Shown piece after piece: positions 1 to 64,000 of a stretch of 64,000 bases of DNA. Every line of letters starts with the position of its first letter. The first letter of the stretch is position 1. Origin of the DNA: a virus. Lineage: Duplodnaviria; Caudoviricetes. Where the stretch lies: the IMG/VR virus record IMGVR_UViG_3300025892_000008; one strand, given 5' to 3'. A program made the position numbers and the translations under genes. A model generated the notes under the pieces. The model had not been told where the DNA came from and did no database searches. It worked only from the letters and a program-made list of their open reading frames with translations.

Positions 1-219
1 CAACCAACTGACTTTGATGGCAAGAAACTACAGACAAGCAAACAAGGTAATTCAACTGTAAAAGTAAAGGGCGAGGCAAAAGATAAAGAATCTGTAAGCG
101 AAGAAATTTTAGTAGCAGATCCTGGTGGCACTATCACAGTAGGGCCTATACCACCCGGAGAAGGCTATGACTTACCAGGTGATGACGGTGACTACGGACC
201 GCAAAACGGACCGCAATAA
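1..219 (+). CDS. Partial CDS (C-terminal 72 aa), probably a baseplate/hub protein
   Basis: Frame 1 is open from base 1 to TAA at 217-219 (QPTDFDGKK...GPQNGPQ*). The function guess rests only on its position upstream of the gp5-like gene. Confidence 0.6.
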   Translation, partial: QPTDFDGKKLQTSKQGNSTVKVKGEAKDKESVSEEILVADPGGTITVGPIPPGEGYDLPGDDGDYGPQNGPQ

Positions 220-228
220 GGAATAAAA

Positions 229-2025
229 ATGGCAATACAAAGAAGAAGACCTAGTAAAGAAACAGCAGGCGTAAATTTAGGCGCCGGAGTCATTCTTGCG
301 AAAGTTATTAGTGTCATGGATCCTACCTTCAACGGAAGACTTCGTGTAAGTCTTTTAAAATCACAAGGTAATGATGTAGGAGCAGACAGACAAACGTATA
401 CAGTTAACTATGCATCTCCATTCTTTGGTTATACACCTTATCCTGCTTTAGGAAAGAATAATGAGGATTTCAACGACACTCAAAAATCTTATGGTATGTG
501 GTTTGTTCCACCCGATATAGGTGTAACAGTCATGTGTACTTTTGTTGACGGCGATCCTGGCGAAGGATATTGGTTCGCCTGTTTACCACCCAACTTTGCA
601 AATAATATGGTACCAGCCATAGCGGGAAGTACACAAGTAGATTTAACAGATGCAGATAAGAAAAAGTTTGATACAACACAGCCACTTCCTGTAGGTGAGA
701 TAAACAAAATATCTAATAAAGAAGAATTAGAAAAAGACCCAGATAAAATTAAAAAACCTGTTCATCCTATTGCTGATAGATTTCTTGAAGCAGGAACTTT
801 AGAAGATGATGTTCGTGGTGTTACTACCACTTCAGCTCGAAGACAAACTCCTAATGCTGCTTTTGGTATTTCTACTCCTGGACCTCTAGATTGGAGAGAC
901 GGTAGTAAAAGAATGACAACAGGTACAACAGAGAATTCATCACTTATAGGTGTTGCAGTAAGTAGACTTGGCGGCACACAGTTTGTTATGGATGACGGTG
1001 ATGATAGATATGTTAGACAAACGCCAGCAGCCAGTGGTCCTGTAAAATATATTGATGTTATAGAAAAAAGATTTGCTGATGCTGAAGGAGCTCAAACAAA
1101 TGACAAAGGTGACGTAACTGTTCCTTATAATGAATATACAAGACTAAGAACAAGAACAGGACATCAGATACTATTACATAACTCAGAAGACTTAATTTAT
1201 ATTGGTAATTCAAGAGGAACGTCATGGATTGAAATGACATCAAATGGTAAAATTGATGTGTACGCAGCAGATAGTATAAGTGTGCATACTGAAAATGATT
1301 TAAACATCAAAGCCGATAGAGATGTTAATATTGAAGCCGGAAGAAATATAAACATGAAAGCAACTGCTGAATATGTTTCAACTAATGAATTACATAGAAG
1401 AGATGCAGATGGAAATCCTATATCTAAAATACAAGACGGAAATGAATATGAATCAGGTAGAATACAAATTGAAAGTGCATTCAACACAAACATACTAATT
1501 GGCGCTAATGGTAAGATAGAAACTAGAAATTATGAAAATGCAGAAGGTGTAAAAGTTGACGGATCTTTAGACATCAGCGTAATAGGCTCTACAAAAATTG
1601 CTACAGGATATGGAATAGTTGGTGCACATGATCTTGACTTGAAAGTATCTGGAGATACACTTATAAAAACTACTGGTAATCTGGATCTGAATACAGATGG
1701 TAACAATGCATATACAGCCGGTGGTACAACAGATATTTTAAGTGGTGGCAATCATACTGAGACAGCAGCAGAAATACACATGAATGGCCCACAAGCAAGA
1801 GAAGCAGAAGAAGCAAGTCAAGCAGCAACTATTACTGCCTTGCATCTACATACAACATTGTTTACAAATCCTGCTGTTGGATGGCCTAAACTTAAATACA
1901 CTGACGGAAAAATAAAAACAATAATGAAAAGAGTACCTATGCATGAGCCGTGGCCGTTGCATGAGAATAATTCTCCTGCATTACAAAATGAAACGTTTAC
2001 CGACAGAGAACCAAAAGAGGAGTAG
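229..2025 (+). CDS. Baseplate central spike, T4 gp5/VgrG-like (OB-fold plus beta-helix, no lysozyme domain seen)
   Basis: N-terminal Gp5_OB-type motif (SYGMWFVPPDIGVTVMCTFVDGDP..GYW), RTRTGHQILLH segment, C-terminal beta-helix repeats. Lies next to a gp25-like gene. Confidence 0.8.
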   Translation: MAIQRRRPSKETAGVNLGAGVILAKVISVMDPTFNGRLRVSLLKSQGNDVGADRQTYTVNYASPFFGYTPYPALGKNNEDFNDTQKSYGMWFVPPDIGVTVMCTFVDGDPGEGYWFACLPPNFANNMVPAIAGSTQVDLTDADKKKFDTTQPLPVGEINKISNKEELEKDPDKIKKPVHPIADRFLEAGTLEDDVRGVTTTSARRQTPNAAFGISTPGPLDWRDGSKRMTTGTTENSSLIGVAVSRLGGTQFVMDDGDDRYVRQTPAASGPVKYIDVIEKRFADAEGAQTNDKGDVTVPYNEYTRLRTRTGHQILLHNSEDLIYIGNSRGTSWIEMTSNGKIDVYAADSISVHTENDLNIKADRDVNIEAGRNINMKATAEYVSTNELHRRDADGNPISKIQDGNEYESGRIQIESAFNTNILIGANGKIETRNYENAEGVKVDGSLDISVIGSTKIATGYGIVGAHDLDLKVSGDTLIKTTGNLDLNTDGNNAYTAGGTTDILSGGNHTETAAEIHMNGPQAREAEEASQAATITALHLHTTLFTNPAVGWPKLKYTDGKIKTIMKRVPMHEPWPLHENNSPALQNETFTDREPKEE

Positions 2026-2028
2026 TAT

Positions 2029-2466
2029 ATGAAAAAAATATACAATCAAAAAGCAGTAGCAGTTAACCAAGCAAGTGTTGGGTCTGCAGGAGCGAACACG
2101 TTTACATATAGAGGATTCTCTTCAAAAAACAAAAAAAGCGGATTTAAATTATATGATATTGACTTGGTAAAACAGGATATTATCAACAACTTCTACATAA
2201 GAAAAGGTGAAAAGTTAGAAAATCCGACCTTTGGTACTGTAATATGGGATATGATCTTTGAACAGTTTACTGAAGAAGTAAAGAATATTATAGCCAAAGA
2301 CGTAGAAACTATTATAAACTATGACCCTAGAGTTGTAGTTCAAAGCGTTAGTGTTGATAGCACAGAACAAGGCATGAGAATTGAAGCAGATGTAGTGTAT
2401 GTTCCATTTAATGTAACTGAAAGAATGCGCTTTAATTTTGATAGAAATAACTCGGTTATAAACTAA
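2029..2466 (+). CDS. Baseplate wedge subunit, gp25-like
   Basis: LVKQDIINNFYIRKGEKLENPTFGTVIWDMIFE...YDPRV pattern, 145 aa, between gp5-like and gp6-like genes. Confidence 0.85.
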   Translation: MKKIYNQKAVAVNQASVGSAGANTFTYRGFSSKNKKSGFKLYDIDLVKQDIINNFYIRKGEKLENPTFGTVIWDMIFEQFTEEVKNIIAKDVETIINYDPRVVVQSVSVDSTEQGMRIEADVVYVPFNVTERMRFNFDRNNSVIN

Positions 2467-2484
2467 GCACTTAATTACAAGGGC

Positions 2485-2490
2485 TAAATA
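2485..2490 (+). promoter_or_regulatory. T4-late-like promoter core TAAATA
   Basis: In the intergenic gap before the gp6-like gene. The same motif recurs in front of many gene starts. Confidence 0.55.
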
Positions 2491-2510
2491 TTACAATAGG
2501 AATATAGTTA

Positions 2511-5500
2511 ATGAGCACAACGTCAAGACAGAACAATTTAATACTAAATCAGGACTGGACTCGCATCTATCAAACGTTTAGAAATGCGGATTTTAAGTCT
2601 TATGATTTTGAAAATATCCGCAGGGTAATTATTTCTTATCTAAGAGAAAACTATCCTGAAGATTTTAATGACTATATTGAAAGTTCTGAGTACATGGCTC
2701 TAGTTGATGCAGTAGCATTTTTAGGCCAAAGCATCAGTTTCAGACTAGATTTAGCAAGTAGAGAAAACTTTTTAGAATTAGCAGAGCGTAAAGAAAGTGT
2801 TCTTAGAATTGCTAGAATGTTGTCCTACAACGCAAAAAGAAATATAGGATCTAGTGGCTTATTAAAATTTAATACAATATCAACTACAGAAAATATTATT
2901 GATAGTAATGGTAGAAACTTAGCACAACAAACTGTTAAATGGAATGATCCTACAAACAGTAACTGGGCAGAACAGTTTGTGTTAATTCTTAATTCTGCTA
3001 TGTCTGACAATACAGAGTTTGGTAGAAGTGAAGGCGCTGCTACAATACAAGGTATACCTACCGAGCAATATAGATTTAGAACTACTTCAAATGATGTTCC
3101 ATTATACAACTTTTCAAAATCTGTTGCTGGTAGAAGCATGGCATTTGAAATAGTAAGCACAGCGTTTAAGGAACAAGAATTTATATATGAAGAAGCACCA
3201 ACACCAGGTAACCAGTTAGGGTTTGTATACAGACAAGATGGAAAAGGTTCAGCAAGTGCAAACACAGGTTTCTTTTTACAATTTAAACAAGGAAGTTTAG
3301 AGTTTGCAGACTTTGATATTAGTACTCCAACAACAAATGAAACAATTTCTGTAGAGACAAACAATATTAATAATGATGATCTTTGGTTGTTTGGTTTGAA
3401 TAGCGCAGGCGGCCAAGACCGTGAATGGGCTAAAGTAAGTAATCTAACAGGAAACAATATTGCATACAATAGTATAGTAGGTAATATTAGAAACATCTAT
3501 TCAGTGTCTACACAACCTGACGATAAAGTCAATCTTGTATTTGCTGATGGCACATATGGAAATTTACCGCAAGGATCTTTTAGAACGTATTACAGAGTAA
3601 GTAATGGACTCGAGTATGCCATTGCTCCTAATGATATGAAAGGTATCTCAATCGATATCAATTATTTAAATAAATCAGGTATTGCACATACACTTACTGT
3701 AAACTTAGGTTTGCAATATACTGTTAATAATGCAGCGGCAACAGAAAGTACTGATACAATTAGGCAAAATGCTCCTGCACTTTATTATACACAAAACAGA
3801 ATGGTTACTGGAGAAGATTATAATCTTGCTCCGTTAGCAAGTTCTCAAAACATTTTAAAAATAAAAGCAGTAAACAGAACTTCAAGTGGTATTAGTAGAA
3901 ATTATGACATTGTAGATGCAAGCGGAAAATATAGTGCAGTAAATGTTTTTGCTGATGATGGATACATTTATAGACAAGAAGCAGAAAGAAGTTTATTTTT
4001 AAAGTTCACAAGCAAAACTGAAATTATCAATTTCATAAGGCAAAACATTGAAGGTGCATTTACTGATAAAGACTTATATAATTTTTACATTACCAAATAT
4101 GAAAGAGTAACATTTAGTGAAAAAACAACAGTGTGGAAAAGTATTACTAACGATTTAAATAGCGGAACTGGTTATTTTACAAACACTATTGATAACAGTC
4201 TACTTAAAGTTGGCACATACTCAACGAGTAGTTTAAAATTCCTTACTGTTGGGTCAACAATTAAATTTACTGCCCCTGATGGTTTTCACTTTATGACAAA
4301 TCAAAATAATAAATTGATGGCCGGCACCGCAGATCATACAGGAAGTTCAACTTATATTTGGGCCAAAGTACAATCAATTATAGGAGATGGTACAAATGCT
4401 AATAGAGGTGCTCTTGCAAACGGATTAGGACCAATTACTTTTAATGAAAATATTCCAGAAGGCGCAATAGCAAATAGTATTGTTCCAAAGTTTGTTAACG
4501 ATTTGAGTGTAGCACTTGAAACAGAAATTACTAACCTTATGTTTGCAAGTTTAAACTTTGGTTTAAGATATGATACTGCTGACACTTCATGGAAAATTAT
4601 ACAAAATCAAAACTTAGATTTAGTCAATAACTTTAATTTAGGTAAGGCAGGTGATATAACAAATGAGAATCTTGATGGTTCTTGGTTGTTTGCATTTGTA
4701 AAAGAAAACGATCAGTATGTAATTAGAATTAGAACATTAAATTATGTATTTGGAAGTGTTGAGCAAAACAGGTTTTATTTTGATAAAAACGAAATTGCTT
4801 ACAATAATTTGACAGGAAAAATTGCAAAAGATATTGTTAATATTTTAGGTATTAATAGTCAAACAACTACTGCATCAGCATTAGGCAGAGATTATAAATT
4901 TGAAATCACAGATACTATATCGTTTGATGACGGGTATGAAAGCAACAAAGAAATAAAATTAAGTTTTAGTGATAGCGATAGCGATGGTGTTATTGACGAT
5001 CCTGATTCATTTATACAAGTTGCAGGTGCTGATTCTGAGTTAAACTATTTGTTCTTTGAAAGAAAAGTAGACGAATACGGTACAGACGTATTAAATCTTT
5101 TTGATAATAGTACAGGTACAATTATTATAAGAGATAAAGAAGCAGATGTTAATGTAAATGATTACACTAATGGTCAATTAATTTATTTTAGTGACATTGC
5201 TGAAGATGTAGTTAAAACAGTTAATAGAACAACTAACATACTTGAATTAAACAGTAACTATGTTGCATATATAGGTAGAAGAAATTTAAAATTTCAATAC
5301 ACACATGCTGCTAGTGAAAATAGAAGAATCGATCCTAGCGTAACTAACATTGTTGATTTATTTTTATTAACTAAAAATTACGATACTGCATATAGAAATT
5401 ATCTTGCAGGTGCAACAACAGAACCTGATGCTCCTACAACAGATAGTTTAAGAATAGAATTTGGTGCTAATCTAAATGAAATTAAAACTATTAGTGATGA

Positions 5501-6026
5501 AGTAATTTATCACCCTGTGAAATATAAAGTATTATTTGGTTCTCAGGCAGCAACTAAATTACAGGCCGAATTCAAAGTAGTTAAAAATTCAGATAAAGCA
5601 ATTAATGATAACAATTTAAAAGTAAGAATTGTTACAGCAATAAACAGATTCTTTGAAATTCAAAACTGGGATTTTGGTGACAGATTCTATCTAAGTGAAT
5701 TAACAACCTACGTTATTAACACAGTAGCACCTGATGTTACTAACTTTGTAATTTTACCTAGATCATCAGCACAATCATTTGGCAGTCTTTTTGAAATACA
5801 AAGCAACCCAGATGAAATTTTTGTAAGTGGTGCAACAGTAGACGACATCAAAATTGTTACTAGCATTACCGCCGCTGAAATTAGATCAAGCACAGGAACA
5901 GTAGAAAGTGATTCACAATCAAACACAACAAGTTCAAGCACAAGTACAGGTACAACTACAACTACAAACACAAGCACTACGAGTACAGGTACTACAGGTT
6001 CTAGCAGCGGAGGTTCTAGTTACTAA
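2511..6026 (+). CDS. Baseplate wedge subunit, gp6/baseplate-J-like
   Basis: DFKSYDFENIRR...YPEDFNDYIESSEY...ENFLELAERKESVLRIARMLSYN and QNRMVTGEDY motifs. Ends in a Ser/Thr/Gly-rich tail. Confidence 0.85.
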   Translation: MSTTSRQNNLILNQDWTRIYQTFRNADFKSYDFENIRRVIISYLRENYPEDFNDYIESSEYMALVDAVAFLGQSISFRLDLASRENFLELAERKESVLRIARMLSYNAKRNIGSSGLLKFNTISTTENIIDSNGRNLAQQTVKWNDPTNSNWAEQFVLILNSAMSDNTEFGRSEGAATIQGIPTEQYRFRTTSNDVPLYNFSKSVAGRSMAFEIVSTAFKEQEFIYEEAPTPGNQLGFVYRQDGKGSASANTGFFLQFKQGSLEFADFDISTPTTNETISVETNNINNDDLWLFGLNSAGGQDREWAKVSNLTGNNIAYNSIVGNIRNIYSVSTQPDDKVNLVFADGTYGNLPQGSFRTYYRVSNGLEYAIAPNDMKGISIDINYLNKSGIAHTLTVNLGLQYTVNNAAATESTDTIRQNAPALYYTQNRMVTGEDYNLAPLASSQNILKIKAVNRTSSGISRNYDIVDASGKYSAVNVFADDGYIYRQEAERSLFLKFTSKTEIINFIRQNIEGAFTDKDLYNFYITKYERVTFSEKTTVWKSITNDLNSGTGYFTNTIDNSLLKVGTYSTSSLKFLTVGSTIKFTAPDGFHFMTNQNNKLMAGTADHTGSSTYIWAKVQSIIGDGTNANRGALANGLGPITFNENIPEGAIANSIVPKFVNDLSVALETEITNLMFASLNFGLRYDTADTSWKIIQNQNLDLVNNFNLGKAGDITNENLDGSWLFAFVKENDQYVIRIRTLNYVFGSVEQNRFYFDKNEIAYNNLTGKIAKDIVNILGINSQTTTASALGRDYKFEITDTISFDDGYESNKEIKLSFSDSDSDGVIDDPDSFIQVAGADSELNYLFFERKVDEYGTDVLNLFDNSTGTIIIRDKEADVNVNDYTNGQLIYFSDIAEDVVKTVNRTTNILELNSNYVAYIGRRNLKFQYTHAASENRRIDPSVTNIVDLFLLTKNYDTAYRNYLAGATTEPDAPTTDSLRIEFGANLNEIKTISDEVIYHPVKYKVLFGSQAATKLQAEFKVVKNSDKAINDNNLKVRIVTAINRFFEIQNWDFGDRFYLSELTTYVINTVAPDVTNFVILPRSSAQSFGSLFEIQSNPDEIFVSGATVDDIKIVTSITAAEIRSSTGTVESDSQSNTTSSSTSTGTTTTTNTSTTSTGTTGSSSGGSSY

Positions 6027-9000
6027 TGGTAGATAAGGTTTACCCTAACAGTCAGTTACCTATTAGAAAAAGTTCCGAGCTTCTTCCAGAAACTTTTAGA
6101 ACAGACGCTAATGACAAATTTCTATCAGGAGTAGTTGATCCTCTTGTACAACCAGGTGCATTGGATAAACTATCAGGATATGTTGGTAGAAGATTTGGCA
6201 AAACTTATAACGGTAATAGTGTATATTTAGATACTGACGATACTTTAAGAAGTAGATATCAGTTAGAGCCAGGCGTTACAGTTGAAAACAATCAGGTTGT
6301 AACTAAGTTTTACGATTATCTAGATTTTAAAAATATTGAAACTTTCTTTGGTAATTCAAACGAAAGAGATGATAAAACTACATTCCAAGAGCATTATAGT
6401 TGGAATCCACCTATAGACTGGGATAAGTTTATAAATTATAGAGAATACTATTGGGTACCTGCTGGTCCACCTACGGTGGCTATCTTTGGTCAAACACAGG
6501 ATATTCAATCTACATATAAAGTTAATCAAGGGATTGGTTCTTCTTGGGTGTTTACTCCAGATGGACTTACAAACAATCCAACACTTACTTTATACAGAGG
6601 TCAAACATATAAGTTTACTATTAACTCACCAGGCGAGCCTTTTGCACTAAGAACAAATTATGATACTGGTAGTTTAAATTTTGACCCATTAATAACTTAT
6701 TTTCCAGGTGACTTAGCAGCATTTGATGGAAAACTTTGGAGAGCAAAAGAAGAAGTTAGTCCTGCAGACGGAAGTTCGATAGACTTAGATAGTCAAGACT
6801 GGGAACTAGTTGATAGCAACGCTTCGTTTAACAGTTTAATTTATAATAGCGGAGTTACAAATAATAGTATTGAAGTAGGCACACTTACATTTACAGTTCC
6901 TTTAAATGCTCCAGATGTACTTTTTTATCAAAGTGAAACAGATCCTAATAGACTAGGCAGATTTATTATTGCTGATATTGAAAGTAATACAGCAATTAAT
7001 GTTGAAAAAGAAATTTTAGGAAAAACTTATTATAAAAGTGCTAATGGAGTAGAACTATCAAACGGAATGGTAGTTGAATTCCGTGGACAAGTTGAAAGTG
7101 AAAAGTATGCTACAGACACATGGCTAGTTGAAGGAATAGGAAAAGAAATAACGCTAATAAGATTTGCTGATCTAATTCCACCTAACATTAGTGCAAACAC
7201 TCCTGAAATATTATTTGATAATGAAGGGTTTGATTCACAACCTTTTGACGATGCAACTTTGTATCCTGCAAATAAAGATTATGTAACAATTAACAGAAGC
7301 AGTAATGATTCAAATCCGTGGAGCAGATATAATAGATGGTTCCATCGTAGTGTCCTTGAGTATGCATTTAAATATAGAGATAGTGATTTTGATGGTCTTG
7401 AAACAGCAAGAGCAAAGAGACCAATTATTGAATTTCATCCTGGTATAAAACTTTACCAGCAAGGAACAATTGCAAAAGCCTCAGTTGATTATATTGATGA
7501 TTATACAAAAGATGTATTTTCAACTATTGAAGGTAGTACAGGATATAGTGTAGACGGTGAGTTTCTTTTTGAAGGCGCAAGAGTACTTGTTACAGCAGAT
7601 GATGATAATCTTGCAAACAACAAAATATACGAAGTTAAGTTTATTGTCCACAACGGAACAAGACAGATTACTTTACAAGAAACTACAGATTCCAAACCAA
7701 CAATCAATGAATGTGTTCTTGCTAGTAGAGGTACTTCTAATTCAGGTAAGCAGTTTTACTTTGACGGCACATCTTGGAAAAAGAGTCAAGAGAAAACAAC
7801 TGTAAACCAAGCACCTTTATTTGACAGTTTTAATGAAACAGGTGTTGCACTTGATAATTCAAATACGTATCCAGTAAGTAGTTTTGCAGGAAGCAAAATT
7901 TTTAGTTATAAACAAGGTACCGGACCAGTTGACAACGAATTGGGTATAAGTATTTCTTATCAAAATATTGATAATGTAGGTGATATAGAATTTGATTGGA
8001 GTTGGGAAACTGAACAATTTACATACACAATTAACCAACAGGCAATTATTGATAACACCAATAAACATTATTATCAGGTAAACGGCAAATATGAAAATGG
8101 TTGGGTTAGAACACAATCTAAATACTTACAGCCTATTGTTGATAGCGTTACAATTATAGATGCTACAAACATTGTACAAACTGATATTATTGATTTTGAT
8201 AATATAGATGATACTGTTGAAATTATATTTTTTAGAAATGGTGATGAATTAAAAGAATCTTATACACGTGATAGAAACCAGTTTACTTTTACTACTGTGT
8301 TTCAACCTAACGATATTATTACAATTAAAGTAGTTGGCGAAATAATTCCTAAAAATGGTTACTATGAAATTCCTGTAGGATTAGAAAAAAATCCGTTAAA
8401 TGAAACACTAAAAACTTTTACTCTTGGGCAAGCGGCTGATCATGTTAAAACAGCATTAGAATTTGACACAAGATTTACTGGTGTACTTCCAGGAGTATCT
8501 AATTTAAGAGATATTTCAGACTTTACTGTAAACGCAAAAAGATTTCTAAAACATTCAGGCGTTGCAGCGTCAGCATTATTGATGCTTGCAGACAAAGAAA
8601 TTAATATTGTTAAATCATTGCAATATGCTAAAAAACAGTATTCGTTATTCAAAGAAAATTTTATAAAAAAATCTTTTGAAGTTGATGACACATCAAGCAT
8701 ACCAGATTTAGTAGATGCTATTTTTGAACAATTAACAAAAACAAAAAGCTCAGCAAGTCCTTTTGCAGATAGTGACACATTAGGTACAGGAGCATTTACA
8801 AAAATAAACTATACAGTTGATGACCCTGGATTAAAGACATTTTCACTAAATGATACTTTTGATTTAGATACATTAAGTAGACGTGCAGTATATGTGTATA
8901 AAAATAATACACAGTTATTGCATGGTAAAGACTACACGTTTAGTTCAGAGTTTGCATTTTTAACTATACTAGGCAATTTAATACAAGGTGACAGTATAGA

Positions 9001-12000
9001 AATACGCGAGTACGTATCAACAGCGTCTTGCCATGTGCCACCGACTCCTACGTCAATTGGATTATACAAAAAGTATACTCCGATGAAGTTTATTGACGAC
9101 ACATATAGAGTACCTACAGAAGTTATACAAGGTCACGATGGTAGTATTACTGTTGCGTATGGCGATTTCCGTGATGATGTTTTATTAGAATTAGAATATA
9201 GAATTTATAATAATATTAAACAATCTTATGAACCTAGTGTATTTGATATAGATGCTAATCTTGGAGGTTATTATAAAAATTCAGTATTTACAAAAGCAGA
9301 ATTTGATGCAATAGCAAGCCAAGAATTTTTAAAATGGGTAGCAAATACTAATCTTGCTTATACTGCTAACACATACCTAAAAGATACAGAAACATTTACA
9401 TATACCTATTCTAATATGACAACACCAGATGGTGATGAAAATTTACCAGGATGGTGGAGAGGTGCTTATAACTATTTCTATGATACAGATAGACCGCATC
9501 GTTGTCCTTGGGAAATGCTTGGGTTTAGTGAAAAGCCAAGTTGGTGGGATACACAATACGGTGAAGCACCGTATACAAGTGGAAACCTAATTCTTTGGGA
9601 AGATATTAGAGACGGTATTATTAGAAAAGGCGAAAGAGCAGGTACATATAAAAGATATGCTAGAACAAGTATATTAAGACATATACCTGTAAATGAATAC
9701 GGTGAATTATTAAGTCCTCTTGATAGTGGATTAGCAACAAACTTTACATTAACAAATAATAAAGGAAGTTTCAAACTAGGTGATATTTCGCCTACTGAAT
9801 ATGCTTACAGAAGCAGTTCAGAATTTCCATTTGTTGTAACAATGGCATTGTGCCTACTTCGTCCGTTTGAATATATTGTTGCAAACTTTGATAGAAGCAA
9901 AACAAAACGAAATATTGCAGATCAAATTATTAGTAAGAGTACAGGAATTTTTATTAAACCTGATGAAATAGTATTACCTGTTACAGGCAGTACTGATATT
10001 ACAAGTGGTTTAGCATTCTATATAGGTAGTTATTTGCTTTCATCAGGTAAGCCTATTGCAACTGCACAAAGTTTATTATCAAATATTAATGTAAGATTGA
10101 CTAGTAGGTTAAATGGTTTTGTTGATAAGACTCAACAAAAATATTTGCTAGATTCTAAAAGTCCTGCTGCTGCAAGTTCAAGTATATTCATACCAGAAGA
10201 AAATTATAACATATTCTTTAATGTTTCTTCTCCAATACAAACTGTTAGTTACAGCGGAATTATATTTGAAAAAACAGAAGGTGGCTGGATAGTAAACGGT
10301 TACGATGATGTACATCCTTACTTTAGGATTTATAAATCAATTCCAAATCAAGCAGATCCAACATTATCTGTAGGCGGAGTTAGTGCAACGTTTGTAAATT
10401 GGACCGAAGATCAACTTTACAACAACGGAGCAATAGCTCAGTACAGAAGTATGTTTTATAGAGCAAAGTTAACTCATACAAGCACTGATAAATTTGAAAC
10501 AGATAATTGGACTAAGTTACCAGAGTTACCAATAGTAGGTGCTGCAACTGCACAGCGCAGAAGAAACTTCAATCAATTCGCTACTGAAGATGTAAGTTAT
10601 GGAACTACATTTAACACAGTTCAACAGGTTGTAGATTTCCTACTAGGATACGAGCATTATCTAAAAGTACAAGGGTTTATTTTTGAAAACTATAGTACAG
10701 ATAATCAAGCAATGCAAGACTTTACAACTGCTGCTAAAGAATTTATGTTCTGGACACGTAATGAATGGGCAGTTGGATCATTACTTGCAGTAAGCCCAGG
10801 CGCTGAAAAACTTAAAGTTACTGTACCGATCGGAGTAGTTGATAATATACTTGATAGTTTTTATGACTATAATGTATTGACTGATAATGGCGAACCGATG
10901 GAAATTAAAAACTTTGATGTCAACAGAGAATTCCAAACATTCACATTTACAATAAATGAAACTACTAGAGGACTTTTTTATCTAAAATTAAATTATGTTC
11001 TTAAAGAACATGTTGCTATTTTTAATGATAGAACAGTTTTCAATGATGTAATTTTTGATAAACCAACTGGATATAGACAAGAAAGAATTAAAGTACAAGG
11101 GTTTAGAACTGTAGACTGGGACGGCGATTATACTAGCCCGGGATTCTTATTTGATAATGTTAATATTATATCTTGGCAGCCGTTTACTGATTATAAACTT
11201 GGCGACATTATAAATTACCAAGGTGTCAACTACACTAGTAAACGTAATCATACAAGCGATGAAGAATTTAATGCTATTAATTGGACAGTACTTGACTCAA
11301 CACCTGAGAAAAAATTAGTTCCTAACTTTGATTTTAAAATAAATCAAATGGAAGATTATTTTGATGTTGATACTGAAGGACTGTCACAAAGTCAAAGAGA
11401 GTTAGCAAGACATACAATTGGCTATCAAACAAGAGATTATTTACAAAACCTATCTGAAGATAGTGTAACACAGTTTAGATTATATCAAGGATTTATTAGA
11501 GAAAAAGGAACAAATAATTCTTTTACTAAAATATTTAACAAACTTGGTAGAACTGATAACGAAGGAGTAAATTTAAAAGAAGAATGGGCATTCAAAGTTG
11601 GACAGCTCGGTGGCACAGATCAAACTAAAGTAGTAGAAATTAAATTAGATACAGATAATTTTGTTCTTAATCCACAGCCGTTATTAGTTACTAATACTAA
11701 AAACGTTGCTGAGCTTGATAGATATTATAGAATCAATCAAAGTGATTTTTATTTTGCACCTATACCTTTTACAACTAATATTAATCCTACTACTGTTGAA
11801 AAACAATATCTTAGAACGGCAGGATATGTTAAAGTCGACCAAACAAAATATGTTGTACAGACCAGAGATGATATAGTAAACATAGACATTACAGGGGTAC
11901 TTAATAACGATCATATATGGGTAACTTTTGATGATAGTGATTGGACTGTATTGCGTATTAACTTTGCAAATGAATTGCCTATATCAAACATCACTACAGA

Positions 12001-15000
12001 TAAAAATAAAGTAACTGTCACTTTTACAAAAAGACATAATTTAAATGCAGATGACTTTATTGGATTTAAAACGTTTGGCGATATTGACGGCTTTCATAAA
12101 ATTACTGAAGTAACTAATTTTACTATAAGTTTTGAAACCGAAAAACCACCAGCAGATGTAAACTTTGAACCTAGCACATTAACATATCCTATCTTGTTAA
12201 CAAATGCTAGATTTGCAAGTTATGATACTTTAGATTTAGAACAAACAGCATTATTAGATAGAAAATCTAAATTGTATATAGATAATAACGGAAGTAATAA
12301 GTGGGAAGTTGTTGAAAAGAGAAAACAATTTAGTGCTAAAAAGATTACTGCATATGGAAGTACAGATCCTAAGCATACTGGTAAGAAAGTATTATACTTA
12401 GAATCATTAAATCAAACTATAGCATCAATGCCAGGTTCAGGTATTACTGTTGTTTATGTTGAAACTTCAGATGGTTTAGCAGTTAAACAATTATTGCAAC
12501 TAACAACAGGATTTACTACAGCAGTCACAAATACATATGGAGAAGAACTTGCAACAACACCAGACAACAAATGGTTAATTGTTGGTTCACCTAATGCATC
12601 AGGAGTACCATCAAATTATCAAGGTATGTTTAGCACATATAAAAATTATTCTGCTAATGATATTGTATTGTATGAAGGACAATTGTGGAAAGCAAAAAAT
12701 ACTATTATAGGCGATGGCAGCAGTATTAATGTTTATACAGAAGACTGGGAACAAACATTCAACATCAATGCTTTAGAAAGTGGATCTAATGAAGGTTATA
12801 GTAACCAAGGTATGATTTCGCTGTATAGTTATAGTGCTCAACAATGGAATTATGTAGAAAGTTTTGTAAGTCCAAGAGCAGACGGTGATAAACTTTTTGG
12901 TAGTAAAATTACTGTAGCACAAACAGCCACAGGGTATACAATGGCGGTAAGTGCTCCTGGATTGGATGATACAAAGGGTAGAGTTTATCTTTACAATTAT
13001 ACAACAGCAGGCGGCTGGGAACTAATTCAGAACAAAGATTACAGAGGCATATATCAGCCAGGTGGAACACTTACAGCAACAGAAATACTTGCAGGCCGTA
13101 CATACACAATTGAAACATTAGGAACTACAGACTTTATGTCACTAGGAGCATTAACTAATACTCCAGGATTAGAGTTTGTATCAACAGGTAGAGGTGATGG
13201 CACAGGAACTGTTTCTGTAGAAAGTTACTATCCTAAAGGATCGATTGTATTCTACAATGGTAACTTATGGAAAGCACTTGCAGACAATCAAGGCGATGGT
13301 AGCACTATATCTATTGAAAGCAATGATTGGATCAAACTAGATTCAGTAAACACAAATGTATCTCTTCCAAGTAGCGTTAGTATAGAAGATGACGGGTCCA
13401 CACTTGCATCAGGAATATTATCTGCGGATCAACTTGCAGAGTTGATTAAGGAAGGTGATAAGTTTGGTAGTTCCCTTGCATTTAATAATGACGGTACGAC
13501 TTTAATAATAGGTGCAGTAGAAGCAGACGGACAATACTTTCAAAACTATAAAGGTAACTGGCAACCTAATTATGAATACATGGAAAATGATGTTGTAAAA
13601 TATCAAGGCGGTTATCACAAATTAGAAAACCTTGGCGCCACAGCAGTGGGTCCAGACAGCACTATTAGAAGTTACAATCAGGCACCTGATGATGGTTATC
13701 CGTGGGTGAACGTTGGAGATAGTTCTACTGAATCAGTAGGTAAAGTTTTTGTTTATACTAAAAATGATGTAGGCTTTTATAGTTTACAACAAACTATAAC
13801 TGCTGAAAGTCTTGCAGAAATAAGTGATTTACCTGCAGAAGAAATTATTAGCACAGGTGATATGTTTGGTTACGCTGTTGACATGGATATGTCAGGCACA
13901 ACACTTGTTATTACAAGTCCTAAAGCAGATAAAAACTTTCAAAATCAAGGAAGTGCATATATCTTTAAATACGAATCAGATTCTTCAGCATCACGTTATA
14001 GATTAAAACAAAAAATAGAAAGTTACGGAATATATCCAAACGAATATTTTGGGCAATCAGTTTGTATGACGTCTAATGCTGCTCAAATAGTAATTGGCGC
14101 AAATAATACCGGTTACAATTTGCCTATAAGATTTGATACAAGTTCAACGACATTTGATGAATTAAACACATCATTTACAACATACGGTGGATACAGTGGT
14201 GCTGTTTATGTGTTTAAATTAAAAGGTACAAGATATTTACTAACAGAAAAATTAGAAGATGATTTAAGCACTAACGAGTCATTTGGTTATAGTGTATCTT
14301 GTTCTAATAATATTATTGCTGTAGGTTCACCAAAATATATTGCTCCGGTAGTACATGGACCAACGTTAGATTTTACAGGTCCAGAAGCCGGCATGGTTAG
14401 ATTATTTAGAAAAGACCCTAATGTTAACAGTCTTGAAATTATAGGATCAGAACCAGATAAAATTGATTTAGCAAGAATTAAAAGAATTAGTCTTTACAAA
14501 GATAGTGGCGACACAAAGATACAAGATCTAGAAGTAGTAGATCCTGCTAAATTAAAAGTTCTTGCAGCAGCAGAAAAAGAACTTACATATAAAACATTGT
14601 ATGATCCAGCAACGTACAATATAGGAACCGAAGATGTTGTTGTAGACGATACAATTGCATGGTTTGGTAAAAATGTTGGAAAACTATGGTGGAATGTTAG
14701 CACTGCAAAATGGTTAGATTACGAGCAAGCAGATATCGCATATAGATCTGCAAATTGGGGAGCGCAGGTACAAGGATCTAGTATTGATGTTTACGAATGG
14801 GTTGAATCTAAACTTTTACCATCTGAATGGTCTGTACTTGCAGACACAAATGAAGGATTACAGTTAGGTGTATCAGGACAGCCTTTATATGCTGACGATA
14901 CTGTTTATAGTGTAAAAGAATTTTTAAATGTAAACACAGGATTAGTAACTGAAACAAAATATTACTTCTGGGTGAAAAACAAAGTTACAGTTCCAGAAAA

Positions 15001-18000
15001 TATATTAGGCAGACAGATCAGTGCTGGAGAAGTAGCATCATTGATTAATAATCCGTCAACATTAGGTAATACATATATTGCACTTGCAGATGCAGATAAA
15101 ATCTTCTTCTACAATTACAAAAATATAGTTTCAGATAATATTTCCATATTAAATCTCGAATATTATAATACAAGCAGCAATAATAATGTAGCACATAAAG
15201 AATTTTTATTACTTACTGAAGGCGATGAAAATAGTGTTCCTAATAGTAAACTTGAAAAGAAATGGATTGACAGTTTAGTTGGTTACGATATACAAGGAAA
15301 TAGAGTCCCTGATACCAACTTACCAGCCAAACAAAAATATGGTTTAAGTTTCCGTCCAAGACAAAGTATGTTTGTAAATAGAAAACAAATATTAAAACAA
15401 ACAGTTGAAAGTGTAAATGCAATATTAGTTAAAGAAGCATTTGCAAACACAATAGATTTTACTAATTTAAATCTTGTTGATCCAGAACCTGCAGAAGTTT
15501 TATATCTATATGATGTAAAAGTTGACAGTATTGTAGATCTAGAAAATGTAGGTACTGTTAGAGTAAAACAGGCTAAACTATCTGCTAATATTGTAGACAA
15601 CGAAATAACTTCTATTAACATTGTTGATCCTGGGTTTGGTTACAAGCCACAACAAATATTTACAACTGAAGCATCTGGAGTGTATCCTGGACCAGCAGTT
15701 ACATTACAAGGCGATGGAGTTGGCGCTGAAGTACTAACACACATTGACAATCAAGGTAGAATTGTACAAGCAGTCGTTGTTAACAGCGGAAAAAATTATA
15801 CCTATGTAAATCCTGTTGTAAGACAGTTTAGTGTACTTGTTAGTAGTGATTCTACAGCAGGCAATTATTGGTCAATATATGCATGGGATGATATTAGAAA
15901 AACATTTTATAGAAGTGCATCTCAAGCCTTTGATACAACAAAATATTGGACTTACATTGATTGGTGGAAAACAGGTTACAGTGAAACAACTAGAGTTACT
16001 AAAGAAATATTAGATACATCTGAAGAGCCATCAATTCAAGTAGCCATTGGCGATTTGATAAGAATTAAAGAATATGGATCAGGCAGTTGGGCTGTATTCA
16101 AAAAAGAGACTGACACTAGTGATTTACCTTTAGGTAATTACACATTAGTTGGTAGAAGACAAGGTACAATTAAATTATCAGAAAGTTTATATAATTTACA
16201 AGTCTCTGGTACTGGATATGATAATACAGTAAACTTTGATACAGGATTGTATGATTTAGAACCTACTGTAGAATTAAGAAATATATTCACTGCAATTAAA
16301 GAAAATATATTTATAGGTGATAATAAAGTTGAATGGAACAAAACGTTCTTTAACAGTATAAGATATGTGTTACATGAGCAAGTTTATGTAGATTGGCTAT
16401 TCAAAACTAGTTTCTTAAAAGCAACTCACAATGTTGGAAACTTAAAAGTTGTTCCTAATTACAGTAACGATAACCTTGAAAGTTTCCAGAAATATATTGA
16501 AGAAGTAAAACCTTACAGAACAACTATTAGAGAATACGTAAGTAAATATAATCAACTTGAAGGTAACGGAGTAGCAGCAAATGACTTCGACTTACCAGCA
16601 GTGTATTCTAGTAATGATGGAAAGATTGTTACAGTAAATGAAAATAGTGAACTAGTTACACAAGAGCCGTGGAAAACATGGTTTGACAATAAAGGTTACA
16701 GTATAACAGATATTGTTATTGCTAACGGTGGAAGTGGATATACAAGTCCACCGAATGTTGTAATTGAAGGCAATGGTACAGGAGCATCTGCACAAGCATT
16801 TGTCTCAAGCGGAAAAGTTACAGGTGTTCGCATACTTAATAAAGGTAAAGGTTATACATCAACACCTACAGTTAACTTAGTTGGCGGTAACGGAGCATCA
16901 ATTTACGATGCTGTAGCAGTTGCATATCTAGGTGAAGGTACAACTAGAAGTTTTGAATTAAAAGTAAAATTTGATAGAATTGCAAAAGAAGGATTATTTA
17001 CAACATTTACTGACAGTCAAACATTTACTGCAACAGGAACAACTGCTGTTTTTGATTTAAGATATGCACCTACAATTGATAAAACTAAAATTAGTATTAC
17101 AAAAAATAATCAAACAGTTTTAGGAAGTGATTATACAGTGTCAGTCTTTACCAAGAAAGTAGACGGATATAGTTTTATACATGGTAGAATAATATTAAAT
17201 GATGCACCACAAATAGGTGATGTAATCAAAATTAATTATTCTAAAAATGATGAATTACTTGATAGTGTTAATAGAATAAACAAATACTACAATCCAACTG
17301 ACGGTATGAAAGGTAAAGAATTAAATCAGTTAATGACTGGTATAGATTATGGTGGAGTTCAAATTCAAGGAACAACATTTGATGTCACAGGCGGGTGGGA
17401 CGCATTGCCTTGGTTTAGTGATAGTTGGGATAGTGTTGAAAGTAGTGCAGACTACTATGTTGTTGCTGATGGTAGCACCAATGAAGTAACGCTTCCTTAT
17501 GTGCCCGCAGATGGACAAGAGATAAACATCTATCTAAAACGTGCAGGAGAAGGAACGCTGTCAACTATTGATAATTTGCAGTATAGTGAATCAGTAAAAA
17601 ATCCTCCTGTAATTAGAATTGATGATCCATATTTTGGATCAGGTTCGCCAGCAATACCAGCAGTACCTGGTGTGCCGGCAGATGCAGAATACAACAATGG
17701 TGCATTAATTACTGAGAACAATGGTACAGTGTTTGACAGAGCCTTAACTGTAAACGGATTGAAACTGGTTGTTGCAGGAGCAGTAGGCGGACAACTTGCA
17801 GTACCAGATGAATGGGCAAAGAAAACTGCAAGAACATTTGAATTAATGACTGATCCTAACGGTGCTGGCATTAACACTACACATCAACGCAATTTTCTTA
17901 AAACACTAAAAGGTGACGTAGGAACAAAACACGCAGGAATACCTACAGTGCAAAGAGTTGGCTATGGCGGCGGAAGTACATATACACCTAACTGGTTAGA

Positions 18001-20962
18001 AGATGCCGGCATAGCAAGTTATGCAGGACTACAAGCATTTAATGACAGTGTTGCTCAAAAGGATATGGTATGGTATAAAAATATCAACGGAAACAATCCT
18101 CCAACACAGCGTAGAGATATCGAAGAAATATTCGAACACATATTCCACACTATACACGCATTTGGTATTCCAGGTGCAGTGCCTGGTAGTTCAGACGCAG
18201 TGGAAATGAATCCAGATATTAGAATTGGTAATGAACCAAGTTTTGATTGGCAAAACACAGCATTACATCTTGCTATGAAAGAAGCAATTGACGCAGGATT
18301 ATATGATCCAAGTGGTTATGCTCCTGATTGGAATACAGATCCAGAGAAAGCGGCAGTGGCATACACAGAATACACTTACTTGGTAAACTGGTCAATGTGG
18401 GATATGAGTGTATACTGGGATGGCGGCTCCCTTAGTCCTGAATGGGATGATAGTTTAAAGACACCAGCAGGTATGTTGGCAAATAACCCATTAGGTTATG
18501 CATTGTTCAATACATACTTTGCTCCAGTGTTGAGCAAACCAGATTTTGCCACAATAGAAAGTATCTTTGGCGAAAATGACACAGGCGTGTCAGGATATGT
18601 TGTTGATGCATTAGTAGGCGGATCACCAGCAGTACCAGCAGTTGGGGATAGTTCTCTTATAACTAATCGAAACGCAGCAATGCCAACATTTATAGGTGAC
18701 GGCTCTACAACTACAATTGAAATAGGAGCCTATGTTACAACCAATGACGGAGACATATTAATTTTCCGTCCTATTGATAGCGATGGTGCAGTAACAATTA
18801 CAGATCCTAATATTGTAGATACCAATTTAACTGGCGGATCTCTTTCTGCAATAGACGGCGCATATGCAACAGCAACAGGATTAACAGTTGAAGAAATAAA
18901 AATTACAGGTGGTCAGTATATAGGTCCAGATCAAGTACCTTCTCCAGAAGAGAATATACCAGGTCAGGTACTTGACAATTTAAGTATTAAAGTATTCCAA
19001 ACAACTAACAACGGCGCAGCACCTCTTGAATCAAATATTTTTACAGGTGACGGCAGTACTACAATATATGAAATAGGACAAGATATAATTGAAGATACTT
19101 CGTTGTTGGTTTATGTAGATGGAATTAAGCAAGTATTAAACACGGATTATACTGCTACAAATACAACTGTAGAATTTACTACACCTGTGGCTGACAAAAA
19201 AATTGAAATTATATCTATTGGAATTGGCGGTGTAGGATTATTAGATTACCAAGAGTTTACAGCAGATGGAGCAACAGGATTATATCTTACAGACGCACCA
19301 TATAGTTTAACAAGTAGCATATTTGTTACTGTTGACGGTGTTGCAAAAGACGCTGTGTTTAGTGATAGCACAGACACTGTTGATACTGTTGGCAGAAGCC
19401 TAGTAGAGTTTGGGCAAATTCCTGCAAAAAATAGTATTATTAAAATAGTTGCTTTCCAGGCTAGCGCAAATATTGATAGTGGACAACTAGGATTAGTAAG
19501 AGTAAACAGACAAACAACAACACTTACTTCTGATAAAACAGTTGACCTAGATAATTTTGTACAATTAACTAGAGAAAGTTCAATATCATCTATGGTAGTT
19601 GAAATCAATAATATTAAACTTAAAGGACCAGACACAGTTTATTCAGTTTATGATGGAGTTACAAATTCATTTATTATTGGACAAGATCCTATAGAAGCAT
19701 CTGGTGCAATACTTTCTGCAAATATCAAAGTATACATTAACAGTGAACTTAAAACTTTTATTACAGATTATGTTTATGATGGTACATCAAAACTTTTAAC
19801 AATTAATACTGATTCTTTAAACAAAGGCGACGTAATAAAAATTGAAAATGATTTACGTGCTGAATTTTCTATTAGTGCAAACAGAATTGTAATTGATGAT
19901 TCGGTATCTTACAACCCAGGAGATATACTAGAAGTTACATGGTTTAGCGAATATCCAAGTATGGAAATTTACAGTGATAGAAATACAGGTGGTAAAGTTA
20001 ATTACGAACTTCCGTATGCTCCACTAGGAATTTCTTATGTTTGGGTTTACAAAAACGGAGTCAGACTTGTTAGAGATACAGATTATACTATCTCATTACC
20101 AAGAGGCGTTGTGTATTTAGAAGTTGATTCAGATGAAAATGATACAATTACTATTACAGCCTTTGGTGCAGATATTTACAAACTACCTAGCTCATACGAA
20201 ATAAGCAAAGACATGCTAAATGTTTACAGATACAATAGATATGCAACAGATAGCAAAATTACTTTAACTTCAGATTTAAATTATTATGATGATAAGATAG
20301 AACTTACTGATGGTAGTAATTTATATAATCCTGTAAGAAACAGAAATATTGCAGGTGTTATTGAGATACATGGAGAAAGAATAGAATACCTTAAAAAGAC
20401 TGGCAATACAATTAGTCAATTACGTAGAGGTGTAAATGGCACAGCAATTAAAGAACTGCACGCCGCAGGTTCTAGTGTTGCTGATATTGGACCAAATGAA
20501 GTTATTCCTTATACAGACAGTCAAGAAAGAACTGATTTTGTAAGTGATGGAAGTTCAAGTCTAATAGGACCGTTAGAGTTTGTACCAACTAAGAGTACTG
20601 TAGGTACATGGACTGCTACAACAATTCCTACAGATTACGGTAGATGTGATACAGTAGAAGTGTTTGTTGGCGGAACTAGACTGCGTAAAACACCGTTAAC
20701 TGTATACGATGAATCTCTTGGACCAGTAAGCCCAGGCGCAGATAAAGAATTAGAAGCAGAATTTGCTGCAGACGGTGTTAATCCTTATATAAGGTTAACA
20801 ACAGCACCAGCAGCAGGAACACGTATAACTGTAATAAAAAGGACAGGAAACACATGGTATGACAAAGGTTTAACTACTGCAAGTAACGGAGTTACACTAT
20901 TAGATAATAATACAGCAATTAGTAAGTTCATTGCTGCGAAGACAACCAGTTTACCTGAATAA
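6026..20962 (+). CDS. Giant (4978 aa) baseplate/virion structural protein, gp7-like position, with CBM-like repeats and FG-GAP-like propeller repeats
   Basis: 14.9-kb uninterrupted ORF directly after the gp6-like gene. About six W/F-x3-Y-x2-GD-x-V-x-Y-x-G-x2-W/Y-x-A repeats; FGxSV-x6-8-(I/V)xG(A/S) repeats around 12500-14400. Confidence 0.75.
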   Translation: MVDKVYPNSQLPIRKSSELLPETFRTDANDKFLSGVVDPLVQPGALDKLSGYVGRRFGKTYNGNSVYLDTDDTLRSRYQLEPGVTVENNQVVTKFYDYLDFKNIETFFGNSNERDDKTTFQEHYSWNPPIDWDKFINYREYYWVPAGPPTVAIFGQTQDIQSTYKVNQGIGSSWVFTPDGLTNNPTLTLYRGQTYKFTINSPGEPFALRTNYDTGSLNFDPLITYFPGDLAAFDGKLWRAKEEVSPADGSSIDLDSQDWELVDSNASFNSLIYNSGVTNNSIEVGTLTFTVPLNAPDVLFYQSETDPNRLGRFIIADIESNTAINVEKEILGKTYYKSANGVELSNGMVVEFRGQVESEKYATDTWLVEGIGKEITLIRFADLIPPNISANTPEILFDNEGFDSQPFDDATLYPANKDYVTINRSSNDSNPWSRYNRWFHRSVLEYAFKYRDSDFDGLETARAKRPIIEFHPGIKLYQQGTIAKASVDYIDDYTKDVFSTIEGSTGYSVDGEFLFEGARVLVTADDDNLANNKIYEVKFIVHNGTRQITLQETTDSKPTINECVLASRGTSNSGKQFYFDGTSWKKSQEKTTVNQAPLFDSFNETGVALDNSNTYPVSSFAGSKIFSYKQGTGPVDNELGISISYQNIDNVGDIEFDWSWETEQFTYTINQQAIIDNTNKHYYQVNGKYENGWVRTQSKYLQPIVDSVTIIDATNIVQTDIIDFDNIDDTVEIIFFRNGDELKESYTRDRNQFTFTTVFQPNDIITIKVVGEIIPKNGYYEIPVGLEKNPLNETLKTFTLGQAADHVKTALEFDTRFTGVLPGVSNLRDISDFTVNAKRFLKHSGVAASALLMLADKEINIVKSLQYAKKQYSLFKENFIKKSFEVDDTSSIPDLVDAIFEQLTKTKSSASPFADSDTLGTGAFTKINYTVDDPGLKTFSLNDTFDLDTLSRRAVYVYKNNTQLLHGKDYTFSSEFAFLTILGNLIQGDSIEIREYVSTASCHVPPTPTSIGLYKKYTPMKFIDDTYRVPTEVIQGHDGSITVAYGDFRDDVLLELEYRIYNNIKQSYEPSVFDIDANLGGYYKNSVFTKAEFDAIASQEFLKWVANTNLAYTANTYLKDTETFTYTYSNMTTPDGDENLPGWWRGAYNYFYDTDRPHRCPWEMLGFSEKPSWWDTQYGEAPYTSGNLILWEDIRDGIIRKGERAGTYKRYARTSILRHIPVNEYGELLSPLDSGLATNFTLTNNKGSFKLGDISPTEYAYRSSSEFPFVVTMALCLLRPFEYIVANFDRSKTKRNIADQIISKSTGIFIKPDEIVLPVTGSTDITSGLAFYIGSYLLSSGKPIATAQSLLSNINVRLTSRLNGFVDKTQQKYLLDSKSPAAASSSIFIPEENYNIFFNVSSPIQTVSYSGIIFEKTEGGWIVNGYDDVHPYFRIYKSIPNQADPTLSVGGVSATFVNWTEDQLYNNGAIAQYRSMFYRAKLTHTSTDKFETDNWTKLPELPIVGAATAQRRRNFNQFATEDVSYGTTFNTVQQVVDFLLGYEHYLKVQGFIFENYSTDNQAMQDFTTAAKEFMFWTRNEWAVGSLLAVSPGAEKLKVTVPIGVVDNILDSFYDYNVLTDNGEPMEIKNFDVNREFQTFTFTINETTRGLFYLKLNYVLKEHVAIFNDRTVFNDVIFDKPTGYRQERIKVQGFRTVDWDGDYTSPGFLFDNVNIISWQPFTDYKLGDIINYQGVNYTSKRNHTSDEEFNAINWTVLDSTPEKKLVPNFDFKINQMEDYFDVDTEGLSQSQRELARHTIGYQTRDYLQNLSEDSVTQFRLYQGFIREKGTNNSFTKIFNKLGRTDNEGVNLKEEWAFKVGQLGGTDQTKVVEIKLDTDNFVLNPQPLLVTNTKNVAELDRYYRINQSDFYFAPIPFTTNINPTTVEKQYLRTAGYVKVDQTKYVVQTRDDIVNIDITGVLNNDHIWVTFDDSDWTVLRINFANELPISNITTDKNKVTVTFTKRHNLNADDFIGFKTFGDIDGFHKITEVTNFTISFETEKPPADVNFEPSTLTYPILLTNARFASYDTLDLEQTALLDRKSKLYIDNNGSNKWEVVEKRKQFSAKKITAYGSTDPKHTGKKVLYLESLNQTIASMPGSGITVVYVETSDGLAVKQLLQLTTGFTTAVTNTYGEELATTPDNKWLIVGSPNASGVPSNYQGMFSTYKNYSANDIVLYEGQLWKAKNTIIGDGSSINVYTEDWEQTFNINALESGSNEGYSNQGMISLYSYSAQQWNYVESFVSPRADGDKLFGSKITVAQTATGYTMAVSAPGLDDTKGRVYLYNYTTAGGWELIQNKDYRGIYQPGGTLTATEILAGRTYTIETLGTTDFMSLGALTNTPGLEFVSTGRGDGTGTVSVESYYPKGSIVFYNGNLWKALADNQGDGSTISIESNDWIKLDSVNTNVSLPSSVSIEDDGSTLASGILSADQLAELIKEGDKFGSSLAFNNDGTTLIIGAVEADGQYFQNYKGNWQPNYEYMENDVVKYQGGYHKLENLGATAVGPDSTIRSYNQAPDDGYPWVNVGDSSTESVGKVFVYTKNDVGFYSLQQTITAESLAEISDLPAEEIISTGDMFGYAVDMDMSGTTLVITSPKADKNFQNQGSAYIFKYESDSSASRYRLKQKIESYGIYPNEYFGQSVCMTSNAAQIVIGANNTGYNLPIRFDTSSTTFDELNTSFTTYGGYSGAVYVFKLKGTRYLLTEKLEDDLSTNESFGYSVSCSNNIIAVGSPKYIAPVVHGPTLDFTGPEAGMVRLFRKDPNVNSLEIIGSEPDKIDLARIKRISLYKDSGDTKIQDLEVVDPAKLKVLAAAEKELTYKTLYDPATYNIGTEDVVVDDTIAWFGKNVGKLWWNVSTAKWLDYEQADIAYRSANWGAQVQGSSIDVYEWVESKLLPSEWSVLADTNEGLQLGVSGQPLYADDTVYSVKEFLNVNTGLVTETKYYFWVKNKVTVPENILGRQISAGEVASLINNPSTLGNTYIALADADKIFFYNYKNIVSDNISILNLEYYNTSSNNNVAHKEFLLLTEGDENSVPNSKLEKKWIDSLVGYDIQGNRVPDTNLPAKQKYGLSFRPRQSMFVNRKQILKQTVESVNAILVKEAFANTIDFTNLNLVDPEPAEVLYLYDVKVDSIVDLENVGTVRVKQAKLSANIVDNEITSINIVDPGFGYKPQQIFTTEASGVYPGPAVTLQGDGVGAEVLTHIDNQGRIVQAVVVNSGKNYTYVNPVVRQFSVLVSSDSTAGNYWSIYAWDDIRKTFYRSASQAFDTTKYWTYIDWWKTGYSETTRVTKEILDTSEEPSIQVAIGDLIRIKEYGSGSWAVFKKETDTSDLPLGNYTLVGRRQGTIKLSESLYNLQVSGTGYDNTVNFDTGLYDLEPTVELRNIFTAIKENIFIGDNKVEWNKTFFNSIRYVLHEQVYVDWLFKTSFLKATHNVGNLKVVPNYSNDNLESFQKYIEEVKPYRTTIREYVSKYNQLEGNGVAANDFDLPAVYSSNDGKIVTVNENSELVTQEPWKTWFDNKGYSITDIVIANGGSGYTSPPNVVIEGNGTGASAQAFVSSGKVTGVRILNKGKGYTSTPTVNLVGGNGASIYDAVAVAYLGEGTTRSFELKVKFDRIAKEGLFTTFTDSQTFTATGTTAVFDLRYAPTIDKTKISITKNNQTVLGSDYTVSVFTKKVDGYSFIHGRIILNDAPQIGDVIKINYSKNDELLDSVNRINKYYNPTDGMKGKELNQLMTGIDYGGVQIQGTTFDVTGGWDALPWFSDSWDSVESSADYYVVADGSTNEVTLPYVPADGQEINIYLKRAGEGTLSTIDNLQYSESVKNPPVIRIDDPYFGSGSPAIPAVPGVPADAEYNNGALITENNGTVFDRALTVNGLKLVVAGAVGGQLAVPDEWAKKTARTFELMTDPNGAGINTTHQRNFLKTLKGDVGTKHAGIPTVQRVGYGGGSTYTPNWLEDAGIASYAGLQAFNDSVAQKDMVWYKNINGNNPPTQRRDIEEIFEHIFHTIHAFGIPGAVPGSSDAVEMNPDIRIGNEPSFDWQNTALHLAMKEAIDAGLYDPSGYAPDWNTDPEKAAVAYTEYTYLVNWSMWDMSVYWDGGSLSPEWDDSLKTPAGMLANNPLGYALFNTYFAPVLSKPDFATIESIFGENDTGVSGYVVDALVGGSPAVPAVGDSSLITNRNAAMPTFIGDGSTTTIEIGAYVTTNDGDILIFRPIDSDGAVTITDPNIVDTNLTGGSLSAIDGAYATATGLTVEEIKITGGQYIGPDQVPSPEENIPGQVLDNLSIKVFQTTNNGAAPLESNIFTGDGSTTIYEIGQDIIEDTSLLVYVDGIKQVLNTDYTATNTTVEFTTPVADKKIEIISIGIGGVGLLDYQEFTADGATGLYLTDAPYSLTSSIFVTVDGVAKDAVFSDSTDTVDTVGRSLVEFGQIPAKNSIIKIVAFQASANIDSGQLGLVRVNRQTTTLTSDKTVDLDNFVQLTRESSISSMVVEINNIKLKGPDTVYSVYDGVTNSFIIGQDPIEASGAILSANIKVYINSELKTFITDYVYDGTSKLLTINTDSLNKGDVIKIENDLRAEFSISANRIVIDDSVSYNPGDILEVTWFSEYPSMEIYSDRNTGGKVNYELPYAPLGISYVWVYKNGVRLVRDTDYTISLPRGVVYLEVDSDENDTITITAFGADIYKLPSSYEISKDMLNVYRYNRYATDSKITLTSDLNYYDDKIELTDGSNLYNPVRNRNIAGVIEIHGERIEYLKKTGNTISQLRRGVNGTAIKELHAAGSSVADIGPNEVIPYTDSQERTDFVSDGSSSLIGPLEFVPTKSTVGTWTATTIPTDYGRCDTVEVFVGGTRLRKTPLTVYDESLGPVSPGADKELEAEFAADGVNPYIRLTTAPAAGTRITVIKRTGNTWYDKGLTTASNGVTLLDNNTAISKFIAAKTTSLPE

Positions 20963-20965
20963 ATA
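20960..20965 (+). promoter_or_regulatory. T4-late-like promoter core TAAATA overlapping a stop codon
   Basis: GAATAAATACACTATG: the motif overlaps the TAA of the giant ORF and sits 4 nt before the ATG at 20970. Confidence 0.55.
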
Positions 20966-20969
20966 CACT

Positions 20970-21638
20970 ATGAAACACGAAGAGAAAAATATGCCAGATA
21001 ATCAAAAACAAGTACAAGAAGACAAAAAACCAGCGGTAAATGAAACCGGTGGGTTTCACTTTGAAGGACATATTAAGATATTTGATCCTGAATCAGGAGA
21101 AGTTTTCCAGGATAAAAGGAATGCAATTCACTATGAAAACATGAGTGTTGCAATGGTGCAAGCATTATCTAATCAAGGTTTAGGTACAATCTATGAAATG
21201 GCTTTTGGTAGTGGTGGTACATCAGTTGATCCTACAGGATTAATAACGTATCTTACTCCAAATACAGTTGGTATTAATTCAAGTTTATATAATCAAACAT
21301 ACACAAAAATAGTAGACCAGAATGCAATTGCAAACTCTGATCCAACTAGAAACAAGATGGAAGTACGACACATTAGTGGTGCTACTTACAGTGATATTAT
21401 TATATCATGTTTACTAGATTACGGTGAGCCAGACGATCAAGAAGCATTTGATAATAGTGTAAATTTAGATGGTAACTTTGTTTTCGATGAATTAGGTATT
21501 AAATCATATAATCCTGCAGGTGCCGGAAAACTATTAACACATGTTATTTTCCACCCAGTTCAAAAATCACTGAATAGATTACTTCAAATCGATTACACGG
21601 TTAGAATACAAAGTTTAACAGGATTTAATGAGGGATAA
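20970..21638 (+). CDS. Conserved virion/baseplate structural protein
   Basis: ORF in the structural cluster. The track start at 20931 overlaps the upstream gene, so ATG 20970 or 20991 is more plausible. Confidence 0.6.
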   Translation: MKHEEKNMPDNQKQVQEDKKPAVNETGGFHFEGHIKIFDPESGEVFQDKRNAIHYENMSVAMVQALSNQGLGTIYEMAFGSGGTSVDPTGLITYLTPNTVGINSSLYNQTYTKIVDQNAIANSDPTRNKMEVRHISGATYSDIIISCLLDYGEPDDQEAFDNSVNLDGNFVFDELGIKSYNPAGAGKLLTHVIFHPVQKSLNRLLQIDYTVRIQSLTGFNEG

Positions 21639-21641
21639 TAA

Positions 21642-23783
21642 ATGCCATATATTGTAAATTTTACGGATAGAGATAACAAATCCCCAATTACTGTTTTTGA
21701 TAATACGTCAAGTAATGATACAAGTATAACTTTTCCAGGAAGAAACGTAACTGGTTACGGACAAATCATTGCTGAAAACTTTTTATCTTTATTAGAAAAT
21801 TTTGCAAGTGCAAATCAGCCAGTAAATCCTGTAGAAGGACAACTATGGTACGACACAACAAACGGTGTTTTACAGTTATATGATAATACAAGTTGGAAAG
21901 CAGCATCAAACATTCAAAAAGGACCAACAGAGCCTAGTGTACAAACTAGCAAAGTTGGTGAACTCTGGGTTGACACAACAAATCAACAGTTAAGAATTTA
22001 TACAGGTAGTAGATGGTTGCTAGTTGGACCTAGCGAAAGTTCAATTGATGGTAAAAGATATGGACCAGCAGTAGAAAAAATTGTTGACCAAGACAACTTT
22101 GACAAAAACGTTTTAACATTTTACATTGCAGACACACCGGTTGTAATTTTATCTAGAGATTCATTTACACCAAAAATTGAGATTAAAGGATTTGATCAAA
22201 TCAAATCAGGTTTAAATATTGCAACACCGGCAAACGCTGCAGAAGAAACAGAATTTTCAACAATATTCTTAGGAGGAGAACTTCCTAAACTTATAGGAAC
22301 TGCTAAGAATGCTGATGCATTGAATATTGGTGGCGTAGAAGTTGCAGCAGGAAAATTTTTAAGAAGTGATACTACTAATACTACTGAACAAGGATTTAAT
22401 ATTAGAAGTAATACAGGTATTACTATTGGTATTGATGGTAACTTCCAGTTAACTACTTCTGCTACATCATCAAAAATTTATAATAGTGCAGCAGGTAGTT
22501 CGATAGATTTACAGATTAACAGAAATGGTATTCCTGATACTATTCTAAGAGTTATTGACGATAAGGTTGGCATTAATATTGCTGCTCCTAATAATGCATT
22601 AGACGTTGGTGGCGACATAGGTGTTACAGGAAGTATAATTCTTTCTAATACAAATGATGCTATTAACTTGTCAACTGGTGCAATACGTACAGAAGGCGGT
22701 GTTTCTATTAAGAAAACATTGCGTGTAGGACAAGGATTAAATGTAACAGGAACAATTAGTGCAACTAATATATACCCTGATGCTAATGAAACTTATGACT
22801 TAGGTGCTGATGCACTTAGATGGAATAACATTAAAGCCAAGAAAGTAATTGCTGATGAAATACAAGGTACTATCAGCGGTAACATTACAGGAAATGCTAA
22901 TACGTCAACAAACCTAAAAAATGTAACTAACTTTACAATGGCAGGCGATGTTGTATCAAGTGGATTTACTTTTGACGGTATCGGCGATCCAAAAGTTTTT
23001 AATACACAATTAACAGCAAATATTATTACAAGTAAAAATGAACCATTACCAGTTGTTTCAGGTGAAAATGATCAAATACTTGTTTATAGAGCTAATCCTT
23101 TAACAGGAAGCACATCAACAGGACTTTTAAAACAAGACAGAGATACGTTTGTAGGTGATTTAGGTATACCGTTAGCAGGAATACTTCCATATGCAGGAGC
23201 AAATGTGCCATACGGTTTCTTACTTTGCGATGGTGGTGAAGTTGAAATTGCAAAGTTCAGAGCACTTTATGATATTATAGGAACAACATATAACGGATCA
23301 GCAGCACTAAATGGTGCCGCAGGAAAAACTTTTAGAATTCCGGACCTAAGAGGTAGATTTGCTCTTGGACGTCATAACATGGACAACAATATTACTGTAC
23401 CAAATGACGTAGGCGGGTTTGTTGATAACGGTGGCGGTTCACCGGTTCCTGCAAGAATCAGTGGTACTGAACCAGAAACACTTTCAGCATCAAGCGGAAG
23501 TAGTTCTGTTACATTAGGTCTTTCTAACTTACCAGATCATACACACAGTATGGTTGCAGATGGAGAACAATTTGCTGCGGTAAGAGTTGATACTGCACCA
23601 ACTGTAAGTTCAACATCAGGTAGAGGACCAAATAACCCAGGTGAAGCACAGTATCTTCCAGACTCAGGACCAATTAAAACTCCTACAGGAACTACTTTAA
23701 GTTCACCAGTTGGTATTATGAATCCATACTTGACAATAAATTATATAATTAGATCAGGTCCGCCTGCATTTACAACGACATAG
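21642..23783 (+). CDS. Tail fibre protein with C-terminal phage tail-collar domain (gp12-like)
   Basis: Collar motif GILPYAGANVPYGFLLCDG...LYDIIGTTY...FRIPDLRGRF. N-terminal attachment domain shared with the next fibre genes. Confidence 0.8.
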   Translation: MPYIVNFTDRDNKSPITVFDNTSSNDTSITFPGRNVTGYGQIIAENFLSLLENFASANQPVNPVEGQLWYDTTNGVLQLYDNTSWKAASNIQKGPTEPSVQTSKVGELWVDTTNQQLRIYTGSRWLLVGPSESSIDGKRYGPAVEKIVDQDNFDKNVLTFYIADTPVVILSRDSFTPKIEIKGFDQIKSGLNIATPANAAEETEFSTIFLGGELPKLIGTAKNADALNIGGVEVAAGKFLRSDTTNTTEQGFNIRSNTGITIGIDGNFQLTTSATSSKIYNSAAGSSIDLQINRNGIPDTILRVIDDKVGINIAAPNNALDVGGDIGVTGSIILSNTNDAINLSTGAIRTEGGVSIKKTLRVGQGLNVTGTISATNIYPDANETYDLGADALRWNNIKAKKVIADEIQGTISGNITGNANTSTNLKNVTNFTMAGDVVSSGFTFDGIGDPKVFNTQLTANIITSKNEPLPVVSGENDQILVYRANPLTGSTSTGLLKQDRDTFVGDLGIPLAGILPYAGANVPYGFLLCDGGEVEIAKFRALYDIIGTTYNGSAALNGAAGKTFRIPDLRGRFALGRHNMDNNITVPNDVGGFVDNGGGSPVPARISGTEPETLSASSGSSSVTLGLSNLPDHTHSMVADGEQFAAVRVDTAPTVSSTSGRGPNNPGEAQYLPDSGPIKTPTGTTLSSPVGIMNPYLTINYIIRSGPPAFTTT

Positions 23784-23792
23784 GAACTAAGA

Positions 23793-25688
23793 ATGGCATA
23801 TCAAGTTAATAAAACAGACGGAACAATTGTAGCAACAGTTGCTGACGGCCAGATAGATACGCTATCCACTGATCTAACACTTATAGGTAAAAACTATAGT
23901 GGATTTGGCGAATCACTAAATGAAAATTTTGTAAAATTACTTGAAAACTTTTCAAGTACAACACAACCTAGTAATCCTATCAAAGGACAAATATGGTTTG
24001 ACGGTACAGAAAACAAACTTAAAGTATACAGTGGTACAGCATTTGTACCAGTAAGTTCTGCAACAATTAGTAACGCCCAGCCTACAACACTAGGTGTTGG
24101 TGACTTATGGTTTAATGATACAGACAAACAGTTATACTTTTTTGATGGTGCAAACATAATACTTTTAGGTCCTGATTATTCTGAATTACAAGGATTAAGC
24201 GGAGTCAAAGTTACAAGTGTACTAGACTCACTTAACCAGACACGTGTAATTACAAGTTTATACAACAACGGAGTTTTATTAGGAATATTTTCTAAAGATT
24301 CGTTTACACCTAAGAATGCTATTGAAGGATTTACTGGAAGTATAAACCCTGGATTTAATCAAGGTACACTTGCAGGCATAAAATTTGATGTAACTGCTAC
24401 AAATGCAGATAAACTAGGTAATGTTGATGCTACTACATATGCAAGACGTGATACTTCAAATCAGTTTGCAGGACAAATTAGAATCAATTCAGATTTAGGA
24501 ATTGTATTTGGTGCAGGTGACCAAGGTAACATTACAGTTACTGATGGTAACTTGTTCTTTAGTAATACAGCATCAGATAAAGGAATAACTTTTAACGTAA
24601 GAAAAGGTATTGTTCAAGAAGAAGCGTTTGTAGTTAATTCGCTTGATAGAAAAGTAAGTTTCTATGAAAATTTTACAAACAGTGAAGCAGTATTTGGCGG
24701 AAGTGTTGAAATAAAAGGTAATACAACTATTAGAGGACAGTTAACAATTGAAGATGGTGACATCATTTCTCTTAATACACAAAACTTAGTAGTTGAAAAC
24801 AAACAGATTGAATTAGCAAACACCGGAGATACTGCAACAAATTCAGATACAGTTGCAGATGGCGGTGGTATAGTACTTAAAGGCCCAGCAGCAAATGTAG
24901 ATCATGTGTTGCTTTGGAGTAATTTAGGTTTAACAGCAACAGCAAAAACACCAGCTCTTGCAGCACAAGCATGGACAAGTTCAGAACATATCAATCTTGC
25001 TACAGGAAAAGCATTTAAGATTGATGGTGTTACAGTTCTTAATGGAACAAGCCTAGGTACAGGTATTACTGCTATTCCAGGTGTTACTTCTTTTGGTACA
25101 CAGAACGTTGTTAACATTGGCGCTAGTCCTCCAACAGCGGACTTTAAACTAGAAACTGATAGTGGTAGTAGTAAACCAAGAATTACAACATTAACTACCG
25201 ATAGTGATTTAGAAATAGCACCAAACGGAACAGGTAATGTTGCATTGATAGGATCACCTAGAATTACTGGACTTGCAGATCCAACAGGTGCACAAGATTC
25301 TGCAACAAAAGAATATGTTGATAACACTATTGAAACTAGAAGTCTTGCATTTAGCATGGACTTATCGGATGGTAAACCTAACAGTTATATTTCAGGTACA
25401 ATACTAACACAATTAGCACCACCTGCAGATTTTAGAAATGGTACACTTGCAAGAATATTATGTACAACATTACAAAACAGTACAACAAGTTTAGAAATTA
25501 ATCCATTAAGATCAGAAACAAGAGATGACTTTGATTTAACAAGCGGCGGATCAGCATCTGCCTTACAACAACTTGCATTTAGCACAGCGACAGTTGCTGC
25601 ACCAGCAGTTACAACTTTGAGAGTTATTAAAACTTTCCAACTTGTAGCAGGTGCATGGTCGTTTGTGTCTGAAGTGTCATTACCATAG
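23793..25688 (+). CDS. Tail fibre / baseplate-attached protein (paralog 2)
   Basis: Shared N-terminus MAYQVNKTDG...LTLIGKNYSGFGE..NENFVKLLENF...P..GQIWFD; Gly/Thr-rich body. Confidence 0.7.
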   Translation: MAYQVNKTDGTIVATVADGQIDTLSTDLTLIGKNYSGFGESLNENFVKLLENFSSTTQPSNPIKGQIWFDGTENKLKVYSGTAFVPVSSATISNAQPTTLGVGDLWFNDTDKQLYFFDGANIILLGPDYSELQGLSGVKVTSVLDSLNQTRVITSLYNNGVLLGIFSKDSFTPKNAIEGFTGSINPGFNQGTLAGIKFDVTATNADKLGNVDATTYARRDTSNQFAGQIRINSDLGIVFGAGDQGNITVTDGNLFFSNTASDKGITFNVRKGIVQEEAFVVNSLDRKVSFYENFTNSEAVFGGSVEIKGNTTIRGQLTIEDGDIISLNTQNLVVENKQIELANTGDTATNSDTVADGGGIVLKGPAANVDHVLLWSNLGLTATAKTPALAAQAWTSSEHINLATGKAFKIDGVTVLNGTSLGTGITAIPGVTSFGTQNVVNIGASPPTADFKLETDSGSSKPRITTLTTDSDLEIAPNGTGNVALIGSPRITGLADPTGAQDSATKEYVDNTIETRSLAFSMDLSDGKPNSYISGTILTQLAPPADFRNGTLARILCTTLQNSTTSLEINPLRSETRDDFDLTSGGSASALQQLAFSTATVAAPAVTTLRVIKTFQLVAGAWSFVSEVSLP

Positions 25689-25704
25689 GTGATCAGGAGC
25701 GAAT

Positions 25705-27948
25705 ATGGCATACGTAATTAACAGAAGTGATGGAACAGCGTTTACAACGTTGCAAGACTCTACAATTGATACTACCTCAAGTTTAACACTAGTTGGTAGA
25801 AACTACATAGGGTATGGAGAAATCCAAAACGAAAACTTCTTGTTTTTATTAGAAAATTTTTCTAACACCACTGCTCCAAATAAACCACTAAGCGGCCAGT
25901 TATGGTGGGACACAACAGGTCCTGTTCTCAAGATATACGACGGAACTAAATGGTCAGAAGTTGGTGCAGCAACTATTTCAGCAACAGCACCAGTTGACCC
26001 ACAAGCAGGAGCGTTTTGGTACAAGTCAGGATCAAACACATTATACACATACAACGGAACAAGTTGGGTATTTATAGGTCCAGAAACAGCAGAAGGATTC
26101 GGAGTTACTAGAGCAAGAAGTACTACACTTAGAGCAGATACAGGTACAGATTATCCAGTAATAATAATTACTGTTGCTGACATTGCGGTTGGTATAGTAT
26201 CAACAAATACATTTACAATAGATTCTAGTGCAGCAATTACAGGATTTACTACAGTTGACACAGGCATTACACTAAGTTCTGCATATTTTGTCAACGGTGC
26301 TCTAAAAGGAAATGCAGATACTGCTACAGCATTTAAAACTGTTAGACAGATAAACGGTGTAGGATTTGACGGAACACAAAATATTGATATTACTGCTCCT
26401 ACAACACACAACCTAACTGCAGGCAACTATATTGCAGGTAATGACTTTAACGGAAGTGCAACAACAAATTGGTCAGTTGATGCAACGTCAGTAAATACAA
26501 TAGGAAAAGTTGTAGCAAGAAACTCCAGTGGAGGTTTCAGTGCAGGTTTGATAACTGCTGATCTAGAAGGCGACGTAACAGGTAACGTAACAGCAGCCTC
26601 AGGCACATCAAGATTTGATATAGTTGAAGCAAACACATTTATAGGCGCAACTCTAACAGGTAATGCGTTTAGTGCAACAAAATTAAGAACAGCAAGAGAT
26701 ATCAACGGTGTACCTTTTGATGGACTTACTGATGTAACAGTTCCAGCAAGTGCAAGAACACTTACTGATACTGCACTTGCAGCAAACGTTGTAACTTCTC
26801 AATTAGAAAGCGTAGGCGCACTTACAAGTCTAGTAGTAAACGGTACAATTACTGTAAGCACTAACCATACAATTGCAGCAGGCGGTGCTGGCTCAACTAC
26901 AACAGCAACACGTTTAATGAGATTAGTTGCAGACGATGGTACAGATACTTCAGTAGTTGATTTAATCTCACCAGATAGTTCAGTATCATCAGGATATGGA
27001 CCAAAAGGTGCAATTATTCCTAATGTAGATGAAGCACTAGACCTTGGTAAAAGTACAAAAAGATTTGACAATGTTCATGCAAATACATTCAATGGTGCGT
27101 TAGTTGGTAATGCAGATACAGCCACTTCGGCAACAACCGCTACCAACATCGCTGGCGGAGCCGCAGGCTCCGTTGCTTACCAGACTGCGTCTGGCGCAAC
27201 TGCGTTGCTTCCTATCGGAGCGGCTAACCAAGTGCTTAAATCCACAGGTACAACAGTACAATGGGGTGCACCTAGTTTAGCAGAGATTATTTCAGGGAAT
27301 TATATCACAGGAAGTAATTACGATGGATTGTCAACACAAACTTGGGCAGTTGATGCAGACACAGCAAACACTGCTAGTAAGGTTGTAGCAAGAGATAGCA
27401 GCGGAAATTTTGCAGCAGGCACAATTACTGCATCATTATCAGGCAATGCAACAACAGCAACTACAGCAGGTTTACTAAGTGGTAGCAGAACAATAAATGG
27501 TGTTGTATTTGATAACAGTGGAAACATCACAGTAACAGCAACAGATACAAATGCAGTTGCTAAAGCAGGCAGCACAATGACAGGTAGGTTAACGCTTTCA
27601 GCAGATCCTACAAGTTCAATGCACGCCGCTACAAAACAGTATGTTGATGCTAGTTCTGGATATACAATTGTTTCAGGATCATCGTCAGCAGTAGGTTACA
27701 CTAACCAAGTAGGTAGTTTTAATAATGGATCTAACTATTTTGATGTGTATCCACCGGCAGGAAAATCTATGAGCAACCTAATTGCATTTATTCCATCAAT
27801 AAGAACTATTCATTATGCAGGTGGTGTAGATGGTAACGATAGTTTAAGATGTACATACACATATTTGAGTAATAGAATAAGAGTATATGTACAAAACACA
27901 GAACAAAGAAGCAAACCTGCGGCTAATTACTTAGGAGTATGGAGTTAA
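25705..27948 (+). CDS. Tail fibre protein (paralog 3) with internal repeats
   Basis: Same N-terminal domain; three RxINGVxFD repeats and two KVVARxSSGxF repeats; followed by a small chaperone-like ORF. Confidence 0.8.
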   Translation: MAYVINRSDGTAFTTLQDSTIDTTSSLTLVGRNYIGYGEIQNENFLFLLENFSNTTAPNKPLSGQLWWDTTGPVLKIYDGTKWSEVGAATISATAPVDPQAGAFWYKSGSNTLYTYNGTSWVFIGPETAEGFGVTRARSTTLRADTGTDYPVIIITVADIAVGIVSTNTFTIDSSAAITGFTTVDTGITLSSAYFVNGALKGNADTATAFKTVRQINGVGFDGTQNIDITAPTTHNLTAGNYIAGNDFNGSATTNWSVDATSVNTIGKVVARNSSGGFSAGLITADLEGDVTGNVTAASGTSRFDIVEANTFIGATLTGNAFSATKLRTARDINGVPFDGLTDVTVPASARTLTDTALAANVVTSQLESVGALTSLVVNGTITVSTNHTIAAGGAGSTTTATRLMRLVADDGTDTSVVDLISPDSSVSSGYGPKGAIIPNVDEALDLGKSTKRFDNVHANTFNGALVGNADTATSATTATNIAGGAAGSVAYQTASGATALLPIGAANQVLKSTGTTVQWGAPSLAEIISGNYITGSNYDGLSTQTWAVDADTANTASKVVARDSSGNFAAGTITASLSGNATTATTAGLLSGSRTINGVVFDNSGNITVTATDTNAVAKAGSTMTGRLTLSADPTSSMHAATKQYVDASSGYTIVSGSSSAVGYTNQVGSFNNGSNYFDVYPPAGKSMSNLIAFIPSIRTIHYAGGVDGNDSLRCTYTYLSNRIRVYVQNTEQRSKPAANYLGVWS

Positions 27949-27949
27949 T

Positions 27950-28315
27950 ATGAAATATATCTGTATAGAAGCCGGCGAAGTAACATCATTAATGAGTTAT
28001 GAACCTGAAGTACCATCAGGTGTAACTGTTGTTGAAATAACTGATGAAAAGGCTGATCAACTAGAAGCAGGAACACATGTTTTTGATGTTCCAACGCAGA
28101 GTGTTACACTCAAAACAGAACAGGTTGTTAGACGTGAAAATACAATTGAATCTAATGGTCAAGAGAGAGAATTTCTAAATTCAACAGACTGGAAGGTATT
28201 ACGTCATATTAGGCAAAAACACCTTGGTATTGCTACAACTTTAACTGAAGAACAATACACAGAACTTGAAAATCAACGAGAAGCAGCAGCCCAGAGAGTT
28301 GTTGATATTGAATAA
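27950..28315 (+). CDS. Tail fibre assembly chaperone-like protein
   Basis: 121 aa directly after a fibre gene; EREFLNSTDWKVLR resembles the LxxTDW motif of Tfa-like chaperones. Confidence 0.6.
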   Translation: MKYICIEAGEVTSLMSYEPEVPSGVTVVEITDEKADQLEAGTHVFDVPTQSVTLKTEQVVRRENTIESNGQEREFLNSTDWKVLRHIRQKHLGIATTLTEEQYTELENQREAAAQRVVDIE

Positions 28316-28318
28316 ATA
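28313..28318 (+). promoter_or_regulatory. T4-late-like promoter core TAAATA
   Basis: Overlaps the stop of 27950..28315, upstream of the SD (AGGA) and ATG at 28342. Confidence 0.5.
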
Positions 28319-28341
28319 TAGTTACAAACTAGGAAAAATAC

Positions 28342-30084
28342 ATGGCATATCAAGTAGATAAATTTAACGGAACTTTTTTAACATCTGTAGCGGATGGTAC
28401 TATTGATACAACCACAGATTTAAGATTTGTTGGTAAAAATTATGCTGGATATGGTGAAGTACAAAACGAAAATTTCTTACACATACTTGAAAACTTTGCC
28501 AATACTACTGCTCCTCCTAAAGCAATTGAAGGACAGGTTTGGTATGATAGCGGAAACAAAAAATTAAAATTTTACGATGGCACAAAATTTAAATCAGCAT
28601 CAGGCGCTGAAATAAGTGCAACTGCTCCAGGCGGATTAGGCATAGGTGATTTTTGGTGGGATACATCAGCAAAACAAATGTATGCTTATGATGGCGGTTC
28701 ATTTATTTTAATAGGTCCTGAAGCAAGTCCAGACTTAGGTACAAGTGGTGTTGTAGCACAAGTTGTAAAAGACAGCGGTAATGCAAACCATTCTATACTT
28801 AAAGTTTTAGCAGGTGGAAAAACTGTTGCCATTGCATCACAAACAGCATTTACATTAAACAGTTCAGTAAATCCAATTGTTGACTTTACAGCAATCAAAA
28901 AAGGATTAACACTTGCAAATACAGATACGAATGGAATTAGTGCAAGTGATTATGTGTATTGGGGAACATCTTCAAATGCATTAAGACTTGGTGGATTACA
29001 AGCAAGCGATTATATTACTAAAGGTACAGTTGAATTTACAAGCACTGTATTATATGATGACCCAGGATTTAAAGTTGGTGATCAAAGAGATTTACATATA
29101 TTTGTAAACAGTGCTGACGAACCTAGAATTAACAGTTTGTTAGGAAACCCAATTGACTTAGTTGTTACAGATGGCGGTGTTGATTATAAAACTGTACAAG
29201 TAACTTTATCATCTTTACGTCCAGGTACAAGTGCAACATTTGATTTAGGTGAGGCTACGTATAAATGGAAAGACATTTATGCACAAACTATTACAGCAAA
29301 TTTAACAGGTAATGTTACAGGTGACGTTACAGGTACAGTTAAAGGAAATGTACTTGCTAATGACACACAGGTAATGATTAATGCATCAACTAAAGAAATT
29401 GGTTATACAGGTGCACAACTTGTAGGAACACTAGTTGGTAACGTAAGTGGTAACGTAACAGGAACTGCTTCTAATGCAAACAACCTTAACAATATTGCTC
29501 CGTCAATTGGAATACCTAGTCCATTAGTTACAACTATTCCAGTTAGAGATGTAAATGGAGATATCACAGCAAATCAATTTATAGGTATAGCAGACAACGC
29601 AGATAAACTTGCTGTTGATGGTACTTATAGAGTTGCTGATACAGATCCAGTAGCAAGTACAGTAGCAGCAAGAGATAGTGCAGGTAACTTAGAGGCTGTA
29701 TTATTTGAGGGAACTGCAACTTCAGCAAGATACGCTGACTTAGCAGAAAAATATTTAACAGATAAAAATTATGAAGATGGAACAGTTGTCAGTGTTGGCG
29801 GCCCACAAGAAGTAACAGCCGCTAAAGAAGGTGATAGAGCATTAGGTGTTATATCTCCAAGTCCAGCATACATGATGAATGCACATTTAGCAGGCGGACA
29901 ATTTGTTGCATTAAAAGGTAGATTACAAGTTAATGTTATAGGTGCAGTAAACAAAGGCGACAGATTAGTTGCAACTGATAATGGTTGTGCTAAATCATCA
30001 GCAAGTAGTGCAGACGTTTTTGGAATAGCATTAGAAAGCAGTACTGAAGTAGGCGTCAAAAAAGTTGAAGCGGTAGTTTTATAA
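28342..30084 (+). CDS. Tail fibre protein (paralog 4) with C-terminal peptidase-G2/intramolecular-chaperone-like domain
   Basis: Shared N-terminal domain; C-terminus ARYADLAEKY...GTVV..GG...GVIS.SPAYMMN...VALKGR..V.V.G...KGDRLV. Confidence 0.7.
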   Translation: MAYQVDKFNGTFLTSVADGTIDTTTDLRFVGKNYAGYGEVQNENFLHILENFANTTAPPKAIEGQVWYDSGNKKLKFYDGTKFKSASGAEISATAPGGLGIGDFWWDTSAKQMYAYDGGSFILIGPEASPDLGTSGVVAQVVKDSGNANHSILKVLAGGKTVAIASQTAFTLNSSVNPIVDFTAIKKGLTLANTDTNGISASDYVYWGTSSNALRLGGLQASDYITKGTVEFTSTVLYDDPGFKVGDQRDLHIFVNSADEPRINSLLGNPIDLVVTDGGVDYKTVQVTLSSLRPGTSATFDLGEATYKWKDIYAQTITANLTGNVTGDVTGTVKGNVLANDTQVMINASTKEIGYTGAQLVGTLVGNVSGNVTGTASNANNLNNIAPSIGIPSPLVTTIPVRDVNGDITANQFIGIADNADKLAVDGTYRVADTDPVASTVAARDSAGNLEAVLFEGTATSARYADLAEKYLTDKNYEDGTVVSVGGPQEVTAAKEGDRALGVISPSPAYMMNAHLAGGQFVALKGRLQVNVIGAVNKGDRLVATDNGCAKSSASSADVFGIALESSTEVGVKKVEAVVL

Positions 30085-30968
30085 TGGCCAACATTAAAGC
30101 CAGTGACATAAACACAATCAGACAAAAAATTACTGATGTCCTAGGTACAGGTGCTACAACTTTTGGCTATGGCCAAACAGTTTATAGTTCTGCTATTACA
30201 GCAGGAACAATAATTCAAAAATCTCAATGGGATGCTGTAAGATTTGATATTGTAAATGCTTACGTTCATCAAACAGGTAATAGTCCAAGTGCAATTACTG
30301 TTAGCACAGGAGATACTATAAATGATGATGCAAGTGGTGCATATCAAAACTACGATTATTTTGCTGATGTATTAAGAAACAATAGATTCGATGTTTCTAC
30401 AGGACAATTTACCCAAACTTCAATTGATACTAAACTAACAACAGCAACTTGGAATAGCACAGCAACTTGTACTGTTACAATTGATTTTGCATCTGCAGAA
30501 GACGGTAGACACTTTTTTAATAGTGGCGGAGCAATTAGAATAGAAACAAGTCATGTTAATGGAACTTCAGCGCAAGCAGGTGCTTGGTCAACTATGTTAG
30601 CATCAATTGCCCCACAAGATTTTGCAGGCGATTTAATAGCATCAACTGGATATTACACATTAACTAATTCATTTCAAACATATTTTTCAAATGCAGCAAG
30701 TACACCGTATAGTGGCAACACGTATAATCTCAAAGCAAAATGTAATGTTGCAAATAATAGTGCAGGAACAGCCACGCAGGTAGTAATACAAGTAAATTTA
30801 GCAGATACATATGTAGATCCAGGATCACCGCCTCCAGGTGATTTAGTAGACGGTAAATTAACAATAGATGTAAACAAAATACAAGCAGCAGGAACATTAG
30901 CACCATCAGGCACCTTTGCAGTTACTGGTCCAAGCAGTACTACTGTTTCAGCAATTAGTGTAGCATAA
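30084..30968 (+). CDS. Virion structural protein (paralog A)
   Basis: Thr/Ser/Ala-rich; shares FGYGQ.V.S and RHFFNxGGxI motifs with 31001..32011. Confidence 0.6.
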   Translation: MANIKASDINTIRQKITDVLGTGATTFGYGQTVYSSAITAGTIIQKSQWDAVRFDIVNAYVHQTGNSPSAITVSTGDTINDDASGAYQNYDYFADVLRNNRFDVSTGQFTQTSIDTKLTTATWNSTATCTVTIDFASAEDGRHFFNSGGAIRIETSHVNGTSAQAGAWSTMLASIAPQDFAGDLIASTGYYTLTNSFQTYFSNAASTPYSGNTYNLKAKCNVANNSAGTATQVVIQVNLADTYVDPGSPPPGDLVDGKLTIDVNKIQAAGTLAPSGTFAVTGPSSTTVSAISVA

Positions 30969-30977
30969 CTCTGCTAT

Positions 30978-30985
30978 TATAAATA
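30978..30985 (+). promoter_or_regulatory. T4 late promoter consensus TATAAATA
   Basis: Exact 8-nt consensus in the gap before the GAGG SD and ATG at 31001. Confidence 0.7.
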
Positions 30986-31000
30986 CTTGTGAGGTAAAAA

Positions 31001-32011
31001 ATGGCAGGTGTAAACCAAAAAATCAGAAAAGTTGACTATAACAGTGTCCAAAGTGATATTGATAGTATCTTAGGTACAGGTACTAGTAATTTTGGATATG
31101 GACAGCCTGTTTTAAGCAACCAAGTTGATGAATCTAATTCAGTTACTGTAAACGAATACGCAGCACTACGTTTTGATATAATCAACGCTTACAAACATTT
31201 ATTTAATAGTTTACCACCTGATGTAGATGCACAAACAATTGGCGCAACAGTAAGGTTTGATAGTGCACCACCAGATGCTGCACCTATAGGTTATTGGGCA
31301 AGTGTAGTAAATTCTATAAGTACAAACAGACTAGCATTAGCAGTTAGTGGACAACGTGTAACAGTAAATCACGGAACAACAAATTTTAGTAGTGCCTGGG
31401 GTGCATCAGCACCTTTAGGTTCACCGTCGCCACAATTATCATGCCAAGTTGATGTTGAATGGACTACTAGTGAACAAGCAAGACACTTTTTTAACGCAGG
31501 CGGCAGTATACAATTTACAAGTACAAGAACAGGCGGAAGTTCATCTGCACAAAATACAAGTTGGACAACTTTATTAAGTACTGCTGGTACAAGAGTATTT
31601 GGAGGCAATACTCCTGGAACAGGAACAACACCATCTAATGGACAAAATTGGTTTAGAGCAAGAAGCATAGCAGATGCATGGAGTACTTCTACTGCATCAA
31701 GTCCTTACGCATTAAATGAATTTAAAATTACAGTACAAACAAATGATTCACCCACAGTATCTAGTAACAGTTCGGGTGCTTCAAGAAAATTAAGATTCAT
31801 CCTATATTGGCTTGACAATCACTTTCCACTTGGAGGAGACTCAGATTCAGGAACTCCTGTACAACCAGGAGTACTAGGACCGGATACTGTAGATGGTACT
31901 ATTGCATTAACTGTACAAACAGTCAAAGCATCAGGCGTTTTGGAACCAGCAGCCTCTGGAAACTTTGAAGTATCAACACCTACTGTAACAATTGGATCAA
32001 TTGTAAACTAA
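31001..32011 (+). CDS. Virion structural protein (paralog B)
   Basis: Paralog of 30084..30968 (FGYGQPV, QARHFFNAGGSIQF). Confidence 0.6.
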   Translation: MAGVNQKIRKVDYNSVQSDIDSILGTGTSNFGYGQPVLSNQVDESNSVTVNEYAALRFDIINAYKHLFNSLPPDVDAQTIGATVRFDSAPPDAAPIGYWASVVNSISTNRLALAVSGQRVTVNHGTTNFSSAWGASAPLGSPSPQLSCQVDVEWTTSEQARHFFNAGGSIQFTSTRTGGSSSAQNTSWTTLLSTAGTRVFGGNTPGTGTTPSNGQNWFRARSIADAWSTSTASSPYALNEFKITVQTNDSPTVSSNSSGASRKLRFILYWLDNHFPLGGDSDSGTPVQPGVLGPDTVDGTIALTVQTVKASGVLEPAASGNFEVSTPTVTIGSIVN

Positions 32012-32040
32012 TAAATTTTTCACCCCAACACAACTACCGA

Positions 32041-32046
32041 TAAATA
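32041..32046 (+). promoter_or_regulatory. T4-late-like promoter core TAAATA upstream of the glycan-modification cluster
   Basis: Intergenic; a second TAAATA at 32061-32066 runs into the GGAG SD of the 32076 gene. Confidence 0.55.
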
Positions 32047-32075
32047 ATATGCTACTATAATAAATAGGAGATATT

Positions 32076-32426
32076 ATGCAGGAACACTTAGATAAAGCAC
32101 TTGAGTTTGCTAATTATAGACAAACATTTGCTATCCAAAGAAAAACACTAAAAGAAAAAATTGATGCACAGTTAACCTACGGAGTTAATGGTGGCATATT
32201 TAAAATTGACAGATCATTATTAAACTTTGTTGAAATGTTAATTTTTAAATCTAGAAGAGAAAATGTAGTTCTACTTGATAAGAACGACAACCCAATATTA
32301 ATTGAAGATTTAACAAAATTTAGAGATGAAATATTTGATAGGTACTTTTCAGCAACCTTTGCATATTTGGAAGAATACCAAAAAATTAAAAAGGCAAGAT
32401 CTGTAGAAACAATATTGGAAGTTTAA
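32076..32426 (+). CDS. Hypothetical protein
   Basis: Strong SD (AGGAG); its stop overlaps the next start. Confidence 0.75.
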   Translation: MQEHLDKALEFANYRQTFAIQRKTLKEKIDAQLTYGVNGGIFKIDRSLLNFVEMLIFKSRRENVVLLDKNDNPILIEDLTKFRDEIFDRYFSATFAYLEEYQKIKKARSVETILEV

Positions 32427-33292
32427 TGAGCAAGGGTGTAATAATATTTGCTCACAATAATCGGCAGATTGATTATATCCGCATGAGCATACTTGCGGCA
32501 AAATTAGCAAATAAGAATTTGCAAGTTCCTGTATCACTAGTTACTGATCCATCTACAATTGATTGGATGAAAGAGTCTAATATTGAAAAAACAGTAACTG
32601 AAACATTCGATAATATTATTATAACAGAAAGACCAGACGATACAAATAATGTAAAAAATTACAATGATGGAAAATATAAAGTGCATGCGCCTTTCAATAA
32701 CGGTAATAGAGGTAGTGTTTGGGATCTTACACCTTACGATAGAACGTTGATGATAGATAGTGACTACCTTACTTTGACAGATACATTATCTAACTATTGG
32801 GATATAGACGAAGATTTATTAATAAGTCCTAAGTATAATGATATACAAGGTGTCGAAAGAATAGGATATCTTGATACACATATCTCAGAAACAAGTATAG
32901 ATATGTTATGGGCAACAACTGTAATGTTTACAAAAAATGAAACTACTAAAATATTTTTTGACTTAGTTGCACATGTAAAAGAAAAATATAAAATGTACAG
33001 CGATATCTATAGATTTAATCCAATTGTTTTTAGAAACGATATTGCATTTAGTATTGCAAAACACATAATGAATGGCTATCAAAAGATAGACGAACCTAAC
33101 TTACCTGATATTTTTTCAACAGCAGACAAAGATATTTTAGTTGATGTTTCCAACGAAAGATTAAAATTTTTAATTGCACAAATTAACAGTGACAATTATG
33201 TCGCTACTAGTGTGTGCAATAAAGATGTGCATGTAATGAATAAGTTTAGCATTATGAGAAACTATGATAACCTTATGGAGTTGGCACAATGA
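32426..33292 (+). CDS. Glycosyltransferase-like protein (GT-A, GT8-like)
   Basis: TPYDRTLMIDSDY DxD motif, WATTVMF and FRNDIAFSIA segments. Confidence 0.6.
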   Translation: MSKGVIIFAHNNRQIDYIRMSILAAKLANKNLQVPVSLVTDPSTIDWMKESNIEKTVTETFDNIIITERPDDTNNVKNYNDGKYKVHAPFNNGNRGSVWDLTPYDRTLMIDSDYLTLTDTLSNYWDIDEDLLISPKYNDIQGVERIGYLDTHISETSIDMLWATTVMFTKNETTKIFFDLVAHVKEKYKMYSDIYRFNPIVFRNDIAFSIAKHIMNGYQKIDEPNLPDIFSTADKDILVDVSNERLKFLIAQINSDNYVATSVCNKDVHVMNKFSIMRNYDNLMELAQ

Positions 33293-34134
33293 CGTTTGGA
33301 TATTTAATTATTGTTAATGATACTGATACATCTAACTATACTAAATTAGCATACACCCTTGCATTAAGTATTAAGAACACACAGAAAGAAGGTTTTGATA
33401 AAGTAGCATTAGTTATAAATGATAAAACAAAAGTAGAAAGTTATACTTCAACTTGGGTATTTGATGAAATAATAGAATGGGATGGTGCTGTACACTGGGA
33501 CGGCAGATCTTATATGGACGAACTTACACCATGGGATGCTACTATTTGTTTAGATGCAGACATGTTGTTCTTAAGAGATTACAGTCATTGGGCAGAATAC
33601 TTTATTAAGAATAGTGAATTATATATTGCAAATAAAGCATATACATATAGAGGTGATATAGTTACTAATGATTATTATAGAAAATGCTTTACAGCAAATG
33701 AATTACCTAACTTATATTCTTTTTATACATTCTTTGTAAAAAACAGTTCAGTAGCAAAAGAGTTTTTTAATCTACAAAGACAAATTATTAAAAACCCTGA
33801 ACTTTATGCTAATAATTTTTTAGCAAAACACAAACCAACTATTGTAGGTACAGATGAAGCGTTTGCACTTGCATCAAAAATATTAGATATCACTGATGAG
33901 ATTGCGTATCCTTTAGAATTTCCTAGAGTAGTACACATGAAGGGAATGGTACAGAATTGGCCATACGGTGCAGATGATTGCTACGATCATATAGGATTTT
34001 ATTTAAACAAACAAGGAAAATTAAAACTTGGTAATTTTGAACAAACTGACATAGTTCATTATGTTAACAAGGAAACAGTCACGCTGGAAACAGTAAACAT
34101 ATTGGAGGAAATAGCATGGCAGAAAAACAAATAG
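33289..34134 (+). CDS. Glycosyltransferase-like protein (GT-A, GT8-like), paralog of the previous gene
   Basis: TPWDATICLDADMLF DxD motif, GTDEAFALA segment. Confidence 0.6.
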   Translation: MTFGYLIIVNDTDTSNYTKLAYTLALSIKNTQKEGFDKVALVINDKTKVESYTSTWVFDEIIEWDGAVHWDGRSYMDELTPWDATICLDADMLFLRDYSHWAEYFIKNSELYIANKAYTYRGDIVTNDYYRKCFTANELPNLYSFYTFFVKNSSVAKEFFNLQRQIIKNPELYANNFLAKHKPTIVGTDEAFALASKILDITDEIAYPLEFPRVVHMKGMVQNWPYGADDCYDHIGFYLNKQGKLKLGNFEQTDIVHYVNKETVTLETVNILEEIAWQKNK

Positions 34135-34760
34135 AAATTCCTGATTTCGACGAATGGATTGCAAACTACAAGCATAAGCCTGTGGCATATAATGCAGCAT
34201 TTGATGTTGAAACAGGCCGTGTGTTATCTGTAGGGCCAGATCATACTGTAAACGAAAAAGAGTTTGAAAATGTCATACCTCTTGAAGCAGATATTGCTGA
34301 AAAAATTATATCTAGCGAAATTAGTATGAGTAAATGTTTTATCGATCCTGACCAAGGCGAATTAGAAATTGTTGAAAGAAGAGATTTGTATAAAATAGAT
34401 GATGTACTACATAGAATTATTGTTAGAAAATATTCAGAGATTAAAAAACCAGACATCTATTTAGAACACAATGCTAAAACAAATATATTGTCTGTAGAAC
34501 TTAGTGAAGAATTTGGTGGAACATACAAACAACAAAAAGGAATTGATGTTGTAAAAAGAAAAATGTTCTGGAATGGCGAAACACAACTTGATTTTACAGT
34601 TACAGATTATAATGATCCTAATATTGTAACTGATAATTTTAGTGTAACAATTAATGATCTGATTGGTAACAAAGTTGAACTTAAAGAACTTAATATAAAC
34701 AGGTTCTTTAGCGTATATACAAGACGCTTATTTAAAAACTATATGATTGAGGAAAGATGA
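34116..34760 (+). CDS. Hypothetical protein
   Basis: Overlapping ORF in the operon; no recognisable motif. Confidence 0.7.
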   Translation: MAEKQIEIPDFDEWIANYKHKPVAYNAAFDVETGRVLSVGPDHTVNEKEFENVIPLEADIAEKIISSEISMSKCFIDPDQGELEIVERRDLYKIDDVLHRIIVRKYSEIKKPDIYLEHNAKTNILSVELSEEFGGTYKQQKGIDVVKRKMFWNGETQLDFTVTDYNDPNIVTDNFSVTINDLIGNKVELKELNINRFFSVYTRRLFKNYMIEER

Positions 34761-35665
34761 AACGGGTAATTGAGTTTGATGTATTCTTTTTGAGTTATGA
34801 TGAACCTAATGCAGATCTTCATTATGCAGATCTATGTAATAAAGTTCCATGGGCAAAACGTATACACGGTGTAAAAGGTAGCGATCATGCACACAAAGCA
34901 GCAGCAGAGCAATCAGAAACTGATTGGGTGTTAACTGTAGATGCTGACAATATTGTGTATCCACAATTTTTTGATATTGAAATAGATATGGACAATCCGG
35001 ATATACAAGCATACAGTTGGTGCGGTAGGAATAACGTAAATGGTTTAAGATATGGCAACGGTGGATTAAAACTGTGGAATGTTGATCATGTTAAAAATAT
35101 GAAAACTCACGAGAACGCTGATAGTGACAGAGCTCAGGTAGATTTCTGTTGGGAAACAGGATACAGAAACTTTCCAAAGACTTTCAGCGATACTGTAATT
35201 AATTATAATCCGTTTATGGCATGGCGTGCAGGATTTAGAGAAGGTGTTAAGATGACACTAGACAACGGATTAAAAGTTCCACCACAAGAAATTGAAAAGC
35301 GTATATGGTGGCACAACATACATAGACTAGGAATATGGAGTACAATTGGTAGTCATGTTGAAAATGGACTATTTGCAGTTTATGGTGCAAGACTAGGAAC
35401 ATATCTTACAAATTGTACAGATTGGGACCATATACAAGTAAGAGATTTTGAATCACTACGTGAATTATACAATGAGCAATGTAAACAATATGAAGATGGT
35501 GTTGGATTAGAACAAGAAGTAAAACGTTTAGGAACCGAATTAAAAAACCAACTTGGTTTTAATTATCCATATCTAGATGAATCTATGAGCAAATATGTGT
35601 TAAACTTATATGAGCAAACTATTGATCTAGCAAAAACGTATTATAGGACTACAGATGATCTATGA
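34757..35665 (+). CDS. Glycosyltransferase-like protein (GT-A/GT2-like)
   Basis: FDVFFLSYDEPNAD, HGVKGSDHAHKAAA, VLTVDADN (DxD), LRYGNGGLKLW, AWRAGFREGVK. Confidence 0.6.
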   Translation: MKRVIEFDVFFLSYDEPNADLHYADLCNKVPWAKRIHGVKGSDHAHKAAAEQSETDWVLTVDADNIVYPQFFDIEIDMDNPDIQAYSWCGRNNVNGLRYGNGGLKLWNVDHVKNMKTHENADSDRAQVDFCWETGYRNFPKTFSDTVINYNPFMAWRAGFREGVKMTLDNGLKVPPQEIEKRIWWHNIHRLGIWSTIGSHVENGLFAVYGARLGTYLTNCTDWDHIQVRDFESLRELYNEQCKQYEDGVGLEQEVKRLGTELKNQLGFNYPYLDESMSKYVLNLYEQTIDLAKTYYRTTDDL

Positions 35666-36695
35666 TTTATTTTATGTCAGTCAAGGCAAAGCAGAACACT
35701 GGCAAGAGTTTAAGTCTAGATTCTCTAATGCCCAACTGATTGAAGATGTTGAATCTCTAGATCAAATAAAGCAAAAGACATTAACTAGAATGTTTTGGGT
35801 AGTGTGGGATGATATGAAAGTAAAAGATGATTTTGACTTTGAATATCGTGCTACTGAGTGGGACCTAGAATACGTTCATGTATTCAAGAATGGTAATCAC
35901 TTCAATGGTGTTACCCTTATGCCTAAGAATGCTCCAGCATCTAACAAAGAATTCAAGTTCCGATTCTTTATCAACAAAAAAGAAATAGATATAGTAGCCA
36001 GCGATCCTAGGAGTATAGGAAGTAGTTTTGATATTGTGTTTATTTCTTACTATGAACCTTATGCAGATAAAAATTGGCAGCGGTTAAAAAGTAGATTCCC
36101 AAGAGCAAAAAGAATTTCAAACGTAAAAGGAATTCATCAAGCACATTTAGAAGCAGCAAAAATTGTTGAAAGTGATATGTTCTGGGTAGTAGATGGCGAT
36201 GCACATATAGTTGAAGAATTTAATTTTGATTACCAAGACCCGGAAATGTATACTGTGCATGTATGGCGTAGTATCAATCCAGTAAATGACTTAGAGTACG
36301 GATACGGTGGCGTTAAATTATTACCAACGCAGATGACTTTAGATATGGATATGTCTAAACCAGATATGACTACTAGTATTAGCAATAAATTTAAAGCCGT
36401 TAATGAACTTTCTAACATAACAGCATTTAATACAAATGAGTTTGAAGCATGGAAAGGTGCATTTAGAGAATGCTGTAAGTTAGCAAGTAAAACTATACGA
36501 GGACAAAACGAAGATGAAACTAATGAAAGGTTGGCTAAATGGTGTTCAGCCTATGGCAGAGATCGTCCGTTTGGTGATTACGCCATTCAGGGAGCCCGTG
36601 CTGGCAGGAAATATGGTGTGGCTAACAGTACTAATCCTGATGCTCTTAGATTAATAAATGACTTTGATTGGTTAAAGGAGCAGTTTGATGCATGA
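35655..36695 (+). CDS. Glycosyltransferase-like protein of the same family, with a duplicated N-terminal module
   Basis: FDIVFISYYEP, NVKGIHQAHLEAA, FWVVDGDA, LEYGYGGVKLLP, AWKGAFRECCK. Confidence 0.6.
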   Translation: MIYDLFYVSQGKAEHWQEFKSRFSNAQLIEDVESLDQIKQKTLTRMFWVVWDDMKVKDDFDFEYRATEWDLEYVHVFKNGNHFNGVTLMPKNAPASNKEFKFRFFINKKEIDIVASDPRSIGSSFDIVFISYYEPYADKNWQRLKSRFPRAKRISNVKGIHQAHLEAAKIVESDMFWVVDGDAHIVEEFNFDYQDPEMYTVHVWRSINPVNDLEYGYGGVKLLPTQMTLDMDMSKPDMTTSISNKFKAVNELSNITAFNTNEFEAWKGAFRECCKLASKTIRGQNEDETNERLAKWCSAYGRDRPFGDYAIQGARAGRKYGVANSTNPDALRLINDFDWLKEQFDA

Positions 36696-38052
36696 CAAAG
36701 ATAGGATAGAAAAATTTATACCTATCATGGACGAGATATCGCCTACCTTCTGCTTGGCTAAATGGCATCACACTACTATCTATTTAGGAACAGGAGAAAC
36801 ACATAGTTGTTATCATCCTGCTCCACATAAAATTCCGCTGGAAGGACTAGAAGAAAATCCTAGTCTATTGCATAATACCCCTCAAAAGAAAGCCGAAAGG
36901 CAGGCTATGATAAACGGAGAGAAACCTAGCGGTTGTAACTATTGTTGGAATGTTGAATGTATGGGTAAAGATTACATTAGTGATCGTAAAGAACGGAATG
37001 CAAGTATACATACACCAAAACGTTTTAATGATATTAAACAAAATCCAATGGCAGATGTTAATCCACAATATGTGGAAGTTAGTTTCGGTAATGAATGTAA
37101 TTTTAAATGCGGATATTGTCATCCTAAACATTCTAGCAGTTACTATAAAGAAATTGAAAAAGAAGGTCCATACACTATGGTTAAGAATCATAGGAATGAT
37201 ATTGACTGGTTTAAAATACACAAAGACGAAGAAACAAATCCATATGTTAAAGCATGGTGGAAGTGGTGGCCTGAATTGCGTAAGACACTTACAATTTTAC
37301 GTATTACAGGTGGTGAACCGTTACTACAGCAAAGCACATGGCGTATGTTCGACGAACTAGAAAAGAATCCATGCCCTGAATTAGAATTAAACATTAACAC
37401 TAACTTAGGTGTTAAGCCTATCCTTATTGAAAGATTTACTGACAAAGTAAACAGTTTAGTTGAAAAAGGCTGTATCAAAGACTTTAAAATTTTTACTAGT
37501 ATTGATACATGGGGACCACAAGCAGAGTATATCAGAACAGGCTTAGATTTAGAGCTGTGGGAAAAGAACTTAGACATGTACATGACTAGAACTAATATGC
37601 CTTTAACATTTATGGTTACATTTAATATTTTAACTGTAACTAACTTTAGTAAACTATTGCAAAAGTTTTTAGACTGGCGAATAAAGTATAATAGTGATAA
37701 TCAAACTAAATGGCAGCGTATTAGATTTGATACTCCGTATCTGAAAGAACCGTTGCAATATGATATGAATATACTTCCTAAAGATGCATTTGTTCCTTAT
37801 ATGAAACAGCACTTACAATTTATAGCAGAAAATTTAGATGATGCAGACAAACACAAATTTAGTATACTTGAATATGAGAAGTTTAGACGTGTAGTTGATT
37901 ACATGGCTTCTACAAATTATACTCCAGAGCGTGTACAAGAAGGTCGAAGAGATTTTCACAATTGGTTTACTGAATATGATCGAAGAAGAAATGTAAGTTT
38001 TGTAGAAACGTTTCCCGAACTAGAGGAATTTTATTTTGACTGTGCCCAGTAA
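36685..38052 (+). CDS. Radical SAM protein with N-terminal Cys-rich (twitch/SPASM-like) region
   Basis: CNFKCGYC (CxxxCxxC), ITGGEPLL, N-terminal FCLAKW...SCYH...GCNYCW. Confidence 0.85.
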   Translation: MMHDKDRIEKFIPIMDEISPTFCLAKWHHTTIYLGTGETHSCYHPAPHKIPLEGLEENPSLLHNTPQKKAERQAMINGEKPSGCNYCWNVECMGKDYISDRKERNASIHTPKRFNDIKQNPMADVNPQYVEVSFGNECNFKCGYCHPKHSSSYYKEIEKEGPYTMVKNHRNDIDWFKIHKDEETNPYVKAWWKWWPELRKTLTILRITGGEPLLQQSTWRMFDELEKNPCPELELNINTNLGVKPILIERFTDKVNSLVEKGCIKDFKIFTSIDTWGPQAEYIRTGLDLELWEKNLDMYMTRTNMPLTFMVTFNILTVTNFSKLLQKFLDWRIKYNSDNQTKWQRIRFDTPYLKEPLQYDMNILPKDAFVPYMKQHLQFIAENLDDADKHKFSILEYEKFRRVVDYMASTNYTPERVQEGRRDFHNWFTEYDRRRNVSFVETFPELEEFYFDCAQ

Positions 38053-39223
38053 AACATTTTGCATATTGCCTTGGATACATCTGTATGCCAATCCTGACGG
38101 CACTGTTCTACCTTGTTGTGTAGGAGACTGGCAGCAATCTATGGGTAATGTTCAGAACACAAAATTAGAAGATGTCTTTAATAATGAAAAGTTTAAGCAG
38201 ATGCGTAAGAACATGTTGGCTGGAAAAAAATGTAGCCAATGTACTGCATGTTACCGCGATGAAGATTCAGGTAACAGTAGTTTTCGTAAGCACAGCAACG
38301 AGCAGTTTGAAAAATATATTGATGATGCAGTTTTAAACACTAATGATGATGGCAGTATGGACGATTTTAGGTTGCGATATTTAGATGTTAGATGGAGTAA
38401 TATTTGCAATTTTAAATGTAGATCTTGCGGTCCTTTGTATTCAAGTAGTTGGGCGCAAGAACACGGTAGCGAAAAAATCTTTACCTATGCAGGCGGAGTT
38501 AGCAATGATGAACTATACAAACAGTTTGAACCTCACTTTGACACTATAGAAGAATTTTACTTTGCAGGCGGCGAGCCATTACTTACAGATAAGCATTACG
38601 AAATATTAGAATATCTAATTGATCACGATCGAACAGATGTAAAGTTAAGATACAACACAAACATGAGTGTGTTAAAATATAAAGGAAAGAGTGTTTTAGA
38701 CTTATGGAAAAAATTTAGTAACGTTATGATTGGAGCGAGCCTAGATCATTATGGATCTAAGGCTGAATATATACGGCACGGGACAGATTGGCCTTTAGTT
38801 GAAAGTAATTTAAAATTAATTCGGAAGGAAACTCCACATGTAGAATTGCATACAAACACGGTAGTATCTATTTTTAATATAAAGACTTTACCTAAGTTTA
38901 TTCAGTATATTATTGATAATGATTTAGTCAGTACAAAAAATTATAACCCTAATTTTTATAATATAATGAATCCAGACTATTATAGTTTTAAAATAATCCC
39001 AGAAGAGGACAAGGTAGATATCATAAAATCCTTGGAAGAGTTTGCTACACAGCACGGTGGAAACATCAAATATGGAATGCAGGGTGTTATAAATGGATTA
39101 CGAACATCGATGTATTCTCCCAAACTTAAAACAAAGTTATCGGTAGAAACAAAACATTACGATCATCTGCGCAAAGAAAGCGTAGAAGAAACTTTTCCTG
39201 AAATACAAGGATGGATTCAATGA
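38036..39223 (+). CDS. Radical SAM protein with N-terminal twitch/SPASM-like region
   Basis: CNFKCRSC, FAGGEPLL, N-terminal FCILPW...PCC...CSQCTAC. TTG start with a GAGG SD. Confidence 0.85.
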   Translation: MTVPSKTFCILPWIHLYANPDGTVLPCCVGDWQQSMGNVQNTKLEDVFNNEKFKQMRKNMLAGKKCSQCTACYRDEDSGNSSFRKHSNEQFEKYIDDAVLNTNDDGSMDDFRLRYLDVRWSNICNFKCRSCGPLYSSSWAQEHGSEKIFTYAGGVSNDELYKQFEPHFDTIEEFYFAGGEPLLTDKHYEILEYLIDHDRTDVKLRYNTNMSVLKYKGKSVLDLWKKFSNVMIGASLDHYGSKAEYIRHGTDWPLVESNLKLIRKETPHVELHTNTVVSIFNIKTLPKFIQYIIDNDLVSTKNYNPNFYNIMNPDYYSFKIIPEEDKVDIIKSLEEFATQHGGNIKYGMQGVINGLRTSMYSPKLKTKLSVETKHYDHLRKESVEETFPEIQGWIQ

Positions 39224-40446
39224 AGATATACTTCGATACACTATTAAGTAATGAATCTAATCAAAACAAATTAGCAACTAAAGGTAACACAGACTATTGG
39301 CTTGTTGCACCGGGTGCGCCTATTAAACAAAAGTGTATTAACATGAAACTAAATGTTTCGGAGTTAACAGATGTTAACGAAAAAGGAATATATTTTGTAG
39401 ATGTTAGAGGAGATCCCCAGTGGTGGGCAGGAGTTTTAACTAATGCCGGAGTCCCTCATAAGCACATTTTGTCTTGTATACCAAAACAAATTAGAAAATT
39501 AGTTAAAGATAAAAAAATTAGACTTGTGATAAATGCTGACAGAGAAGGTGGCCCGATGGTTACACAACATTGGGATTGTTTCTTATCTACACATAACACT
39601 ATGATTGAACTTGGATTACCTAAGGACAGCGTTCTAATACTACAGGGTAATAAAAAGGTTGAACATCAATATCGAAGATGGAGAAAATACAAAAGTGTTG
39701 ACAAGATGTATGATATAATGTATAGTAATCACTTTGGAAACATATTTGGAGATGCGAATTTGCCTACTAGTCCTGTCATAAAGTATGCAATGGCTAATCC
39801 TAGTAGTAAAGATTACAATAGTTTAAATAGAATATACCGTCCACATCGCGGCGCACACTTATATAGATTAATGAAAGACGGCTTTCTAAGTAACGGAATA
39901 GTAAGCGGCAATGAAATAACACTCAAAGATAAAGATACAGAAAATTTAGTCGGTGACTATCAAGATATAACAAAAGAGTTTCCTAAGTTTATAGACGGAG
40001 ACTGGAGCAAAACGAATGCTGCTAATCAGTATAACGCTGACATATATAAAAATAGTCTGCTTACAGTAATAACAGAAACTATATTCCTGCATGACGTTGC
40101 TTTTATTACTGAAAAAATATTTAAACCTATTACAATGGGGCATCCGCTTATACTATTTGCTAGCCAAGGAACTCTTAAAAGTCTTGAACGAATGGGATTT
40201 AGAACAGATTGGTGTGGAATAGATCCTGAATACAATGACATAGAGGATAATATAGAACGCTTCAATGCCACACAACAAGTATTATATGATTGGATTACAC
40301 TCTCACAGGAAGAAAAGATAGCAAGATTAGAAAAGAGCATGGACACAATACAGCATAATTTTAATTTAATTAGACACAGTGACTTTTATGCTGATGCAAT
40401 ACACGAAGCAGTTGCTAGAACGGAGAAGTATTATGAAACCGTTTAA
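39211..40446 (+). CDS. Glycosyltransferase-like protein (GT10/fucosyltransferase-like C-terminus)
   Basis: SLNRIYRPHRG and VITETIF...ITEKIFKPI..GHP motifs; paralogous to 41170..42324. Start may be 39220. Confidence 0.5.
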   Translation: MDSMKIYFDTLLSNESNQNKLATKGNTDYWLVAPGAPIKQKCINMKLNVSELTDVNEKGIYFVDVRGDPQWWAGVLTNAGVPHKHILSCIPKQIRKLVKDKKIRLVINADREGGPMVTQHWDCFLSTHNTMIELGLPKDSVLILQGNKKVEHQYRRWRKYKSVDKMYDIMYSNHFGNIFGDANLPTSPVIKYAMANPSSKDYNSLNRIYRPHRGAHLYRLMKDGFLSNGIVSGNEITLKDKDTENLVGDYQDITKEFPKFIDGDWSKTNAANQYNADIYKNSLLTVITETIFLHDVAFITEKIFKPITMGHPLILFASQGTLKSLERMGFRTDWCGIDPEYNDIEDNIERFNATQQVLYDWITLSQEEKIARLEKSMDTIQHNFNLIRHSDFYADAIHEAVARTEKYYETV

Positions 40447-41170
40447 TCAATACAAGAGATTTTTTGCATTCGGTTGCAGTCTAACAAGTTATAATTGGCC
40501 TACGTGGGCTGATATTATATCCAAAGAAGTTCCTGAATATTACAATTATGCAAAAAGCGGTGGCGGCAATTTATTCATATCTAATAGCATAGTAGAGGCT
40601 AACCTAACACACAAATTTACAGAAAATGATCTAGTAATAGTAATGTGGAGCAGCATTTCAAGAGAAGATAGATATAAAGATAATAATTGGCAAACACCAG
40701 GAAACATACACACTCAAGATGTTATAGATGTAGAGTTTGTAAATAAATGGAGCAATGAAAGATTTTATCTAATTAGAGATTTAGCATTAGTAGAACAAGC
40801 AAGAGTTTATCTAAATCATCTTCCTTGTGACACAGATATGCTTAAGATGGTAGATTTTGTAAAAGGTAATGAATTACAAGATGTTGTTGATACGTATACA
40901 AATACAATACAAAGTATAAAGCCTGCTATAGTTGATGTCGTTTACAAAGGCACATGGCCTATTACTCCTATTAAAGGATGGAGTGGTAAAGGTCAAAGTG
41001 CAGACTATCATCCAACACCTTTAGGATATTTAAAGTATCTTGAACATTTTTATACAGTTACTGATAATATGAAACAGTTTGCAAAAGAGTATGATGCAAA
41101 AGTTTTAAATTGTAGCACACTAGATGATACATTAAAATTTTGGTCCCCTTCGTATGTAAGGAGATTATAA
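40433..41170 (+). CDS. SGNH/GDSL-like protein (possible acyl transfer or hydrolysis)
   Basis: FAFGCSLT (block I-like), NYAKSGGGN, VIVMWS, C-terminal DYHPT (DxHP). Start placed at the ATG after GGAG. Confidence 0.6.
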   Translation: MKPFNQYKRFFAFGCSLTSYNWPTWADIISKEVPEYYNYAKSGGGNLFISNSIVEANLTHKFTENDLVIVMWSSISREDRYKDNNWQTPGNIHTQDVIDVEFVNKWSNERFYLIRDLALVEQARVYLNHLPCDTDMLKMVDFVKGNELQDVVDTYTNTIQSIKPAIVDVVYKGTWPITPIKGWSGKGQSADYHPTPLGYLKYLEHFYTVTDNMKQFAKEYDAKVLNCSTLDDTLKFWSPSYVRRL

Positions 41171-42324
41171 TGCCCTGCATAAACACAAACAATTTAATTT
41201 ATGTGTTAACCTATAATGCCAATAACCCACAGGTGCTTAACATTTCAAATAGTACAGGGGTTATAGCAAAGTGGAAAATACCTCAAGAGTTTTTCTACAT
41301 ACAATTTTCTAATGACAAAAGTTTTAAGGTATTTGATATTAACGCACTAGTACCGGAAAAAGAATTCAAAGAAATTAAGGATCCTGACTCTAACATACAT
41401 CTGATGCTAGATAATGGACTAGAACATTTTTATTCTTGTGCTGATAGTATTTACGAAGATATTATTATTAAGCATTCAATTCCTGCACACAAGATTATAT
41501 TCCTTAGTGCAATACCAACTATGCATGACCATATTAAAAAATTATCAGCAAAATATAATTTGCCTGAGATAAAACTAGACTGGTTTAGTCTTTTTGAATC
41601 TACTGGAAAGGATACGATACTCAAGTCTAAGAATGTTCTAACCTTACAGAAAAAACAAAAGTATGAAAGAGCATATCTCAATCTAAACAGGAGATGGAGA
41701 TCACACCGAACTTTAATGTTTACTCTATTAAAGGATAGAAATCTTTTGGATCGAGGATATGTAAGTTTTGCTCCATCTGATGATGGGTGGAATTGGAATG
41801 CGGCTTACAATAGGTTGATAGCTCTATATAGAGACCATGATCGAATAAAACCGATACTGGAAAGAAACAAGGATGTTGTTGATACTCCGCCTTTATATTT
41901 GGATACGGAGGATTTAGTAACAAATAGGGCAGAGCATGAGACATCAATAAATGATTACTATGCAAGAACATATTTTAGTGTAATAAATGAAACTACATAT
42001 CACGAAGGAGTTCCTTTCTTTAGCGAAAAAATTTTTAAGGCTATTGGAATAGGTCACCCATTTGTAATAGCAACTGCACCAAATAGTTTAAAATATTTGA
42101 GGGAACTAGGTTACAAAACCTTTCATCCTTTCATCAATGAATCATACGATACTATTGATGACCATGGAGATAGGATGATATCCATAGTTAATGAAATCGA
42201 GCGACTTTGCAAAATGGATAAGAATGAATTTAAAAGTTGGAGATCTAATATCGAACCTATTGTTAAACACAATAAGATGATTTTGGATAATAAGAAGATT
42301 ATTACAAAACCTATGAACTACTAG
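41170..42324 (+). CDS. Glycosyltransferase-like protein (GT10-like C-terminus), paralog of 39211..40446
   Basis: LNLNRRWRSHR, FSVINETT...FSEKIFKAI..GHPF...YLRELGYKTF. Confidence 0.5.
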   Translation: MPCINTNNLIYVLTYNANNPQVLNISNSTGVIAKWKIPQEFFYIQFSNDKSFKVFDINALVPEKEFKEIKDPDSNIHLMLDNGLEHFYSCADSIYEDIIIKHSIPAHKIIFLSAIPTMHDHIKKLSAKYNLPEIKLDWFSLFESTGKDTILKSKNVLTLQKKQKYERAYLNLNRRWRSHRTLMFTLLKDRNLLDRGYVSFAPSDDGWNWNAAYNRLIALYRDHDRIKPILERNKDVVDTPPLYLDTEDLVTNRAEHETSINDYYARTYFSVINETTYHEGVPFFSEKIFKAIGIGHPFVIATAPNSLKYLRELGYKTFHPFINESYDTIDDHGDRMISIVNEIERLCKMDKNEFKSWRSNIEPIVKHNKMILDNKKIITKPMNY

Positions 42325-42325
42325 C

Positions 42326-42431
42326 ACAGTTTTAAGGCGCCTTAAACGCATTTTAAGCGTCATACAGCGGTGTTATATACCAAGAGCTACAGTTACGCTA
42401 TACTGCTGTAAACCACGTTTAAATGCACTGT
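42326..42431 (+). ncRNA. Candidate structured RNA or structured intergenic element (three-way junction)
   Basis: Pairings read by eye: 42326-30/42427-31, palindrome 42331-46, 42348-60/42415-26, 42363-73/42400-10, including three G-U pairs. Strand inferred from the G-U pairs. Confidence 0.45.
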
Positions 42432-42444
42432 AATAAGAAGATTG

Positions 42445-42450
42445 TAAATA
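42445..42450 (+). promoter_or_regulatory. T4-late-like promoter core TAAATA
   Basis: Intergenic, upstream of the GGGAG SD and GTG at 42479. Confidence 0.5.
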
Positions 42451-42478
42451 TGTTTGTACCAAAATTGGGAGAAGAAAC

Positions 42479-43663
42479 GTGAAGATAGGATTTATTGGAT
42501 TAGGTAAATTAGGATTGCCATGTGCAGAAGTAATTGCTAAAAAAGGACATAGTGTACTAGGTTATGATATTGATACAGTACATAGTGATTATGTAATTGT
42601 AGAAGATACTATACAAGATGCAGTAAAGGATAGAGATATTGTGTTTGTTGCTGTTCCTACACCACATGATCCTAATTATGATGGTAGAGCACCTACAGCA
42701 CATTTAGAACCAAAAGATTTTTCATACGATATTGTTCATAGTGTCCTTAAAGAAGCAAATAAGCATATGAATAAAGACCAATTGCTTGTGCTTATTAGCA
42801 CAGTATTGCCAGGTACAGTACGCAGAGAATTTATACAACACATTACTAATACACGGTTTGTTTACAATCCATACTTAATTGCAATGGGAACTGTTGCTTG
42901 GGATATGGTAAATCCGGATATAGTAATGATAGGAACACATGACGGAAGTGCTACAGGCGATGCTATCGAACTTGTAAGATTTTATCACACAATAATGGAA
43001 AACAATCCTAAGTATGAAATTGGAACTTGGGACGAATGTGAATGTATAAAAGTATTCTACAATACATTTATTTCAACTAAGATTGGATTAGTAAACATGA
43101 TGCAAGATGTTGCTGAGCGACAAGGTAATATAAATGTTGACAAAGTTACTGATGCATTATCTAACTCTACAAAAAGAATTACTAGTTCTGCATATATGAA
43201 AGCAGGAATGGGAGATGGCGGCGCATGCCATCCTAGAGATAATATAGCATTACGCTATATGGCTAAAAAATTAGATTTAGGTTATGATATCTTTGATGCA
43301 ATTATGAATGCTAGAGAAGTACAAGCACAAAATATTGCAACCAAACTCTGTGAAATTGCAAAAGAAAAAGAACTTCCTATTTTAATAAATGGTATTGCTT
43401 ATAAACCAGGTGTGCCTTATGTTGACGGAAGTTATGCATTACTAGTTTCACAATACTGTCACGAATACGGATTTAATCCAATGAAAATTGATCCATTAGT
43501 ATATGGACCTGACAAAGGACCTTATAGAGCAGTAGTTCTTCTTGCGCATCCAGAAATGTATATTGATGTTACTAATGATAGTGTTGTAGTTGATCCATGG
43601 AGAGAACATACTTCGGATACATACGAAGTTGTACATTACGGTAATACTAGAGAATCTTCTTAG
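42479..43663 (+). CDS. ugd: UDP-glucose/GDP-mannose 6-dehydrogenase family protein
   Basis: Rossmann GFIGLGKLGLP, FVAVPTP, ISTVLPGT, YNP, KVFYNTFISTKI, GMGDGGACHPRD (catalytic Cys), GIAYKP. Substrate specificity not determined. Confidence 0.85.
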   Translation: MKIGFIGLGKLGLPCAEVIAKKGHSVLGYDIDTVHSDYVIVEDTIQDAVKDRDIVFVAVPTPHDPNYDGRAPTAHLEPKDFSYDIVHSVLKEANKHMNKDQLLVLISTVLPGTVRREFIQHITNTRFVYNPYLIAMGTVAWDMVNPDIVMIGTHDGSATGDAIELVRFYHTIMENNPKYEIGTWDECECIKVFYNTFISTKIGLVNMMQDVAERQGNINVDKVTDALSNSTKRITSSAYMKAGMGDGGACHPRDNIALRYMAKKLDLGYDIFDAIMNAREVQAQNIATKLCEIAKEKELPILINGIAYKPGVPYVDGSYALLVSQYCHEYGFNPMKIDPLVYGPDKGPYRAVVLLAHPEMYIDVTNDSVVVDPWREHTSDTYEVVHYGNTRESS

Positions 43664-43952
43664 TCTTTTTTGCTATATCGGCTTTTAATAAACCAACATC
43701 TATTTTAAAATCTAAATTTTTGATTGTGTCTTTATACTCAGTCAAGGAGTTTAATAACTTTTTTGCAACATTATCTGGGTCGTCATTTTCCAGTTGTTGT
43801 TTGACATTGATTTCCCAGATACGTCCATCTGTAAATTCAATAATCATCTTCTCGACATAAGCAACCGGCATGGTGTCCATATATAAATCTTTGAACACCT
43901 CCGGCCACTCGTCTACTAGATGTTTAGGCGGCTTGAAGTAATGCCTATGCAC
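43647..43952 (-). CDS. Hypothetical protein
   Basis: Last gene of the minus block, GTG start, overlaps the ugd stop convergently. Confidence 0.65.
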   Translation of the reverse strand: MHRHYFKPPKHLVDEWPEVFKDLYMDTMPVAYVEKMIIEFTDGRIWEINVKQQLENDDPDNVAKKLLNSLTEYKDTIKNLDFKIDVGLLKADIAKKTKKIL

Positions 43953-43956
43953 TTGT

Positions 43957-44589
43957 TTATGCTTCTGCTTCTACTTTTGCCTTAGAAGTTTTCTTCTTAG
44001 GCGGATCTAATTCGTCTGCTTGTCTACGTAATTGTGCTGCTTCTTTATACATAGCATCTGCTTGACTACGATATGATTTTGCAAGATCTGAATCAGATAA
44101 TACACCATCCGTTTTAGGAGCCGCTATTGGCTCTTGGCTTGGTGTGCTTTCTGGTACTGTAGTTTGTGCTGCTACTTGTTCTTTTGTCGGAGCACCACTT
44201 ACTAGTGTATATAACTCATCTACAGACATACCTTTTTGCTCTGCAATTAAAGTATTTAATTGTGCAAGATTAACTTCGGATGTCGGTGTAGGAGTCATTG
44301 TTACATTATCAGTAGGAACTTTTCTTAAACGTCCTTCACTTTGCATTGCTTGTAGCATTGGTCTTCCGTCTGAAAAAGTTCTAGAGAACATTAATTCTCC
44401 TAGTTCATTTGTTTGTTGTGCTTGATCGGAATCGATCATAGCCATCAACGAATCATGAATCTCATCTTTCAGTGTTGCAGTTTGCAATACTAAAGCATTA
44501 TTCGATTCTCCCGGAACTGTTCTAAATACTACAGCAACTTTGTCGCCTGTATTTTTCAGTTTTCCTACGTGTTTGATTTCTTTAGCCAT
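43957..44589 (-). CDS. Hypothetical protein with C-terminal coiled coil
   Basis: Tightly packed ORF; C-terminal YRSQADAMYKEAAQLRRQADEL. Confidence 0.75.
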   Translation of the reverse strand: MAKEIKHVGKLKNTGDKVAVVFRTVPGESNNALVLQTATLKDEIHDSLMAMIDSDQAQQTNELGELMFSRTFSDGRPMLQAMQSEGRLRKVPTDNVTMTPTPTSEVNLAQLNTLIAEQKGMSVDELYTLVSGAPTKEQVAAQTTVPESTPSQEPIAAPKTDGVLSDSDLAKSYRSQADAMYKEAAQLRRQADELDPPKKKTSKAKVEAEA

Positions 44590-44592
44590 AAT

Positions 44593-44889
44593 TTACTTCC
44601 CTTGTGTTTGTTGTTCTTGTTGCTGCTTAGATACATGATCTAAGAACAATGTCAACTTGTTATAAGTTTTACCAACTGCTTCAAGTTCGTTAGCCTTAAA
44701 TGCACCTCTTGTTGTAGCAATATCAATAATGCTTTTTACTGCATTTAGATCACTAATATTAAGATCAGGTGCTGCTGGTGCTTCTTCTACACCAGGCGTT
44801 GGTACTGGACCGCTTACCGGAGCAGCAGTCGCTTCTGTGTTTACTTCTGCTTCAGCAGGAGCATCAGTTTTGTTTACTTCTTCAGCCAT
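44593..44889 (-). CDS. Hypothetical protein
   Basis: SD AGGAG; Ala/Glu/Pro-rich N-terminus followed by a helical domain. Confidence 0.75.
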   Translation of the reverse strand: MAEEVNKTDAPAEAEVNTEATAAPVSGPVPTPGVEEAPAAPDLNISDLNAVKSIIDIATTRGAFKANELEAVGKTYNKLTLFLDHVSKQQQEQQTQGK

Positions 44890-44890
44890 T

Positions 44891-45163
44891 CTAGTTTCTC
44901 CTTAAGTATGGGCAAGCCAACATAAAAAATGTCAACTCTTTTTGTTCTTCAAACCCAACAAATGTTGCTGTTTGAAATTTGTCGTTACTTGTTACAGTAG
45001 GGTATGTTAAAACACAATATCTTCCTGCAAGTTTAGATCTAATCCAATTTGTAACATCTCTATAGTTCCTATCTGCACCAGCAATCTTAGTTTTGCAGAA
45101 GTGCGGAGGCATTGTTTCCAATTTTCTAATATTCAAAACATCCAACGGATTTAGTTCTAACAT
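44891..45163 (-). CDS. Hypothetical protein
   Basis: 90-aa ORF that fits the gene packing. Confidence 0.7.
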   Translation of the reverse strand: MLELNPLDVLNIRKLETMPPHFCKTKIAGADRNYRDVTNWIRSKLAGRYCVLTYPTVTSNDKFQTATFVGFEEQKELTFFMLACPYLRRN

Positions 45164-45168
45164 AAAAT

Positions 45169-45174
45169 TATTTA
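45169..45174 (-). promoter_or_regulatory. TAAATA promoter core, 5 nt before ATG 45163
   Basis: Minus strand reads TAAATA-ATTTT-ATG with no SD. Confidence 0.55.
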
Positions 45175-45190
45175 TTAACTGCTACTATAA

Positions 45191-45586
45191 CTATGATGAT
45201 TCTTGGCTTAATCTTTTACTCAAAGCCTTGTTATATCCTAGTTTTTGGACATCTCCACTAAAAAGATATAGTTCAAATGCAGCCTTCTCCTTTAATACTG
45301 ATATTGATCGTTTAGTAATATAATACGGTGAATCTATAAATTTGTCAAGCCATAAAAGTATCTGTGGAGTAATAGAAAAGTCTTTCGGAAAGTCAATCTT
45401 ATAGATTTTGATTTCGGATTCATTCTTAATAAAATCCATTGCTTGGTCTGTTAGTCTTAGTCCACCATCATTTTTAACACGCACATTCCACCACCAATCC
45501 ATTCTTTTGCTCTTTACTAGTTCGGCAGTAATGTCTAATTCAGCGGCTTTTAAAAAAATATTTGTGTAATTGTCTTTAACGTCCAT
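45191..45586 (-). CDS. Hypothetical protein
   Basis: 131-aa ORF in the packed minus block. Confidence 0.7.
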   Translation of the reverse strand: MDVKDNYTNIFLKAAELDITAELVKSKRMDWWWNVRVKNDGGLRLTDQAMDFIKNESEIKIYKIDFPKDFSITPQILLWLDKFIDSPYYITKRSISVLKEKAAFELYLFSGDVQKLGYNKALSKRLSQESS

Positions 45587-45590
45587 TCCA

Positions 45591-45872
45591 CTATTCTTTT
45601 TCTCCAGTGTTTAATTTATATACAGAAAAGTCAGTAGTGTTAAACAGTTTGTTAAGTTTCTTGGCTAAGTTTCTAGCATGACCAGGATTTGAAAATGAAA
45701 CCTTTTTATATTTCGGACCAGGATAACTTGATACAGCACTACCGCTTTTTAAATTAAAAGGCTTGTGTTTATAAAATACAGCCCATATAGCCTCGCTTTC
45801 AAGTATCTGTTCTACTTTATAGGTCTCTCGGTTGGTATGTTCGAGAATGATTTTTGGTTTTGGTCTACTCAT
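45591..45872 (-). CDS. Hypothetical basic protein
   Basis: 93 aa, SD-like AGGA upstream. Confidence 0.7.
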   Translation of the reverse strand: MSRPKPKIILEHTNRETYKVEQILESEAIWAVFYKHKPFNLKSGSAVSSYPGPKYKKVSFSNPGHARNLAKKLNKLFNTTDFSVYKLNTGEKE

Positions 45873-45903
45873 ATATACGTAAATTCCTAATTAACTACGT
45901 ATA

Positions 45904-45909
45904 TATTTA
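45904..45909 (-). promoter_or_regulatory. TAAATA promoter core
   Basis: In the gap upstream of the gene starting at 45872. Confidence 0.5.
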
Positions 45910-45916
45910 TCCTTTT

Positions 45917-46165
45917 TTAGAACTTTCCACCGTCAAATTTAACATCAACTTCGTTAGCAGTCTTGTTTATCTCTTTTAGCAATGTATGTATTTCCGCTAC
46001 TGTAGACCCTAATTTAGTTGTTATTAGTGCAAGTTCTGTAACAAGTGTTCTTGCTTCTTCAATTGTAATACGTATTTCACGTTGCTGTGTTTTTTCAGCA
46101 GACGATACTCGTTGAAGAAGTTTTTGCACTGATGCTAGGTTAGTTGGAATACTATTTGTTGACAC
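45917..46165 (-). CDS. Hypothetical protein
   Basis: 82-aa helical ORF with a GTG start. Confidence 0.65.
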   Translation of the reverse strand: MSTNSIPTNLASVQKLLQRVSSAEKTQQREIRITIEEARTLVTELALITTKLGSTVAEIHTLLKEINKTANEVDVKFDGGKF

Positions 46166-46628
46166 TTGATAATACCTGTTTCATTTCTAAGTCAGTCTTA
46201 AAAGGACCTTTAGATTCATATCTTTGTAGTGTAATAAGTTTAGGACAAAAAGACTTAACCCAACCCTTATCAAACTTAATTACATAGTAACCTGCACAAT
46301 ATAAACTTTTACTATCTTTACTTTTTGTAAACAACGGAAGTTTTTGACGTATATCATACATTGAATTATGCGGAACAGTACTTGATGCATACCCATGTAC
46401 TTCTTTTGGATTTGAATTATCTGCTTCTTTAATAATTTTAGCAATAAAGAAATCGTCACCAAACTCATTTGTTATAACTTTTTTGTTCTTATAAATTTTA
46501 ACACCGTCTTTGTTTTGTAATACAAATTGCGAAAACTCATCTTTTCTTAAAGTTCCAACTCGTTGTCCTTCATCTTCTACAATCCAAAACTTACCTTCAA
46601 GAACTGGTTTTGCTTTTAAAAACGTCAT
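46152..46628 (-). CDS. Hypothetical protein
   Basis: 158-aa ORF whose start overlaps the exonuclease stop. Confidence 0.7.
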   Translation of the reverse strand: MTFLKAKPVLEGKFWIVEDEGQRVGTLRKDEFSQFVLQNKDGVKIYKNKKVITNEFGDDFFIAKIIKEADNSNPKEVHGYASSTVPHNSMYDIRQKLPLFTKSKDSKSLYCAGYYVIKFDKGWVKSFCPKLITLQRYESKGPFKTDLEMKQVLSSVNK

Positions 46629-47617
46629 ACTGTATACCTCGCATTTAACGGCTCAGCATATGCTTGCGCCTGATCTGAAATTTTCTTTAAATCGTATAAG
46701 TGACAAAACTTCATCAACCTTACACCGACTTGGCTTATATTTTTATCTGCATCAATTGCTGTTTTAATTGTGCTTTCAATCTTTTCTTTAATATCTGCAG
46801 GTTGTGCAGTAAGATCAATAATAGTTTTATTACGTTCGTAATCTTCTAGTACACGATGTTCTTCACCGTTATGATCAACCCAACGTTGTAACATTAGGTT
46901 ATTCCAATTAAATCCTTTAGTTTGTCTATCTGCAAATGCTTCAACAAGACCAACTTTGTTCTTAGAGCCTTTTTTGCGTACACCTGGATATGCACTAAAC
47001 ACATTATCACTAGTATCGCCACGCATACATTTCTCAAACAACATCCATTCAGCATCTACAACCTTAGGCAGTTTAGTCTTCTTGTCAATAACTAGTTCGC
47101 CTTTCTTGTCAAAGAAGCCTTCTGGTGTAGTAGTAACTTCTTGCACACCATTATAAAGTCTACAGTTAGGAGCAATTAACTGTTGAAAGTCTGTGTCAGT
47201 ACTAACAATAACATGATCTGCATCTGGGTGTTGCTGTACCCAACCAGCAATTAAATCATCTGCTTCTAGCTCTTTGTGTTGTAATACAGTACAGTTAGTT
47301 TTATCTGTAACAAAATTCTTAAATGTATCAAATGCTTCCCAGAACACAGTATCTTCTTCTTGCTGTTTTTCTGTAAGTGCATCACGAGCAACTTGTCTGT
47401 TACGCTTATAAGGCTCATAATGGTCTTTACGCCAACTACGTCCTTCTAAGCAGAACACAACATGTGAACCGTTAAAGTCTTGCCATGCCTTCTTAATGCT
47501 GTTAAGTGTAATATGAAAAGCCATACCTAACTTAACATCTGCATCACCATTAATTACATGTCTTGCACGAAAGAATGTATTTGCTGTATCAACTATTATA
47601 TGTGTCATTTTACTCAT
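46625..47617 (-). CDS. rnh: 5'-3' exonuclease / T4 RNase H-like (FEN1 superfamily)
   Basis: IIVDTAN, EGRSWRK, ELEADDLIA, VSTDTDFQQL, GDTSDNVFSAYPGV motifs. Confidence 0.85.
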   Translation of the reverse strand: MSKMTHIIVDTANTFFRARHVINGDADVKLGMAFHITLNSIKKAWQDFNGSHVVFCLEGRSWRKDHYEPYKRNRQVARDALTEKQQEEDTVFWEAFDTFKNFVTDKTNCTVLQHKELEADDLIAGWVQQHPDADHVIVSTDTDFQQLIAPNCRLYNGVQEVTTTPEGFFDKKGELVIDKKTKLPKVVDAEWMLFEKCMRGDTSDNVFSAYPGVRKKGSKNKVGLVEAFADRQTKGFNWNNLMLQRWVDHNGEEHRVLEDYERNKTIIDLTAQPADIKEKIESTIKTAIDADKNISQVGVRLMKFCHLYDLKKISDQAQAYAEPLNARYTV

Positions 47618-47964
47618 TTAGCCTTCTTTATGATATCTGGATCTATACTTCCAGTATCTAGTGGTCCTCCGTAGTCACCATCGACTACAACGTTTGCACA
47701 AAGTTCTCGAAACCAACGATCAACAATATCTTCATCCTTGTCACCATCAACTCCATATCCTTGTTGTTTTAATTGTACTATGAAATGGTCGTTCCAGTCA
47801 AGCTCAAAAAAGCCATTTCGGACATTTTCTTTGTTTACATGTGTATTCAATACACCAACCCATGGTTCTTTCTTCATCGTTGCCTTTTGTTTATCACTAA
47901 TTCCAGGCGCAGACACATCAGTATCAGGTTGTTTCTTACTGAACAGTTTCTTTATAAAGTTCAT
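47614..47964 (-). CDS. Hypothetical protein
   Basis: 116-aa ORF with an AAGGA SD. Confidence 0.7.
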   Translation of the reverse strand: MNFIKKLFSKKQPDTDVSAPGISDKQKATMKKEPWVGVLNTHVNKENVRNGFFELDWNDHFIVQLKQQGYGVDGDKDEDIVDRWFRELCANVVVDGDYGGPLDTGSIDPDIIKKAK

Positions 47965-47973
47965 AATTTATCC

Positions 47974-48885
47974 TTATGTTCCGATAGCATTACCAAACAA
48001 GTATACATGTACCCTTGCGGCTACATTATATCCACGTTCGAATGCCATCTTAGCAACTGCTCCGGCTGTTGCTGTTTGTTCTTCTTCTCTAGCACCTACA
48101 GGCATAACCCATACAGGATAATTTACACCTTGTGCCTTAAATTGTGAGATAGCATCTTCCATCTCATCCCACTGTTGTTGTTCGGAACCTACAACAAATT
48201 TTAATTGTCCTATAGACAACTTACTATACTGTGCAACTATCTCAGGCTTAATTGCTTTCTTTGCAGCCTCGCCTGCTACACTCCACAGTTTAGGACTTAC
48301 ACTAAAGAACAGTTCGATTTCGTTATCTGCTTCATAAGTCCAGTAATTAATAAATTCTTGTGTTAATGCTTGTGTACCATTAGTTTCAAATGTAACACTA
48401 GCAGGCATATTGCCCATACTCTTAAACTCACGCATGATACCAATGAATGCTTCTTGTCCGTGCTTCATCAACGGCTCACCACCTGTAACACAAAAGTGTT
48501 GTCTTTGTTGTGTAACAGGATGTAGAAACAAACCTTGTGGATTGCTATCTGTTTTAAGTGTATCAATAATTTGTTGTGCTAGTTCAACAGCAGTCTTTTG
48601 ACCCATTAAGTGTTTAAACTTTTTGCTCCATGTGTAACTACTATCACAGCCTTTGTCCCATACAGGCAAATCTTCTACACGTTTTACAGTTGAAGTATCA
48701 AATGTTTCAAACGGCAAATCATATGTATCAGGATTAGTAGGATCAATCTGACCAAATCCGTTACACTGTAAGTTGCATAAGAAAAACCGTATCCAAGCAG
48801 TAGGCACACCTGTATAGTGTCCTTCACCTTGAATACTGTGAAAGATTTCGCTGTAGTAATATTTCTTATCAGTTGCTATTGTCAT
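47974..48885 (-). CDS. queE: 7-carboxy-7-deazaguanine synthase QueE (radical SAM)
   Basis: SEIFHSIQGEG..TGVP..WIRF..CN..C...CDSSYTW, VTGGEPL, FETNGT, SVSPK, GQLKFVV, RVHVYLFG. Start moved to ATG 48885, downstream of the promoter. Confidence 0.9.
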   Translation of the reverse strand: MTIATDKKYYYSEIFHSIQGEGHYTGVPTAWIRFFLCNLQCNGFGQIDPTNPDTYDLPFETFDTSTVKRVEDLPVWDKGCDSSYTWSKKFKHLMGQKTAVELAQQIIDTLKTDSNPQGLFLHPVTQQRQHFCVTGGEPLMKHGQEAFIGIMREFKSMGNMPASVTFETNGTQALTQEFINYWTYEADNEIELFFSVSPKLWSVAGEAAKKAIKPEIVAQYSKLSIGQLKFVVGSEQQQWDEMEDAISQFKAQGVNYPVWVMPVGAREEEQTATAGAVAKMAFERGYNVAARVHVYLFGNAIGT

Positions 48886-49081
48886 TATGTTTATTATACG
48901 CTTTCTTATTGGATTTGTCAACCTCTTTAGTAAGTGAAAAGGAGCCATCGAAATTGTCTGTCCAAACTAAATCGTCTCCAATATCCCATCCCATTTGGTT
49001 TAGTAACTCAGTGGGAATAGGAAGAACCAAATCCTTCGATTTCGGATCTTCCTTTAATTTGATTTTTTGGGTACTAGTCAC
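48869..49081 (-). CDS. AbrB/MazE-like small DNA-binding protein
   Basis: DLVLPIPTELLNQMGWDIGDDLVW matches the swapped-hairpin pattern. GTG start at 49081 inferred from overlap with the upstream stop. Confidence 0.6.
   Translation of the reverse strand: MTSTQKIKLKEDPKSKDLVLPIPTELLNQMGWDIGDDLVWTDNFDGSFSLTKEVDKSNKKAYNKHNDNSN
48893..48921 (-). promoter_or_regulatory. Sigma70 consensus promoter for queE
   Basis: TTGACA (48921-48916), 17-nt spacer, TATAAT (48898-48893), then 7 nt to the ATG. Confidence 0.85.
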
Positions 49082-49283
49082 CAAAATGCTTGTCCAGCAT
49101 TTCGACTCTATCATGTGCAGTTGCCATTTTATCTAACTCTTTTTGGATAGTTTCGATAATATCGCTATGCTCACCAATTCCTACAACCTGTTGCATGTAT
49201 ACTTCAATATTGGCTTTATGCAGATCAATTTCTGCCTCAGCATGCTTCCTTGCTGCATTGATTAATGTTTGTTTCAATGTCAT
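49074..49283 (-). CDS. Hypothetical protein
   Basis: 69-aa helical ORF with an AAGGA SD. Confidence 0.7.
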   Translation of the reverse strand: MTLKQTLINAARKHAEAEIDLHKANIEVYMQQVVGIGEHSDIIETIQKELDKMATAHDRVEMLDKHFGD

Positions 49284-49663
49284 AACCTTTCCTTATAGTT
49301 TTGTTTTGATGGAATTACGCCGCGAACGCCGCCTCTAGGATTCTCCGTATCGCCATCACGACGGAAAATTAAGTGAACATGTGGATAAAGACAAGTTTGT
49401 CCGGCACTCTTGCCCATATTGATACCCACATTGTAACCTGTAATATTGTTATTCTCTGACTTAATGTTGTCATTACCCATAGTAAGAGCAAAATTAAAAC
49501 ACTTTAAAATGTTTTCTTCTGTATTTTGTCTAGGTACAACAAGTGTATGCCCTTCTGTAACAGGATAGATATCGTTATACACAACAAATTCACGTGTATC
49601 AATCTCGACTTGTTTCCAAGGAGCTCTACCATCTTGTTGTGCTATTTCTAAAGTGTCTGTCAT
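49280..49663 (-). CDS. HIT-family nucleotide hydrolase
   Basis: DIYPVTEGHTLVVPR, YNVGINMGKSAGQT, YPHVHLI (first His of the triad replaced by Tyr). Confidence 0.85.
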   Translation of the reverse strand: MTDTLEIAQQDGRAPWKQVEIDTREFVVYNDIYPVTEGHTLVVPRQNTEENILKCFNFALTMGNDNIKSENNNITGYNVGINMGKSAGQTCLYPHVHLIFRRDGDTENPRGGVRGVIPSKQNYKERL

Positions 49664-49980
49664 TCTTCTAGTCCTGAAACATATTCTTCAAATTCTTCTT
49701 GTCCGTACCATGTTTTAAAATCTTCTTGAAAGTCTTCGTCTTCTTGAGCATAGTGCCAAATCACATCTTGTTGATCTTGCGGAAGTCCATTAAACTCAGA
49801 ACGGAAATACCCTGCTTGTTCATAAGAAGCGTCTTCTCTTGCTTCTTCAGCACGACCCCAATCTTCTTCATCATCGCTATCGCCAATTTCATCTGCTTCT
49901 GACCAACTATCATATGCCATTGAATGTGCTTCTTCATTTATATCACTGATGATAGTGTGTGCCTCTTCTTTAGTTAACAT
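49660..49980 (-). CDS. Highly acidic small protein
   Basis: ATG 49980 with an AAGGAG SD; 35 Asp/Glu against 5 Lys/Arg in 106 aa by my count. Confidence 0.75.
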   Translation of the reverse strand: MLTKEEAHTIISDINEEAHSMAYDSWSEADEIGDSDDEEDWGRAEEAREDASYEQAGYFRSEFNGLPQDQQDVIWHYAQEDEDFQEDFKTWYGQEEFEEYVSGLEE

Positions 49981-50128
49981 TATTAATGTACTCCTTAATG
50001 TACCATTCTTTAAATTCTGGATTATCGTTAAAAATAGCAACTACTTCAGGAGCAGAAATTTGTTCAGATCTAATACATACTGCTACACTTTTCCAATCTT
50101 CTTTATCGTAAATTACTTTTATTGTCAT
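49970..50128 (-). CDS. Small hypothetical protein (52 aa, absent from the ORF track)
   Basis: MTIKVIYDKEDWKSVAVCIRSEQISAPEVVAIFNDNPEFKEWYIKEYINNVN; TAATG coupling with the upstream gene; fills the gap exactly. Confidence 0.65.
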   Translation of the reverse strand: MTIKVIYDKEDWKSVAVCIRSEQISAPEVVAIFNDNPEFKEWYIKEYINNVN

Positions 50129-50358
50129 TAAAATCCTCTACCTTTGTTAATTTGAAATATTCTAGGACCAGGTGTTGTAAATTCAAACCCCATCTTATTA
50201 CCAACATAAACTCTACCGTTATATTCCATATGTATTTTATTTGTTGCTAGAAAGATATCTAGAAACTCTTTTTCTTTAAATCTATCAACTTCTGCCTCTG
50301 CTACTTTGTCATTATCTGTGCAAGTAACTGTGCATACATTATCATGTCCTGTTGGCAT
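50128..50358 (-). CDS. Hypothetical protein
   Basis: ATG 50358 coupled to the PRTase stop. Confidence 0.65.
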   Translation of the reverse strand: MPTGHDNVCTVTCTDNDKVAEAEVDRFKEKEFLDIFLATNKIHMEYNGRVYVGNKMGFEFTTPGPRIFQINKGRGF

Positions 50359-50915
50359 TAATACTCTCCTACATTTTCCCAAGGATAAACTAACCAAACA
50401 TCTTCCTCAGATTTATTAACTTCATCACAATAGTAATTAACTAAACCAAATTCGCTTGATAAGTTTTCTGTTAATACTGCAAAGCGAACATTATCTCCCC
50501 ATGCTTGATCCCATATAGGCGATTGAGGTAAACAACTGGATTTCCAATCATCTCTAATCCAGTTAAATGTTGCACCAGTATCATTTATATCATCTACAAT
50601 AAGAATGTTTTTGCAATTAGTATCGTGTTTAAACTGCCCCATCTCAGGAGCATAGTCTCCACTATCATCGTAACCATATGCATCTTCGGCCATCCAACAG
50701 TTGCTTTCACTTTCACTAGTATCATCACGTAGACTTACTTTAATCGCTTCGCAACGTATGCCAGTCATGTTACTAATAATAGTAGCAGGAACATTACCAC
50801 CACGTGTAATACCTACAATGTAATCAGGCTTCCAGTTGTCAGCATACATTTTGTTTACAATATTAACGCACATTTTTTCTACGTCAGCCCAACTATAATA
50901 TTTCTTTTTAATCAT
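50358..50915 (-). CDS. Purine phosphoribosyltransferase (Gpt/Hpt-like)
   Basis: IVGITRGG..PA and the PRPP-binding loop ILIVDDINDTGAT; C-terminal WLVYPWE. Confidence 0.85.
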   Translation of the reverse strand: MIKKKYYSWADVEKMCVNIVNKMYADNWKPDYIVGITRGGNVPATIISNMTGIRCEAIKVSLRDDTSESESNCWMAEDAYGYDDSGDYAPEMGQFKHDTNCKNILIVDDINDTGATFNWIRDDWKSSCLPQSPIWDQAWGDNVRFAVLTENLSSEFGLVNYYCDEVNKSEEDVWLVYPWENVGEY

Positions 50916-51387
50916 TGCGTCCTTCCAAATATTTTTCATTATGTACCCAACGGTATCCTAATGTTTTTACAAAAGGTAAAAAGCCCCATTCCTTTTGTTT
51001 CTTGCCCATATAGAACAAACTCCAACAAGGAATCTCTTTACCGTCTTTATCTTCCTTAAGTTTTAGGTAATGCAGATCATCTGATGATCTAAACCTAAAA
51101 TGCCCAGGCCCACGCCATCTTGCTGTGGCTCCTACTACGTTACCTTCTTGACTATAACAAGGAATGTATTCATAGTATCCGCCTTTTAAAATAAGTGTTG
51201 CATACGACCACGGATGATCGTGTAGTACTGACTCATCACTTACCATAACTTTGTGTAGTGTTATGTTAAAAGGAAAGTTCTTTCGTTCCTTTAAAAACAA
51301 ATAATAACGATCAAGATAAGGTATTTTACCATCTCTATCGTATATAGTTCTTTTTCTACCTAACTTATCAAGCAGTTTCAACAACAT
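50908..51387 (-). CDS. Cupin-like hypothetical protein
   Basis: LHDHPWSYATLILKGGYYE ... DLHYL metal-binding cupin-type pattern. Confidence 0.55.
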   Translation of the reverse strand: MLLKLLDKLGRKRTIYDRDGKIPYLDRYYLFLKERKNFPFNITLHKVMVSDESVLHDHPWSYATLILKGGYYEYIPCYSQEGNVVGATARWRGPGHFRFRSSDDLHYLKLKEDKDGKEIPCWSLFYMGKKQKEWGFLPFVKTLGYRWVHNEKYLEGRND

Positions 51388-51775
51388 CAAAAACCTCTTC
51401 CTTTAAATAACGTTTTAACTCACCGTCAATGGGTTGTACGTTATAGTTATCTTTGAAAAATATCTCATAACTATCAGAGCCATATTTTCCAATTCCGTAT
51501 AACATTGTAGCATCATTTCCGTCCCAAGTCAAGTAATCTTTTGACATTCTACGTAGCCGGTGTTCACGTACATTAACCATTCCTAATGGTTTAATAATCA
51601 TTTTAATTGTATCTGGCGCAGTATTAATCAAATGTACTGGTGTAGGACAAATACCAAATAACAAAGGTAATACTCTTTTTACTTGTTTACGGTTTGTTTG
51701 ATTAAGACAGATAACACCTACCATGTGTTGCCAAGAGCCATCAATTTGCTGTTGCACCATAAGTTCGTCTTTCAT
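51368..51775 (-). CDS. HhH-GPD DNA glycosylase, MBD4-like
   Basis: WQHMVGVICLNQT, LGMVNVR..RL..MS..YL, LYGIGKYGSDSYEIF. Confidence 0.75.
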   Translation of the reverse strand: MKDELMVQQQIDGSWQHMVGVICLNQTNRKQVKRVLPLLFGICPTPVHLINTAPDTIKMIIKPLGMVNVREHRLRRMSKDYLTWDGNDATMLYGIGKYGSDSYEIFFKDNYNVQPIDGELKRYLKEEVFDVVETA

Positions 51776-51981
51776 CCTAGTGTGACCCAATTACTATGTT
51801 TCGGCTTGAACAAAGAATAAACCTGTTTTACTCTTTTGTTATATTCTTCTTCATTCACCGAAATATTATTTAGGTGTTGTCTCCAAATTCTTTTCATATC
51901 GTCTGAAAGTTTTGGGTTTGCTAGAATTAATTTTAAACTTGCTCTACGCTGAGACTGTTTGATTTCCGAATAAGGTCCCAT
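51772..51981 (-). CDS. Hypothetical protein
   Basis: 69-aa ORF whose stop overlaps the next start. Confidence 0.55.
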   Translation of the reverse strand: MGPYSEIKQSQRRASLKLILANPKLSDDMKRIWRQHLNNISVNEEEYNKRVKQVYSLFKPKHSNWVTLG

Positions 51982-52177
51982 AATTTATTCCTTTCATTGG
52001 ACAATTCTTTCTACTCATTCTTACAATGTGTGGTGTAAGATTATGTAACTTAGTCATATCAATTAGTTTTATACCACGTAAGTTAAACATGAGTGCTTCA
52101 TTAGGTGTAAGAATTCTAATATCGTTCTGAGTTTTTTGCGGTTGAAGTGCATAAACTCTTTCTTCATTAAGATTCAT
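51944..52177 (-). CDS. Hypothetical protein
   Basis: Start coupled to the upstream stop, but a 38-nt overlap with the downstream ORF lowers confidence. Confidence 0.45.
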   Translation of the reverse strand: MNLNEERVYALQPQKTQNDIRILTPNEALMFNLRGIKLIDMTKLHNLTPHIVRMSRKNCPMKGINYGTLFGNQTVSA

Positions 52178-52425
52178 TATACTATTTCCTCAACTATTCC
52201 TAACACTTCTGCTAAAAATAATACTGCTCCACCAAGCATCATTAAAAATCCTGCATCAGCAATAAAAATATCAGTGTACTCGTTTGCTGTCCATAAAATA
52301 TATCCTGCAACAGCCATTAAGCCTGATGCTATAAATCTAAATATACTTTTTACAATACTAACTGCAAAGTGTCCTAAGCCGGGATCTTTAGCCGCAGGAA
52401 CAAATACTCTTTCTGGAATAGGCAT
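52177..52425 (-). CDS. Small membrane protein
   Basis: Two hydrophobic segments; GGAGG SD. Confidence 0.7.
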   Translation of the reverse strand: MPIPERVFVPAAKDPGLGHFAVSIVKSIFRFIASGLMAVAGYILWTANEYTDIFIADAGFLMMLGGAVLFLAEVLGIVEEIV

Positions 52426-52607
52426 TATTTTACCTCCACAAGTGGATCACTTAAAAAACTATCATGGTAGTCACCACTTTTATGAAACTGCCTGATTGAA
52501 GTCTCCTTAATCAGGTGCCCATTCTTTATAGTATACGTAACATATTCTGCTTTGATCATACCTTCCGTGCTTCTGTTGATATGTTCAGTCATAGGTCCAT
52601 CTTTCAT
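52425..52607 (-). CDS. Hypothetical protein
   Basis: 60 aa, AGGAG SD. Confidence 0.65.
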   Translation of the reverse strand: MKDGPMTEHINRSTEGMIKAEYVTYTIKNGHLIKETSIRQFHKSGDYHDSFLSDPLVEVK

Positions 52608-52617
52608 TTATATCTCC

Positions 52618-53307
52618 TTATTGATTACAAGCATATGATTGTTGAAGTTTAATGTTATCCATAAACTCTTTCTTAGTAGCCGCATCGTCTTTGAATGCAC
52701 CTTTAAGAACAGTTGTTTGTGTAAGACTACTGTGTGCCTTAACACCCCTATTCTCAACACAACCGTGTGTTGCTTGTATATACACACCTAAGTGTTCTGC
52801 ACCTGTTGCTTTTTGTATTTCACGGGTAATATCATTTGCAAGTTCTTCTTGCAATGTACCACGTTCAGCACACCATTGTGCAATACGTGTATACTTAGAC
52901 AAGCCAATTAGTTTGTCTGCGGCAATTATACCAATGTATGCTACGCCTCTTACAATCTGATGATGATGTGAACACATACTTGTTAGTTCTGAACGTACTA
53001 CTAGCATACCTTCATAACGTGAAGCACTGTCATTTGGAAATGCTGTTGCACTAGGAATAGGATCATAACGTCCTGCCATTAGTTCATTGATATACATCTT
53101 TGCAAGACGTTTACCAGTTCCCATACTGTTAGGGTCATTATGCCTGTCAATTACAAGTGCATCTAGTACACCTTCAAACTTCTCGGCGGCTTCGTTGATA
53201 AGTTGTTCTTTTTCGCCTTCAAAAATAAAGTCACTGATATTGTCACCTGCCCAATATCTATTTTCTGTATCTTGTAAGCGTTTTGCTATTTCTTCGTATT
53301 TCTTCAA
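52618..53307 (-). CDS. folE: GTP cyclohydrolase I
   Basis: TGKRLAKMY, SMCSHHH, IGLSKYTRIAQW, LQEEL, ATHGCVENRGV. TTG start with a GGAG SD. Confidence 0.92.
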   Translation of the reverse strand: MKKYEEIAKRLQDTENRYWAGDNISDFIFEGEKEQLINEAAEKFEGVLDALVIDRHNDPNSMGTGKRLAKMYINELMAGRYDPIPSATAFPNDSASRYEGMLVVRSELTSMCSHHHQIVRGVAYIGIIAADKLIGLSKYTRIAQWCAERGTLQEELANDITREIQKATGAEHLGVYIQATHGCVENRGVKAHSSLTQTTVLKGAFKDDAATKKEFMDNIKLQQSYACNQ

Positions 53308-53346
53308 TTTAATCTCCGATGTTAACGCAGTGGATTGCGTATAGTA

Positions 53347-54387
53347 TTAATGTAACACGTCTAGTAAACCTTTGCAACTAAAATAATCTCCATTCAGTTT
53401 GTTTACTTGTTTATTTAGGTCTGGAAGATAGTTTTTATAATTTTCCATGTATTCTGTAATAAGATTCATTACTTTGGGTTTGTTCTTTTTATATGAATCT
53501 AATGAATCTGTCCATTCACTTGGATATTTAAACTTAGGTAATGCCATTTCAGAATAACTTAACCTATCTGGAACCATTGGAATTGCACCAACAATTGCAC
53601 CTTCATACCAACTTATACCTAGTGTTTCTTGTAAGTTGGCACTAAACACAATTTTTGCTTCTCCTAGTAAGTTGTGATATTCGTTCTTTGAAAGATCTCG
53701 TTCTTGACAAACCACAAAGTTATATTGTGGTAATGCTTCTTTCAAGTCTTGGAATATTGATAGTTGTTTTTCAGGAGCAATCCTGTGTGGGAATAATATA
53801 GTATCCTTTTTAGGCATTCCTTTATACATTGTAAGTGTATCTTCCATGTATTCAAAAGGCCAACCTGTTCTTACTATTTTTTGTTTATCTAAATCAGGAA
53901 AGGCTTTAAAGAACATAAGAATATGGAATTCACTTGCAAAGAAATTATGATCAAAACATTCATACATACTTCTTTCAGCATTTCTTACCCAAGGCTTATC
54001 GCCAATTATCCTACCAAGAAAATCAGCAGGATCGTAACTGCCAGCATGCCATAACCCACCAATTCTGATCTTAACATTAAGTAGCTCAGCCATGTATTTA
54101 AGTTGTATAACAGACGGGTTCCAAGCATCTGTATATAGGAAATAATCCCCATCCTTTACTTCTCCTTTGCAAAATGCATCAGCAATCTGCATCAATTGAT
54201 TTGATTTGTAAACATTAGTCCCACCAAAGTTGAGGAACGCACCAGGTGTTGTTGCCTGTGGCGTATCCCCTCCATTGACTACTCGCACTTTATGGCCGTG
54301 AGCTTCTAGCAGTTTAGGAAACTTTGTTTTCCACTGTTTAGTGTATCGTGTTTCTACTGCTTCAAGATCAACTAGCCAAATATTCAT
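53347..54387 (-). CDS. GT-B glycosyltransferase (GT4-like) inside the deazaguanine cluster
   Basis: LFPHRIAPEK, EX7E motif ETLGISWYE, GAIPMVPDRLSYSE. Confidence 0.75.
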   Translation of the reverse strand: MNIWLVDLEAVETRYTKQWKTKFPKLLEAHGHKVRVVNGGDTPQATTPGAFLNFGGTNVYKSNQLMQIADAFCKGEVKDGDYFLYTDAWNPSVIQLKYMAELLNVKIRIGGLWHAGSYDPADFLGRIIGDKPWVRNAERSMYECFDHNFFASEFHILMFFKAFPDLDKQKIVRTGWPFEYMEDTLTMYKGMPKKDTILFPHRIAPEKQLSIFQDLKEALPQYNFVVCQERDLSKNEYHNLLGEAKIVFSANLQETLGISWYEGAIVGAIPMVPDRLSYSEMALPKFKYPSEWTDSLDSYKKNKPKVMNLITEYMENYKNYLPDLNKQVNKLNGDYFSCKGLLDVLH

Positions 54388-54590
54388 CTGCGCTTACTCC
54401 TTTTATCTTTAAATTTCCGATTACCTTTACTAAATGCTCTCCATACATAACTAGAGTTATTATAGAGATCCTTTTCATGAAAAGGATAAAAGTTACCACG
54501 GTTGTCACTGTTAAAGCGACAAAAATTTTTGAATTGTTCAAGATCGTTAAAAACCTTATCGTAGGCTCTACGATTGAATTGAATCGCCAT
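54384..54590 (-). CDS. Hypothetical protein
   Basis: 68 aa with a GAGG SD; basic C-terminus. Confidence 0.65.
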   Translation of the reverse strand: MAIQFNRRAYDKVFNDLEQFKNFCRFNSDNRGNFYPFHEKDLYNNSSYVWRAFSKGNRKFKDKRSKRR

Positions 54591-54602
54591 TTTAATAATC
54601 CT

Positions 54603-55043
54603 CTATCTAGCATACTCAATGTGGGCACCGTTTTCTCCATCTTCACTTACGTCAATATGGACTTCACGGCCTGGGTGTTTAGCAATAATTTGTTCATATA
54701 AATCATCACTCATCATTTCACAACTTTTATAATCTAATTCAATTGTCTTCTCCTCATACAGTTTCTCAAGCCAACGCTTGAATTGGATGAATTCAATATC
54801 TCTGTCGTTGTGTGTAACAGTGATACCTACCTTAAAATGAAATATGTGTCTATGGGGATAACCCAAAAAACTAACATCATATTCATCTCCTGTTGCAAGA
54901 CTAGGATCATCTAGTGCCGCAGGATACTTATGGATACCTTCTTTAGTAAAGGTTACCCAAATCATTCGTTTTGCTGTAGACATAATGCGTCTATGATTGT
55001 CTTCTGCTGTTGCTTCTTTTATCATTGTTTCCATTGTACTCAT
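54603..55043 (-). CDS. QueD-like T-fold protein with LxxxHRHxF motif (DpdL-like candidate)
   Basis: FLGYPHRHIFHF, HNDRDIEFIQFK, KSCEMMSDDL, VSEDGENGA. Lacks the CxxxHGH motif of canonical QueD. True start may be 55034 or 55025. Confidence 0.75.
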   Translation of the reverse strand: MSTMETMIKEATAEDNHRRIMSTAKRMIWVTFTKEGIHKYPAALDDPSLATGDEYDVSFLGYPHRHIFHFKVGITVTHNDRDIEFIQFKRWLEKLYEEKTIELDYKSCEMMSDDLYEQIIAKHPGREVHIDVSEDGENGAHIEYAR

Positions 55044-55072
55044 AGTATACTACCTTTTTGTTCTGTTGTCAA
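55044..55072 (-). promoter_or_regulatory. Sigma70 promoter for the QueD-like/GT/folE unit
   Basis: TTGACA (55072-55067), 17-nt spacer, TATACT (55049-55044). Confidence 0.8.
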
Positions 55073-55073
55073 G

Positions 55074-55577
55074 TTAGTCTTTAATATCATCATCGCCATA
55101 TTTGCTCCAATCCGTAAACTTATTGCGTTGTAATAGTGGATGAATATTGTGTACCCATACACCCGGATTAGAATGATCAAAGTCTGCATCATCAATCTTA
55201 ATACAAGCATTGTAGTTAAGTTGATTTACGTATGGCAGTTTAACACTAATCATACTAATAAAGTTATGATTCTCATTAAACCCACTTTCAAGTATCCATT
55301 CATGATACTTTACATCATAGTCTAATGTAACTAAAAATTTCTTATTAAGTAGGCCTTGTACAAGATCTTCCCAACTTTCTTTTGGAACAAAACTGTGATT
55401 AGCACCTAAGTAAATATGGTCAACTGTGTGTTCTTTTGCTTTTGCAAGAACATCTTCTAATGGTTGACATCCTGTTACAAACAGTGTATGCATTTCATAA
55501 GCAGGAGTTTTCTCTACTTCATATCCTGTAAAGTAAGTAACATCTTCTTTTACACCATCTGCATATTCTCGTTTCAT
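55074..55577 (-). CDS. Hypothetical protein between the dpdA-like and queD-like genes
   Basis: 167 aa; ATGA overlap with the upstream ORF. Confidence 0.75.
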   Translation of the reverse strand: MKREYADGVKEDVTYFTGYEVEKTPAYEMHTLFVTGCQPLEDVLAKAKEHTVDHIYLGANHSFVPKESWEDLVQGLLNKKFLVTLDYDVKYHEWILESGFNENHNFISMISVKLPYVNQLNYNACIKIDDADFDHSNPGVWVHNIHPLLQRNKFTDWSKYGDDDIKD

Positions 55578-55753
55578 TCAGCGTTTACCTTTTCTAACCT
55601 ATCAATTTGGTCTTTCATTTTTAATCGACTACGTTTCATTTCAGATATTTCTTCATCTGCAAACCTACCGGTTTTTTCCATAGTATCAATTTTTTTATTT
55701 AGGAAATTGTGTGTTTCTTTTAAAACTTTTAGTCTCTGAGTGTAGTCACCCAT
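55574..55753 (-). CDS. Small coiled-coil protein, DUF465/YdcH-like (59 aa, absent from the ORF track)
   Basis: MGDYTQRLKVLKETHNFLNKKIDTMEKTGRFADEEISEMKRSRLKMKDQIDRLEKVNAE; LxxxHxxLxxxI...KxxRLxxKDxI pattern. Confidence 0.7.
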   Translation of the reverse strand: MGDYTQRLKVLKETHNFLNKKIDTMEKTGRFADEEISEMKRSRLKMKDQIDRLEKVNAE

Positions 55754-55754
55754 T

Positions 55755-57302
55755 TTACGCCTCCTGTAGTTGTTGCTCTAGTTTATCTAGTTCACCATCT
55801 TCTCTATCATCTGCCCAAGGTGTTTTTTCTTCACCTTCTTCGTCTACTTCTACAAACATTCTGTTAAACTCATTGGTAACACCACCACGTAGTCTTGCAC
55901 CTTCTAAGTTTTTAAGGAAACTGTCACCTTCTTTAATCATAGCAAACGCTGCTTCTTTAGTAGGCTGTTCGAACAGTTCTTCGACAAATTTATCAAAGTA
56001 TAAAATGTTACGCGGCACCCAATCAGAATATTCATCACTCTTATCTGCTTCTTTTACTTTTCTCCAACTTCTCCAGTCTGGACGATCCTTTGCCAATTCA
56101 ATATCTGTTAAGTTGTTAGCACGTTGTACCGCAACAATATGTTGATAAACGTTATGTGCCATCATTAGTGCATAACCAAAACTATCCCAAGATGTTTTAC
56201 CTTCTTTACCAATCTTGTTTAACATACCTGGAGCATAATGACAAATGTCAGCAATGCTTAGTCGTCTACCAATTTCACTTTCGAAAGGAAAAGGAATATC
56301 GTGCCTCTTGGCAAGTGCTTTGTTATCAGGAGCCTTGTCCATTATAACTGACCATCTCTTACTTGTATGCTGGCTGTTAGTGTACACTAGTCCGTGTGCT
56401 GTAGCAATAAAAGGACTTGCACAATCAAAACTAACTGTAAAGTTCTCATTAATGTGTTTTCTAACCTGTCGTTGAATTGAAGTAAGATAACATGACCAAT
56501 CAAGTTGTGCAGTACCTAAGAAGTGCATCCAGTCCTTGCCTTCTAGCATACCATCAAATTTCATAGTCATTATACGTCTTAGTGTAATAGGCATTTTGCA
56601 CATATTAGCGCCACCCATTGCCCAGCCTTCACAAGCCTTGTCTTTCCATATAGCAGGATCGGAGAATTCTTTAACACCTTCGTACCACCTTTCAGCAGTA
56701 TCCCAGTCTGAACCCTGTAATACATTTAAGAACTTAGTTGCACCAAGTCTGCGCTCTAACCAATATTTGTTATTAAATCTTGTTTTTTCTAAACAATCTT
56801 CAAAACTCTTTAGTCCTGTTTTAGGCGAATGAATATGATCACATGCCCAAGTAGGAACGTCAAGTAGCATACTCCAGTCTGCTGTAAGTTCGAGCCAATT
56901 AAGAATATCTTCTCTAACCTTATTAGCAGCAGGACCTTCAAAGTTTAGCCAATCAAATTTAAGAACACCTTTACCAACTTGATAACCACCTGAGTCACCA
57001 AGTATCATAGTGTTGCCACGATCACGTGTTTGCACCATACTGTCTTGATCCATTGTTTTATCAAGATTTAATTGTGCGTGTCCTGCGGAATACAATCCAT
57101 ATTTGTATGTAAAGTATCCTTCTTCTTCATTTAAAAAGTTCATACCTTCGATGCCGCGATCAAAGCCTTGCGGAATACGGTCAGTTGGAACGAACTCTTG
57201 CTTACGTTGTTTAGCAATATAAGTGCTGAAGAAAGAACTAATAGCAGGCAAATACACTGCGTAGTCTTTCTGTAATGGTGTTAAGTTGACTGGTTTTTTC
57301 AT
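55755..57302 (-). CDS. dpdA: TGT-superfamily guanine transglycosylase, DpdA-like (probably DNA-acting)
   Basis: TGT active-site motifs in order: DSGGYQ, MLLDVP, NVLQG, WAMGG, HFLG, SFDC. No CxCxxC zinc site of tRNA TGT. Context of folE, queE and a queD-like gene, next to clamp and polymerase. Confidence 0.75.
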   Translation of the reverse strand: MKKPVNLTPLQKDYAVYLPAISSFFSTYIAKQRKQEFVPTDRIPQGFDRGIEGMNFLNEEEGYFTYKYGLYSAGHAQLNLDKTMDQDSMVQTRDRGNTMILGDSGGYQVGKGVLKFDWLNFEGPAANKVREDILNWLELTADWSMLLDVPTWACDHIHSPKTGLKSFEDCLEKTRFNNKYWLERRLGATKFLNVLQGSDWDTAERWYEGVKEFSDPAIWKDKACEGWAMGGANMCKMPITLRRIMTMKFDGMLEGKDWMHFLGTAQLDWSCYLTSIQRQVRKHINENFTVSFDCASPFIATAHGLVYTNSQHTSKRWSVIMDKAPDNKALAKRHDIPFPFESEIGRRLSIADICHYAPGMLNKIGKEGKTSWDSFGYALMMAHNVYQHIVAVQRANNLTDIELAKDRPDWRSWRKVKEADKSDEYSDWVPRNILYFDKFVEELFEQPTKEAAFAMIKEGDSFLKNLEGARLRGGVTNEFNRMFVEVDEEGEEKTPWADDREDGELDKLEQQLQEA

Positions 57303-57307
57303 AATGT

Positions 57308-57313
57308 TATTTA
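57308..57313 (-). promoter_or_regulatory. TAAATA promoter core, 5 nt before the dpdA-like ATG
   Basis: TAAATA-ACATT-ATG overlapping the clamp stop codon; no SD. Confidence 0.55.
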
Positions 57314-58048
57314 GGCCGCCTGTGCTGGAATGATATATTTGTAATTTGCTAATCCACTATCTAGTGTAATTTGAATAGCACCTTCGTTTGAAATACTCAT
57401 CTTAGTATTATTAACATCAGCAATTTTAAGGATAGCAAGAATACTAGCCACTGGCCAAGTCCAACCTTTATCTAATGTACCTTCAACATTTTGTGCGAAT
57501 ACAAATTCACCACCATGTGTACTTGCATCACCAAAGATAAACTTCAAGTTATTATCTTCAGTTTTTGCTAAGAACGTTGGATGTTCAGGATTAGCGCCTG
57601 CTTGGAAACTAAACCTTTGTACTGCTGGCAAAGTTGGAGTTACCTCAACATTCCAGTTAACACCACGAAACTTAACAGTTTTCATTTTTTCGTTAATAAT
57701 TTCTTGATTCATAAAACGATAGTCGTTTTTAAAATCACCATCAGCATTTTCAAAATGAATACCTACTGGAATAGTAGCACCATTTCTTTCAGCATTTGTA
57801 ATAGTAATTTTTGCATCCTTTTGATATTCAGTACCATCAATTAAGTATTTCAACTTATTAAGTTGAGGCATACCAAATGTACCAATCATATCTGGATACG
57901 GGTTATGTGTGTCTGCTTCCATAATAACTGATCTGTCATCAGCCATTGAAAACATTCCTGTCTTATCTTCTTCGCCAGATACCTTAACAGTTGTTAGGAA
58001 ACCTAAGTTCTGTGTGTGGCTGACGATATCTTGTAAAATGTCTTTCAT
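57311..58048 (-). CDS. DNA sliding clamp (gp45/PCNA-like)
   Basis: 245 aa, two-domain size, ends AIQITLDSGLANYKYIIPA as PCNA-fold clamps do; adjacent to PolB. Confidence 0.7.
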   Translation of the reverse strand: MKDILQDIVSHTQNLGFLTTVKVSGEEDKTGMFSMADDRSVIMEADTHNPYPDMIGTFGMPQLNKLKYLIDGTEYQKDAKITITNAERNGATIPVGIHFENADGDFKNDYRFMNQEIINEKMKTVKFRGVNWNVEVTPTLPAVQRFSFQAGANPEHPTFLAKTEDNNLKFIFGDASTHGGEFVFAQNVEGTLDKGWTWPVASILAILKIADVNNTKMSISNEGAIQITLDSGLANYKYIIPAQAA

Positions 58049-58069
58049 TGAATTCTCCTATACATTTAC

Positions 58070-58098
58070 ATTATAATTAAGTTTTGTATAAAACGCAA
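58070..58098 (-). promoter_or_regulatory. Sigma70 promoter for the clamp gene
   Basis: TTGCGT, 17-nt spacer, TATAAT (58075-58070); AGGAG SD downstream. Confidence 0.7.
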
Positions 58099-58106
58099 GT
58101 GCTTTT

Positions 58107-60770
58107 TTACTCAAAATCAAATAAACTGTTAAAGTTATTATCATTACGTGTTTGACTTATGTCCCATTCCAAAACGCCAATTAAGTTTTTAAGTTTTTCA
58201 TCGATAACTGTGTTTTCCATAGTAGCATCATCGAATGGTAACTCTTTGAACCAATCCGGAAGTCTTAGTTCGTCAACCGGATATGCTACACTGGTGTAAG
58301 CCATTGGATTATCTTTAACCTTACATACAATAACTTTTGCACCATCTGTTATGTTTACTGAGTACTTGTCGCCGTTCATACGTTTAAGTGTATTCCAATT
58401 GATACTTGCTCTTACGTGTCCAGGCATATTCACCTTACCTGCTTTCTTTTCCTTTGCTCCATACTCTGTAATCTTATTTGCACGCTTAGGAGAACCTTTC
58501 TCCCAACCTGGACGTGACTTAAACTCTGTTCTAAATTCAGTAATGTAGTCTAGTACATCTTCTTTGTCTTTACCTGCTAGTACCATTTCTAATACATTAC
58601 TCAAAAAGTCTTGAATAACAACAGGAGTATCAGAACGTTTCAAGTCTAAGCCCATTGCTTTAATCTTGCCTGCCTTGCCTTCTGTATCTGTTCTAAATCC
58701 TTCAATGTCATAGTATAACACTGCATAACGTTTCTTTGTAATAAACAGACCTTTACTTGCAACAATCTCTCTAGCAGCCGCAATAACTTCGGAACGTTTT
58801 TTAGGACAATGAAATGCTTGGCTCATAAACTTAGGAAATGTTGCATTAGCATTTTCGCCGATTGTATCATATAGTTCTATAACGCTGTCTTTTGTCCACG
58901 GAATACTACCTGCTTCAATATCTTTTTTCAGTGTGCTATACGCACTGAAGTATGTAGAGTCAGTGTCACCATAAACAATTGCTTTGCCTGTATGATCATA
59001 TTCGCCTGTTACTATCTCATTGATCTTAGCAGCCATATGTTTTGTGATACTTCTTCCTGTAAGTGTAACACTTTGACCGATCCTATTATCGAAAAACCTA
59101 CAACCAGGATTAAGAATAGCGCCATACAAACTGTTAAGTAGAATTTTCTTAACCAACTGTCGCTTTGCCCAGTATTCTTCTTCAATTTTGTTTCCTGCAT
59201 TTTGACTTTCTTTCTGTTTAGCCTGCATTTCTTTACGTTCTTTGTACCAACGTGCAAGTAGTCCAGGAATAATACCTTCTTTTTCGTATGTAAAGATTGT
59301 ACCATTAGCACTTAGCATCCAAGGTTGATTGCTTTCGTAGATTAAATCATATATCTGTGCGGCACTAAGTTTGTCATTGTCGCCATTTTCCCAGTCGACA
59401 GTAATCTCTCTGCTAATCTCTTTGTCCATTACAGAACTATATTCAACACTACCAAACATACCTTCCCATGCACTTGCAAATGATTTGCCCTTTGCCATCT
59501 GTCCATCGATATGTGCTTTTGTTCCTTCTTGACGTAGTTGTCCGACTACAGTCTCAGGACCCATATTCAATGCTCTAATAACAGACGGATACAGTGAATT
59601 CAAGTCAACACTGCCAATCCATTCATGAATACCTTTTTTAGGATAAGCAACATAAGCACCTGCCGCAGGCTCACTGCCTGGCTCACGTTTTACTCTGTTC
59701 GGAACAATCATTCCACGTCTGTGTGCTTCGTTGATAATACCTTGTTCTGTAACTGCAACAGCACCCATTGTTGTTTGTATAAGAACTGTGTTTTCATGTG
59801 CAATAGTATTTGCAAGATCGATAAACTTTAGTTTCTTGTCTAGTTTGTCAAGTAGTGCAGTATCTTGTCTATTGTATTCGATGAATGTTCTAAAGTCGTT
59901 GTTGTATAGTGCATCAAGACTACCTTCATAAACAGTTTTCTTTTCACCTACTTCTAGTTCACCAATAGCATCTAGTCTGTATGTATGGCGTTCTTCATAG
60001 TTGTACTTACGATATAGTTCTAAACTATCTACGTGTACACGACCAATTAGATCATATGTTTGTGATTCCTTACCAAACTTTTCATATATTCTTTTCTTAG
60101 GCTTTTGATCCCACAAGCACAAGCGTCTAGTATCATCTGCGCTTAATACTTTAATGATACGGTTAACAGTGTAAGGCATATCATAACCTTCACTGTTCCA
60201 ACCACTTAGTACATCAGCATCTTGAATAAGATCTAAAAAAGCATCAAGCATATCTGCTTCATTGTCATACAGTATTGTATTTGGAATACCTTCAATTGCT
60301 TTTTGTGCTTCTGCCATTGAAAGTGTCTTAGGAGGAATAGCCAAACAAATAAGTTCATCTAGCCACTGTAAATGCACAGCAATTGATGTAATAGGCATAA
60401 ACGCATCTTCTGGACTTGCGTACCCACGCTCAGGATCAAAGTCAACCTCGATATCCCAAAACGCTACATTTAGTTTAGGAGCATCAACGTTTAAATAGTT
60501 GTCTTCTAAACAGCGATAAATTGGATTTATATCGCTTTCATATAATTTATGATTAGAATGAATTGCAAGTTCCTTGCGCAATTCCTTAATGTTTTTTGCA
60601 GTTACACGCTGTAAAGGATCACCGTAAATAGATTGATGTTTGCCTCTTGGGTCTTTATAATAAAATACGTGTCTTGGGGAATATTCTGTAAAATGTCTTT
60701 TATTGTTTTTTCTTTCTACTACTCGAATAGTATCTTCACTTCGATCATAGAATGCATCTACGTAACTCAT
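58107..60770 (-). CDS. Family B DNA polymerase with 3'-5' exonuclease (gp43-like)
   Basis: ExoI WDIEVD, ExoII GWNSEGYDMPY, ExoIII YNRQD, motif A DLNSLYPS, motif B KILLNSLYG, motif C YGDTDS. C-terminal clamp-type motif NSLFDF. ATG 60770 follows an AGGAG SD. Confidence 0.95.
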   Translation of the reverse strand: MSYVDAFYDRSEDTIRVVERKNNKRHFTEYSPRHVFYYKDPRGKHQSIYGDPLQRVTAKNIKELRKELAIHSNHKLYESDINPIYRCLEDNYLNVDAPKLNVAFWDIEVDFDPERGYASPEDAFMPITSIAVHLQWLDELICLAIPPKTLSMAEAQKAIEGIPNTILYDNEADMLDAFLDLIQDADVLSGWNSEGYDMPYTVNRIIKVLSADDTRRLCLWDQKPKKRIYEKFGKESQTYDLIGRVHVDSLELYRKYNYEERHTYRLDAIGELEVGEKKTVYEGSLDALYNNDFRTFIEYNRQDTALLDKLDKKLKFIDLANTIAHENTVLIQTTMGAVAVTEQGIINEAHRRGMIVPNRVKREPGSEPAAGAYVAYPKKGIHEWIGSVDLNSLYPSVIRALNMGPETVVGQLRQEGTKAHIDGQMAKGKSFASAWEGMFGSVEYSSVMDKEISREITVDWENGDNDKLSAAQIYDLIYESNQPWMLSANGTIFTYEKEGIIPGLLARWYKERKEMQAKQKESQNAGNKIEEEYWAKRQLVKKILLNSLYGAILNPGCRFFDNRIGQSVTLTGRSITKHMAAKINEIVTGEYDHTGKAIVYGDTDSTYFSAYSTLKKDIEAGSIPWTKDSVIELYDTIGENANATFPKFMSQAFHCPKKRSEVIAAAREIVASKGLFITKKRYAVLYYDIEGFRTDTEGKAGKIKAMGLDLKRSDTPVVIQDFLSNVLEMVLAGKDKEDVLDYITEFRTEFKSRPGWEKGSPKRANKITEYGAKEKKAGKVNMPGHVRASINWNTLKRMNGDKYSVNITDGAKVIVCKVKDNPMAYTSVAYPVDELRLPDWFKELPFDDATMENTVIDEKLKNLIGVLEWDISQTRNDNNFNSLFDFE

Positions 60771-60775
60771 TTTTT

Positions 60776-60829
60776 CTCCTATATGCAATTTCAGGCTTGC
60801 AAATACCAATGTGTCGCTTAATGGCCGAC
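60776..60829 (-). promoter_or_regulatory. Structured 5' leader of the polymerase gene (candidate translational operator)
   Basis: Hairpin UGCAA-GCCUGAAA-UUGCA (60784-60801) just before the SD; second hairpin GUCG...CGAC (60813-60829). Confidence 0.5.
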
Positions 60830-60849
60830 TTTACCTTCTTCGTTAGTAC

Positions 60850-61104
60850 TTATACAGCAAAAACGTTGATTAAATGTTTTGTGACTCCGTATATATAAAT
60901 TAACGAAAGCACACCATTCAAAACAATTAAACTTTTCTCTTTCCACAATATACCAACACTTGTCCAAATAACAGATGCAAAAAAGAAACCATATACTCCA
61001 TACATCTCATTTGGAAATGTACTAATGAGCATAGCGGCTGTTAGCAATACAGTTGTACCTGCCCATGCTAACGGTTGGTAAGGTTTACTCGCTTGTGTCG
61101 TCAT
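60850..61104 (-). CDS. Small membrane protein (about three TM helices)
   Basis: Three hydrophobic segments in about 84 aa. Confidence 0.7.
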   Translation of the reverse strand: MTTQASKPYQPLAWAGTTVLLTAAMLISTFPNEMYGVYGFFFASVIWTSVGILWKEKSLIVLNGVLSLIYIYGVTKHLINVFAV

Positions 61105-61372
61105 TATCAATTTCTTCAATGTTATCAGGTTTCAAAATAGGCATACCACCGTTATCAAAATAACGCCCATCGTCTGTAATATAAATGTGTGTTGTAATAT
61201 TAGATCCATCAATAGCAGACTTTTTATAGATACGCTTTTTCTTAATAGTACCTTTATAGTCTGTGTAATCAGCATTCACTAAACGTACTTTATCATTTAT
61301 GCCACCATAGATCCTATCAGCAGGTTCGCCACCTGGACCAATATGGTTTGAAACTATAAGTGTATTACCCAT
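61085..61372 (-). CDS. Hypothetical protein
   Basis: Overlapping starts and stops with both neighbours. Confidence 0.65.
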   Translation of the reverse strand: MGNTLIVSNHIGPGGEPADRIYGGINDKVRLVNADYTDYKGTIKKKRIYKKSAIDGSNITTHIYITDDGRYFDNGGMPILKPDNIEEIDNDDTSE

Positions 61373-61592
61373 TGCGTTCATCTATTACTTTTTTAATGTG
61401 TATAAGGTGATCAGGAACTTCCCAATTAAACACTGATGCTAAGTTTACACCACTGTTTTCATAATCTAGATCTTTCACACCTTTTTTCATACCAAACCCT
61501 AGTCCACCTTTTGTCTTAATATGTCTTTTAGGGTCATATTGAGATTCATCTTTATATTGCACTTTTTTAATTCTCTTTCTTTGTTTAGGCAT
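61365..61592 (-). CDS. Hypothetical basic protein
   Basis: 75 aa, directly downstream of a sigma70 promoter. Confidence 0.65.
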   Translation of the reverse strand: MPKQRKRIKKVQYKDESQYDPKRHIKTKGGLGFGMKKGVKDLDYENSGVNLASVFNWEVPDHLIHIKKVIDERNG

Positions 61593-61599
61593 TGTTATA

Positions 61600-61628
61600 A
61601 TAGTAACACAATTATATTACATTGTCAA
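61600..61628 (-). promoter_or_regulatory. Sigma70 promoter
   Basis: TTGACA (61628-61623), 17-nt spacer, TACTAT (61605-61600), then 7 nt to ATG 61592. Confidence 0.8.
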
Positions 61629-61635
61629 GTTATTT

Positions 61636-61917
61636 TTACCACCAACCTGCTGCTATACCGTATCCAAATACGTTAACACAAGCAAAGTAGAAAGTTAATA
61701 GTGTTACCCATGCTGCACCTCTACGTAACGATGCATAGCATTGAGTAATACTACCTACAAAGAATCCTGGATATACTATAAGCATATTAGGATCCCTAGC
61801 AGTAAGAGCAAGAGTCATACTTGCACCTACTGTAAAGATAAAACTTATTAATTCGAAACCAAAAGCAACTTTATCGCTTTGGTAAGAATTAACCCAAAAG
61901 TTTTTTATCTTTTCCAA
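61636..61917 (-). CDS. Small membrane protein (about three TM helices)
   Basis: 93 aa, hydrophobic, TTG start right after the upstream stop. Confidence 0.7.
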   Translation of the reverse strand: MEKIKNFWVNSYQSDKVAFGFELISFIFTVGASMTLALTARDPNMLIVYPGFFVGSITQCYASLRRGAAWVTLLTFYFACVNVFGYGIAAGWW

Positions 61918-62208
61918 TTATTCGTCATCCACACGTGGACCTGAAACATCATCAGGAAGATTTTTAGTAATACCTAAAATACCTTCAATGTCACTCCATT
62001 CTTCTTCGTGTTTTGCCCAATCACCTTTGTGTGCAATTTTAATTGCTTTATTAATTGTGCTTGGTTTAATTTGTAGTTCTTCTGCTACTGCTTTTACAGT
62101 ATCTTTAAGTCCTTCGTTCAAATCTTCTACTTCACGTAGTACAGTTGAACCTTCGCTAATTAGTCTTTCTAATTTCGCTTTTTCTTCGGGGCCATAACTT
62201 TTTGACAT
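61918..62208 (-). CDS. T4 DsbA-like dsDNA-binding protein
   Basis: KLERLISEG...LNEGLKDTVKAVAEELQIKPSTINKAIKIAHK helical pattern; AGGAG SD. Confidence 0.6.
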   Translation of the reverse strand: MSKSYGPEEKAKLERLISEGSTVLREVEDLNEGLKDTVKAVAEELQIKPSTINKAIKIAHKGDWAKHEEEWSDIEGILGITKNLPDDVSGPRVDDE

Positions 62209-62233
62209 ATCATTCTCCTGGTTTGAGTTTATT

Positions 62234-62262
62234 ATTATACACTATTTAGGTTTGTGTGTCAA
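62234..62262 (-). promoter_or_regulatory. Sigma70 consensus promoter with a nested TAAATA
   Basis: TTGACA (62262-62257), 17-nt spacer, TATAAT (62239-62234); TAAATA at 62248-62243 inside the spacer. Confidence 0.85.
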
Positions 62263-62265
62263 CAC

Positions 62266-62799
62266 TTACTTGTAGATTTTCCAACCATTTTTATCAACTA
62301 AATTCAAAATAAATATTTTTTCTTTGTTGTAGTCGTGTTGTCCTTTGTTTCTGGTTTCGTAGAATGTTCTAGTTTCTTTAAAATCAAAACCAAAAATATT
62401 AACTTGTTTATTATTCGTTTCACTTAGATAATACAAAACCTGTAATCCTGTAGATGGTGGCGCATTAAGATTATTTTCTAACCATTGTGATTGAAACAAA
62501 GGTAAGATTATTCTTTTTGCTTTAAATTTTGCTTTTTTTATTTTATATTCCAATTCCTTTTTAGTAGGAGTGAATATTAAAGTATGGAATTTTGGTGTTT
62601 CAGAATTATATTTTTCAAAAGTGTTTACTTCACTTGAAGCCAAAAAGTCCCAACGACTTCCTTGAGATTCTTCATTAATTATACCTGCTCGATTAAATCT
62701 TACAGTAGGAAGACTATCAATAATGTGTCCGTTAGTTTTTGAAAATATACTTTCTGCGTTGCCAATTACATTTAAAGCCTGATTTAAATCTGTTAACAT
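62266..62799 (-). CDS. GT29 sialyltransferase-like protein
   Basis: Sialylmotif L-like VIGNAESI...GHIIDS..TVRFN, S-like PSTGLQVLYYL...VNIFGFDF, VS-like HDYNKE. Confidence 0.7.
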   Translation of the reverse strand: MLTDLNQALNVIGNAESIFSKTNGHIIDSLPTVRFNRAGIINEESQGSRWDFLASSEVNTFEKYNSETPKFHTLIFTPTKKELEYKIKKAKFKAKRIILPLFQSQWLENNLNAPPSTGLQVLYYLSETNNKQVNIFGFDFKETRTFYETRNKGQHDYNKEKIFILNLVDKNGWKIYK

Positions 62800-62804
62800 A
62801 CAGG

Positions 62805-62810
62805 TATTTA
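62805..62810 (-). promoter_or_regulatory. TAAATA promoter core, 5 nt before the GT29-like ATG
   Basis: TAAATA-CCTGT-ATG, just downstream of a terminator; no SD. Confidence 0.6.
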
Positions 62811-62814
62811 CGTC

Positions 62815-62846
62815 ATAAAAAAAGCCGGCAGTTGAATACCGGCTTT
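62815..62846 (-). terminator. Intrinsic (rho-independent) terminator
   Basis: Minus strand AAAGCCGG-TATTCAACTG-CCGGCTTT running into a T tract, right after the 62870 stop. Confidence 0.85.
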
Positions 62847-62869
62847 AGTTTGTATTTAAATTCTTTTTG

Positions 62870-63808
62870 TTAGCAGTCTGGACCGCAGTTGCAGTCGTCA
62901 CCGCATTTGCCTTTACAAGCACACTCTGGACCACAATTGCAGTCCTTGCCTTCAGTTAAGCCTTTTTCCACAACGTCATACATTTCAAAACGTCCGCCGT
63001 TTCTTTCATATAGTATAGCAGCAAAAATTTCTTGCTTGTTTGTTTCTTCTACTTTTGTTACAGCGACTCTATTAGCCCAATTCCAAAGAACATCATCCAT
63101 TGGATCAATTGCTTGTTGTCCGCCACTTTCTTTAACCATTTTAAACATTTCGATAAATGTCATTTTAGGTTCTACTGATTCTTTAACAGTTTTCTTTTTC
63201 TTTTTGCCGTAAGCACCTTCGTCCATGTCTTTTTCTTTATCATCGGACGTCTTGCCTTTTTTCTTATCTAGCATTTTTTGGAATGCTGCTTTTTGTTTAG
63301 CAGACTGTGCTTCTACAATTTCGCCGTCCATGTCTTTAAATGTCACAGATTCATTTTTAGATTCATCTTTCTTCTTGTATTCTTCCATACAAGATTCGCA
63401 CATTTCTTTTAGTTCTTTCTGATCGCAGTCTGGGTGTGCTTCGCACATTTCTTTCACACTCATGCCCTTACCACACATCATTAAGATGCTTTTCTTGCTA
63501 GGTAATTTTTTAGGTTTCTTTTCTGCTTTAATAATTTGCTCTGCTTCTTTAACAGGCTCTTTCTTTTTCTTAGCATCTTTAGCAGCCTTCTTCATGGGCT
63601 CTTTCTTGTCGCCATCTTTGTCCATATCAAGAAAGTCTGGTTTTGCTGCTTCTTTTACTTTTGTATCTTTTTTTGCTTCGGTAACTACTTGTTTAGCACC
63701 TAGCGCAATACCTGTTGATTCCGCCAGTGTTGAATAATGCTGTAAATCTTGACTTGGCGTAGTCGGATCTAAGTCACGCATTTTTGTTATAATTTTTCTA
63801 AAGTCCAT
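62870..63808 (-). CDS. Charged (Lys/Glu-rich) protein with a DxDxDG motif and Cys-rich tail; possibly head-assembly related
   Basis: DFLDMDKDGDKKE, low-complexity charged body, C-terminal 8-Cys segment; TAAATA promoter upstream. Confidence 0.7.
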   Translation of the reverse strand: MDFRKIITKMRDLDPTTPSQDLQHYSTLAESTGIALGAKQVVTEAKKDTKVKEAAKPDFLDMDKDGDKKEPMKKAAKDAKKKKEPVKEAEQIIKAEKKPKKLPSKKSILMMCGKGMSVKEMCEAHPDCDQKELKEMCESCMEEYKKKDESKNESVTFKDMDGEIVEAQSAKQKAAFQKMLDKKKGKTSDDKEKDMDEGAYGKKKKKTVKESVEPKMTFIEMFKMVKESGGQQAIDPMDDVLWNWANRVAVTKVEETNKQEIFAAILYERNGGRFEMYDVVEKGLTEGKDCNCGPECACKGKCGDDCNCGPDC

Positions 63809-63831
63809 AGTAGTTTCCTTTGTATAGTAAG

Positions 63832-63837
63832 TATTTA
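63832..63837 (-). promoter_or_regulatory. TAAATA promoter core
   Basis: Overlaps the upstream stop, ahead of the AAGGA SD and ATG 63808. Confidence 0.55.
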
Positions 63838-63999
63838 TCTTCTTACTGGGTTCTCTCCAAATATACTGTTCTTCATATCTAGTGCATTTTTAGCAGTTCC
63901 GTTACCCGTTTTTGGTTGTTTAACCACTGGTTGCGGCGGTGCTTTTGTGCCTGATTTTCCACCCCATGGATTACCTGTATAGCTCTTCTTACCACGTGC
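63835..63999 (-). CDS. Partial CDS (C-terminus), hypothetical
   Basis: Open frame ARGKKSYTGNPWGGKSGTKAPPQP...IFGENPVRR* running off the window edge. Confidence 0.6.
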   Translation of the reverse strand, partial: ARGKKSYTGNPWGGKSGTKAPPQPVVKQPKTGNGTAKNALDMKNSIFGENPVRR

Positions 64000-64000
64000 T

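Follow-up and report, generated by a model that had tools for sequence, protein, structure and literature searches.

A putative jumbo-phage DNA 7-deazaguanine transglycosylase carries a polymerase-like peptide that may tether it to the sliding clamp

Introduction

How does a modifying enzyme find and replace most or all of the guanines in a phage genome of several hundred kb within one infection cycle? In phages, 7-deazaguanine modifications are regarded as base exchanges made after replication (PMC10516641). The question takes a concrete form at a locus in the window studied here (the whole analysed stretch of DNA, 64,000 nucleotides), where a DpdA-like protein is encoded next to a sliding clamp and a DNA polymerase and shares a short tail motif with that polymerase. 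An earlier note, made from the sequence alone, had proposed that the base-exchanging enzyme rides the clamp. In the literature, a clamp link is reported for no DpdA, and we found no paper on a clamp-tethered DNA 7-deazaguanine transglycosylase.

Results

Gene order and the sliding clamp

Three genes lie in the order PolB, clamp and TGT-like on the minus strand (the strand of all features given here), an order kept in about 70 related loci. PolB (58107..60809) is a T4/RB69 gp43-type family B DNA polymerase by its Pfam matches (DNA_pol_B, 8e-34; DNA_pol_B_exo1, 1e-16), its PHROG match (phrog_262, 2e-197) and its collinearity with RB69; the ORF opens with TTG at 60809, and the ATG at 60770 is the likelier start. 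The 245-aa product of the middle gene (57311..58048) is, by its predicted fold, a two-domain sliding clamp of the PCNA/T4 gp45 type. Specifically, its AF2 model (pLDDT 84.5) matched PCNA in Foldseek (E 2e-10, probability 1.0), and the best 38 chains in a VIA search were all clamps; PCNA scored Z 17.6 and T4 gp45 (6drt) Z 16.4 (rmsd 3.0 over 212 residues). Homologues in some jumbo phages carry a PCNA or sliding clamp annotation. This fold bears out the earlier note's placement of a clamp gene between the other two. One locus departs from the pattern—in Phosso the TGT-like gene is distant from PolB and the clamp, which counts against the clamp-tether reading.

A divergent TGT-superfamily protein

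The third gene (55755-57302) encodes a protein of 515 aa, of which residues 1-465 (55908..57302) make up a catalytic core with a TGT/DpdA fold. The AF2 model of the core (pLDDT 93, pTM 0.91) matched Z. mobilis TGT in Foldseek (E 3.5e-8, probability 1.0), and its best five matches in VIA all belong to the TGT superfamily (ArcTGT, 1iq8, Z 18.7; QTRT2, 6fv5, 17.1; TGT, 3unt, 16.8; the DNA preQ0 insertase DpdA, 7ui4, 15.4; Cap10, 9ntn, 14.2), with other TIM barrels at Z 11.8 or below. Fold-level matches in BFVD include phage TGT/DpdA-like proteins of Vibrio phage nt-1 (E 6.5e-9), Motura and phiST (M4SLA5; E 5.9e-4). By sequence, the protein has no PHROG match and no direct match to any PDB sequence; Pfam searches at E up to 0.1 returned nothing for it or for its PA5oct, Vibrio and Phosso homologues (the PF01702 gathering score was not reached), and tblastn found only PA5oct-like phages, Vibrio phage 2.275.O and Phosso. 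A transitive link to PF01702 exists through Peetri_00102, which scores 32.8 bits against that family and aligns to the TGT-like family profile in hhalign with a probability of 97.8%. The fold assigned in the earlier note holds up across these methods (AF2, Foldseek, VIA, BFVD and hhalign).

The catalytic motifs are strongly conserved. DSGGYQ (residues 103-108; 56979..56996), whose D103 is the presumed catalytic Asp, aligns in hhalign with ADSGGFQ of a Pfam-TGT-positive phage protein, and each of D103, S104, G105, G106 and Q108 is either invariant or conserved to 90% or more among 118 homologues. D103, H260 and D293 are invariant in the same set; D293 (56424..56426, within SFDCAS), the presumed second catalytic Asp (nucleophile), pairs with the D of ITSDAS in the alignment to the Pfam-TGT-positive protein. 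We take D103 and D293 to be the counterparts of the Z. mobilis TGT catalytic residues, an equivalence drawn from motif knowledge rather than from residue-level superposition. The canonical TGT Zn site (CxCxxC...H) is absent: LPCNCPVCT of the Pfam-TGT-positive protein aligns to ESEIGRRLS, and the homologue alignment holds no conserved cysteine. The 515-aa protein is best explained as a divergent member of the TGT superfamily that lacks the Zn site.

Compared with DpdA, the protein shares the TGT-type TIM barrel, the conserved Asp of DSGGxQ and the second Asp. Unlike DpdA, it gives no Pfam TGT or PDB sequence match, has lost the Zn-binding cysteines and is extended at its C-terminus by a tail with a PolB-like docking motif. 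Its gene has the clamp gene on one side and deazaguanine synthesis genes on the other, and the protein is about twice as big as DpdA3 (515 aa versus 259 aa in phiST). It could not be placed by sequence in a named DpdA subfamily (bDpdA or DpdA1-4), its matches being at fold level only. The lineage is large: clustering at 90% identity gives over 7,700 protein clusters, those of PA5oct-like, Vibrio 2.275.O and Phosso phages among them.

Deazaguanine synthesis genes

The window also encodes GTP cyclohydrolase I (FolE; 52618..53307; PF01227, 4e-37), which catalyses the first step of 7-deazaguanine synthesis, and a QueE-like radical SAM enzyme (47974..48948) that matches phrog_2076 ("QueE-like radical SAM domain," 6.5e-53), its NCBIfam QueE matches being weak and under the cut-offs. 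Que genes adjoin TGT-like homologues in PA5oct, Vibrio phage 2.275.O, Phosso and L005, and encoding near FolE, QueD and QueE genes is a trait shared with the DpdA genes of phages. A 99%-complete relative of 353 kb has no Pfam-detectable canonical TGT. QueC and QueF were not found in it either, as in the DpdA3 phages phiST and CP220 (PMC10516641).

A PolB-like motif in the tail

PolB ends in ...NDNNFNSLFDFE, directly before the stop codon, with NNFNSLF at residues 891-897 (58119-58139). Collinearity of the PolB thumb domain with RB69 gp43 extends to a point less than about 30 residues from the end of either protein, and the tail NNFNSLFDFE (58110..58139), a presumed clamp-binding peptide, occupies the same position as the tail of RB69 gp43 (residues 883-903), which binds the gp45 clamp (PDB 1b8h; PMC3012046). 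In both, a flexible segment ends in a short hydrophobic/aromatic [LM]F peptide with acidic flanks (gp43 of CC31 ends in ASLDNMFDF), and in about 70 related loci the PolB proteins end in the consensus N-[TN]-F-[NGS]-x-L-F-[DST]-F-[DE].

In the TGT-like protein, a similar short linear motif, NEFNRMF (residues 477-483; 55854..55874), lies in a flexible linker past the folded core; as the earlier note had read them, this motif and NNFNSLF of PolB are both present in the minus-strand translations. The motif sits in a stretch modelled at a pLDDT from below 50 to 65, and residues 473-481 (pLDDT <50) are the least confident segment of the model. It is followed by an acidic tail (residues 484-515; 55758..55853) of 32 residues, VEVDEEGEEKTPWADDREDGELDKLEQQLQEA, with 14 acidic and 3 basic residues and a net charge of -11, which terminates in a conserved W-x-DDRED-x-x-LD-x-L modelled as a helix. 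The tail had been described as acidic and probably disordered: its acidity holds, but the disorder holds only in part, residues 473-481 having low pLDDT and the last 12 residues being helical in the AF2 model (pLDDT 75-78). In contrast to the terminal RB69/T4 tail, the copy in the window's clade is internal, 32 residues from the end; in distant relatives it is often at the extreme C-terminus, as in PolB.

Of the 61 non-overlapping ORFs of the window (20,741 residues), PolB and the TGT-like protein are the only two that contain N.FN.[LM]F; when the proteins were shuffled one by one, matches averaged 0.017, and one of 3000 shuffles had at least two. While both window proteins fit N-x-F-N-x-[LM]-F, this exact pattern is not conserved: the first aromatic varies in the closest relatives (TNISNSLF, TNIAHTLF), and the motif is degenerate in a few loci (e.g., NILTF, NKLMIV), both of which count against the reading. 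What relatives do keep is a core, [N]-x-(F)-x-x-[LM]-F, with acidic or hydrophobic residues after it. Conservation of F483 is 90% or more within an otherwise unalignable tail, and over about 70 loci the tail consensus N-x-F-x-x-L-F-[DE] equals that of the PolB C-terminus. The motif is conserved and exposed, and throughout a very large family of phages it resembles the PolB tail, a stronger case than the earlier note had made.

The likeness is visible in individual pairs of PolB and TGT-like tails, such as NTFGSLFSFD versus NTFGSLFSFEE and NTFNKLFDFE versus NEFNKLFDFDD (the PolB member of each ending its protein), and one locus has an identical 9-mer in both. Distant pairs, in which both members are terminal, include NNTDLFDW versus NNNDLFGW in Vibrio and LDDLFDF versus VNNLFDFS in L005. 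The strict motif is found in the last 70 residues of 40 of 98 distant cluster representatives, an eight-fold enrichment over shuffles (5.0 +/- 2.1), and in 3% of core windows. Two remote TGT-like members without the motif adjoin integrases and no replisome. Cognate PolB and TGT-like motifs show only weak pair-specific covariation (4.62 versus 4.35 identities of 9, with the observed value equalled or exceeded in 13 of 5000 permutations), and this is confounded by relatedness, so the likeness lies at the level of the family consensus.

Discussion

These data lead us to a model in which the 515-aa protein is a jumbo-phage DNA 7-deazaguanine transglycosylase tethered to the clamp by a PolB-like peptide, coupling base exchange to replication; we give this reading a probability of roughly 0.6. 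In the model, the enzyme would take guanine out of duplex DNA and put in a 7-deazaguanine base supplied by the phage FolE, QueD-like and QueE enzymes. A flexible linker past the catalytic domain would present the peptide that copies the clamp-holding tail of PolB, and this peptide would dock the enzyme in one of three pockets of the clamp on newly replicated DNA. Being concentrated on fresh DNA and able to slide along it, the docked enzyme would couple base exchange to replication. DNA as the substrate, with a putative base exchange, is our inference, while binding of the NEFNRMF peptide to the clamp is suggested by analogy to the complex of the RB69 gp43 tail with gp45 (PMC3012046). Because the TGT-like tail has the very peptide by which PolB would hold the clamp, phage DNA is probably modified directly behind the replication fork. 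The tether may also raise the extent of modification. The wider proposition—that a very abundant jumbo-phage lineage couples hypermodification to replication, its DpdA-like enzyme riding the clamp as PolB's tool-belt partner and enabling high or complete guanine replacement—we regard as having an even chance of being right.

The peptide shared by PolB and the TGT-like protein could be a genuine docking element that addresses another replisome component (i.e., the clamp loader, SSB, helicase-primase or PolB itself), and the second conserved acidic/amphipathic element in the tail suggests more than one partner. We consider this unlikely: the PolB tail equals that of RB69/T4 gp43 in position and composition, and the partner of that tail is the clamp; a gp45/PCNA-type clamp gene adjoins both genes in about 70 loci; and [LM]F-type peptides are a general currency of clamp binding (PMC3012046). 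Slightly less likely still is a clamp-associated protein that exchanges no DNA base, whether it modifies tRNA as a TGT, senses or binds modified DNA, or serves as a non-catalytic scaffold in the manner of QTRT2. The lost Zn site is in keeping with such a role, QTRT2—a non-catalytic TGT paralogue—scores level with catalytic TGTs (Z 17.1), and tests of DpdA3 and DpdA4 in E. coli showed no activity (PMC10516641). Yet both catalytic Asp motifs are invariant in the 118 divergent homologues, linkage to 7-deazaguanine synthesis genes is consistent, the complete relative has no other Pfam-detectable TGT-like gene, and a clamp tether suits a DNA enzyme rather than a tRNA enzyme.

It is improbable that the likeness is incidental, with the LF stretch merely part of an acidic, DNA-mimicking or autoinhibitory appendage. 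The strong acidity of the tail fits such an appendage, and its terminal helix, modelled with moderate confidence, could pack on the core. Tails with [LM]F in the last six residues also occur at chance level (12 of 501 ORFs of a related genome), and two such tails, one on a methyltransferase and the other on a QueD-like protein, are not conserved. An appendage of this kind would not readily account for a motif that is kept where the flanking tail is unalignable, is enriched in distant relatives, lies in many of these at the very end of the protein, like the PolB tail, and follows the PolB consensus to the point of 9-mer identity.

Clamp-tethered modification and repair enzymes include DNMT1, UNG2 and MSH6 with PCNA, and MutL and MutS with the beta clamp. 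In these, as in T4 RNase H and ligase, a PIP-type peptide seats the enzyme on the clamp behind the fork, and the TGT-like protein would resemble them in this respect; to our knowledge, none of them is a transglycosylase and none takes part in phage DNA hypermodification. For T4 RNase H and ligase, the peptides bind gp45 (PMC3012046; title of entry 6drt). The RB69/T4 system resembles ours in its clamp fold, but here a second, non-polymerase enzyme bears a copy of the peptide, with putative clamp binding.

If the model is right, a clamp-docked transglycosylase, whose modification follows the fork, is a concrete answer to how guanines are replaced genome-wide, and a DNA hypermodification enzyme joins the list of clamp clients. 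The terminal xLF tails of remoter TGT-like proteins would then mark the same strategy with other clamps, and a PolB-like tail would offer a simple sequence signature for replisome-coupled modification enzymes in metagenomes. In PA5oct-like phages used in therapy, the DNA appears to be G-modified, yet only QueE and PTPS are reported (PMC12191111), and the TGT-like protein is a candidate for the DpdA they are missing; the one experimental hint of modification is that PA5oct DNA resists several restriction enzymes with G-containing sites (PMC12191111).

A polymerase-type tail on a neighboring TGT-like protein

Three consecutive minus-strand genes encode a family B DNA polymerase (PolB, 58107–60809), a 245-aa protein with the fold of a sliding clamp (57311–58048) and a 515-aa TGT-like protein (55755–57302). 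The longest PolB reading frame opens at TTG 60809, though ATG 60770 appears the likelier start, the PHROG alignment beginning at residue 13. PolB ends in NDNNFNSLFDFE, and the C-terminal part of the 515-aa protein reads ...LEGARLRGGVTNEFNRMFVEVDEEGEEKTPWADDREDGELDKLEQQLQEA. An earlier note on this DNA had placed NNFNSLF at 58119–58139 and NEFNRMF at 55854–55874, and translation of the minus strand returned both exactly there, as PolB residues 891–897 and residues 477–483 of the TGT-like protein, respectively. Among 61 non-overlapping ORFs of the window, the pattern N-x-F-N-x-[LM]-F is confined to these two proteins; per-protein shuffles gave a mean of 0.017 matches, with two or more in 1 of 3000 trials.

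The TGT-like family is large (>7,700 clusters at 90% identity with E ≤0.001; 877 representatives at 50% identity), and we surveyed ~70 IMG/VR loci with proteins of 57–96% identity, found with a 19-sequence alignment. All contigs of sufficient length keep the order PolB, clamp, TGT-like gene. Across these loci PolB ends in the consensus N-[TN]-F-[NGS]-x-L-F-[DST]-F-[DE], which recurs in the TGT-like tail: terminal NTFGSLFSFD in PolB vs. NTFGSLFSFEE in the TGT-like protein at locus L070, NTFNKLFDFE vs. NEFNKLFDFDD at L068, and NTFNKLFDFE vs. NTFGNLFDFDD at L071. The likeness extends to distant pairs, namely those of Vibrio phage 2.275.O (NNTDLFDW vs. NNNDLFGW, both terminal), metagenomic contig L005 (LDDLFDF vs. 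VNNLFDFS, both terminal), Phosso (TFNDLFTF vs. VEGLF, both terminal) and PA5oct (terminal HFDSLFGW vs. SFNSLFDVD). In PA5oct, PolB (L001:1605-6831) is annotated as two pieces with a Hef-like homing endonuclease gene between them, and it is the C-terminal piece that bears the clamp-type tail.

The exact pattern N-x-F-N-x-[LM]-F, offered in the earlier note, did not hold as the conserved unit, as the first phenylalanine is replaceable in close relatives (e.g., TNISNSLF, TNIAHTLF). The check it proposed, conservation of FNxxF among homologues, gave a conserved core F-x-x-L-F; in the 19-sequence alignment the tail is unalignable outside this core, and F483 is ≥90% conserved. Of 98 full-length representatives, 40 carry F..[LM]F within their last 70 residues or [LM]F in the final six, as against 5.0 ± 2.1 for shuffled tails (maximum 12 in 500) and 3% for equal-sized windows of the catalytic core. 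These are regular-expression counts; PSSM scoring disfavored terminal motifs, and a degenerate-pattern scan of the DNA was too noisy for use. Many distant representatives have the motif at their extreme C-terminus, as PolB does. The earlier note had also named burial of the motif in the fold as a refuting outcome; residues 473–481 have pLDDT <50 (the next block averages 65), and since NEFNRMF lies in this least confident part of the model we take it to be exposed.

Two remote, motif-less members (P0249 and P0221; ~30% identity) adjoin integrase and HATPase genes, not the replisome. On their contigs (L089 and L090), integrase genes lie on one side and HATPase/response-regulator genes on the other, which suggests that the subfamily also resides on cellular mobile elements or defense islands.

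The resemblance between the two tails is one of family-level consensus rather than of fine co-evolution. Cognate PolB/TGT-like pairs share 4.62 identities of 9 vs. 4.35 when permuted, and 13 of 5000 permutations reach the observed value, a covariation that is marginal, confounded by relatedness and given no weight as evidence here. A genome-wide scan of G002, a 353-kb, 99%-complete relative, found no excess of [LM]F among the final six residues (12 of 501 ORFs vs. ~13 expected by a hand estimate from residue frequencies). Two bearers in that genome, a DNA methyltransferase (C-terminal SSDLFE) and a QueD-like protein (C-terminal NEDLFA), were dismissed as chance occurrences, their tails not being conserved in homologues. 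As far as tested by sequence comparison, only PolB and the TGT-like protein have the conserved PolB-like tail.

Further elements flank the motif. The tail of close relatives begins with ARL[RQ]GG-x-x-N-x-x-x-x-[LM]-F, which an acidic stretch separates from W-x-DDRED-x-x-LD-x-L. The latter element (residues 496–514; 55761–55817, minus strand) is modeled as a helix (pLDDT 75–78) and takes the form [FW]-x(2-4)-D-[DE]-x-x-L-x-x-L-E in distant homologues (e.g., FADINDEKLTELEQ in PA5oct). Directly upstream of the motif lies ARLRGG (residues 469–474; 55881–55898, minus strand), a hexapeptide of the type that ends ubiquitin and ISG15 (LRLRGG); ARL[RQ]GG is conserved within the close clade, not among distant homologues, and may be merely a hinge.

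A divergent member of the TGT superfamily

The 515-aa protein has no Pfam or PHROG match, and neither phmmer nor profiles from two homologue alignments (A1 and A3) retrieved any PDB sequence; its links to TGT came only through fold searches and transitive hhalign. All 13 phage records with a member of its family label that member "hypothetical protein." The AF2 model is very confident over residues 1–465 (mean pLDDT 93, pTM 0.91), with a TGT-fold core that Foldseek matched to Zymomonas mobilis TGT (E 3.5e-8, probability 1.0). In VIA searches, Z was 18.7 for archaeosine TGT, 17.1 for QTRT2, 16.8 for bacterial TGT, 15.4 for the DNA preQ0 insertase DpdA (7ui4) and 14.2 for Cap10, with unrelated TIM barrels at ≤11.8. 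Matching predicted viral structures were TGT/DpdA-like proteins, including those of Achromobacter phage Motura, Vibrio phage nt-1 and Cellulophaga phage phiST.

A 118-homologue alignment shows complete or near-complete conservation of D103 with S104, G105, G106 and Q108 (DSGGxQ), of H260 and of D293. The family is linked to TGT by sequence, transitively, through Peetri_00102, a protein of the Pseudomonas putida jumbo phage vB_PpuM-Peetri, which passes the Pfam TGT threshold (32.8 bits) and aligns to the 515-aa family profile with an hhalign probability of 97.8% (E 6.8e-13). Its ADSGGFQ and second aspartate match the family, and its CxCxxC zinc motif aligns to a cysteine-free segment. Given the TGT-fold matches, the conserved aspartates and this alignment, the 515-aa protein is best read, from sequence and model, as a divergent TGT-superfamily enzyme that has kept the catalytic aspartates and lost the zinc site. 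Peetri_00102 itself (L121:5947-7317) is an unannotated 456-aa protein with an intact CxCxxC and a tail that holds GKASSLFAS.

The sliding clamp as the likely partner

PolB matches Pfam DNA_pol_B and DNA_pol_B_exo1 as well as phrog_262 (2e-197), and its thumb is collinear with that of RB69 gp43 to ~30 residues short of both C-termini. The 245-aa protein has no Pfam match, and phmmer against PDB sequences found nothing relevant; its AF2 model (pLDDT 84.5) is a two-domain sliding clamp. Foldseek matched the model to PCNA (E 2e-10), and in an exhaustive VIA search the best 38 chains were clamps without exception (PCNA, Z 17.6; T4 gp45, Z 16.4, rmsd 3.0 over 212 residues). In Phosso, the 241-aa gene upstream of the 515-aa homologue was considered as a second clamp and rejected (hhalign probability 0.1%).

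In RB69, the gp43 C-terminal tail (residues 883–903) is a PIP-type peptide that has been crystallized on gp45 (PDB 1b8h), whose hydrophobic pocket has two basic residues that meet acidic groups of the peptide (PMC3012046). The gp43 of CC31 ends in ASLDNMFDF, and the window PolB has NSLFDFE at the position equivalent to the RB69 tail. With this precedent, the equivalent PolB tail and a gp45-fold clamp encoded between the two motif-bearing genes, the clamp is, by analogy, the likely partner of the TGT-like peptide. Another replisome protein could instead be the partner; the RB69 precedent and the gene order point to the clamp, and modeling of residues 461–515 in complex with the clamp trimer, run without controls, was neutral on binding (median score 0.27 vs. 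a mark of 0.32). The tail might instead be an acidic autoinhibitory appendage: the 32 residues after NEFNRMF include 14 acidic and 3 basic ones, to be set beside the many distant representatives that end at the motif itself. Finally, the 515-aa protein could be clamp-bound and yet not exchange bases in DNA. Its lack of a zinc site would suit that reading; its conserved aspartates and the deazaguanine genes around it are consistent with exchange.

In the mechanism we propose, FolE, a QueD-like enzyme and QueE would produce a 7-deazaguanine base, which the TGT-like enzyme would insert into duplex DNA in place of guanine, using its two aspartates. The linker peptide would tether the enzyme to the phage clamp, so that exchange would take place on freshly replicated DNA. 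Homotrimeric clamps have three pockets, and therefore PolB and the transglycosylase could share a ring; alternatively, the enzyme could act from clamps that remain on the lagging strand. Both DpdA enzymes and peptides that bind clamps are well established, and our full-text literature searches found no paper linking a DpdA/TGT enzyme with a sliding clamp. What is new here is a zinc-less, long DpdA-like subfamily with a predicted polymerase-type clamp tether.

Deazaguanine genes in the window and its relatives

The window encodes FolE (52618–53307; Pfam 4e-37) and a QueE-like radical SAM enzyme (47974–48948; phrog_2076, 6.5e-53). Elsewhere, homologues of the 515-aa gene are adjoined by QueE (PA5oct), by FolE (contig L005) or by QueF-like, QueC, aminohydrolase and FolE genes (Vibrio phage 2.275.O); in Phosso, a FolE-like gene adjoins PolB and the clamp, far from the 515-aa homologue. 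Genome-wide scans used G002, since the nearest genome record (G001), a 47-kb fragment, lacks the 515-aa gene. G002 encodes a QueD-like PTPS, and no canonical (Pfam) TGT, QueC or QueF was detected in it by scans in which controls responded. The pathway in G002 seems to end with CDG or one of its derivatives, like that of DpdA3 phages, and with neither QueC nor QueF in G002 or among the window genes scanned, the base is probably CDG-derived. Phage DpdA families have been described as the signature of 7-deazaguanine DNA modification (PMC10516641). PA5oct DNA withstands several restriction enzymes with G in their sites, and the PA5oct authors suspected a modified G from the QueE and PTPS genes, with no transglycosylase named (PMC12191111). 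For the DpdA so far missing from this lineage, the 515-aa family is the obvious candidate.

A minus-strand cluster of small enzymes sits downstream of FolE (49280–51790), comprising a HIT-family protein (49280–49663), a xanthine/hypoxanthine-type phosphoribosyltransferase (50358–50939), a cysteine-dioxygenase-like PHROG (50908–51390) and an HhH-GPD glycosylase-like protein (51368–51790). A phosphoribosyltransferase near deazaguanine genes could mean that the base is also converted to a nucleotide. A 346-aa gene (53347–54387, minus strand) always follows the TGT-like gene region; its product has no match in Pfam, NCBIfam or PHROG, and the counterpart in Phosso carries the annotation "DNA primase." On the plus strand, in the first half of the window, a single ORF runs to 4,978 residues (6026–20962).
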